A DNA stretch of 60,922 bases, filler included, from Streblomastix strix (lineage: Eukaryota): assembly GCA_008636045.1 (NCBI GenBank). It is 3 parts of 3 records of this genome, joined end to end, with 100 filler letters (N's around TTAATTAATTAA, not from the genome) between each part and the next. Parts side by side here need not be neighbours in the genome. Positions count along the whole stretch, not along the records: positions 1 to 20,253 come from SNRW01000445.1; 2 more parts are not named here. The stretch is one strand, 5' to 3'. Within the stretch, counting starts at the first letter, position 1, and every line of letters begins with the position of its first letter. Under the pieces are notes generated by a model that did not search any database, was not told the DNA's origin, and worked only from the letters and a program-made list of their open reading frames with translations. This document shows, in pieces, positions 1 to 60,922 of this stretch. The position numbers were made by a program, and so were the translations under genes.

Positions 1-701
1 ACATCTTATACCCATGACATTGATTTCATTCAATCAATGATAGAATTGGCATGCCAATCATCTATAATATTAATCTTTCCATTACCGTTCACATCATTAG
101 TTGCTCTTTTTAATGGTTCATAATCCGTATAATAAACACCTGCGATAGCAATATGAGTATTACCTTTAATTGATGTAACTTAATCAACGCTTCCAATTGA
201 CACACTTAAATAGAATCCTTTTTCACTAATATAACCCATTACATTCTATTTATGGCCAACATCATCTCCTAATATTATTGCATGCTTGCTAAATGGCCAC
301 AATTCTTCAGGGAAGTTAGTGAATAAAAATACCATGAAATTATTGTTTAAATAGAGTCCAATGTTATATACTACTTTATTTCTCAATTTATAGAAAAAGA
401 AGTATTCATCTGCAGGATTATACATTTAAACATTAGCTGCTAATTAACTCTTAGGGATTTTAAATATTTGAACTTATGGAATTTCAATAGGTACAATAGG
501 TTATGGAATTAGTCATTCATTTAATTTATCGTCATTATCCTTCACTTAATCCTGAAGGTGTTGAGGTTCAACAACAATTTGATTTGCAATTCCATCAATA
601 ATCGGTTTAGTTTCACGTTCGTGAATATATGCGTATAATTCTGAGAATTCTGATAAGCCTGCTGCGTCTAATAATGTTTCATCAATGTATACGTTACTCA
701 T
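1..701 (-). pseudogene. Viral ORFan A, possibly structural; 3' end lies beyond the contig edge
   Basis: MSNVYIDETLLDAAGLSEFSELYAYIHERETKPII... read with TAR=Q. In-frame TGA at 515-513 and a frameshift near 215. Confidence 0.6.
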
Positions 702-770
702 TTTATAGTTCAAAAATAAATAACGAAGTTGTCTAGATTTTAGCTAATCATCTTTAGATGCTTGATTGCT

Positions 771-3462
771 TCATCTTACCCAAAATGTATTAATTACAAC
801 ATTAGAATTTTAGGTCCACACTGTTGCTTATGTGGAGAAATGAACATATCCATCATCTGTAAACATAGCTAAATAATTACTATTCAATGTACAAAATATT
901 GTATATAACGGTGGAGGATTAACTGTACAAATATCACGACCTTAATAAGCTTATATTGTACTATCTGGCTTAACAACTAAGTAAAAGAAATATATTTGAT
1001 TGTTTATTTTTATTAAACTGGATTATGTTGCTGTAAATCCTGCAAACATTACTGGTGGAGTTAATACTTGATAGAAATTATAGAATTTTGATGTAATAGC
1101 ATTACTGACTTCGAGCCATGTAAGATATGTTGTATTTGTTAATAATTGTGAATCATCATCTTCGATACCGAATGGATTAATGTATAATAATCTTCCTCTT
1201 ACATTTTACGTATTTAATCCTGTCTTTCTTACGCAATAGTTGTTAATAATATTATTCGTATTACTATTATATACACCTTTTGTTACATAATCTTCATCAT
1301 CCGATTCTTCCTCACCGTTATCTTAACCTCTTCTTAATTTTCCATTAATAACTTATAAATCAGCACCTATTTTCTAAACATAATTAGTCATATCACCACC
1401 CCCACCACTGAACTCAGATAATGGTTTAGTTGACCCATTCGCTAATAGTACCTGCTGATCTGTTCCATCTGACTTAACAAATGCAGGTGCAGTAACATTA
1501 TTCGAAAAGGTTTTGGTTCCAATTACTGTTTAATCAACATCATCAGTTAATACGAAATGTGATTTATTTTTCATAGCGCCTGACATTACTACATAATCAG
1601 TACTATAACCTGGGAGTTTAAATGTTGGTGCTCTAACTTCAAGACTAAATACTTTATTACCACCAATTGTTTAATCAGTACATTTATCAACAAAGTTCGA
1701 AATATCAATTGAGTTAGTGAAATCAGATAACGACTTTGTTGATCCATTCGCCAATAATAGCTATTGATCTGTTCCACCTGATTTAATGAATTATGTTGCA
1801 GTTAGAATACCATTGATTGATCGATTATAAATAGATGAAACGAATTCACCTTTCACTGCGCCTAACGTTACATAGTCATCATCTGTTGGTTCAGGATATG
1901 GTTAATCTAGTGTTGTTTTTCATAAAATTCTTTAAATATCTTATACATCAGCATCTTTCTTTTCATAATTTGAATCATCAATTGTGGTCGTGAATTCAGA
2001 AATTGGTTTAGTGCCACCGGTTCTAAGTAATACTACAGTATTATCTGCACTTTATTTAACAAATGATTATCCTGTAATTGTTGACATACCATCAATAGTA
2101 CATGTGAATCTACAAGCATTATTAAATGTCTTATTTGCGTTAATTGATTATGAAGCATCCAATGTAACATAATTAGCTAAATCTATTTTCTCGGCTTTTT
2201 TCCTGTAATTAATCATTAAAAGTTTTGCTTGTAACTAATGCTTCCAATGCATCGAATTTAGTTATATACAAGTTATCCGACATACTATCAAAATGGGCTC
2301 TCTCATCCAATTATTAACGTAATCTTCCTTAAATAGTCTAATCTAAATCTTCTCCAGTTTTCTAAACAAAATTCGATAATATTGGAGTAGTTAGTATTTA
2401 ATCTTCAACAGCTCTAATCAATTCATTAGCATCATTAATCATTTCATCAACATCATGTTTATCATAATAATTATCTAAATACCCTACACTTGCTTTATCG
2501 CTTAATAATTCATCTGTTTTAGCATTATTGTAATAATCAATCAAATCAGCAGTTGGAGCTATTTCAGATATTGCTTTCACACCCCCACCCGCAAGAAATA
2601 CAGAGTTATTATCGTATCCTGAGTATTGAATACCATTAGAAATAATAGTACTTGTAAATGATTTCATTCCAATAATAGATTGATCAAATCCAGTGATAAC
2701 AAATATATCATTTTTAGCAGGTGTAAGTGTATTACCATCAATTGATATGTCAGTTATAGCATTACCATTTCCAGTTGCTGCACCGAGAGTAGTTATTACA
2801 TTACTCATATCAGGTAATTCAGTTTCTAGCGCTCGAAGAGCTGTTCCATCCCACCAATAATCCATTACTTCCTTATCAATTATATATAAATTATCTCCAA
2901 TTGCAAGTTTAGCCACATTTTCTTAATCTTCGATCCATGTATTCATCTCTTGTGTTGTTTCAAACACACATCCTTTAGATTTGCCTGAAGCTGTGTCACG
3001 AACTTCCTATAATTATGGTTGAGATACTAGTAAACTTACTAACATATCACTTCCGCCAGCAAGAAGAATAGAAGCGTCATTTTTGCTCTGTTTCGATATA
3101 CTAGATACGCTAATTATACCGAATTATTTTTGACCTGTTATTATTTGAGCAGAAGTTAAATCAACATATTCATCCAATTCAGTTTTATCGGCCTTAAGAT
3201 CTAACTTTTCATCAGTTTCTGTCTTAGTATAAGCATCGATTATATCTGTTTAATCAGCTTTAAGGTCTAACTTTTCATCAGTTTCACTTTTGCTATAATA
3301 TTCAGATAAGTCTACTTTAGGAGCATTATTTATAATATTGATCTGATTATTAATGTTTTGAACTTACTCCACTAATCCAACCTTATTATATCTAATATTT
3401 CCAAATAATATTTCATCATGAATTTAAATTACATCCATCACATGTGCTTCACATTATGCCAT
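771..3462 (-). pseudogene. Tail-fibre/spike-like protein, ~890 aa, disrupted
   Basis: YSKSETDEKLDLKAD repeats and repeated Q.I.G.K.F...F.KS.G....VLLA.G.TK..SEF modules typical of trimeric phage fibres. Beta-rich C-terminus ending FWVR-TGA at 771. Frameshift near 2200 and TGA at 1922-1920. Confidence 0.7.
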
Positions 3463-3549
3463 TTATTCAAAAATAAACATCGCTAGATGCTTAGTAACTT
3501 TGTTGCCGCTCTAAAGAGTAGCTTTTTAGATAAGAAACTCAACTATACG

Positions 3550-4095
3550 TCAGATTTTATTTAAAACTACTAGTAACCCTTACGATACTGCTTACAATAC
3601 TCTTGAAGATATCTAGCTTAAGTCCAAAATGGATGTTATTTTTCTTACTTTCCGCAGACATAATTTATAAGTATCTCTTATTAAATTAACCTTATTTTCA
3701 TCTAATGCGTAAATATTTACATTTCCAATAGTGATCTAAGTTAATGTTATTGTCCCATCATTCATAAATCTAGTGCAGCAAGTACTAACATCTTCATTCA
3801 ATTGGACTTATTATTCATTAACATCAAATGTATATGCAACAACTCGAATAAGTTAAGGTTCAGATAAATTGAAGTGAGCTGACTCTTTTAACATATGTTC
3901 ATCTTCACTAATTATATCCAATAACCATTTGCATACTGATGGATCAGCTGTTAATTCATTTTCAAATATTGAGCTTCTTCTTCGTATGGATTATTATAGA
4001 GAATCAATTGATGTTTATTAGTTTTTTTCAAATGGTGACTGTTCTTCAATAATTGTAGGTATTGATGTCTGTCTTGGGGTTGAAATTTACGTCAT
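3550..4095 (-). pseudogene. Viral ORFan C, ~180 aa
   Basis: ATG at 4095 (MTQISTPRQTSIPTIIEEQSPF...), apparent frameshift near 3870, TGA at 3552-3550. Shares the upstream TTATTTTTG motif. Confidence 0.5.
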
Positions 4096-4396
4096 TTTGT
4101 ATGAACAAAAATAAGTAACATATATGCTCAATTAAACATTGATAAATAGTCTTTAGACAGGCAACTTTGTTGTTACTCTTCAGAGCGGGAACTATGTTCC
4201 TAGTCTTTAGAGTGATCTTTTTCTTAACCTTTTATAAATTCGTTTATTACGTTGAATCCATTCGCTATCAAAAACAGATTAGTCGTCTCAACTAATTTTA
4301 CGATTAGTAGTGAAGTACTAACTATGATTTCAAATATCATTTTCAATTAGATAACAAAATATTTATAAGTCTGCTCTGCAGGATTTCTAAAGGAAG

Positions 4397-4720
4397 TCAA
4401 CTCAGTTAATTATTCTTCGGTATGATCTTTTACTCTATGTCAGTCTCTAAGTATTCTAACACAAAATTCATATCATCTTCTTTAAAATTATGATCGGATA
4501 ATAATTTCATTAACTATTTTTGAACAGTGTTATTTCTACTGTAAATTTAGGCTTTCTTTTACGCATATCTCCTCTTTGACGCTAAATATTGCTTTCATAT
4601 CGCCTCCTTTTGATCATCATCATTGAACTATTTCTTCGGTCTTTCGACTGATCTCTTTTCAATTTATTATTCACCTTATTCACTTTGATTTTCATTGTTA
4701 GTTTCGATTGTTGTCTCCAT
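4397..4720 (-). pseudogene. Small basic protein with degenerate AT-hook-like motif
   Basis: METTIETNNENQSEQGEQQIEKRSVERPKKQF...; ERPKK resembles GRPKK. Internal TGA at 4597-4595. Confidence 0.45.
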
Positions 4721-4746
4721 TTCTGTTTAAATAAAAAAAATAAAAT

Positions 4747-6574
4747 TCACAATTTTAATCTAAAGTATTATTTATATTCATTATCTAATTCACTCATATT
4801 TTTTGCCACTAATTTTGTGAAATATATTGGCAACACTACAGTTTATAAATCACTATATTGATTCAATAACTCAACTTTAACGATTCCATTAACATATTCG
4901 ATAAATATACCAATATTATTGAAATTGCGTCTAATTTTATCAAATTAATGTTTCATCTTTGCGGTTTCAATATGTAGTAGTAAAATATTACCCTTTTGAT
5001 ACTATTTCAAACCATATTGTTTTTGTAATCTTAATATGTCATTTAATTATTCTTATTAACGATAGATGTATTTGCCTTCTATTCGCTTATCATTTTGAAC
5101 TTATACTGGACTATAGTTATTTTAGTAAGCAATGTGCGGTGTATGATTATATAAATCAACAGTTTATTACATCAGATATTCATTAACAAGTTCATAAATG
5201 TTATTACCGAATGCGTTTCTTATTGTTCGAATTACTTTATCAATTACTCTATTATTATTAGTGAATTTGTTGCCTGTGAAGAATGTATTTATGTTATTTT
5301 CTTAATAGAAATCATTTAGTAATTTTGATTCATAAGACTTCTCACCATCCCCTCTTATATCATCAATCTAAACAAGCGATATGAGTTATTTTAGAGCATA
5401 AAGGATTGGAATTTATGATTTCGATTTCACTGGAATTACTACTAGATATGTAGTGTTTACATTAATAGCGAATAGATATTGTTTAATTTCAATACTCTTT
5501 TTCATTATGAATACTTAGTCAATTTCCCAAGAATTGTAGTTCGGTGAGAAGTACGGTCTTTCGAATTTCGCTAACAGTTTTAGTTAATAGTCATGCGGTT
5601 CTAGAGTATTAGTTTAGGGATAAATATCAAATTAGTTCTTAGTTTAGTGTGAAGGGATATCATAGTAATTAGCTTTACGGATAACATCATACTTTGATTT
5701 GAAAGGAAATTGCTTTTAAGTTATCTCTTGGAATAAATCATCTTTCACTCTTTTTTTTTGATTTCTTTGGCTTATGTTATTAAGTATACATTTTCTATGG
5801 ATATTTCTTGGAGTATTATAAGATGTATTAGTCATACCATTAGCTAAGAGATTAGTCGACAAAGTTAATAGTTTATGCTATTTAATCCAATACTTTGAAC
5901 TGCTTTTAATTGAACTTATGATTCAGAAAACTGGTATAAAATGACTGTTTTGTATTAATGCTTTCTTATTAGAGCATTGCATTTATTTTTGTGTTTGGAT
6001 CGATATCATTATCAAAATTGAATTATTCCTATTCAGTAACTATATCTATTATCTACTACTTTAATTTATTAAGTTCGTCAACAGAGTTGATTGACTAGCT
6101 TTGTTTTTTAGCTTTTGGTTTCAAAGGTTAAATGGTTGGAGTATTCAATAATGGTTAATTAATTCATATAGGCTAATATATTTAAATTTATGGGACTGTT
6201 GATGTTGATCTGAAATAAGGTTTCCCCTCTAACTAAGGATTTTGATTAATTGTTACATATCTTGCTTAAGCAATTTATTAATCAGTTTACTCCTATGCAA
6301 TGATAAATTTATACAAATTCGGATTTTCATCCTCTGCCCAACTCTTATACTTATCCCATAATTTATTATAATCATCATTTGTTAAGTAAATAGTATAATA
6401 ATATCCATTTTCAATTAGTCTTTTATCAGAATCTTTATCTAATAATTTCTTCATCTATGCATTTGATAAAATAACATTATCCGTGTTATCAAAATTATAT
6501 AAATAATTATAGGCTTTTGAATAAGAATCTATATTTTTCTATTGATCAAGTTGTTACAACTGTGTTAATGTCAT
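4747..6574 (-). pseudogene. Retroviral-type (rve) integrase with long N-terminal extension; at least one frameshift
   Basis: KPYFSPNYNSWEIDQVF, YLFAINVNTTYLVVIPVKSKS, IRGDGEKSY, NRVIDKVIRTIRNAF, YNHTPH, and a C-terminal YQKGNILL SH3-like motif. Confidence 0.85.
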
Positions 6575-6606
6575 TTGATTTATAATAAGTAAGCAAAAAT
6601 AATGAT

Positions 6607-6945
6607 TCAACTTATTATGTTGAGTTATCTTTTGAATTTATTAATATTTATAGCTACTCTACGATCATTTGTATCAGTCAAATAAACAATTTATGCTCCA
6701 GTCTTCTTTTATACACTAATAGGTAATACCAAATAGTTACGCGAGTAAAATTTATCCGTTATCTAACTATAGTAATAATAATTTTAAAACTCATAATATC
6801 CACGACCACTATCATAATGTTCAATACGAAAAGCATCATCAGGGAGTTGATAGACAAAATCATATTTAAGCTGTTGATTAATAAAACGAGATTCAGCACG
6901 TGATTTTATTCTAATGGATTAAGTCTGAGTTTCTGTCTATGTCAT
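6607..6945 (-). CDS. Paralogue of the C-terminal domain of the adjacent HNH protein (112 aa, intact)
   Basis: YDFVYQLPDDAFRIEHY...YYYSQITDKFY...INKFKRQLNIIS aligns by eye with YEYVDEVPDDAITINDY...YYFSEEKDKFY...INKFKRLYNIIN of 7014-7607. Confidence 0.7.
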
Positions 6946-7013
6946 TTATAATGTGGAAAAAAATAAAAAAAATAATAATATCTAGTTTCCTCATTTATTA
7001 TTTTTAGATAATT

Positions 7014-7607
7014 TCAATTAATTATGTTATATAGTCTTTTGAATTTATTGATACAAATATTAATTTTATCATTATCAATGTCATAAGCAATAACATATAA
7101 TAATCCACTTGGTTTTAATTCATTGGTGTGTAACACCCTATATTTTAAACCATTATAGTAATAAAATTTATCTTTTTCTTCACTAAAGTAATAGAATTCA
7201 AATCTATGTTTTCCATAATCATTAATGGTAATAGCATCATCAGGAACTTCATCAACATACTCATATATAATTTCGGTATTGTGTTTCGATATATTTTTCT
7301 AATTTTCTGAATTCGATACCCAACGTAAATTTTCTTTACTATTATCAGTTTTAACTCCATTTTTGTGATCGATTTATATCTTATTGATTGGGTCATCATT
7401 AACAACAAATTATTCCGCAACTAATCTGTGTAGTAAATGTGTTTATCCATCAAGATTTAACCTTAGATATCCACTATTGATTTTACTGAATTTAGGAATA
7501 AATCCATCTTATTTCATCCGTATAATTCCTGGCTTGGATATTGAAATCTCAAAATCATTATTAGCTTTAAGAGTGACGTATTCTGATTATGTTTCCTTTT
7601 CTGACAT
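7014..7607 (-). CDS. HNH (HNH_3/I-HmuI-like) endonuclease, 197 aa, intact
   Basis: GYLRLNL...HRLVAEQFVVNDDPINKIQIDHKNGVKTDNSKENLRWVSNSENQKN read with TAR=Q. Confidence 0.9.
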
Positions 7608-7654
7608 TTTCATCGAAGAAAAAAAATAAAAATAATATCTAATTACTTTTTTAT

Positions 7655-7798
7655 TCATTTGCATAGCTTTAATTCGCAAGTGAACTTGATTCCTGCTTCA
7701 TAAATAGCTTTCCATATAGCATGCCAACCAATATGTAGTGATACGAGAGCGTCAATTGCTAGCGTTATATTTGCAGTAATTGGTTCAAAAATAGTCAT
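7655..7798 (-). CDS. 47-aa viral ORFan
   Basis: MTIFEPITANITLAIDALVSLHIGWHAIWKAIYEAGIKFTCELKLCK*. Preceded by the shared TAGAT...TTATTTTTT upstream motif. Confidence 0.45.
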   Translation of the reverse strand: MTIFEPITANITLAIDALVSLHIGWHAIWKAIYEAGIKFTCELKLCK

Positions 7799-7799
7799 T

Positions 7800-8301
7800 T
7801 TGATTAGGAAAAAATAAATAATGAATCATCTATATTATCAAGTAAATCTTCTAATTATTTCTAATAATTGTATCTGATTTCATCATATTCCATTAATGCA
7901 TTATGTAGTCTGTCATAACTAGTATTATTACAATTAATCCAATGTATTTCATTTTATATACTATCTTTAAGTGTTGTTCTCATTTCAACGAAAGGATTAA
8001 TTGTAAAATCTCGCACTTCAATGAAGGGTTTGTCTATTTGATTAGGATTTATGCCGTTACTTATGGTTTTATTAGTATGATTTGGTTTTCGATTGAAGTT
8101 AAACATATTAGCATTTATGATGTCAACATAGTTGGTATAGGATTACTATTTATCAATAATTTCTTATTGTTGCTATTTCTTTTTCATTAATTCGTTAATC
8201 GTTTTATTGTTTGCATCAATTTGAGTTAGATATTGTTACATGGTTTGACTTTAGTTAGCAGAGTTTAGACCTATTGTATCTAGATTCTTCGAATATTCCA
8301 T
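7800..8301 (-). pseudogene. Viral ORFan, frameshifted; 3' end approximate
   Basis: ATG at 8301 with the shared T-rich upstream motif; MEYSKNLDTIGLNSANQSQTMQQYLTQID... Confidence 0.4.
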
Positions 8302-8339
8302 TTTAGATTAAAATAAAAAAATAAAAAAATAATAATAAT

Positions 8340-11300
8340 TCATTAATCTTTGATTTGATAATCCTTTGCTGTTAATCTTTTAATATAAGGACAACAATAT
8401 TAATTCTTAAGTACTATTGATTTATTATTGAGCACAGTTAGTGCATACTTTTCTACTTGAATGCTGCTCATAACATTATCGTACATTTTAAATGTTCCAT
8501 TAATACCTTTCTTCACTATATCTTTATTAATTACATTAACGTAATCATTGTGCGATATCTATTATGATTTACTAATACCTTGAGATGTTATTTTTGGTTT
8601 AAATTCATTCTTTTATTTTTTTTTACTCCATTTGTGTACAATCATTGAATAGCACTTAGGTTCTAATGATGTAAATTCATATCCTTCATTTTCTATCCCA
8701 AATCCAAGTATCTTTTTGTAGTCATAGATGTCTTTATTAGGATTAGTTAAATACTAGTATACATGTTAGTCATAGAATTGTTTATCTGTGACTATTGATT
8801 CAAATTATTAATGACAGTCTTTAGCGGGATTTCCTGCAATAGCTATATAAATTGAATCAGTATCTGCAAGAACAAAATGAAATCGTTTTCGGTCTAGATA
8901 TTTATACATGAAATTATATATATAATTGAGATACCAATATTTTGTATTGTCTAGTGTAAAAACACCTGATTGAATTGATGTGAAGCAAGTATCTGTCTTA
9001 GGCTTAGTTTATACTGCAAATGTGTTAGCACTAATTCATCTAGTACCAATGTGATTAGGATGATGTTATGCAATAAATGTACCAGCTTTATCTAACATCT
9101 TTCTCTTACCAAACTTCTCTGTATTTAGTGTATCATATCCATATGATGCATTAATTATAAGTTTATAGAATTTCTCTTTAGATGATCCTGCTAATATAGC
9201 TTAAATCCTTAAGTTCTTCATTGTCCTAACAAATGGTTCATATGCCGCATTTTTCTCAAAGACTGCAATAGCTTTACAGTCAGTAATGATGAAACCAAGA
9301 TCAATAAGTAACCAAAGATAATAGTTATTGAATACCATAAATTGACCGTTAGTGTCGAGTAATGTTGTAAATTTTTTATCTTTCTTAGTCATTGGAAGTG
9401 AGTGTTTTTGTGCCTATGAATACATATATTCACCTATCACCTTTTTTTTGTTTTTTATTTCAATATTTCTAAAGATTGGTGGAAGTGCAAGGAGGTTATT
9501 GTACTCTGATTTAGGAAAGTAGCCTTAGACTTTTGCTACAAATATATCCTTTCTTTAATCTATGCAGTTTTTGACTACATATGGTTTTTCTGAATAAAAT
9601 TTCGATCCTCATGCCATATACATTGTATGATCAGTGTAAGGTATATTTTCATTTTTGACTGATGAATATGAACTGGGATAAAGGCTATTACCATCAAGAG
9701 CAAATACATGAGTAGCTACGTTTTCATTATCTTATGAGATCACTTTGTTTGATTACTTATCATAAGTTAATTCATTTATATGAGTTTTACCTGCACTATT
9801 CTCTCTATGAAATACCGCTGCGAGTCTACCTGTAACACATTTTCGAAGTAATTTATATATTCTTTCATCACTAATTGTCATAGGTAAATTGTTCTTAATT
9901 GCATATTATCTCATCTTAATATGTAATGATGCTATTTTTGGATCTTTATTTGCATGCGATACATTACACGAAACACATGCAGGCAAACAGTTAGCCTTTG
10001 TATGAGGAAGTTCATTATCTTATCTATCTAAACTCGGAGGATTGTCATAAGTGAATTTTGCACTACAAATTGAACACACTGATGTTTCAAATAACCTCTT
10101 ATAATAATCATAGTCATCAGCTGTTACGTTTTTCTCTGTTTCTCTACCTGCTTTATAATCTTGTTATTTATACTGATAACATTTATTCTTCCAATACCTT
10201 GCTGTTAGTTCAAAAAGTTTAGCTTTAGGATTTGGATTGGAATAGTCAGCGTTTATATCAAAATCAAAGTAATATGTCTATTTGTCACATTCAAGATTGA
10301 ATTTAGAAGGAAAATATGTTGAATAGTATTTCGTTGCATATGCACATGAAGCAATTGAAATATAGTGTAAAACATCAATATTGAATTATTCAAATGTATC
10401 AATTAAGTTCATTAATGGCTTAAACATAATCTCTGTATCGTTAATGTTATAATATTTGAGGTATTCTAACCTGTTGGTGAATCTCCTAAAATCAATCAAA
10501 TATTAATCATATTTATCTTTAGTGATAGAATAACCTCCTTTGAGCTATGATTTGAAATCTTCATATTCAAATGGCTCTGTTTTCATTAATACCTCGTTTC
10601 AATTCTTTGTGTTAATAATTTCATAAGGAAATACATCTTTATGTTCAGATTTGTCGCCATAATCCTTTACGCAAGCTTTTAATGTCATTGGACCGAATAA
10701 ATTCTCTGCATCAATGAATTGTAATTTCATATGTAACTTCTTGTTTGTTACTGTAATTAATTTAGTATTATTGAGATCACCAATAGGTACACCCATTGTC
10801 CAAAATTCACAATCTAATGCATCCCATAACAGAGCAATATCAAATCTTGAAATATTCCATCCTAATACCTTAACACATCTGTCAAAAGGAATATTTTCAT
10901 TATCGTACTTCATACACTAATATATCTATTCTGCCGATTCAAATGTTTATGCAAGCCATAGATGAACAAATGATGAATAGGATGGCAATCCATAATTTTC
11001 TAATTACTCTTTATAATTCTCAGATAATTCATCGAATAATGTATAACATCTCATAACTAATTCATATGATTTATCTTAATTGCGGAACATTTCTGTTGAC
11101 GCAATTGATAATTTAGATAATTATGAGAATAATGTTTTTTAATCTGTTATATTTTTCATAACTTATTCACTTAATGTTTCAAAGTCATATGTTATAAATC
11201 CTCGCTATGCTTTAAACTGATCCATTAGTCCATAAGCCATTAAGTACTCTATTGTTGGATGATTTAATACTGCAGGACATATAGGCATTGGAACATCATG

Positions 11301-12912
11301 TAATAAAATTGATGGCTCATGAGTTGATGATTTACATTTTTCCACATGGGTATTGAAATATTCATTAGCTCTCTTGTTAGTATCTGATAATATTGTAACA
11401 TAATCATGACAGTAAGGGCATATAAGAACTCCTGTTAGCTTTTCAACATTAGATACATACATTACGTGCTGCTCAATCCCATCGCTAATGAGTAATAAGT
11501 CTAAAGTCATTGATTCATTATTAAGTTCACCATATGAATTAAATAGTCTATATTAACCTGTTTCCCCTTCTAACTCTTCATGATAAGTGTATATATTAAC
11601 AACAAGATTGAATGTATCAATGAATTTAGTCATTTCAGTTGAGATATTGAATCTTTAGTAACCTTATAAATATTTGTTTAGTAATTAGTCTTTCTTAGCT
11701 GTATTATTATATTAGTACTCAAACAGTTAATATTTACCTTTAATTTTGTAGTAGTAAGCGAATAATTGTTTAACAAAAGTTATTACTGAATTGTTATTAA
11801 CTTTTTCATCAATTTCACTTCTTATTTTAAAGGATAGTGCAATAAAGAAACATATTTTATAATCTGAATCTATATATAATTAACTGAATGCTATTTAACA
11901 TGCTTATCAAGATATGGCATTCTTGCTCCAGTGTCTATCAACTTATAAGTAGCGAACATTACATTAAATATCCAAACTATCAGATTTCTAGTGTCTTCAT
12001 ATGTTCGTTCCATTACTTCTCTTAAATATTTGAATATATCTACTTTGAATTATTCCAATGATTTCTTATTAGTTATTGTTGATTATTAATGTTTGAAAGC
12101 ATTATCTAATGAAGGAATTCTACAGGAATATTCATAATTATCTCCATCAAGTTTTTCTAATATTAGAACTCCAAAATCAATTTGAACTTTAAATGGAAGT
12201 CATTTATATGAATCATATACTTTATCTACATATTAAGACAGTTGCTCTTACTGAGTTAGTTTATTAAAGTAATGAAGTTTATAAGTAATTTCATCATAAA
12301 AAATTTCAGCAATTGCTTCATTATTTTTGAATTTACTTACACTTTTTATTGTTTTAATTGCTTCCTCTTCAGTTTCAACATCACATAATTGTAATGCAAT
12401 TTATGATAATTTATTTACCATTTTTGAATTCTCAATTGTTGAAATTGCGTTAGAGATATCATCATCATTTTGCATCAATTATTGGTTGAGATTACGTTTA
12501 ATTTTATTGATTTTATCTTTATATATATTCTATCAACATCAAACTGTTTAACTTTGAATCAATCTATATCATCATAAGCGTCTAATCTATGTTTAATTTT
12601 ATTAATTCTATCAGTATATATTCTATCAACATCAAACCGTTTAATGAAAAGTTAGTGTTATCTATCATACAACTTATCTTTGAAATCTGATTAATTGACA
12701 TCATTTTCTTACATAAGTTATTGATATGGTTATCCTAATTATTATTCAAGAAATTATTGCACAATATCAAAGTTTGTTCTATTTCCTGTATAATTTAAAT
12801 CCTTTAATTTTGTAACTAATTCAGCATATAATGAACCATATTTATCTGATTCATTGATTGGTCTAACAATAGCCATTAATTAAAAAATTTGTGGTTTTGT
12901 CAACTTAGACAT
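8340..12912 (-). pseudogene. Protein-primed family B DNA polymerase (pPolB), ~1520 aa, disrupted
   Basis: ExoI FITYDFETL, ExoII VLGWNISRFD, ExoIII YYNINDTEIM, PolA FALDGNSLYPSS, PolB KLIINASYGYD, PolC LADTDSIY. TGA at 9038, 9611 and 12561; frameshift near 11890. Confidence 0.93.
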
Positions 12913-12987
12913 TTATTAAGAAATAAAAAAATAAATAATCATTATAGATAATAATATTAATTTTTTACTATTAATTTTATAATTTAT

Positions 12988-13107
12988 TCACATACATTGG
13001 CTTAAATAAACAACAATATGCGTTAGTTGTGGGGATTATGGTTCCAGTTATCACGGCAGAATTAGTGCTCTCCGATGCGGATATTTAACTAAAATTGTCT
13101 ATGTCAT
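12988..13107 (-). pseudogene. Tiny subterminal ORF (39 codons, internal TGA)
   Basis: MTQTILVKYPHRRALILP*QLEPQSPQLTHIVVYLSQCM*. Confidence 0.25.
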
Positions 13108-13109
13108 TT

Positions 13110-13217
13110 GATTATTGAATATGATTTATTTTTGCGTTGATGTTCGTAGTTATTTGGCGTGGACGAATGATGTCATTTTCATACGGAAAATCATGGCCTC
13201 CAAAATTTTTATACTCT
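13110..13217 (-). repeat. Putative terminal inverted repeat/end of the Polinton-like element
   Basis: GC-richer non-coding tract beginning AGAGTA (Polintons start with AG), with a small hairpin attttc-atacg-gaaaat. The partner end is not in the window. Confidence 0.5.
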
Positions 13218-13223
13218 ATCTCT

Positions 13224-14742
13224 GTTAGTAAAGGATGAAAATAAATAAAATCATAGTCATTTTCATCTTCATCATCATCATCTTCCCTTTCTTTTTCATC
13301 ATCATCTAAATTATATCAACTTCTTAATCTTAATTTATAGCATCCTTATCTACAATCATTTGAATAAGAAGGAATAACAAAAGAATTAATTAAAAATATA
13401 TTAATAAATAATAATGATAATTATTCTTTTAAAGTAAAATCATTAGAAATACTTGATGCGCTCTATCTTGAAGGAATAATATTGCTTGTTGAATAAAAAG
13501 AATAAATAATCACTAATCTCTGTGAATAATCAAAATCTGATGACAGTTAAATTTGAGAAAATGCATTAGAACTTCTTTATTATTTATCAATTAACTTAGG
13601 TTTGATTATATTTACATTTTACATTAAAATGAAAATAAGTTAATAATAAATTTTTATGTAATATATTTAGAATTTATTATTATTTTGTTTTAAAAAAATT
13701 ATATTTTTATTAATTCTGATAATGATGAAATGATTATTGCTGGAGACGGAATTATGACTGCTGTTAAATATGTTAAGTATAAGTTAATAAAATCTAATTT
13801 TAAATTTATTTAAAATGTTCAATTTTAATATAAATTATTTATTACTATAGGAAAGAATCAGAAGGAAAATTAATTAATTATTTAACACTCAAATACTAAC
13901 TTTCTATTCTTGAGCGCAATTTAATATTTGGCTCAGTTCAAACACAATAATTAATTAAAAATTCAATTTCAGTTGAAATAATTTAAAAAATAAAATATAA
14001 AGATAAAGAAATCAATTAATTTTTAATTTCATGCTAATTTTCAGAAACAATTAAATTACTTTTGAGAATTAGAAGAATTGTAGAAAGAAGAAATGAAAAT
14101 GAAATAGTTAAATTGATTAAATCTGGATTAATAAAAATATTTAACGAAATAATTGAACAAACATTACAAATTAATGAAGGAGAATATTTTTTGTTAATTA
14201 TTGGGGAAATAATTAAAATACTAATTGAAAATCATTCAGAAGTTAGTCGAAGTATTGTTGAGTAAACCGATTTTGTTGATAATTATCTTCATTCATTTAG
14301 TATTTGTTAATTAGATAAAATCAATGAAGAATTTCTTATATCATTACAAAATCTTTCTAAATATATTCCCAATGAGTAAAAGAAAAAACTATTTGAAAAA
14401 AAATCTATATAAATAATAATGAATAAATATGAATCAAAATATGAAAATTTGAGTTGTGACGCATTTAATATAATACTAAAAATCATTGAAGCTGAAGCTT
14501 ATGGATTAAATGAAGGATAATATCATCCGTATTTTTTATTATTATAATAAGATGGAACAATTATCAAATTAATTTAACTTCTCAAAAATAATATTAAATT
14601 TTATGTTAATATTGATAGAATATTTGTATATCTTTACAAAGCATAACCACTTCCAATAGAAATCAAATAAGAAATTGTTGAAAAACAAAAAAATTCGTCT
14701 AATATTAACATATATAGTCAAATTTCTGATGATGAACATCTG
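13224..14742 (+). pseudogene. Host helical-repeat (ARM/HEAT-like) protein, 5'-truncated; boundaries approximate
   Basis: Intron-containing L/I/E-rich helical coding sequence (VKSLEILDALYLEG, NEIVKLIKSGLIKIFNEII) starting at the element edge. Contains an internal TGA. Confidence 0.45.
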
Positions 14743-14989
14743 AACAAAACAAATATTTTTTTTCACGAATTTCCATGTTTAGCCCCACAGTTTCATTTGC
14801 GCAACTAACGTTCAAATTAAAGTTAATATTCATGTCAATACGAACATTTTGATATGAGGGTCGACTATGGTAAATGAAAAGTACCAGTCTTAGATCGCTA
14901 CCATAATTTGGTTTAATAAATCAAGGATTTTGTTTATTTAATGCTAATCAACATTTTCGAATCTTCTAATAGATTTCTGCCTAAATCAA

Positions 14990-16279
14990 ATCTATTTTTC
15001 GTTCAATGTGTTTTTTTGTTCTAAATATACATTTGGATTGAACTGAGGATATTTTCCTGATATTATCCAAATAAATAGCATATATATGTAGAAATGTAAA
15101 TAAACTAAAGAATTAAATAATATGTTCTACACACAACTGTTATTTCACTCGTAATTCTCCCAATCTCTGTAAGGTCAGGAAATGAGAATCTGAATTAATA
15201 TAAATCAAAAATAATAATAATAATAAAATAAAATAAAAATTCTTTAATTTTGCTTTTCCAAGAATTAAAAACTATAAACCCTATAGTAGAAATCAGTAAT
15301 TAATTCATCTACTAGATATTTAATTTCTATTTCTTAAATAACCTCTCAAAGAACTGACGCTTATCATCTTTATCAGGACTACTGAAAATTACTAATCTTT
15401 TGGCGTGCATTCTGATTTTTTCTGGAATACTTCTGATGTTTCTCGATGTCATGATATAAGTTGCATCTGGAGCTATAATACATTAAATTTATTCATTGCT
15501 CTTTTGAAATATTATAAAATCAATACCTTTATTACTTAATTACATATCTAGTTCATCAATAATCATATCACGTTCGGGATTATCCTCTTTGACTATTTCT
15601 TCAATGTCCTTGATAATCAGCAAACTTGGCTTTAATATATTAGCTTACTCAAAAAATGATGCAATTTTCCTAGAAAAATATAGTAAATAAAATATATTAT
15701 TAAAATCGTTAAAATTTTCTTACAAACTCAACACGGGTGCCACCTTCAACTTGTTCAATCATTTTCTGAGATATTATTACATATATAAGATGGCATTCTG
15801 TCGCAAATGCGTCTGCAATCATCTTTTTCCCACTTCTAGGGGGCTTTAATTTTATAAAAAAATAATATTTTGAGAAAAAAGTTATAAAAACAATAAAAAT
15901 ACTCCCCAAAACAAGAAACACCCGCATTCATGAGATTTAAGATTTTCTTACAACTCTGATTTAATACGATCGTGGCCTATGACGTCAATCCATTGAATTT
16001 TTCGTCTTTCTTAGCCTATAAGCACTTGTTTTGCTTGATTTTCATTTAATTATTCAGTTAATCTAATAATTTATTTCAAATTGTTTTCAAAAACTTCCTA
16101 AATATTTTAAAATATCGCTATTTTTAAAAGAAAAACAAAATTCATACCAGCGCCTATTTTTATTCTTTATTTATCAACTTCTGTAGCAATTCTTAGTCAG
16201 TCTCTTCAAGTCTAATCCTAGACCAAGGTATATAGAGATCAATTAGTGTCGGTTCATCCAGTTCATTTTGGGTATTCAT
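14990..16279 (-). CDS. Degenerate AAA+ ATPase (VPS4/katanin/spastin-like); 3' end approximate
   Basis: IQWIDVIGHDRIKSELQE, Walker A FWG|PPRSGKKMIADAFATEC split by an intron, Walker B KPSLLIIKDIEEIV. Confidence 0.6.
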
Positions 16280-16549
16280 TCCTTAAAGATCTTACCCATA
16301 ATTCAAAGATTTATACAACAAATTTTAATAAACAGCATTTATCTCATTGTTTAAGCAATAAAATGAAATAAAGCATAATTTTACATCTAATTATATTAAT
16401 GATTAAAATAAATTTAAAGCTATTTAATTTCATTTTTTAAAAGCCGATTTTACAATCAAAATTGCTTATTATTTAATTATTAAATAATAAAATATATTGT
16501 TTATTATATCATCTATATAATCTTACTATTTTATTATTATTTATTAGAG

Positions 16550-19030
16550 CAAACGAAGAATTAAATGGCAAATATAGACAAAGATTAACTATGAGTGTTG
16601 CACCAATAGCAGCAGGAATTATACTAGTATTCATTAGCATGTTTGGGGATAAATATAAAAGAAAGCATTTTTATATCGTAGAAAAGAAATATATTGTATG
16701 TTAATCGAAGAATTTACTAGTTTGATTTATTAAATAAAATGATTAATTAATATAGAACTTAAATATTTATTATAATTTGTTAACTTTGACTTTATTTCAT
16801 TAATTTTATTGATAATATACGTAGGATATCATCAATATATTATAATGTAATAATGCCATTTAGTATTGAGTGTTCAGCACATAATGGAGTTAAACCAAGA
16901 GATAAATTAATTGATGTTATTCAGATTTTTGAAACAGGTTCAAGTTATAGTTTGATAATTATATATATTTATTATTTAACTAATATAATTAATTAATTTA
17001 ATTATAATTATAATCATACAGGTGCAACTTTACCATTGTATATAGTAATTATTATCCTTAAAACATGGTAATCTATTCTTGAAATAAATGATAAATTCTT
17101 ACACTGCAGAGAGGAAGATTATTGTTGCATTTAATAAAATAATGAAATTTTAATGAAATTAAACATTGAAAATTAGAAATATTTTGGAAAAAAACTATGA
17201 AAGTGTGTAAAAATTATATAATATAATTGATAATAAAATTTATTTCATTTATTTATTTTTATTTCAGGTAACAAATTCAACAAATCAACATATCACTACT
17301 ATTAACAATATTTTAAAAATATTCATGATATAATTATTGATTGTAATATTATGATATGTTTACTGTAATATTAGATGAACAATAATAATCTTCTGAATCA
17401 ATTATTCACAAATGAATAAAATAATAAATTAATAGATTAGATAAATATGAACTTGAATAAGAAATAAAAAAATTATTCTTTTCTTAATAATAATAATTAG
17501 AATAAGATCAATTAATATAACCTTCATCAACATTATTAAATTCTTCATAAACAATTCTTTCATAATTAGCATAACAATCTGGTTTAAATTAATAATCACA
17601 TCTTTTAAATCATCATTTTGCTATTTTATCTTCAAAAGTAAAATAAATATCTTAATAATCAAAGAAATTATATTTATTATCTGAATATATTTTTGAAGAT
17701 ATAAAGAAAGATACTAAAGAATAATCATAAAATATTAAACAAAAGATTGATTAAAAACTTAGTCATTTAGTTTGGATTGGTCTATTTACATTTGTATTAG
17801 CTATACCAATACCATTTGATACATTATTGATATTGAATGCATAAAAATAATTATAAGAAGTGAAATTAAAAGATAAATAAAATATTAATAAGAATAAAAT
17901 TGAATAATAAACAAGTAATTAAACCAGAATTCCTAATTCAAAGAAATTAGAAAATTTTCATTTATTTAAATTTGATTCTCCAGTTATATACATTTCAAAC
18001 CTAACAATTATTCCACTTCATTCTTAATCTCAATAGTCATAATTACTATTTAATAGATGAGCTTCTTTTATTATCTAATTATAATAAGGATAATTATTTA
18101 GATTGCCATCCACTGTTCGTTCATAAGTTGATATTGAATAAAATATTTAAATTGAATAATTAAAAATTATAAATGAAAGAAAAAAAAAAAATTATTAGAA
18201 TGATTTATATTTAAAATTAGAATTAATAAAGGAATTATACATTGCATCAAATAAATAAATAAATCTCATATATACAAAGAAATAAATCAATAAATAATCA
18301 ACATCTCTTCTTCCAATTGAAATAATTATATCTTTATCATTTTCATCATTTACTTAATAATCTTAATAGTAGTAATCTTCCTAATAATAAATTAATAATT
18401 AATTAAATAGACCATTCAATGTCATTCTTTCATTAATACGTCTTCATAGAATAGCAATTTCAATAATTTGTGATATTTATCCTCAGTCATTTATTTAATA
18501 AATAAATAATTTCATAAACAATACATAAAATAAACCAGATAAATAAGAATAAGAAAACAATACGGAATAATAAGATGAAATAGATGATAAAGAAATATTG
18601 TAAATTTTTCTAGATTCTAATTTATCTTTTCTTCGGTGGAACAAATTAAAATAATAATTGGAGAAAATTCACTAAATTATAAGAATATTATTTATGTTAT
18701 TAAATGAATATGAGATTTCTTATATAATTGTTAATTATTTAATATATTAATAATCACTTCACAAACCTTTTGATTATTCATTATGTAATTGTTTAACATT
18801 AATTTACAAACTTTTAATATTAAGTAAATTTCATAATATTATATCAAAAAAGAAAAATCATTCTTTGTATAGTGAATTAATAAACAAAACTAGTGAAATT
18901 TAAGACATTTTGTGGAAATTTTTATTCATTTAATTTAATTAATTAATTGAAATTGTAATAGTGGTTTATTTCTATTTGGTGCATTAAATACGATTAGTTA
19001 TATATAATATTCTTTGAAATTATTATATGA
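16550..19030 (+). other. Probable degenerate multi-exon Q/N/I-rich coding region of unknown function
   Basis: Long TGA-poor frames and GT-AG introns; no recognisable domain. Confidence 0.25.
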
Positions 19031-19611
19031 TCATCTAAGTTATGTTTAAAATTGTTTATTAGGCAAGCTACAGCAGATGATATTGATTAGGAAGTGAAAA
19101 ACATGGTGATATTCTCCATATTCTAAATATTACTCTAAATAAATAATAAATATTAGCTTATAATGCTTTTGTAAAATTAACTCGTAAGTAAAATTATAGA
19201 TATATTTCACTTTTACCCCGAGTATCATCTATCAATTTTTCTGAAAAATAAATGCAATTTACTCACCATTGGTTTTGCTTATTTATCATTATATCACTGA
19301 ATTTCCTCATAAATAATTCTATATCTTAATTTTACCTAAATTTAATTGAATATTTTATTTAAAATAGATGAGATTAATATATTTAATTTAATTTTATCAT
19401 AATCAAGCTCTTTTTACTCAATTAATACTATAGTTTCTTTATTATACTTCAAAATATTCTGCAAACTACCCAATTTCCATTAAATTATTATTCATAATCT
19501 TAATCACTTTCTAAAATAATTTAATTTACTCCTCTTTGATAAAAAAAATTTCATGTTATATGTAATTTTAATATCTTTTTTTCTTTTAAAACAGTTTATT
19601 TCACTTATATA

Positions 19612-20253
19612 ATGCAAAGTTCTATTGGTGATGTTTCCAACCATAAGGGAGGTAAAAAAGCTCCTCAAACTATGCTTCCAGCTGGAGATCTGGGACCTTA
19701 ACACCATTTTTATGCATCTGTAGCTTCACCACTTTTATCTTATATAGCTCCAGATACAGAATAAGGGATAGAATACAGAAACATACGAAGAATAGTAACT
19801 GAATAAAAACCTAAATTCTCATTCAGGAATTAAGGTATTCCCAAGTAGTCTCCTTTTGCTTCGAGATCTGCTCCCCCATAATTCACATCACCTGTTGTGT
19901 ACCGTCAGATGAATAATACTATAGACTAATCAAATACAATTGCAGATGTGAGTGTTCCAAATGTTTTAATGAGAACTGTGAAGGAATAATAAGAAGACGA
20001 AGATTTTGCATAGGTTTTAGTTGAAGTCAACAACACATTGATTGGAAAGAAGAGAAAAAAGAAGAAAAAGAAAAAGAAAGCTCTTAAAATAGCAAAGCCT
20101 AAGAGTAAAGATAAGAAATGAAGAAGAATATGAAAGCAGTATATCTTTAAACTTGCCACTTCATCTGTTGAAAACGAACTATCCGAAGCAACAAATTCTT
20201 TTGCTGCCTTGTATCGAAGATCTGGTTTACCATCATTTCGAAGTGGAATATTT
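19612..20253 (+). CDS. Hypothetical protein, truncated at the contig end
   Basis: MQSSIGDVSNHKGGKKAPQTMLPAGDLGPQHHF..., followed by a K-rich NLS-like stretch. Confidence 0.4.
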
Positions 20254-20353
20254 NNNNNNNNNNNNNNNNNNNNNNNNNNNNNNNNNNNNNNNNNNNNTTA
20301 ATTAATTAANNNNNNNNNNNNNNNNNNNNNNNNNNNNNNNNNNNNNNNNNNNN
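20254..20353. other. Artificial contig linker
   Basis: N44-TTAATTAATTAA-N44, identical to 40601-40700. Confidence 0.97.
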
Positions 20354-20459
20354 ATTGTCCGCTGAGTAGATTCAGATGACAATGGATGAGTTTAATGTGG
20401 GCATATAACTGGCAGATGAGTAGAATTTGTGATGTACATTTTTTTCCTTTTCTTAGTTT
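20354..20459 (+). repeat. 106-bp inverted copy of 22055-22160 (Yak1 3' end)
   Basis: Reverse-complement match with one mismatch. Confidence 0.95.
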
Positions 20460-20471
20460 GATTCAATTAAA

Positions 20472-20697
20472 GGTGTTGAGAAAGATGTTCCATATTGGAT
20501 CTGCTAGAATGTTTGGGGAACAGGTTGGGGTGAAAAGGCATGCGATTGATTTTAATTAAATATATTCAATCTAATTTATTATTTATTATGATACTTTATT
20601 TAATAATCATTTTCAGGGATATTTCCGTATTCTCCGTGGCTCCAATCACTGTTCTTGCGAGACTGAGATTACATACGGGGTTCCAGCATGCCAATGA
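20472..20697 (+). CDS. Cathepsin B-like papain (C1A) protease, C-terminal fragment
   Basis: GVEKDVPYWICQNVWGTGWGEK|GYFRILRGSNHCSCETEITYGVP; intron 20538-20616. Confidence 0.85.
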
Positions 20698-21397
20698 AGC
20701 GAATGAGAAGAAATGGGGGTTGAATATTTAGCAAATACGACCAACTATTTAGAAAATGAAGTAAAAATGATTCTTAGTTAGAGTTGCATGACTGCAATGG
20801 TCCATTTACTTAGTATGTTTATATATATGGACTAATAAAGCAGTATCTTGCAAAATTAATTGGTTTATAACAGTTATATTTGTTCATTGAGCGAGAAATT
20901 TAGACAGTAACAAAATAATTTCCATTGTTTTTCAGTCAATAGGCATTATCGCATCGCGTTATAACAAAAAATATTGCCTCTTATATGCAATTTTATGTTG
21001 AAAATTTAGTTTTTTATACAAAATAAGCAGATTAGAAATTACATGAAAAAATGTAAATTATTATGTATTTTAAAAATATAAATTAAATTTTTAAATTAAT
21101 TACTCAATAAATTATCATTATCAATCAATTTTGCAAACTAACTTTATTATTTAAACTAAAATATATTGAAAAAAACTAGATGAAAAAAAATCAAACTATA
21201 ATTCGTAATTTATTCTATAAAAAATCATTATATTTCGCCTTTGAATATATTTATTTTATATTTATTATTATATTTCATATTTATGATAACCGTTTGAATG
21301 TAATATGTTTTCTTCGTGAAACTTAATTTTCCAATTTTTATTTATTTGACATTTTGCTGATTTTTCTTTAATAGAAGTTTTATTATACATTTTATTT

Positions 21398-21696
21398 ATG
21401 GAAGACAAACAAAATGATGATTTGTTTGGTTGTAAGCATGGATATTTTGTTGATGTAGACTCACCTATTATAGAGAACATTCAACCAAAACACATTTTTT
21501 AAGAAACAAAGCGAAGTAATAAGATTTAAACCCTTAAACATTCTCCATTGGATGACACTTTACACGCAATAGAGAGATATCTTGAATAAAATGTTTGCTG
21601 ATTTAATTGTATATCGTCAACTTATTTCCTATATCAAATTTTTTTTAGGCTCGTGGTGCGATCACAAATAAACGACCCTCAATTCACAATTAATGA
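21398..21696 (+). CDS. Hypothetical ~80-aa protein, one intron
   Basis: MEDKQNDDLFGCKHGYFVDVDSPII...YLEQN|ARGAITNKRPSIHNQ*. Confidence 0.4.
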
Positions 21697-22081
21697 TAAT
21701 TAGCTGTTAGTATATTAATAATAAATAAATATCTATATTTTTTATGTTTGATTGTTTTATTTATTTATATGTTAAAGTGAAATGTTAGATAAATAATTAA
21801 GAAAATAAGATAAAATATATTTACAATATTTAGTGATAAATAATTAAAACAAATATTAAAATAAAAACGTTTAAAATATTTCCCTATTATATAAAATTAA
21901 GATTTAAACAATACGTCATTCAAATCTATATTAAATACGAGTTAGATTTCTAAAATAAATAGTTTAACGCAAGTTGCTTTATGAGAAAATTTAAAATTTA
22001 AAAAATAAATAATGAATTATAACAATATAAAATTTCCAGATAAATAATTTAACAAAACTAAGAAAAGGAAAAAAATGTACA

Positions 22082-25000
22082 TCACAAATTCTACTCATCT
22101 GCCAGTTATATGCCCACATTAAACTCATCCATTGTCATCTGAATCTAATCAGCGGACAATAAGATCTCGAAATTTTGAGAGTTTGAATCATTTTGAGAAT
22201 TAGATGATTATTATTATTATAATTACTGTATTTTTTGTTTTTATGAGTGAAAAGACGATTATAGACTAATGGAAGGTGTTGTAAACTGAGATTATGAAGG
22301 CACATTCTGTTAACTTATTTATTAATCTGATTATTCTCGAATTTTAGGAATTATTTACTGGTTTGATAGTTGGCTAATCTATATTAGTGAAGTTAATACT
22401 GGCTGCTGTGAAAAATCTTACAACTCCAGAATTTGCTGCAACTGCGAACTTGAATTTGTGTGCGATTGCGATCGTGAAGGTGCGTCATATTCAGAACTGT
22501 TTTTAGAGTTAGAAGCAGAAGTAGAAGTAGAAGTAGAAGAAGACAGTAAAATATCGAGGATCTGAGTTGAATTAAGACTCAGGCTGTCATTTTACGCGAT
22601 GAGCTTTGTGCGTGTTGACAATCTTTTGGCTTTTCTCTGAACACGCACTGAGCTTTATCCGTCTTTATCTTTGTGCGATTATTAGTTACTGTTTAATTCG
22701 CTTTACTCATTATTTTTGAATTCGGCTGATTCTGAGTTATTTTCAAGCAATTACTGGTTAGTAATTTTACCAATCTAGTTGAAAATCTAGTTAATATTCT
22801 TCAGATCTAGCAAATCTTTTATTACTGGTGAGCTTGTTGCATTATTCAATGCTGATTATTCTTATTGTTATTGTTGTAGAGGTGAGTGCTAGAGTAATTG
22901 GTTAGATTAACTCAAATTTGAATAATTAGATTAACTCATATTAAGTGATTCTGGAGATTGAAGTTAAGTTTGTGTCTGTTAAAGTTGTCCGCTTGAGTGC
23001 GAATCAGAAAGATTATCCAAACCAAGTTAAAAATTAGTGAAATTAAATCCAATTAGGTTATTTAAAGTAGAAAGACTATTACCGTCCAAGCTGTTTAATT
23101 TGGATGAACTTCTTCCGCTTTAATTGTTCAAATTGTTCAAATTTATTGGGTTAACACCATTAGAGATGTTCAGAATTGATGCACTGCCCACGCTCTGCAA
23201 TAACAGTTACGATTGTTGTTGCAGTTACTATAAATATAATTATTCAGGTGAAAGTGTTATTATAGGAGATTCGGATAACTGTAGCTGTTTATTTTACGAC
23301 GATGGTAATTGCTGAAATTGCAGTTGTTGGTTCTGAAATGACGACGAGAATGAAAATTGTTGGGAAATTTCAGAATTATTCCGAAATTTGGGTGTATTTA
23401 ATTACAGTTATGCAGAGGAGGATTGAGTGCTTTATTGCAGCGAACTTTGGGTGATTGGAGTTTATGTATTTGACGTATTAGTATTAATATTACTGCTGAT
23501 ATTATTGTTATTATTACTATTACTGTTTTTTCTGTATTAATTATTGTAATCTTTTTCATTCGGATTCAAATTTTCTTATGAATTATCTTATATTTATTAT
23601 TGTTATGCTGTTTATTTGTCATTATTTAAATCATTTAATGTCAATTTTTCATCAGAATTCAAAATTTTTTGTTGTTCATCAGGAGGAGAGACAAATAATA
23701 AATCTTATTATGTAAGTTTTTCTAATTGTTATGGAAAATCCTATTAAACTTGTTATAATAATAAATTTTGATCCTATTTTATGTCATCATTATTATTTAT
23801 TTATTCCGATTATACTTTTTATTCCTAAATTTTCTATTAATTCTAAAATTAATTCAGTAAATTTTCTTACTCGTGTTATTGTTGTTACTGCAATTATTTT
23901 AAAGATTTTACAGTTCGTGAAGTTCGTACAACCCTCGACTTTGTTGTTTCTTGGCGACGAATTGCAGATTGTTATGATGAAGAAGATTTCTGCTATTAAA
24001 TTCTTTATGAAGAAGGTTATTATGAGTTTTATTACTGAATTTGCTAATTGGATGATTGATCTTGTAAATATTAGCTGGATAATTAAACATTTCTTTGTGT
24101 TGGTGGTTAGGAGTTGGATAATTATTACTGATTTTACTAATCAGATGATTATTACTGAATATATTAGTTAGAAGATTATTAATATTATTGAATTTATTGG
24201 TTAGATAATTATATATTTCTTTATGATTGCTACTAAGAGGTTTATTATAGAATTTATTAATTCGATTATTGTTATTGAATTAATTAGTTAGATTATTATT
24301 ATTGTATTTACTGCTAATCATCTTAAAAAGGAACTAGACTCGGAACAGATGATATTTTCTTCCTTGATGAACCGATTGGCGATTTTACACTTGGTTATTT
24401 CTGAATGATTTGTTGAGAAAGAGAAGGTTATTGTATTTTTAATTACGGTGATTATTATAATTATAATTACTATTATTATTAAGATGAAGTGGAAAAAAGT
24501 GAGCTTTATTATTGGATCTGCTAATTCTATTAATATATAGTTTATGATGATTAAGTTTGTTATTCTTCTTTTGGAGTTTAATGTGTGAGTTATTATTATT
24601 ATTGTTATTAATCGTTATGTGACGACGATAATGATAATGAAGGTTATTATTATACTGACGATTGCAATGAAAACAAAGGTTTCTAATATTCTTCTTCCTC
24701 CACTACTACTATTTTCTCTGGTAAGAACAAAGGGTACGTTTTGTATGACTCATATCGATTTAACTGATTTGAAGGTTCTAAGTATTATGATTGAGATACA
24801 GTCGATAGTTGCTGTTATATACTAACGTTTTTATTAATCTATTCGTTGCTGGAATTATTGACATGTGATAAATATTAATTCGATCTCTAACTATTTTAAT
24901 TGTTATTTTCATTGTTATTTGTTGAGCTTTTGATATTTTCATTGTTTTATATTTTTTCAATGTCCATTAATTTGATTTTTTAATCCTCTAAGCCTGGAAA

Positions 25001-28000
25001 ATTTTCTTCAGCGAATTGGATTTATTCCTGTTAATTTTGTTATTTCAAAGTTTATATCTGTTATAAATCTATTTATTATTATTATTATTACTACTATTTA
25101 TCTGTAACAATATTCATATTGAAATTTGCATCTACATTAGATTTACTGTCAATATTATCATTAAAAATGTTATTTATATTAAGTGAAATACCTCCAAAAT
25201 CATCTTTTTCTTTTACTCTTAATCCAAGTCTAACTTCAACATCAAACATAATATCGTTCATTATCTTAGATGAAATGATAGCAGCGTCCAATAAATTGGA
25301 ATTTTCAGCTTATTCTAATTCTTTTTCTTATTACTATTGTTCAGTTGTTTTCTGTATTTGATTTGATAGAGGAGGTATGCTATATGAAAGATGAGGAACT
25401 TGAAGTGATCTTTAATGCAATAAATCTTCATTTAATATTTAAAGATTTATAAAATCCATCATAATTTCATCAGTATTATTCAAATCATAATTGTATTTCA
25501 TTTCTATATCCAAATTGACATTTTAAAACACGTCATCTAAAATTTCATCAATTATTATAGATGAAATAATTGCTCCATCAATATTAAATTATATCTAATC
25601 ATTCACAGTTTACTCAAATTTATAACTAAATTCATTTTACTGCTTTAATTCACATGATTGCTTTGAATCAGTAGTTTATGATATAGTGTCTTATTTATCA
25701 GATATAACATCAATTAAATTCTTTAATTGAATTTAACTTCTCAGAGTTCCATAGTTGCTGTAATTACTAAGCCCTTAATCAGAAGGATCTTATGAAAAGC
25801 TACTTACTGAGCTTTGAGATTGCGAATGTTGGAGCAATTTTGAGTTTTTCTGTTAATTTTATTATTGAAATAGTTATTATTATAATTGTTGCTGTTGTTT
25901 GCGGTAATCTTATTATTAACCTGTTAGTGTGTATATCTATTATTCAGTTCCTTCGATTGATTATGTACGAATTTTCTCAGATTTAAAAGACGTGTTTTCG
26001 GTTCGAGATGAATCAAATACATTCAAAAACTTTGTATTTAGTGGGAAATTGTTATTGATATCAATCTTTAAATTTATTTATTAATTTTAATCTATATTTT
26101 AAGCATTATTTTCCTATAGTTGTTTATTCGAGTCTTCATACTTTGAAAATTCGATTGATAATCGAATTTCTTATTATTGCTCAAATTCACCTAATTTTTC
26201 AGATTGCTCTTATATAATTTGGTCATTTGCATTTTAATTCAATATATTAAATTAGCTATTATTCCCAGATATCAATTGGCCATTATTCAAACTCATATTA
26301 TTAGCAATATTATTACTGCTTATATTTTAATTAAGATAAATAAATGTATTATTACTGGCCGTATTATTTGTAACTTCGCTATTCCGGTTTTGTTCGATTT
26401 TGGAATTTTAAAAAGAACAGCTGTTGTTTAATGTATTGCTCAAGACTAAGTAATTGTTATTTTACATATTATTCGAATTATTGATTTAATCAACACTTTA
26501 ATTTTAAATTAGTTACTTATTATTAAAATGGTTAATATAGTTCTATTATGTTTCAATAAATAAAGCTGTATCTTCAAATATATCATTAATTATTTGCTGT
26601 GAAATGAAAACTGCCTTATTTTATTCATAATTTAAATTATAATCATATTAGTAATTATATATATTCAATTGTAATAAAGTTTGATCAAATATATCATCAA
26701 TTATCGATTGGCAAATATTGTTATTCTCTTTCTACTAATTTTCAATCTAAGTTCTAATTTCAATTTCATTCTTAAACTCAGCTTCTTTAATTAATCTTTC
26801 ACCTTATCTTCGTAATAAAGTTCCCGTCTCTTAATTTGTTATTACATTCTCATTTATAATATCATCTACAATTCCATTTACAATTTCACAACTTGCAATT
26901 CTAGAAGTTTTCAAAGCATCATTAAAAATATCAATGAAAGTTGCTTAAGCAAAGTAGATTGTATCAAGTTATTGTTCGTTTACAAATGAAGTTTATGATT
27001 GATCCTATTTAAGATGTTATTAGTCAGTTTCTTCATCTTAATCAGGTATTTAAATTCCATTTGATCTTTGATTCTGAATAGGTTCACAATTTTAATCTTG
27101 CTATTCATCTTTATTATATATCTAATTTATTAATAACGAATTATAAGTTATTTTTTAATTATTGTTAACATGCTGAAATTGTTTAAGGGAATTTGCTTTA
27201 GAAACTACTTTGAAATTTTGCAATTAAAACTAATCTTGATCATCATTTTCAATCCCCATAGATTTCTCACTCAACAATTATTCAATTTCACTTTAATTAT
27301 CATTATCAACATCATATTATGATAATTTTGATCTCGAATTGTGATTCTAATTCTGCCTTTATGACAATAATTTATGCTACTAATTTGATCTCTAACTTTA
27401 AATCTACTGTTAGCTAGACACTTACTGCAATTCTCTCAATGATTGTTGTTGTTTCTCCCTCTTTTATTATTCAGTCAATCGTGGTGTCTCTTACTCAATA
27501 ATTTGTGGAACGAGTCTAAATTTTAACCTCTTCTGTGATCTCTTAACATTTGAGCTCCTGGACTGGTTTGTCAGTTCGCTGGTTTACTGTATGTTCATAA
27601 ACGAGAGTTGCTGCTCCTGCTCTAAATTCATAATGTTCTGATCCTGACTCTGATGAACGATCATTGACTGATGCTGCTGTTGTTACCTAGATATAGACAT
27701 CTGCTATAATATATTCGGTTTTGAATCAGCTTATGTATGGGTGTTTGTGATTTGCGTTTGGATCATCGAAAAGCTGATTTCTCGCTGTTTCGTTAAGTCT
27801 TCATCCATATCTATGTCTAGATGAGCGATGTGCGCTATATTGTTTAAATTTGCAATGTCGGCATTGTTTAAGTTTAAGTCTTGTTTCTCATCAATAACAA
27901 TTTCTATTGGTTGATCTAATTTAAGGCTTTTCATGCTGTTGTATTAACTATTAAATGACTTCTCACCAAAATTATTGCTGTTATCAGATTGAATATTACT

Positions 28001-31000
28001 TTAACCCTATTTTTTAATCAAAGTTATTTTACTATTACTATTACTATTATTATTATTTTTACTCAATTTCTTTTTCTTAATTGCTTGTTATCTCAATTCG
28101 TTCTATAATTCTTCCATATCATTGTTTTTATCAATATCATTTTAATTACTATTCAAATTGTCTTCTTAACCATTATTTAAATTATTATTTTAATTACTAC
28201 TTTAATTGTTAATTTAGTCTTTGTTCTGAATATCAATATTACTTTAGATAATTTCTTAGCCAGTTTTCTAATTGTGAAATGTAATGTCACTTAATTCCGT
28301 TGTCTTCACAGTTGACTATGTAAGTGATTATTCTTATTTTTGCTACTATTATTACTCATTTAAATCTAAATAGTTCCCATTACTAAGTTTAATTTTCATA
28401 TTCTGATTACTTTCATGTTATAAAAATTATTGTATTTCATTATTATTGTTAACATTATCTTATTTTTCTTTATTCTAATTTTAGAAAACCAACGAATCTG
28501 GGAATTGTTGTGGTGATTGTGGAGAAAGTACCATTTTCTCTCCTGTTTGGCTTTACTCGTTCTTCTGCAACTGATCAAACGGCCTAAAAGACAATTACTA
28601 CTATTATTCTTATAACTGATTCTCATTATTGTTGTTTATGTTATTCTCATCTTTAAAGCTGAAATTTTTTTGTCTTCTGGCACTTTGATCTCTCGAGCTT
28701 TACTATCTTGATGTTCGTGTATTGGAAGCTTGCATTCTTATATTTATATTAGTGTTATTATTCAAATCCTTTTCTATGTCTTCTTTTGTATTTATTATAG
28801 TCAATCTCAATTCTTCATCTTTTTTCAATATTGAATGCATTAATTCAACTTAACTGTTCTAACCTGACATCACATTCAATAAACTATTAGTTTTCTATTA
28901 TTGATTCTGTTGCTATATAATACTACCCACGTCTAATACACTATCGCTTTTACTAACTTTTGACTGAATGTTCTTTATGCGTTCACTAATTATCTACTCA
29001 ATATTATCGCTTCTTTAACTGCCATTCATTTTCCCATCATTGTTATGAAATGAATTTGATGATTTTTCTTCAAAATTCTTCAATTGTGGGACTATTTTTG
29101 TGCTTCTACGTGAAGTGATTGGTCTTGTTGCATCTATAATCTTTGTCATATCAATTAATGGAGGTTGATTGTTGTCTTTTCTGATAGTTACTATAATGTT
29201 ATTATCAATGAGGGTTTAATCATTATTATTATGAATAATACTATTTGGTTCTTTTTGTTCAGCATTTTATTATTCTTATTGTTATTCTTTTTGTTATTCT
29301 TATTGTTAATCTTATTATTATTCTTATTGTTAGTTTTTATCTTATTGTTATTGTTAATCTTTTTGTTAATCTTATTATTATTGTTATTGCTATTCTTATT
29401 GTTGTTATTATTTTTATTATTCTAAAGCATTATATTATTCAATTTCTTTTTATTGTAATTAATCAAATTCTTAAGATAAAATGTTACTATATTCAATGTT
29501 TATTTCTTAACCATTTTCAGTATTTCCATTCGATGCTTAAATTGGAGGCAATTCTTGCTATTATTGAGAAAACACTGCGTCTTTCAAATAAAATTACGAA
29601 TTTTCTTATTATTACGAATTTTCTTATTATTATGAATTCTCTTATTATTACATTTATTATATTTATTATTATAATTACTGTTATGATAATTCGCTCATTT
29701 GTGGATTTTCTACTTATAAAGATAATAGTTAAGAAAGCTCTTACATTTACGATCCTTCATGAAATTGTTATTAACTTCGCTTCTATGAGCTTTATTGAGT
29801 TGTATCCATTGTTACCTGTTAATCTTTAGATATATATAACGAATCCAATCCATGTTCTTGTGTAGTTTATTATGAAGTCCAATTCTAATCTTAATACTGA
29901 GATAAATTCTAACTTTAGGACTATTCGTATGATTATTGGGAAGAAACCTGCTTTGAAGCTTAATCACTCTAATTTTCACTGACGCTTTGACTTTCTTTTA
30001 AATTTCCAATTATTTCATCATTTTTTATTGACTTCTGTTCATTATTTATGTTTTGGAATGTGTCTGTCTGTGAATCTAATTATGACGGAAATGTAAGTGT
30101 AAATGACTATTGATGAGTATTCTATTAATTATGTTGCGTGATATCCTGCTATTACTATTACAGCTTCACTATATTAGACATTTTATCCTGTATCTACTTC
30201 TACAACTTGTTCCTACTCCTCTTGTGTTTTTTATTATCATACATCTTAACTGGATTCTCTTAGAATTTAGCCCCAGTGATAAGACTGTACTTCTTCATGG
30301 CGTTCAGAGTCGCAACAGGCCACCGCAACAGCTTCAGCTTCTCCTCGTTGGGCTCATCATCAACATTGTCAACCAGATCTTCGTCAAATGAGTTATTATC
30401 GTCATTTTCGTTTTCATTTTCATTTTCTCCATCTTCACCGTCTGAATACAGAAGTTGTTTCTGTTCGTCGTATTCTTCGCCGTCTGATGAAACGTTGCTA
30501 TCGTCGTCTTATTCTCCGTTTTGCACATTTAATTGTTTCTATTATAACTTCAGTTGCATTTTTTTCAGCCTCTTTTTTCTTCTCTTTTGACTCAGTTTCA
30601 GTTTTTTCTTTCTTTATTTCTCTTCATCATTCATATTATCATCATCTTCTACTTAATTTCCATTCTCATCCAGCTTATATATAAGAAGTGGTTTATCAAA
30701 CCCACCACCAACAATAAAAGGATGATTCAAAGCTCTTTTCGCTGATGCACGTTTTCTTGGGTCAATCTGCAGTAATTAGTTCAGGAAAGATAAAAAAGGC
30801 CTTTTATCAGCTTTTCCTCGCATTGAGAACTCATTTTCACGCAATAATTTGTTTGAATATGCTTAGATTGTATCCTGAAGTGATCCGTATATGTATGAGT
30901 ATTATTTTGTTGGTTGGACGTCGGGTTGTTGGGAGTGCTGTAATAGTAATTGATGAATATTGTATATATAATAATAAATAAGAATAAATAATAATAAATA

Positions 31001-33158
31001 ATAATAAATATATTATATATAATAATAAATATATTATATGTAATAATAAAAAATATAATTCAAAAAACAATAATATTAAATAAATCGTATTGCATTCTAT
31101 TTTAATTAATTATATATAAATATAATTACTCAAACTACTTTAAATTCATCCAAGGTCATCAATCTATATCCATCACCTTGTGTCAATTGACCAATTTTCC
31201 TTCTCAATCTGTATTCAACTCCAGCTACATATTCTATTTCAACTGATTCTTAAACTTTATTTCTAATTTATTTTTATCTTTTTCTGCTTGAATTTCTGCT
31301 TAAATTTGCTAATTTCCTCCGATTAAAATTATTTTTGCTTTGAAAACTGTCATTTTCATTGTCAGTTTCAGTCTAACTTTCGCTTTAACTAATATCCGAA
31401 TCTAAATTATTATTATTTTTCTTATTTTCTTAATCATTATTACCCTCATTTTCATCCAAAACGAAGAATTTCGAGAAATTTGTTCCTTCTTTGACCATCT
31501 GAGCCGGAAATGGACCCAACATGTTGAAAATACGGCAGATTTGGTCGTATTCAGATCCGCCTGGAAAAAGTGGATACCCCAAAAAAAGTTCAGCTGCGAT
31601 ACATCCTACAGACCACATATCTATTCGTGAGTTATACCTGATGATGTATGATGATGAATATATATAGTGATTATTTGTATTCGATAAATATATTATTTAA
31701 TAAATAATTTTTTTAAAAAAATGAGTAATAATTATCATAATAATAAATGAATTATAAAAAATTAAAATAATAATAATAATAAATCTATATTTATATTTGT
31801 ATATATCTAACAATAAATAATAAAATCTATATCTCAATATATCTCACACCTCCACCCAGCCAGTATTTCAGGAGCTCTGTAATACCTACTCTGTATGTAT
31901 GTATATACAGGATGCCTTTCACCAACAGCAGATCCAAAGTCAATCACTTTTATATTGGGAAGTTATTAATCTACTAAAATATTCTCTGGTTTCAAGTCAC
32001 AATGGACTAATTGTAGGTCTGATGAGAGTGCGCATGCATCGAGGATCTGTTGGAGGACCTGAATGAATGTGAATGATTATGATTATGATTATTGGATGAA
32101 TATTGAGAAATATTGAATGAATAATGATTATGATTATGATTATTGGAGGAATATTGAATGAATATTGATTATTATTGAGGGAATATTGAGTGAATTAAAA
32201 TATTTGGAATAAATAAATAAAATATAATATAAATAAATAAATCGTTTTAATATTAATTAGTTAATTACAAACAAACAAATACATCTATTCATACCGCTGA
32301 TATCATCGGAAGTGTAAAACCTCTGAAATGCCCTGTTTTCATCACTGAATACAAATCTTCTCCTAATAGTTCAGTCACAAAACACACATGCCCTCTAAAT
32401 GAGAAATCTTCTATGAAGTGAATAACGTGTCTTATTCCGAGTTCGTCGTTGTCACGGAGCTGTTTGTGGTGTATTGTAATGATACATTGATCAATGAGTA
32501 TAATATATTATATGTAATGATAGTTAATGAATATTATACATTATATATAATGTGAAATAATGAGATTGTGTATATAGATAAATTAAAAATAAAATGTATG
32601 ATGTAAAAATAATAATATTAATTTATAAAGTATTGTATATTAATTAATAATATTATATATGCCATAATAAATTGCATATTATCATACAATCCTCAATATT
32701 CTACTCTCGTACTATGCCTACTAAGTGAATGCAGCCTGATTCTTAACCACTTTTACTGCGACTAACATCCTTGTCTGGAGATTAATGCACCTGACAACTT
32801 ATCCAAAACTGCCCTACCCAAGCAATGTTTCCACCTGGTATCCTATACATATAGTATTGCGTGGTGCAGGATAGGGCATTATGATGTCGCCAACGTGGAG
32901 TATGAAATCGTCGTTTATATTATCGTATCCATCGTTGCTCACGCCTTCTGACGGCTAGGTAAGGACGAGGCCTGCATTTTTGATTTTACGCTTGTACGAT
33001 TTAAATGGCTGGCACTTTTAGTATAGTTCCACTAGAAATAAAGTAGCTTTCGATGTTGTCTGAACAAAATATAAAAAATAATTAAAGTTAAAATTTTGGA
33101 AAAGATCGATTTTAAGTGCGCATACACTAACGTCAGCTGCGAGCTACCAATTAAACAT
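22082..33158 (-). CDS. YAK1: Yak1/DYRK-family kinase with giant Q/N/S-rich C-terminal extension
   Basis: [94 protein letters not shown]. About five GT-AG introns; last exon ~30950-22082. Confidence 0.9.
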
Positions 33159-34315
33159 TACTGTACGACAACTTTTCAAATTAACAATTGAAGTACAGTG
33201 ATAGCTGTTAAATCAGACAAAAAACATAAAATAAAATGTTTAATAATAATATATGAAAGTTGTTTTTAAGTTCAATAAGTTAATTTGGATTATTAAATAA
33301 GAAAATATAATTAATAAAATATTTATAATAATTATTTAATAATAAAAAAATAAGATGTGAAACAATTAATATCGATAGAAATCGCTGATTAATTTTTCAA
33401 TTTTTGTTATTTACAATTTATTTAGTTAACTTAAGCATTTATATCTGATTTAATAGATCATACTCTTTAAATATAATAAATTATTTAATATATATTATAA
33501 AAAAATATTTTAAGAATTAATTGATGTGGTAATTGTTGATTTTTATAATTTATATTCAATAAACAAATGAATATACTAATAATTCATAAAATTATATAGA
33601 AAAGACGATTTATAATATATTCATGAAAATTAACAATCAAAAGTGTTTACCAGTTGTGAAATTACTAACGAAAATTTATTTTTTTAGGTTATGAATAGAT
33701 CGAAAGCATAATTTAGATAAATAAATTTAGCAAATAAAATTTATTGTAAGAATATAGTAATGATATAGCAAAACAATTAGGTATATTTTATTTAAATTTA
33801 ATTTGTGTTAATTCAATATCAATAACAATGCTTTAATGTTTATCATAATATTTCTTATTTTTTTCAACCCAAATAATACAAAAATGTAAAAAGAATAGGA
33901 ATGATAAAAAATTCTCCATAGTGCAATTAATAAACGTTATTCGAAGAATTCAAGGTTATTTTACATAATTATTTATATAATATGTATCCCTATTACTAAC
34001 TAAAATACTTTTTATTCAAACCTTTTACAATTTCCTATGTTTTTTCACTTTTATTATTTCAAGGCCGATACAAGCCGTCTCGTTAAGATTTTCATCTATA
34101 TTGTTGTACAATTTAATGAAAAAATATTAATTAAAGCTAATTATTATATTTATTTATATTTATTAACTAATCAAATATTTCATTTTATATATTTCTTAAA
34201 AATTCGCGCATTATTTATTATTAATCAAAATTTGATTAATACTTTACGTTTTACTTTTACTTTTTATTTTTAATATAATTTATTCACTTAATTTTTACAT
34301 ATATTAACTTAACAG

Positions 34316-35461
34316 ATGATTGGTTCTCTTCTAATTTCTTTAGCATTTATATTTAATTCAAATTTTGCGTCTAATTAGAACAATCATATTTTATAGATTA
34401 AAAATCAGAACACAGACAAAAATATAAACAACAAATTTTTAATTGGCTGTGAATAAGAAACTTAATGCAAGATATAATTTGAAGAATACATTATAAATAA
34501 CTCCTAAATCGAAAATTATTAGCTACAATTCAACTGTTAATTTATTAAATTGAATCTGGCATCAAATAAACACGAATTTCATGCATAATATATTCATATT
34601 AAACATAACGAACAACTATAAATTTGTGGAGATGGGCCAAACGTTCATAAGATTGTTTGCAATAGTCATTCATAGGATGAAAAACCAATAAATACCTTTA
34701 CTCTTTATGGTGGATCATTGATACTGCAACAGTTATCAGTTCAATACACTATAATAGATAATACAAACTATAAGTCAATTAATGCATTAAATTCTTCATT
34801 AATTATATTATAAACTGGAAGCAGTCTTTTGATTGAATAATGCAAAATCATTATCACTTCACATTCAATTCACATGAACATACACTCATATTCATTGATA
34901 TAATCTATAAGTAATGACAATTATTCATAAGGATATGATCTTAATCTCACAAACACGTCATTTGAAAACACAGGAACTGATAATTCACATTAATTTATGA
35001 ATATTGAAGTATGGTCTGGAGTATAAGTATTGATTGAAGATTGTTAATTCAGCGGATTCAAAGGTGCAATTGGATCAAGACATTGTGGAGCTGTTAGCAT
35101 TGTTGCTTAATGCAGCAATATTCCATAAGGATCCGTTATAATTGAGAATAGTACATTTTCCTTAATTAATAGTGAGAATTCTTTTGCAATTTCTGTTATT
35201 GGCGAATCAAATAATTATGGAATAGTAACTGTAATGCATTGCACTTTCATTAATTAAAAAATTAGCTAAGGTTAATAATTCACATATGATGATGTAAACT
35301 AAGTTAATATATACGAATAATATTAAGGAATGATTGATTTTGACTACAACAATAACAATATAATACTATAACCCACTTCAAAAGCTCAACATCCATTAAT
35401 TAAAGAAACATCTAACCCATTAATATTATAATCATAATCAAAAATAGATAATTTCAATTCA

Positions 35462-35537
<76 letters not shown>

Positions 35538-38500
35538 CACAATCCAAAATAACTAATGCAGATTACACATTCTATACAGATGAGACAGGAATTGAAACCA
35601 ATGATTGCATATCTAATTCTCCATGCTAGCTCTTCACAACAATTCTATATACTAAATTGGGAATTATTGGAGCTGGATTTAACAATGCAACTGATACCTG
35701 CACAATCTCATTAAAATCAGATACTTAAAGCCAGATGAATATTCAGCTTGGAAATATTACCACTATTTCGCAGTAAGTGAGAAACATAGTAATACAATCT
35801 GATGGGTATTATCCAACTGTTGTAGGTACTCCGAGCATGAAGAAAATAAAAGCATCTACATAAGGTGGAGTATACTATTTGTTTGCTTTATAAACTAAAG
35901 TATAACTTACAGTTCGGAAGCTTATTTTCGACAATTTGATGCCAGAATAATACGATGGCTTTCTTTTTGCGCTAGTATAAGAAGTTGGTAGTAGTATCTC
36001 CATACTGAACATAACAGATTGTGTATTTGAATAGGATTCAACATCTTATGCTGGAAATGATCCTTTAAATTCGGGACTAATATGTATTGCTGGAGGATCA
36101 GTAAGTATAAAAAGCACAGAATTCAAGAACTACATGTTTAGCAGCGAAGCTAGTATTATTTTCTTATTTTAAGAAGATGATCCAAATCAATATAGGAATG
36201 AATTGTTCATAACATCTTCTTCATTATCATCATCGCCATCATCATTTGAGAACATAACGCAATCAGGAGATCTATGCTTAGGCGGAACTGTTATTCGAGG
36301 TACTACAACCAATGCAGACAACAAATTCTAAATAGATTCAAATACACTCTTCAAAAGCTGTATAAGTTAGAATGGAAACGGCGGTGCTATTAATTTAGAC
36401 TTATATGGTTAATAGGGTTTCATAATAGATACAGTGACTTTTGATACTTGTTAAGGAAAGAACGGTGGTGCTATTTATTTTGATTTCATAGAGTTATATA
36501 CAAGTATGAATATCACAAACTGTGTGTTTGTAGATTGTAATGCAACAAATGGTGGATCAGGAGGTGCATTATGGTGGTAATTTTTTGGGGATTCAGTTTC
36601 AGATATAAATGATACAACATTCACTAGATGTTCATGCATGCAAGAAGGGAATGGAGGAGCTTTTGCATTGACTCTGAAAAACCACTGGGCAGGTGTTAAT
36701 ATGAATAGATGCACTTTCACAGAATGTGCGACACTTGCAGGTCTAGAATCACAGAACTTCGGATGGGGTGGTGCAATATTTGTAGATCTGTAACATAATG
36801 ATTCAGTTCTGGAAAGTTCTATGAAATTCTTAGATTTAGTCTTCGCTAATTGTGATGCTGCAGGATAAGGTAAGAACATACATATCTGCACTACAGACAT
36901 TGCAAGGACAAGAAACGATATTACAACAAACACTCTAATCACAGTAACTGCAGCTCCTGATCTATATACAAACCCAGATTACTATTAAGATTATATGGCT
37001 ATATTAGATACGGATGTTGATTTAGGCACAAACGATGAGAATGTGCATAAAGCTCTCTTTACTGAACAGGCTGACTATATATCCAATGTGTACAACCCTT
37101 TCTATGTAGATTCGACTAAGGCTAGTAATATATTACACTGTGGAGATACTTAAAGCTCAGCATGCAAGACCATGAAGTATATTATAGGAATAAGACCTGA
37201 TCCAACACAATAGAATTATTCGAGAGGTGTAGATAATGTAACTGTTGTATTTATTAGTAACACCGACTAAGAATACGATGAAGCAATAAGCACATATACG
37301 CGAATTGGATATAAGTTCGTTGTGAAATCACTTGGATATCATCAGTAAACAGAAGGTTACACTAAAGTACTCATTAATACTGCTTCAATAGGTCAAAATA
37401 AATCGCTATTCCAGATTCAAGCGTCCAGTCTGCTAGAACTTTGCGGTCTTAAATTTAATAATCTGTATTATTCATGTGCAAATCCACTATTTTCGCTAAC
37501 TTGCAATGGTACCGCAAATCTTCCTTTTCTTTCTTTTATTGAATGTGAATTCAGCAGAAATGTACCAAATCCATCATCAAACTATATATCACATTATATT
37601 ATCTCATCTACTGGTGGAATATTGAGTATTAAAAACACAAATTTCTCGAACTACAATTTCAATTCATAGAAGAGCGTTGTATATTAGAAACCTCGTGAAT
37701 CTACATATGTTTTGTGGTAGTAATATTAAAGCTCGTCCTGTAAGATGTCAGTTACTGGATGCCTATTTGAGAACATCAAACAATAAATTAGTACCTATTA
37801 TTATACTAACTAACAGTCACATGGATCAGCCATCAACGCGCAATCAAATGTAACCGATGGCCTGATAATATTGAATACAGTATTCAACAACTGCAGCACA
37901 GATTTTGGCAATGGTGGAGCTGTATATGCCATTTTGAACAGCACTGGACGAGCGTAGATAAACAAAGTGATATTTCGGAGCTGTAAGGCTTCATCAGGAG
38001 GTGGATTGTATGCTCAGATCTCAGGTGGAGGCAAAATTGAGATCTTTAATGCAACTAAATTCGATACATGCTAAACAAATAGTGATACTAATAGCTAGGG
38101 ATCTGGTCTTTATGCAGATATTTCAGGATCATCAAGCAATATATCAATCTATGGTATGACTGAATTTCTTAGCTGCACAGGATCAGATAGCGGAGGAGGT
38201 GTATATATAATGTATTCAGCTGTTAATAATGGATAAAGTGGATCAGTACTATTAGACTATGTGTCTATCACTTCATGCACTTCCAAGAATGGAGGAGGAA
38301 TTTATTCACAACTTAAGAATTAAGGTAAGATGAAGATACAACACACGAACTTCACTTCATGTCAAGCAACTACATAATATGGAGGAGGTATATTTCTGAA
38401 TGCTACAGGAAATGGAACATAAATAGAACTATCAAATACAAACTTATTTCAAAGCTGTAAATCATATAATGATGGTGGAGGAATATATGTGAGATTGTAT

Positions 38501-40600
38501 AACTTGGCAAATTTCAGCTTAAAATAATCCATAATTAATTTGTGTAATTCAACTAATGGCGATGGAGGAGGAATCTTGTGTTATATTGAAGGTGGAGCCA
38601 AGTTATTCATACAAAATGAAGTTGAGATAAGTAATTGTGAATGTTAAAGCTCAATTAAATCTGGTGGTGGCTTATTTGCATATGTTACTGACACTACAAC
38701 ATCTTCAGTCAATAGTTCGCTTTAGATCACAAATGATGTGAAGTTTACATCGTGTAAGAGCGGCTAGAATGGAGGAGGGATATATGCAATGTTAATTTAT
38801 CCTGCGAGATTAACTATTAACCAGACGAACTTCACTGGATGTTAAGCAGGAAATGGTGCTGGTATTTATGGATCATTTTCTAATACAGTTACAAATTCTC
38901 CACTTTACACAAGCTGCACAATGTAATACATAAGATTTGATGGCTGCTATAGTTCTACCAGTGGTGGAGGAATGTATGCATTAATTTCTTAGAGAGCAGC
39001 TGTATAAATCTCCAATACAGATATAATAGGATGTTACTGTACATCAGCATCAAGTAATGGTGGTGGAATGTATCTGTAAATAACCGGGAGGATAGGCTTC
39101 AGTGGTCCAGATTAACTTTTTGATATAAGTAGTAATGTTCTGTTTGATAGTTGCTATTGTCAAGGAAATGGAGGTGGTATATTTGCATAGCTTTCTGATA
39201 TGGGCAAATTGAGGATTGGTATGACTACATTCGATAAGTGCAGGTGCACGTCAAATACAAATGGATAAGGTGGAGGAATATATGCTACTATTTTATCTGC
39301 TGGATTACTACTCTAGATATATGATTAAGTAGATTTCATTGATTGTACCAGCGAATTTGATGGAGGAGGAATATATGCGAAGATTTAATAAGGATAAATG
39401 AGTATAAGTAATACAACTTTTGATACTTGTAAAGCTAAGCAATCTGGTGGAGGGATATACTTTGATATTGAAGGATATAGTTAATATTATACAACTACAC
39501 TCGCTATAATAACAATCACGAATCAAGTCAAATTTGAGAGTTGTGAAAGTGTTGTAAGAGGTGGTGCTATTTATGCAGATATGAGTATTAAATCGTAGTT
39601 GTTTATTAAAGAAACGCAGATGATTGGATGCAAAAGTACATCAACCACTTCTGGTTAAGGAGGAGGTATATATGCTAAAGTCGATGGTGCTGATGATTTA
39701 CTGCAGATTTCAGATTCAGTATAAATTACTCAATGTTCAAGTGGGTTTTAAGGAGGTGCTATATATTCATAAGTATCTGGTAATAATGCTAAATTAGACA
39801 TCCAGAATTAAGTAACTATTTCACAGTGTGAGAGTATTCTTGATGGTGGTGCTATATATGCAATTGTTCAGTAATTGGGGAAACTATCAGTTAATTCCAA
39901 ATTCACAAACTGCAAGAGCACAAATGGAAAGGGAGGAGCTATTTTCTCTGATATAACAGGATAACCATATTAAAAATCAACTGTGTAAATCAGTAACTAA
40001 GTTGAATTTGTAGATTGTGAAAGTTCTTCTGATGGTGGAGCAGTCTATTCAGATATGAAGTTATTGAGTGATTTGTAAGTAAGTGGAGTTAAATTCACTC
40101 GATGCAAAAGTAATTCAGGTAAAGGAGGAGGAATATGCGCAGTTTCATCATATAGTGATTCATCACTATAAATAACGGATTTGATAGAATTTACAAATTG
40201 CAATAGTTCTTTGGAAGGTGGAGCTATATATGCAATATTAGCAGGTACAAACACATTGAAATTAAGTTAAATAACATTCACTAATTGTAAAAGTCTAACT
40301 GAAAAAGGTGGAGCTATATATTCAGAATTTTCAGGGACTAATGCCAATGCAATGCCAATTGACGAAATATAAATGAATTAATGTTAAAGTGAATTAAACG
40401 GGGGAGGAATATATGCAACTATAACTGGTACTAAATCGTTGAAATTGAGTAAAATTACATTCAGCAATTGCAGAAGTGTATCAGGTAAAGGTGGAGGAAT
40501 TTACACTTTAATGTCAGGATCAAACAGTCAAGTGCAGATTACGGATCAAGTTGAATTTACAAACTGCAATAGTTCATTAGAAGGTGGAGGTATATATTCT
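34316..40600 (+). CDS. Large secreted/surface beta-helix (Pmp-like GGAI-repeat) protein, >2000 aa, truncated at the contig end
   Basis: Signal peptide MIGSLLISLAFIF and dozens of F..C.S...GG(A/G)(I/L)Y repeats in one long frame when TAR=Q. Confidence 0.85.
35465..35536 (+). repeat. (TAA)24 microsatellite encoding poly-Gln
   Basis: In frame with the ATG at 34316. Confidence 0.9.
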
Positions 40601-40700
40601 NNNNNNNNNNNNNNNNNNNNNNNNNNNNNNNNNNNNNNNNNNNNTTAATTAATTAANNNNNNNNNNNNNNNNNNNNNNNNNNNNNNNNNNNNNNNNNNNN
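40601..40700. other. Artificial contig linker
   Basis: N44-TTAATTAATTAA-N44. Confidence 0.97.
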
Positions 40701-41299
40701 GAGTAAAAATTAAGTAAGAATTAGAAGAAAAAATAAAGATAAAGGAAAAAGAAAGAAAAAGAAGCAAATTGTGAGATTGAAACATTCGAATAACAAAAAA
40801 CTAGTATATAAATGAATGATGATGGTTTGCAATTTAAATTAATAGTTGGATTATTTTTTGTTAATGTTTTTATAATATTTATTATTTTATTATTGAATAG
40901 AATATCATGTTGGAGATGTGATAACTTTATGGATAAATTTTGATGGTGTTCCAATGAGAATAATAGAATGAAAACAAAGGAAAATTGAAAATTGAATAAA
41001 GATTAAGAAATTATTAATTATTTCAATTTTTATTTTTGATTTAATCATTTTATTATCTCTTTAATTAACCCACACCATTTTAAAGGTTAATTTCTATTTT
41101 TTTTGAGTGTTTTTAATTATCCATTTAATTAATTTGTCTTCATAACTTTAAATATGATAAATAAATTATTGAAAAAATATTAAAAATTTTTCTACGTCAT
41201 TTAAGATTTCATCAAACTTAAAGTCATTTATTCAAATATAAATTTACAAACTTAATTTAAAGTCATTTATTCAAATATAAAGAATTTAGACAACGTAGG

Positions 41300-42229
41300 A
41301 TGATTGTTCATGATAAATTGATTCGGGACAATTGGATTAAAACTCAATAAAGTTTCAATCCACATCATTTATAATAAATAAATATTTAAAATAGTTCAAA
41401 GTTATATAAATTACTATTTTATTTGTTTACTCATTGATAAATAGATAAGGATTTATCTATGCTTCTTAGGTTGTGTATGAAACTTAAAATATAAAAAAAA
41501 GTACCTTGATTCCAAAAATCCTATTGATAAATTAACAAATCAGTTTGTCATCTTTTCATTTACACTTATTCCATAATTCATTACTAAATTCATTCACAAA
41601 TATTTATTCATCCACCATCTTCTACCACCCAATTTTCCAAATCAAGTTCATTAATCTTTCACTACACCATCCCATTCTAGTTAGAATGATCCTACCACAC
41701 CTTTTGCTGATGATTATCTTAGCCTTTCAAAGCGAGTGATGGTAAATTATTAGCCTGCATAATACATAAAGATCTAAATATTTATTTTAAAAAAATAAAT
41801 GAAAAAAATGTTAATTGTACATATATATAATTAAAGAAATATAATTAATTTTAATGACAAAAATAATTGATATATATTATTTACATACATAAAATCTGAT
41901 AGCAGGAGGAATATTGAAGAAAGAAACTTTCTGCTCTTAGCCGTTGACAAAGAAATGTAGTGTTCGTGGAGAGGAATCCATATTGACTTCAAGTGCAACA
42001 CTCTATTCTTTATCAAAACTACCAATTGCATAACGGTTTTTATTCTACAAAATATTGCCACTAGAAAAAGATTATATGAAAATACAATAAGTTAAAAATA
42101 AAATTAAGTAAATTATTAAAAAAAATAAAAATATATTATTTATATTCACACTTTTCGTTATATACAACTATTTTCCCTTCTTCTAAAATTTTGAAGTAAT
42201 TTTGAAAAAAAAAATATTTTTTAAAAAAA

Positions 42230-42285
<56 letters not shown>

Positions 42286-44000
42286 TATTATTATTATTAT
42301 TTATATAAAGGTTTAAAACTAGCATACTGAGTAAATGACAAGGACTGGTACATTATAAAAGAATAGAAGTTAGATCATACATGCCAAAAACTTCAATATA
42401 TAAATAATAATAATATTTTTTTTAAAAAAAATTAATATTTATAATAAAATTAAACAAACGATATCCTTCATAATGTCCTCTTTGCTTAAAGATACCTTCA
42501 AATCTAACTATTCCACTTGAAATTTGTGGATTGAATGGGATAGAACCATAATATGTAAAATCAAGAGTACGCACAATAATATTCCCTTATAAATATGCAG
42601 CTTATGAATTATTGATAATTGCAGTAGGAGAAATTGGACCTGGTTGAAGAGGAGCTTTGATTGAAAAATAAAAATTTAGGTTAATAATAAGGTTAATTAA
42701 ATATAATGTTATAAAAAGGTATACAAAACTTATCATACTTATTTATTCTGGGGTTACAACTGTTAATTATGCTAGTATCTACTTTGTTGTTGGTCGTTTT
42801 GAAGGATCCTAAATTGAAAATAGTATGAAAAATTAATTAAAATAATACAATTTGAATAAAGAAAATTAATTCTTATTTTAATTAAAATAATATAACAAGA
42901 ATAAAAAAGAATAGATGCAACACAATATACCTTATTAAGCATAGCTTCAACAAGTCCCTTAAGTTCAACTGGAACCCATCCTGGTAGAACAGATGCTTAA
43001 CTTTTTTTCATTTTCTCAATAGTTGCACTTTCAGATCCAGATTCAAATGGGTGCTAACCTGTAAGCATCTGAAAGATTATTATACCAAGAGAGAAGATGT
43101 CACTTGAAAAATCTAATCTCTTCAATATATGGCCTTCTGGTGCCATATATATACTATTTATATTAAAATAGTTTAGTAAAAAAAAATAAAAATTTTAAGA
43201 AATAAATTGCTATATAATGTATACTTTGTTCCAGCATATTTAGCATATTATTCCTCAATTATCTCTTGTAATAATCCAAAGTCTCCTATATCATATTAAT
43301 AATAAAAATTTTCAACAATTTATAAAAAATAAAAAAAAAATTCAAAAGCAAACCAAGTCGAACAAATCCTTTCGCATCTAAGAATATATTACTTGGCTTC
43401 AAATCTCTGTGCATAACTCCATGAGAATGTAGATGGTTAAGAGCGCGCGTGATTTATATAAAGATCTGTCTTGTTCTCTATTTATAATAATATATTAAAT
43501 ATATTTCATTTTACAAAAAATCTTAATTTACAAACTATTATTTTCTATTCAGGAGAGAATTTCTAAAGATCAGCAATAGCATTTCGAAGATCTCCACCAG
43601 AACAGTATTCCATGATCAAGCAAATTTCTATATCATGAACAAACGTTTCTATTAGATGTACCTGATATAAAACAAGATATGATAAAATTTATAATAATAA
43701 TAATTTTTATTTCCATACAGTGAATTCCGAATCTAAGTTGAACATTGATTTGATTTCTGCATCTGCACAAGCTTTATCTTAATTGTCATAATAATCCAAG
43801 CACTTCATCACAAAATAAACTCCAGTCGCAATCAGCTGAACAAGGAAAGTTCTTGACATTACTCCTCCACGAAGTTTCTTCACAATTTTGTCTGAATAAA
43901 ATTTATTGAAAATTTATTAAAAAATTGTTGGATTTAGTAGAATCATACATGATTCAAATGTGTTTCGCTTGGGCTTTAGTAAATCCTTTATCCCTATCAT
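41300..44000 (-). CDS. NEK-like Ser/Thr kinase with C-terminal SPRY/B30.2-like domain; multi-intron, 3' end approximate
   Basis: IMEYCSGGDL, HRDLKPSNIFL, GDFGL, YMAPE, SDIFSLG, DPSKRPT; then VALEVNMDSSPRTLHFFVNGQEQ. Confidence 0.85.
42235..42282. repeat. (AT)24 microsatellite in an intron
   Basis: Seen directly in the sequence. Confidence 0.95.
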
Positions 44001-44630
44001 TGAAAATCTCTTATAAGAAAAACAATAGAAAAAAATATAATTTTTGTAGAATTATTATATAATTAATATTATAAATTAAAAAAAATCATGCAATTATTCA
44101 TGATTAATAACAAAACATTAAAATATGTTAGTATTAAGCAGGAAAAACACGATTGAAAATTTAATATTGCGCACAATTGTTAATCGAGTGGTATAGCATA
44201 AATGGATTTATATTTTGGGATGATAATATTAAGTTATACAGAAAGGCATGTTTGGTTCGGCGTTAGCGGTAAGGGGAAAAGATGCGGCTGTCTTTATTTC
44301 TTGCCCAAAATTCCCACTTTCTTTCCCAGATCAGCATAAATTTAGTTAATATATATCAATATTTCTTATAACGAATTTTATTAAAACGATTTATATAGTA
44401 AATCCAAAATAATCTTAGTTTGCTAATTTTTTTTAATAATTTTCCTTATGTTTATTTATTCTAATTTTATGAGCCTTATAAATTATATAATTCATTGAAA
44501 ATAATTTTATTTCGTGAAAAATTGCATTTTTAGTATATATTTTACATTTATTTTTCATTTCATACTCAAATTAGCTTTAATATAACCAATTTTATTTTTC
44601 GTTTTTATTTATCAGATTTCATCTGTGATA

Positions 44631-46495
44631 ATGGCTGTGGAACGTCGTATTGCACTTACTATAGATGATGGTATATCAGGTCTGACCTTTGGTGGAGATA
44701 ATAACCAACTTCTGTTCTCATCTTGGGATTCGGTATGCTATGAAATAATTTTTTTTATTTTCTTTTTATTTATTTGTCTTAGCGCCTCAGATTGTTTGAT
44801 GTTCAACGCAACTAACTCACTGCCGATTTCACTTTCTATAGCCCACTTCTCTGCTGTTGTAAGGAAGAAGAAGGATCTGCCGTTTGCGGTGGAATTTCCA
44901 AAGAAGTACTTTTGTATGTAAAATTTAATCAATATTATTTATTTATTATTTATAATTTCATCTCATTATTATTTAGAGTTGATATTGGAGCAGAGAAAAG
45001 TGTATCACTTGGATAACATGAAGATTGCGTTCGTTGTGTTGAATATTGGAAAGAAGGAAGTATATATATTTTATATATTATCCATATTTTATTAATTACA
45101 CATAATTCTTATTACGCATAATTCTTATTTTATTATTTACACATCATTCATTCATTCATCATCATCACCATTATATCCACTCAATATATACCTTCAATTA
45201 TACCCCCATCAGGACTTATAATCAGCGGCAGTTGGGACCAGAAAATAAAATCGTGGGATAGGAGAAGCGAGACACGCAAGAACGTATGGAGTGTTGACAT
45301 GAAGGACAAAGTGTACTGCATGGATGTCAGGGGGAATGCTTGTGTTGTTGGTTTGGCTGATGGACGTGTGCTTGGATACGACTTGAGGAATATGGTTTGG
45401 AGATTAGATTGAGATTGAATTGTGTATAATATTTGAATTTTGATATATTGGATAAATAAATTTAATTATTTTATTTTTAATTATATATAATTATTCACAA
45501 TTTAAATTTATTCTATATATTAATACCAATTAATTAAATAATTCAAGGGCACATTCCTCTACTCGTCAATCTCGCCACTCAAATACCAAACACGTTGCAT
45601 CAGAATCTTCCCAAATTGCGAAGGTTTCGCGCTCGCTGGAATTGAAGGCCGTGTTGCGATGGAATATTTTGGCCAAGATGATGAACAGCAGAGCAAGAAA
45701 TACACCTTCAAATGCCACAGGGAACAAAGAGGTGGTGTTGATTATGTGTATACGATTAATACGGTTGAGTTTCATCCGATGTGTGAGAATTTTAATGGAT
45801 GAAAAAACAATTTTATTTATTTCGATATATTTGTGTATATTTGTATATATTTAATATTTTTTTTATTTTAATTTTATTATTATTTTGTTTAATTTTAATT
45901 ATTTAATTATTATTTAATTATATTAATAATTTATATATAATTATATTTAATTATATTTACACCTATTTCATATTTAATCTCAGTTATGGCACATTTGCAT
46001 CTGGTGGGTGTGATGGAGTAGTCAATATATGGGATGGGGAGAAGAGGAAAAGACTCACACAGTTCCCTAAATATGAAACTAGGTTTATTTATTAAGGAAA
46101 TAATTTATTTATTCATATTTATATGTAATATTAATTCTAATGATATTATTAATTTTATTATTTATATATTTGATATTTATTCATTTATTATTAATTAATT
46201 TATTTGTTAATTTATTTATTGTATTAATCAGCATAAGTTCATTGAGTTTTAATGGAGATGGAACACTGTTAGCTATTGCTGCTTCATATACTTGGGAAAG
46301 CGGAGATGAAGAGTTTGTAATTATTAAATTATCTTTTTTTTAATTGCATATCAAATATTATTATTTATTTTTTCCAGTCATCCTGCAGACTCAATTTATG
46401 TGAGAACTATTAGTGATTCTGATGTTAGACCGAAAGGAATGGCCGCCACTTCTGCGCCTATTCCATAAACACAAGTAAAAATTGAATAAACATGA
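44631..46495 (+). CDS. BUB3: Mitotic checkpoint WD40 protein BUB3, multi-intron
   Basis: DDGISGL...[80 protein letters not shown]. Confidence 0.9.
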
Positions 46496-47159
46496 TTATT
46501 TAATTCATGTACTATTTTATAAATATTTTTTTAATTATTAATGTGCTCTAGTAGCTTATTTTCTTAAGCACAGTTTTTCCAGTTTATTTATCTGCTTCAT
46601 TTTCCACTATTAAGAAGCATTTGAAGGTAATAATGCAAAATATATTATCAAATATTGTTGTTACTTTATTTATTCGGTTTTATATTTCTCCCAAATCAGC
46701 ATTTACGCTTTAAATTGCTACAATAAATTGCAAATAAATAATTTCATCGAATGCACAAAATAACTGTTTTTTGATAATTTGTTCAATTAAAATTAACAAT
46801 TTCAAATATTTATCTAATTATTTTCACAGTCTATAATAATAAAACATTGATTATGCACCAAACAATCTCACTGATTTTTTCCCACCTGAGATATGATAAT
46901 ATATCCTGTTATTTATCATATTTATACATTAAATTAAGCTGTATAAAAACAAAAATTAAATTAAATTTGATGCACATAATTATTGTATATTTAATTGAAA
47001 TCGTTCCTACAAAAAACAATATGTCAAAAAAATATTATAAGCTTTTCCAAAAAAATGAGTTAACTCAATGTTTTTATTAAATCTATTACTTTAATTTTAT
47101 TCATTTTCTTTAACAGTAATTATTTCAGTTTATTATAAATCTTAATTATCTATTTTAAG

Positions 47160-50100
47160 ATGATCATTCCAATTCTACTAAATCTAGCCATTATTTTTGG
47201 CTAAAATTTGCCTTCATCATTCCAAGAACCTCTTACAACATACACACCTCTATCCATACACCCACTTCACATTGATTCAGACTTTCCACCTACATAAAGA
47301 TCTGCCAATGCACCCTGCCTGGGTTATGTGAGCAAGAATAACGTCGGTGCGAATCCAAAGACCGTCGAGGCTGTTCTTAACCGCACTACTTGTGCAGATG
47401 GCTTTGATATCACATTGTTGGATGCTATTCATTATGAGTCTGTATTGGTCAATATATCTAAGGGGTCTCCGGTTCTCATCAAAGTATGAAGACATAATAT
47501 TTAATTGGATATAATAATATATTTATATTTAATTTACATTTTACTATCATTATTATTTATTATTTATTAATTACTATTTATTATTTATTATTAATTAATT
47601 ACTATTATTTATATTAGGGCGGTCCTCCACAAGATGGACAGGACATTTTCACAACCTGGAGTGTCAATACATCAGCTGAATACACCATTCAAATACTAAA
47701 AGGGTATCTAACCCTTCAGATTATAGAGTTCAAGTACTTCGTTAGTGTTAATCAAGGCTGTCAACCATCAGAAAGTATCATTAAATCATACTACGCGATC
47801 AATTTCATATCGCTGACCACTAAACAGTGCGTTTTCAGTAATACTGGAGCCAATATCAATGCGAGTAAGATGATTGATTAGCTGGATATTACAGAACAGA
47901 TTCTAAGAGATACAATTTTCTAAGATGTTAAAAGTAACAGTGTCAACTCAATAGTTTCAGGAAGTACAACACAAAGTGCTACTCGATTCATACTTGAGAA
48001 CTGCACTTTTTAGAATATCGATATTTCATATTCATCTGGACAAGGCGCTTACTCTGCAGTTTTAAATGGAGTGAACCAAACCGTAGTTATCAACAAATCC
48101 ACATTCAGGAATTGCTCTAATCAATTATCGGCAACTGGAGCAGGAGCTATTTTCATATCCTTCTCGAATGCTTCTGTTGTCAGCAATGAGATCAACATCA
48201 CAAGCAGCAGATTCCTCTACAATGCTGGTTATAACACTGGCGCTATTTTTTCAGAGAGAGTTACAAACAAAGTAAATTTGACCAACAATCAATTTATTGG
48301 AAACAGTCAAATTGCTGTAGCTTCAGGAAAAGGACGTGATGCATAATTGGCATGGCCTAAATACTCAAGTGTTCAAACAGCTGATGCAGCTAAATAGAAA
48401 GTGCAATAGTTGTTTAATGGTGGTACATCAACAATTAGGAACAGTATACACTACTTGTTTATAGTTAATGATAAAGAAGATGCAAATGGATTTATTGATC
48501 TGAATGTTACGTAAGAGCTTTGTCAATCAAAAGCTGAAATGACTGCAGATTGCATGTGTGATCCTGATTCTACAACATATCCTGCTGCTCAATGTTAGAA
48601 AGATAAACTTTGCATAACTGATTTATCTCATCAAACTCCTTCTAATTGTCCATGCTTAAATACTTCTGATCCAAGAGCTGGTTAAACTTGTCCAGCTTAT
48701 TGTGTTAAAGGAAATGTAACATCTGATTGCACATGCAATTCAAATACATCTGGATATACAGTAGCATAATGCAATTAAGAGAAGTTATGCAAATTTAATC
48801 TATCAACACAAACACCATCAAATTGTCCATGCTTAAATACTTCTGATCCTCGAGCTGGATAAACTTGTTCAGCTTATTGTACTGGAAAAAATACTCCTTC
48901 TTCAAACTGCACATGTGATTCAAACTCCACTAATTATCCAATAACCAAATGTCAATAAGATAAATAATGCGATATAAACTTAATTAACCAAACAATAGAA
49001 AACTGTCCATGTTTGAATACAAGTGATCCAAGAGCTGGAAAGGGTGAATGTCCAGCTTATTGTATAAAAGGACAAGTTAATCAAAGTTGTGTTTGCGATA
49101 CTGGCAATTCTTCTTTTCCTTTATAAAGTTGTTAGACAGAGAAATTGTGTATTACAGATTTAGCTAGTTAGACTAATGCAACGTGTCCATGTTTGAATAC
49201 TTCTGATCCAAGAGCTGGAAAAGGATAATGTCCAGCATATTGCGTTAAAGGATCGGTAACTACCAATTGCACTTGTGATACGAATCTACCTGGATTTACA
49301 GTTAGTTAATGTTAGTAAGAGAAATAATGCTTAAATAATTTAGTTAATCAGACAGCTGCTAATTGTCCATGTTAACCAACTGGTGATCCAAGAGCTGGCT
49401 AAGGATAATGTCCAGCTTATTGTGTTAAAGGAAATGTAACATCTGATTGCGTATGTGATTCAAATACATCTGGATATACAGTTGCATAATGCAATTAAGA
49501 GAAGTTATGCAAATTTAATCTATCAACACAAACTCCATCAAATTGTCCATGTTTGAATACTTCTGATCCACGAGCTGGATAAACTTGTCCAGCTTATTGT
49601 GTGAAAGACTATGCAACTGCTACATGCACATGTGATACAAATGCAACAAACTATACTGTTAGTCAATGCTAACAAGAGAAATTATGCATTACAAATTTAG
49701 TTAACCAGACAATAGCTAATTGTCCATGTTTACCAACTGGTGATCCAAGAGCTGGAAAAGGATAATGTCCAGCTTATTGCACTGGACCAAACGCTCCAAC
49801 TTCTGATTGCGTATGCGATTCAAATCCGTCAGCATAATATCCTCCTCAAACTTGTCAATCGAATAAGAAATGCACAGCAAGTTCGAATACTTCAGTACCA
49901 TAAGATTCATGCACATGTACTGGATCTAATAACCCAACTGGATGCAAGTGTCCAACTGATTCAACAGAACTAACTGGAATTCCTTCTTCAAGATGCGCAT
50001 GTAGAACTACTGCAGATCCCAGAGCAAATGGAATCTGCCCAGCATATTGTGTTAAAGGATCAGTTAATTCTTCTTGCACATGTGATACAGGTTCTTCTAC

Positions 50101-52998
50101 TTATCCTTCTACATAATGTTAATAAGAGAAGTTATGTATAACAAGTTTGGCTAATCAAACTGCAGCTAATTGTCCATGTTTAAGCACTGGTGATCCAAGA
50201 GCTGGAAAAGGATAATGTCCAGCTTATTGCACTGGACCAAATAATCCAACTTCTGATTGTGCATGTGATTCAAACCCGTCAGCATAATATCCTCCTGCAA
50301 CATGTTGGGCATATAAAGGATAATGCACCGTTTCTTCTGGTTCTTCAGTTCCATAAGATTCATGCACATGTTCTGGATCCAATTATCCATCGGGTTGCAA
50401 GTGTCCAACTGATTCATCACAACTAACTGGAATTCCTAAAGAAAGATGTGAATGCAGAACAACTGCAGATCCCAGAGCAAATGGAATTTGTCCTGCATAT
50501 TGTTAAAGAGGTTATACAACTACAGATTGCTTTTGCGATACTGGTTCATAAACATATCCACAATCAACTTGCTAGAAAGATAAGTTATGCATAACTAATT
50601 TAATACAATAATCAAAAGCTGACTGTCCATGTTTGATGAAAGCTGATCCAAGAGCTGGTGGCGTTTGTCCAGCATATTGCATATCAAAAGCTGAATTAAC
50701 TGTTGAATGTATGTGTGAATTAGGATCTTCATCATATCCACAAGCAACTTGCGAGAGAGATAAATTATGCATTGTAGATTTAATTCATCAATCAACTGCT
50801 AATTGTCCTTGCCTAGTAGTAGATGATCCAAGAGGTGAATCAGTTTGCAAATAAACAGATATCGATCCATCAGATCCAGATCCAACTGATCCTATAATTC
50901 CTGATCCATCTGAAAAAGATCCTGAAACTGATTAAGAATAAGGAGGAGGACCAAAAGAAGATGAAGATGAAAAAAAGACTGAAAAAGAAGAATCGGGTTC
51001 ATCGAGTATGATCTGGATTATATTCGTTGTTGTTGGAGTAATGGCTGTAGCAGTGATTGTTGTTATTTCATTCTTTGTGTTCAGATCGAGAAATCAGAAG
51101 AAGAAAATAGAAATTTAGAAGAAAAATAAAGAAATTCAGATGGAAGTAAAAGAAAAAATAATAGAAGTGGAAAAATAGAAGATTTTAAACCCAAAGAATT
51201 AATAATCTAAAATCCCTCAAATAACTCAAATATAGAAGAAAAATTAATAATCTTCACCTTAATCATAAATGTCATAATAATCTTCATCATCAGAAGGATA
51301 AATTTCACCACAAAATATTTCTCAATCAGATTAAACTACATCAGCAACAACTTCATTAACATCTTCTTCACTTCATTCATAACCAAAACTAATTCCTGAT
51401 CTTTCTCAATCACTAATGTCAATATCATCATCAATGATATCTTTATCTTCTTCTATTAGTACTCTTTCTCAATCGATGAAGTCAGTTTCTTCGCAAAATA
51501 CTCAAAGTTCTCTCTTCTCATCAATTAGTTCGCTTTCTTCTTCGATAAGCTCACTTTCGAGTTCTACTTCTTCAATTGATTAATAATAATAATAATAATA
51601 ATCAGAAGAAAAACCGCTGTTTGTGTCTAAAAGATATAACATAGAAGGTAATAAGAACTAAGAAGGCGTGAAATAAAATTAAACTTAAACTTAAAATAAA
51701 CTTAAAACGAAGAATAATAACTTAAAAAACAAAGATTAATAAAAATAGAAAGATTCAGATAATAAACTCAATAAATCTGAAAAATAATCTGATCTAAATA
51801 AACAAAAGGAAAAAGAATTAAAAAGAAGTTAAAGTAAAGAAAAGGAATCAAAATTGAGTCGATCAAAATCAAAGATCAGAAAAAATTAAGAAAATGAAGA
51901 TATAAAATAAATTAAACAAAAGAAAGAAAGAAAAGATGAAATAAATGTTGATAATAAATTGAAAAATATAACAAAGAAAAATAAGAAAGAAAACAAAAGT
52001 GAATCAAGAATGAGTAGTTCTACAAAGAAATTGGACAAGTATAATAAATTTTCTTATTATTAATATTATAATTTTAAATTATTATTTTTTTTTTTATTAT
52101 TATTCATTTTTATTTATTTTTTTTTTTACTTTTTCTTTCGATTTATTACTCTAGATCTGGAAGTAACAAAACTAAAAACAGAATCAAAGTTCATAAAGCA
52201 AAAATAGATAAAGATAAAGATGAAGATTTCAGTGAAAGTTCAGATATGAGTAATGATAAAAGAAAAGATAAGAAAAAGAAACATGCAGATGAAAAGTCAA
52301 GAAAAACAAGATCTCATTCTAAATAAGATGATAAAAGAAGCAATTCTAAAAAGAAAAAGAAAATGAAAACAAGTTAAGATAGTTTGGATAGTTCTAGTGA
52401 TTCGTTATCATCATCATCTTCTTCTTTATCATCATTTTCTTCTTCATCATCAACATCATCTTCATCTTCTTCTTCTTCTTCTTCTTCTTCATCATCCTCA
52501 TAAATTTCATCTAAAGAACCTCATCCAGCTGTTATCAAACCTTTCTACCAATCAAAAGTATTGGACAGGAGCTTTAAATCCCCATCAGAGAGTCATCGTG
52601 GTAGTATGAATGATAATGATGACTAAAGTATCAGATCAACGGTGTCATAAATATCTAATGATGAGAGCTCTATATAATAATCAATGGATGGCGGTTTAGA
52701 TTAATCACAGGCATCAAGCTCATATTTGTGGAATATGTATAAGTAATACATGGTATGATATAAATAATTAATTTATTAATCAATTATTGAATACATTGAA
52801 AAAAGACATAAATTAATAATTAGCTTATTTTTTATTTCTTATTTTATTCTCATAATCGTATATCGATGAATTTAGTCTCCAGATGAATACTCATAAAGCA
52901 ACACAGTGAGTGTCAATACTGGTGATAGAAGAAGAGACGAATCACCAATTTCGTAGAATTCAATTAGCAGTTCTGAAGCTAAGAGCAACAAAAGTTGA
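47160..52998 (+). CDS. Type I membrane surface protein with beta-helix, Cys-rich repeats, TM helix and S/K/Q-rich tail; 3' end 52758 or 52998
   Basis: Signal peptide MIIPILLNLAIIFG, GAGAI motifs, DPR Cys repeats, and TM MIWIIFVVVGVMAVAVIVVISFFVF at ~51008-51082. Confidence 0.8.
48520..50850 (+). repeat. Tandem ~60-aa Cys-rich coding repeats
   Basis: Twelve DPR cores; unit C..DL..QT..NCPC..T.DPRAG..CPAYC......C.CD......Y....CQ.EK. Confidence 0.9.
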
Positions 52999-53099
52999 AT
53001 TTAAATAATAAGAAGAATTATTGAGTAAGAATATTTGAAATGAAGTTGTTTTAACTTGTAATGATTTTTGATATAATTTATTTTTTTTGTGAACTTCAC

Positions 53100-53870
53100 T
53101 TCAGTAGAGCAAGTATATTTATAAGTAGTCTTGATCTTCTTTAATAAACTGTTAATTATTTCTTCCATTATCCCCTTCAATAATAACAAATTTATAAAGT
53201 AATCAAACTAAATTAATTAATTCTTCATCATATATAAAAAATAATCCATATTAATCATTATTTTTAAATCAAATCTATTTGAATAGTAAACATAACTCAC
53301 TTCATTCCTTTTTGCTATTTGTTCAATGAGACCAGCCAAAATCGAAGGAATATCTATGACACTCAGTAATTTGCAAACAAACTGACAAGGTAGACTTATG
53401 ACTACAACCGAAAACAAAGTCTGAACGTCAATCACACAAATTTCTGAAGACTAGAGATGGAATTGTATGTCCAAGAGTAACATTTTTTATTTGACTGAAA
53501 AGAATTGATAGCAAACATGGTCGATCCATCTTAGATAATAAGTATGGAGCATTATGGTAGAATAAAGACATAACTATACTAGCCAAAAGAGGCCAAATCT
53601 AACTCAGATTAAAGAAGTTACTAGACGTGATGAGTATTAAAAGCAAACAAGTAAATTCATTTGAACACTCAGCAGCAGCATAATTAGTAGTTATAGATCT
53701 AGACGAAACGTTATTAAACACATACGCAGGAAATGCGAGGAATCCAAAATTTACAAATGAGTTCTTTATATTTGCAGAGAGATTAAAAGACAATGAAATA
53801 GCAACGAAATTATCTGAATCTCATGGTCAAGTGGAATGTAAATCAATTTCAAATTCTCAATAAAGGTGAA
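53100..53870 (+). pseudogene. Decayed tyrosine recombinase (DIRS/Crypton-like relic); boundaries approximate
   Basis: LFAICSMRPAKIEG (box I), IVCPRVTFF, NSFEHSAA, YAGNARNPKFTNEFFIF (degenerate boxes II/III); multiple TGA. Confidence 0.55.
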
Positions 53871-55465
53871 GTTGTTGGATATAATATATACAATCAACAA
53901 TTGCCAATGAGTAACTATCGTTAATTAGATGATGTATAATAATATATATCAACTTCGCCTTTGTCCTACCCATTAGTCTAAAACTCTATAGAAATTTATT
54001 CTTATAGTTTTTTACTTTATTCCAAACCCTTTGTGGCATTTGTGAATCAATCACTGCACTTTATGTATCTTACATTTTCTTTATTTCATCACCTTAATCA
54101 AACACCTGAAAATGACTTCAGGCAACTTTGACAAGTAAGTAGGTGAACTGTTGATAATGGTATCTGATAAGCTAGTAAGCATGAGATGCCAGCAATCATT
54201 CATGGGAGGATATGTTCAAGCAGTTCGCCGATAGAATTGAAACTAGAAAAAAAGATATTTTTATTTATCGGCTATTTTATTTAACATTTAACTATTTTTA
54301 TTCAACATTTTAACCAGCTTTAACTTTATCATTTAACTTTATTTTGTTTAATTAACTGTTTTTTATTGAACTTTAATCCTATTGTTCGATGCGTGAATTT
54401 CTATGCTTAACTACGCAGTCATTTATTTTGTTTTTTTACTCTTACATATCATTTGTTTATGGGGAGTTTCTCTTGCTGGCTCTCTTCTCACCCACTTTTC
54501 ATTTTTTAAAACAACATTTCATCAATTTTTCTGCTGGATCTCCTGTTGTGAGTCCAGATTTATCAATTTTTTCTACATTTCTTTTTTGTTTTTCTTAATA
54601 GCTACCCCATTGTAAACATCTTTTGAGGAATGTCCAGAAGAATCACTTCAAATAGTTGATGACATTCACTCAATTTAGGCAAAGTTGTTGTATAGTATTA
54701 TATGTCCTCTAAATAAAATAAAATAACTTAAAGTGTTAGTTCATTATTTTTTTTAAATCTTAGATGTTAAAATAATTTCAAATAATTCATATCAATCACA
54801 ATTATGCTCGAATCATATAACGTAAAACTTAACTATTAAACTGAATATTTTTTGTTGTATTTTGCATCAAAATCTTAATTATACATTTATAATATATTAT
54901 TATGTTTATTTATAATTATTAAACTGTTTGATAAGTCCTGCTAGGATAGTTGAATTTGGTCCCATAAAAATAGATAATAATGATATAAAATGACATATCA
55001 TCTGATATATCATTGATGTCATTTAATAATTTTCCTATGGGGACTTTAACTTTTTATTATATACTTCTAAAATCTATATTATTTGTTAAATTAATTTAAA
55101 TATTGCATATTTTTTATTTTTAATAATTATAACTTTTGATTGTATTCAAAAAATGAAGACAAAATTTAGGCTTCAATACAAATGCATGTTGTACCTTTAA
55201 TTAATATATATCATTCAATATGCTCAAAACAAGTAAAAAAATGTGGGTATTTTGGCATATTTAATTATTTAAATTTTTTAATATTTTAGAGAGACGATTT
55301 ATATATCAGAGGAAAAGGTAAAAAACGCTATCAAATATGTTTAAGTTATTTTTGTAGCAGAAATTTCGCAGAATTTATGAAAAAACGTTCAATTATAAAT
55401 ATAGTTAAAATATTACATAAATTAATGTAGTTAAATATTAAATGGAGTGAATGTTAATAAATGTT

Positions 55466-58230
55466 ATATGAGTGCGACTTTGACCAATTCCACATTTCGT
55501 GAACTTGCATTTCCATCTATAAAAATTAAAAGTATACAACAAAACTAAAAACTTTAAATTGAGCGAATCCAAATCTTTAGAGCCATTTTTCAGAAATATG
55601 ATCAAAAAACTCTGGAAATTTTTATATTTAAACATAAAACAAAAAATCTCTGTAAAATAAATATGACTCAAATTTTATTAAACGTTTGTTACAAGATAAT
55701 TTAATTTTGAATTTATAACTAAAATTAAAAATAATAAGTAAATAGCAGAAAAAAAATTTTTTTCAGTATTTTTTTAAAAATGGCTTTAGGTGCGCCGATA
55801 ACCAGATATATGGCTTATATATTCAGATTAAACACATATGTCTACATAAAATTTTGCAGTCTCACAAAAATACGTCGAGCCAATTTTGAAAAAATTACAA
55901 TTAATCCATAAAATTTAAATTTATTTATTAGATTGAGTCTTATTAAACAGTATAATAATTTAAATTTAATATTCTGTATTATTTAAAAATATTTCTATTA
56001 CTTTATCAATTGTATGATACTAATGAAAATATCTAAGTTTTATTTTTTGCAATTAAAACTAATAAATTGTCTGAAATATGATTTTATTCGATTTATTTTA
56101 ATTATATATTTATATATGATGCTATTTGAGATCAAATGATATTATTTATTAAGTTTTTAATTCTTCATTGATTATAAACGAAAAATATTAATAAAACAAA
56201 CAGATTTACGCTTGATATGCTGAACAAAAATTATGTGAAACTTAATAATATTATTTAAATAATAATTAAAATTATATTTATTGTAAATTTTTCATTATTA
56301 ATTTATTTTTAATTTAATTAAAATAGTTTTTTCAATATTCTTTCTTATTTTTTCATTATTTTCCTCTTATTTTTGTATTGCTATTTAAATTTTCATAATT
56401 AATTTGACGTTATATTTCTAAATTTACTTGTCTTATGATATTTAAATTACTGTATCAAAAAAAATTGCACTCAATCATCATTTTTTACTTTCCTTCTTTT
56501 CTCAGCTATTTACAGAATAATTATTCATTTAACATAAATTTCTACATATTTATTACATTTACTACATCTTTATATTAAGTTTTATTTATTTATTTTCTTA
56601 GAAGATCTGAACATAAATGCAATATAATTTAAGAAATGATAGTTTTCAAATAATTGTGTCAAAGCAGGACAATAGCGGAATATCACAAGGTTTATTTTGT
56701 TTAAAATACATTATTATTCAATTTATATATTTATTATTTAATCAAAAAATAAGATTCGCAGACAACTGATACCGAAACCTTGCGAAGTCAATTCATTTTA
56801 TCGGTTTTTATTTAACTTATTAATAATAATTCATTTCAGTTCGTATTTAATTACTAATAATATTAATTTTTATATTTAATTAATAGATGAGATGATTTGA
56901 ATCTTGGAATGGATGTTGAAATCTACGGAGTTACATATCACATTGTCGATAGTGATGAATTCACAAAGGTATTTAAATTTATTTTATTATTTTATTTATT
57001 AATAATATATAATATATTTTGATATACAATATATTAAATAGAACTTCTTTAATTGCGTTGAAATCCAATTGAATAGAAATGAAGAATTTTCGTATGATCC
57101 ATTCCTTGTTAATTAGGAGAAGATGAAACCTCTTCCAAGAACAACTACTACTCAACTATAATTTTATTAAATATAAATAAATATTTATTATATAAATATA
57201 TTATTTATAAATAAATTATAAATTATATAATGTTATTAATTATTTAATTTAAGATCCTGAGAAACTTACATTGAGATAAAGCTTGAGAAATGATAGAAAT
57301 GTTCTTCGATTTTATGCTGTATGATAATAAAAATTTATACATTATAATTATAATAAATATATTCATATTTATTTTATAATATATTCATATTTGAGTAGGT
57401 TTTGGATAACAGAATTGAATGAGAGTTAAACTTGATGATGGAGATGTAGATTCATATTTGAAAACGAAAGATTTGCATGTTAGTTAAGACATGCATGAGA
57501 GAGGTTGGAGTTAGTCCTGATGCTATTTCATTAGAGGAATTGCGTGTTACATTGATGGGATGGGATCTGAAACCAAATGAGAATGTATGAATATTTGGAA
57601 TTATATTAAATTTATTTAATTATATTTAAATTAATAATTATTTATACACAATTCAGATATTCTTTGGTTTGACCTCGCTTCTTGATCCAGACATGATATA
57701 CACCGCCTCGAAACAGCAATTCATAGACGTGATGTCACAGCCGTGAAGTGTAAAGGGTAGTTATAGTTTCTTCTCTTACAATATTTTACACTACACTGTC
57801 TAAAATTTATTAATTGTTTTATTTTATTAATAACACATTATTTATTTAAAATATAATTATATTTTATAATAAAATAAATTTAAATTAAACAATTTAATTT
57901 AATATTCATCAAAAAAATTGATCATTTTCTAAAAATACAAATTATCTGAAATTATCATTCAAACGCTTAATTAAAAAATAAATAAATAAACATTGTTGAA
58001 TTTTATTATATAATTATTATATTAATCAATTTGACTATAAAATATAATAAAATAAAAAAAATAATAAATTTTTTTTATATTTTTAAATTTTTTCTACTAT
58101 GAAGAAGTTTCTTAACTTAAAATTTATTAATATATTTAGTGTTATAAGTATTTGTTTTAATTTCATTATCTAATATTTAAGTTCCCAGAAAACCACTATT
58201 TTGGGGAATTGGTCAAAGTCGCACTCATAT
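55466..58230. mobile_element. Putative non-autonomous TIR element (Pack-type)
   Basis: Perfect 26-bp inverted repeat ATATGAGTGCGACTTTGACCAATTCC at 55466-55491 and 58205-58230. Confidence 0.5.
56640..57746 (+). pseudogene. EFHC1/RIB72-like DM10-domain fragment with introns; boundaries approximate
   Basis: KQDNSGISQG, IRRQLIPKP, DDLNLGMDVEIYGVTYHIVDSDEFTK, LRNDRNVLRFYAV*, then a jump to an EF-hand-like piece. Confidence 0.7.
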
Positions 58231-60340
58231 TTAATAAATAAATGAAATTGCGAAAGTCAACGTGCTAATTTTAAATTGCAGCCAAGTTTTTCCAACATGT
58301 TTATGCTAATAAATATATTTTGTTTGTAAAAACTAATTAGTAATATATAATTTTAATTCTATTATTGTTGGTAAAGTGTTTGAGAGAGAAAAACTTGTTA
58401 AACATAGAATTTTATATACAGTAACTTGCATCAAAATTCTGCAGGATCTACAAATAATTTTGTCGTAATTGTCATTTATTTCAATTTGTTTTTTCATATG
58501 AATAAAAATTACATTTAGAATAAGAGAAGTGGTGCACAACCTACTATAAGAATGATGCTCCAAAAATTTTGATTATAGAATCCATCAATAAACTGCATCA
58601 ATCTAAAATAATTTTTCATTTAAAATTTTTAATTTAATTATTTAAATTTATTTAAATACACTTAATACATATTTAATTATTAGTTCATTAAAGCGAGAAT
58701 TTCAAGTAAAATAAAAAAATAATTAGATTTCTCGATAACTTTCAAATTATCAAATGTATAATTTTTTATACCAATTTATGCGTCTTATATAATAGAACAT
58801 TATTTTATTAATAACTTAAAATCGACCTACCGGACATATAATTGGACAATTTGGAGATGCATCATTTTTTTCCCAATAGCAAAATTTCATTCCATGATAC
58901 GATTTAACTTTCATCTCAACAATTGTTTTACTTCAATTATTATAGTTTTATTTAAAATAGTTTTCTTCTTATAAATAACAAAGTAATAATAAAATTAAGT
59001 CTTAAATTTAATAGATTCAACTTTAATTTTATTATTTATTCGAAATAAAGGTAAGAAAATGAACTGAAATAAATGGAGGTTAAAAATCAACAATAAAACG
59101 TAAATATATGAAAATAAAAAATATAAATGGATATAATATTTTAACAGAAAATAAAATTTATCTAAATCATAAAATATCGTCAGATGATTAAGAAACTTCT
59201 TTAAATTGATCATATTTTAGATTTAAAGGATGATTCATAATATGATGATTAAAAATAAAGATGATTACGTTCAACATGGTTGATTTTGGTTAATTTAGCT
59301 TATTCTTGAATGTCTATTTAATGTAGCCCAATCTTATCATTTAGCGTTTATTGTTTTTAAATGTAAATTATAATAAAAGCAAAATTTATTCAATAACATA
59401 TTATAATAAATTAGTTTAAAATTAAATAAACATTTTCAAAAGAAGCATTTTTATTTAAATAAATAAAAACTCTTAAAAATTAAACTAGAAAATAAGAAAA
59501 TAAATTAGAAAAAGCAATTATGTGTAATGAATACTTTGTTGTTTAACAATCTTTTGGGATTAATATTATCAATTAGTGATCAAAATGAATATAACTAAAA
59601 AATAATTAATTAAAATATAAGAATAATAGCAAATCAACAGTTAAGATCATTTGAAACTCGATAATTATTAAAAAAAAAAGCTCGTTGGTATTTAGTAAAA
59701 TTATTGAGTAATAAAAAATTGTAAATTAATACATAATCGTGTGTTAAATATTAAATTCTGTTGAATGAAATATAAAAATTGTATTTGCAAAAACAGTAAA
59801 CTCTAGGAATTGAACTTTTCTGAATTAGCGATATATGTATTAGAGTTATAATTCAAAAAGGAATAAAATATTATATACAATTTATTACTATGAATTCTAA
59901 AAGTCGGATTCATTTGGACGTATCTACGTTTTGTATCGAGGTTTTTCTTTTAATTTAAAGGCGCTGCTTTTTCCTCTCACCCTGTGATTGAATTATCATA
60001 TTGTATATACTTTTGTTGAGTTTATCTTTTTCACGTGGTTTCTACTACTTTTATTATTTATTTTCAATTTCTTAGGCGCTTTTAATAACATTTTTAATAT
60101 AAATTTTTATTCTGCTGATTATAATCTAAACCTTCTGTTAATAGACTTGATATATCCAATAATTTTTAGTTTCTACATTTTATTTTATAATTTTGTAATT
60201 ATTGAAAGATTAATCCTATTGAACACTCTATTTTTTTAATTTGAATTTTTATTTTTAAAAATAAGCAAAAGAACCTTCAATACAAGTTAATTATTCATTC
60301 ATTTATTTTATTTTTATATTGTATAACTTCAGAAACAAAA

Positions 60341-60922
60341 ATGAGTATTGATACTAAGAAAATTTCTGATTAATCTACCTGTCCAGTTGATGTTTCGGGA
60401 AATCTGGCATTTATTCCGGATGTATATTATTATTTTTTTTTTTAATATTTTTTCTAAATATTATTATTTACATAATTTTATTCATATATTAACTCAAAAG
60501 AATGATGCAATATTGTCATTAAATCGCGCTCTTCGAACAGAAAACGAGTAATTAAGGAGAGAAAAATGCGAAGTTGAATCTAAATGTGGTGAAGAAATAC
60601 GAAATCTGAAAGCTCAGCTCAAAGATGAAAATGAGCAACGCTTAAAAGCAGAGAAATCAGCAAAAGAAGAAAAAGAATCAGCAGTTAAAGAAAGAAAAGA
60701 GAAAAAAGAACTAAAAATTCAGATCCAGAACAGCGAAGAACTTGAAAAGAGGTTAATTGAAAAATAAAAGGAGAAGAAGAAGGCTGAATTTGATCTCAGA
60801 TAAGAAATAGAGGATAAATTAGAGTCAGATGAAAGAGCTCAAAAATTAGATCAAAACAATTAGGAAGAAATTGCAAACAAAGAAAAAGAAAAAGATGATG
60901 AAATCAAATAATTGAAAGAAGA
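60341..60922 (+). CDS. Coiled-coil E/K-rich hypothetical protein, truncated at the window end
   Basis: MSIDTKKISDQSTCPVDVSGNLAFIPD|NDAILSLNRALRTENEQLRREK... Confidence 0.6.

Follow-up and report, generated by a model that had tools for sequence, protein, structure and literature searches.

The first 13 kb of the window, by which we mean the whole 60,922-nucleotide stretch of Streblomastix strix DNA analysed here, raise the question of what kind of mobile element is written there in a code that reads TAA and TAG as Gln, and whether this copy could still be active. We read positions 1-13223 as a single inactivated copy, cut by the contig edge, of a high-copy family of Maverick/Polinton-like endogenous viruses that uses the TAA/TAG=Gln code of its host, most likely the oxymonad S. 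strix from the termite gut, and we put the probability of this reading at about 0.88.

Six-frame translation with table 6 gives 11 complete genes on the minus strand, all in the same direction, packed from 12912 down to 30 and each terminated by TGA, in agreement with the roughly 11 co-oriented, TGA-ended genes that a sequence-only reading of this DNA had proposed. A further gene may start at 20 on the minus strand and continue past the contig edge. The features are, from left to right:

30-701, minus strand: ORFan of 223 codons, with a premature TGA at 515
771-3480, minus strand: repeat-rich fibre-like gene, with a frameshift near 2210 and a premature TGA at 1922
3550-4095, minus strand: ORFan of 181 aa, in the same frame as the fibre-like gene and with one TGA between them
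4128-4340, minus strand: ORF of 70 aa (table 6 translation) with a hydrophobic N-terminus
4397-4720, minus strand: charged ORFan of about 107 codons, with a premature TGA at 4597; P0061 is 74% identical across the stop
4747-6574, minus strand: rve-type integrase gene with a long N-terminal part, a premature TGA at 6166 and a frameshift in an A run near 5750
6607-6945, minus strand: intact 112-aa paralogue of the C-terminal domain of the HNH protein (33% identity, E 1e-11)
7014-7613, minus strand: intact HNH endonuclease of 199 aa (Pfam HNH_3, E 9.7e-11; PHROG HNH, E 8e-20)
7655-7798, minus strand: small, conserved and intact ORF of 47 aa without TAA/TAG, related to P0017 and P0021 (68-79%) and P0322 (45%)
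7795-8301, minus strand: intact ORFan of 168 aa, whose C-terminal part also follows pPolB in a second S. strix subfamily (P0320, P0309)
8340-12912, minus strand: pPolB gene, broken, recognised from S. strix relatives, DNA_pol_B_2 in relatives and exonuclease and palm motifs
13031-13223, minus strand: probable terminal segment and TIR candidate, starting with AGAGAT at 13223 and recognised from contig ends and GC content

With the standard code the longest stop-free run of the minus strand is 174 aa and the runs of at least 100 aa total 394 aa, and with table 6 these figures are 485 aa and 6,298 aa. The claim that all genes are readable only with TAR=Gln stands insofar as 10 of the 11 carry in-frame TAA or TAG, the 47-aa ORF being the one that has none; it falls short in that 5 of the 11 are broken even then. 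Sixteen coding segments hold 195 in-frame TAA/TAG and 19 TGA in 4,100 codons; ten of these TGAs terminate genes and nine are premature, and the eleventh gene end, at 4399, falls outside the segments counted. TAA/TAG make up 162 of the 221 Gln codons (73%) in ten element segments, and 65%, 74% and 58% of those in three host ORFs. As in a host-adapted EVE of S. strix, TAA/TAG thus stand for Gln at a host-like frequency, and TGA is the sole stop.

The main pPolB frame has 34 TAA/TAG sites, and close relatives have Gln there in 453 of 516 aligned cells, a count that is partly circular because those gene models use the same code; it shows that these are fixed positions in the close relatives. The same sites have Gln in 54 of 417 cells (13%) of 16 distant metagenome relatives, compared to 26% at CAA/CAG sites and 4-5% at Lys/Glu sites, which is a modest enrichment. 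Where pPolB has three of its TGAs, relatives mostly have Trp at one (17 of 20), Gly at another (14 of 16) and Arg at the third (13 of 16). These are three different residues, and TGA is therefore no recoded sense codon, a possibility that we could rule out. At the position of P0001 residue 345, the two sister copies P0006 and P0021 carry Gln where others carry Trp. It is likely that the host code hides part of the decay, as a stop of the standard code becomes a mere missense here.

The polymerase was, with its breaks read through as X, compared with 5.8 billion proteins and gave 25 matches, all 25 of them S. strix gene models with 60-90% identity. Pfam DNA_pol_B_2 falls on two of the ten relatives scanned (P0037 and P0034, E 8e-6 and 5e-5, below cut-off); the Pfam scan of the window copy itself and PDB sequence searches gave no match, and the exonuclease and palm motifs were recognised by eye in the sequence. 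There is an endonuclease VII-like insert at residues 473-573 (phrog_1035, E 5e-10), and homing-endonuclease inserts are described for polinton pPolBs in a passage of PMC11161782. By eye, a Cys and a His in the first third of the protein agree with the vOTU domain that is described in the same source. A tandem duplication of about 90 bases at 12520-12650, in the 5' part of the gene, coincides with its first stop and frameshift.

The integrase gene most likely extends over 6574-4747, beyond the 362-aa ORF alone. It has no direct match in Pfam, PHROG, NCBIfam or PDB, and a comparison of its core with plasmids and phages gave no useful match, but P0331 shares 44% identity with the core (E 2e-67), and in the ESM Atlas the region of P0331 that matches lies nearest to rve clusters (score 0.96), of which the first is parabasalid. 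The third catalytic position is, by eye, Asp in both. A pPolB, an rve integrase and an HNH nuclease had all been named from the sequence, and the nuclease is clear from Pfam and PHROG, while the other two are supported through their relatives, which gives the element both the polymerase and the integrase of a Maverick. Given its S. strix relatives, host-like Gln codon use and rve match, the element was rightly proposed to be of Polinton/Maverick type and adapted to a protist that reads TAA/TAG as Gln.

The order pPolB, 168-aa ORF, 47-aa ORF and HNH has matching pieces in the gene models P0309, P0320 and P0322 of the distant second S. strix subfamily, and the two small ORFs are therefore conserved genes. 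The 70-aa ORF had no significant family match. Nine of the 11 genes have a T-rich tract (at least nine T in 12) within the 45 bases upstream of their start, compared with 4.5% of background windows, and nine of the 11 have AA before the ATG; the starts were in both cases partly chosen by eye. The tract is possibly a shared promoter or terminator.

The fibre that had been claimed keeps its repeats, among them an internal direct repeat of 92 nt, and two weak matches (BppL_N at E 0.005, below cut-off, and phrog_5004 at E 3e-7 over 26 residues), but the gene is broken and tblastn against 50,697 phage records gave no clear match; nor was a chaperone domain found in it. The further step from the fibre to an extracellular virion stage does not follow, since a fibre call resting on weak matches shows no such stage by itself. 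From its frame, the 181-aa ORFan next to it may possibly be the N-terminal part of the fibre. The ORF at 30-701 is, as its position after the fibre suggests, a putative minor capsid candidate; it had no match in family searches, and its single-sequence structure model has a pLDDT of 31.

Contigs from four termite-related runs (three samples at most) were aligned over 1-17000. In run X1 the 23 bins that cover 1-13041 have a summed contig depth of 5,400-53,000, and the six bins beyond 13609 have 32-504; X2 and X4 show the same drop, and X3 shows it weakly. The element is thus about a hundredfold deeper than its flank, although summed contig depth is no copy number, and the step marks a repeat family beside single-copy DNA.

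An active Maverick would have intact core genes, and this copy has nine premature TGAs (12561, 12202, 10601, 9611, 9038, 6166, 4597, 1922 and 515) and four frameshifts (near 12540, 11875, 5750 and 2210). They break five of the 11 genes, including all three large ones: the pPolB with five stops and two frameshifts, and the integrase and the fibre-like gene with one of each; the other two are ORFans. The element, implied to be intact in the sequence-only reading, is in this copy a fossil. At 514, 4597 and 12202 nearly all contig depth in all four runs has another base (among the 40 rows listed of about 2,300), and at 5749 other copies are 1 or 4 bases shorter in the contig comparison. The Gln at TAA/TAG sites in relatives and the different base of other copies at premature TGAs together mean that recoding is shared by the family and that the stops are damage private to this copy. 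We regard it as very unlikely that the element is intact and that its breaks are errors made when a repeat was collapsed in assembly, even if simple repeats hold two of the frameshifts, the scaffold of the window has gaps, and a passage of PMC10120064 (Bellas et al. 2023) shows many stops in protist EVE assemblies to be artefacts. A collapsed consensus would hold the majority bases, whereas the window holds rare ones; of the depth of 6,192 at 514, about 21 does not carry the majority base, a value resembling the single-copy flank. There are moreover thirteen breaks within 13 kb, all 25 relatives fall short of the approximately 1,500 residues of a full pPolB (the longest has 1,290), and the end branches between copies are 0.05-0.18.

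The decayed copy has its right end at 13223, six bases further out than the edge at 13217 claimed before. Among 32 contig pieces listed, four (from three runs) put the end of the multi-copy sequence at 13223 +/-1 and others stop at 13206-13227, and the multi-copy depth falls off near 13210-13225. The segment 13031-13223 has 35% GC, against 15% inside the element and 20% outside, and the AGAGAT at the boundary agrees in five of six positions with (AG)3, the end motif of vertebrate Mavericks according to a passage of PMC8097293. We take 13223 to be, more likely than not, the true terminus of the element. The window contains no second copy of the segment and no second TIR or TSD, only one element end lying on the contig, and no contig bridging the junction was among the longest records listed.

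The terminus could also be a deletion breakpoint, a reading that is possible if doubtful, with full copies having a capsid gene upstream of pPolB, so that this copy would have lost its capsid module on the side towards the host and would not have it beyond the contig edge. The gene model P0030 points that way, as it joins a fragment of a capsid family (residues 2-165) to the 13222 segment and to the window pPolB, all on one strand, but a nested or tandem insertion would equally yield it, and its arrangement fits a longer element or a nested neighbour alike. The segment holds an open frame of about 85 codons and folds no better than shuffles (z 0.96). Against this, the boundary coincides with AGAGAT, which is close to (AG)3, and the frame gave no protein relative in a weak search. 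Counted by hand, the first, second and third codon positions of the frame hold 9, 6 and 7 of the 22 variable sites listed for 13047-13195, which is no coding signature, and the lengths of the common indels near 12962 are not divisible by three. The frame 13222-12960 as a capsid remnant was ruled out, matched by none of 114 capsid-family proteins.

These 114 are the further S. strix proteins retrieved with the N-terminal part of P0030, some of them labelled major capsid protein in UniRef; one, P0213, has Preaxostyla, Parabasalia and Capsid_N as its nearest Atlas clusters at 0.96-0.98. The structure model of the family is poor (pLDDT 43), with no fold match at E 0.001 or Z 5, and the family (about 650 aa) did not turn up in the searched part of the PMC10120064 supplement. 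In P0276 and P0287 a small, glycine-rich and amphipathic-looking ORF is fused ahead of the capsid, and it is a candidate for a membrane-active virion protein.

The window itself has no capsid gene, and family searches of its ORFs gave no match to a packaging ATPase (A32-type), a protease or a minor capsid protein, in an element that is cut by the edge. An ORF at 15003-15758 was ruled out as packaging ATPase, being a likely host AAA fragment (AAA, E 0.003; single-copy depth). No morphogenesis gene is thus identified across 13 kb, and the link of capsid and pPolB is one chimeric gene model, with none of the other 114 capsid-family proteins matching the element. Both points would suit a capsid-less self-synthesising transposon, or something linear-plasmid-like, with the host capsid genes coming from other families. 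Such an element is improbable in our view, since it would have a fibre-like gene inside it and an integrase with a parabasalid rve as nearest Atlas cluster. To our knowledge, linear plasmids are without rve integrase. The long-missing capsid of the related Trichomonas Mavericks was moreover found, as a passage of PMC10120064 reports.

For the Maverick/Polinton-like virus that we prefer, the gene set, the code use, the breaks and the high copy depth come from the data, and the life cycle of the active ancestors is drawn from Maverick biology. They would have integrated through the rve integrase, their linear DNA would have been copied by the protein-primed polymerase, and it was likely packaged in a double jelly-roll capsid bearing the fibre. 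Depending on host tRNAs and release factor, the virus may have drifted in its TAA/TAG towards the Gln usage of the host, with TGA left as the only stop. After insertion selection would have been lost and private stops and frameshifts have accumulated in this copy, which is no longer able to produce a polymerase, an integrase or a fibre of its own.

The wider relationships of the polymerase were sought with HMMER over 1.84 billion representatives, which gave 1,032 matches. Twenty of these were looked up: four are clusters of additional S. strix pPolB subfamilies with about 33-40% identity, one is labelled Methanobrevibacter and the others are metagenome proteins; a named T. vaginalis pPolB was not among the matches examined. 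Related loci were not confirmed in viral contigs, metagenome contigs or GTDB genomes, where the exact peptide patterns used say little on absence. P0048, a relative of 2,043 aa on a 7.5-kb contig, is filed as Methanobrevibacter sp. and is probably a piece of a protist virus that was binned with an archaeon. The sister of P0048, P0043, matches Prim-Pol weakly in its C-terminal part (E 0.006). In a midpoint-rooted FastTree phylogeny of 33 chosen rows, made with no named outgroup and no one-clade test, the three S. strix pPolB lineages group together (SH 92, unstarred), with long branches meeting, and this grouping is a lead, not a result. We tentatively suggest that S. strix has at least three deeply split pPolB lineages, one clade apart from the metagenomic relatives, and at least two capsid families, and that perhaps a virus clade has diversified inside, and become locked to, TAA/TAG=Gln oxymonads. 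About one codon in twenty is TAA/TAG, and the genes would therefore be cut short in gut protists with the standard code, so that the code, if this is true, would act on host range as a barrier in one direction, for a virus that bore a fibre and was once infectious.

Trichomonas vaginalis Mavericks are likewise high-copy elements with pPolB and rve integrase in a metamonad, and parabasalids are the nearest named Atlas clusters for both the integrase and the capsid of S. strix. These Mavericks use the standard code. Closer still are the S. strix EVEs of the 'Metamonada' MCP group in PMC10120064, where passages state that the endogenous viruses of S. strix use the TAA/TAG=Gln table of the host and read this as a long association; host species (by protein relatives), code use and inference are the same as ours. 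Those passages deal with capsid genes, and the gene map, fibre, terminus and decay state come from the window copy. A row of Table S1 in that paper gives 820 for S. strix, which we read as capsid hits, its map file has five loci, and it may already cover this element family. A literature search found no other paper on both Streblomastix and Polinton. The implication that the element was unknown does not hold: the family is already among NCBI gene models translated with the host code, and the shared code is stated in the passages above. The main point, a Polinton-like virus sharing the reassigned code of its host, is already published for S. strix, and this copy is a decayed member of the published class.

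Phage-like, repeat-rich fibres with BppL_N and tail-repeat domains occur in PLVs according to a passage of PMC12220804, and the window gene has a repeat-rich fibre in common with these (e.g. Gezel-14T), but its BppL_N match is below cut-off, it has no chaperone domain that we could find, and it is broken. A passage of the 2026 PLV framework (10.64898/2026.06.19.733378) leaves the metamonad elements ungrouped. The copy is still useful in two ways: it supplies a gene map for one family of a group that present PLV schemes are unable to place, and it lets one ask, in a natural setting, whether the genetic code of the host limits the movement of viruses between gut protists.

Outside the element, the window carries kinase and WD40 genes that are split by introns, as well as long ORFs that use the same code. 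A 116-nt inverted repeat of 97% identity (20354-20469 and 22045-22160) begins at a gap edge and copies the end of a host gene, and is likely an amplification or scaffolding artefact. The gaps at 20254-20353 and 40601-40700 contain an all-frame stop spacer. Large host ORFs lie at 22082-31840, 33905-40600 and 47438-52249, and comprise a Gln-rich kinase of more than 3,000 codons, a repeat protein of 2,200 aa (GGAIY-type repeats) and a membrane protein rich in cysteine.
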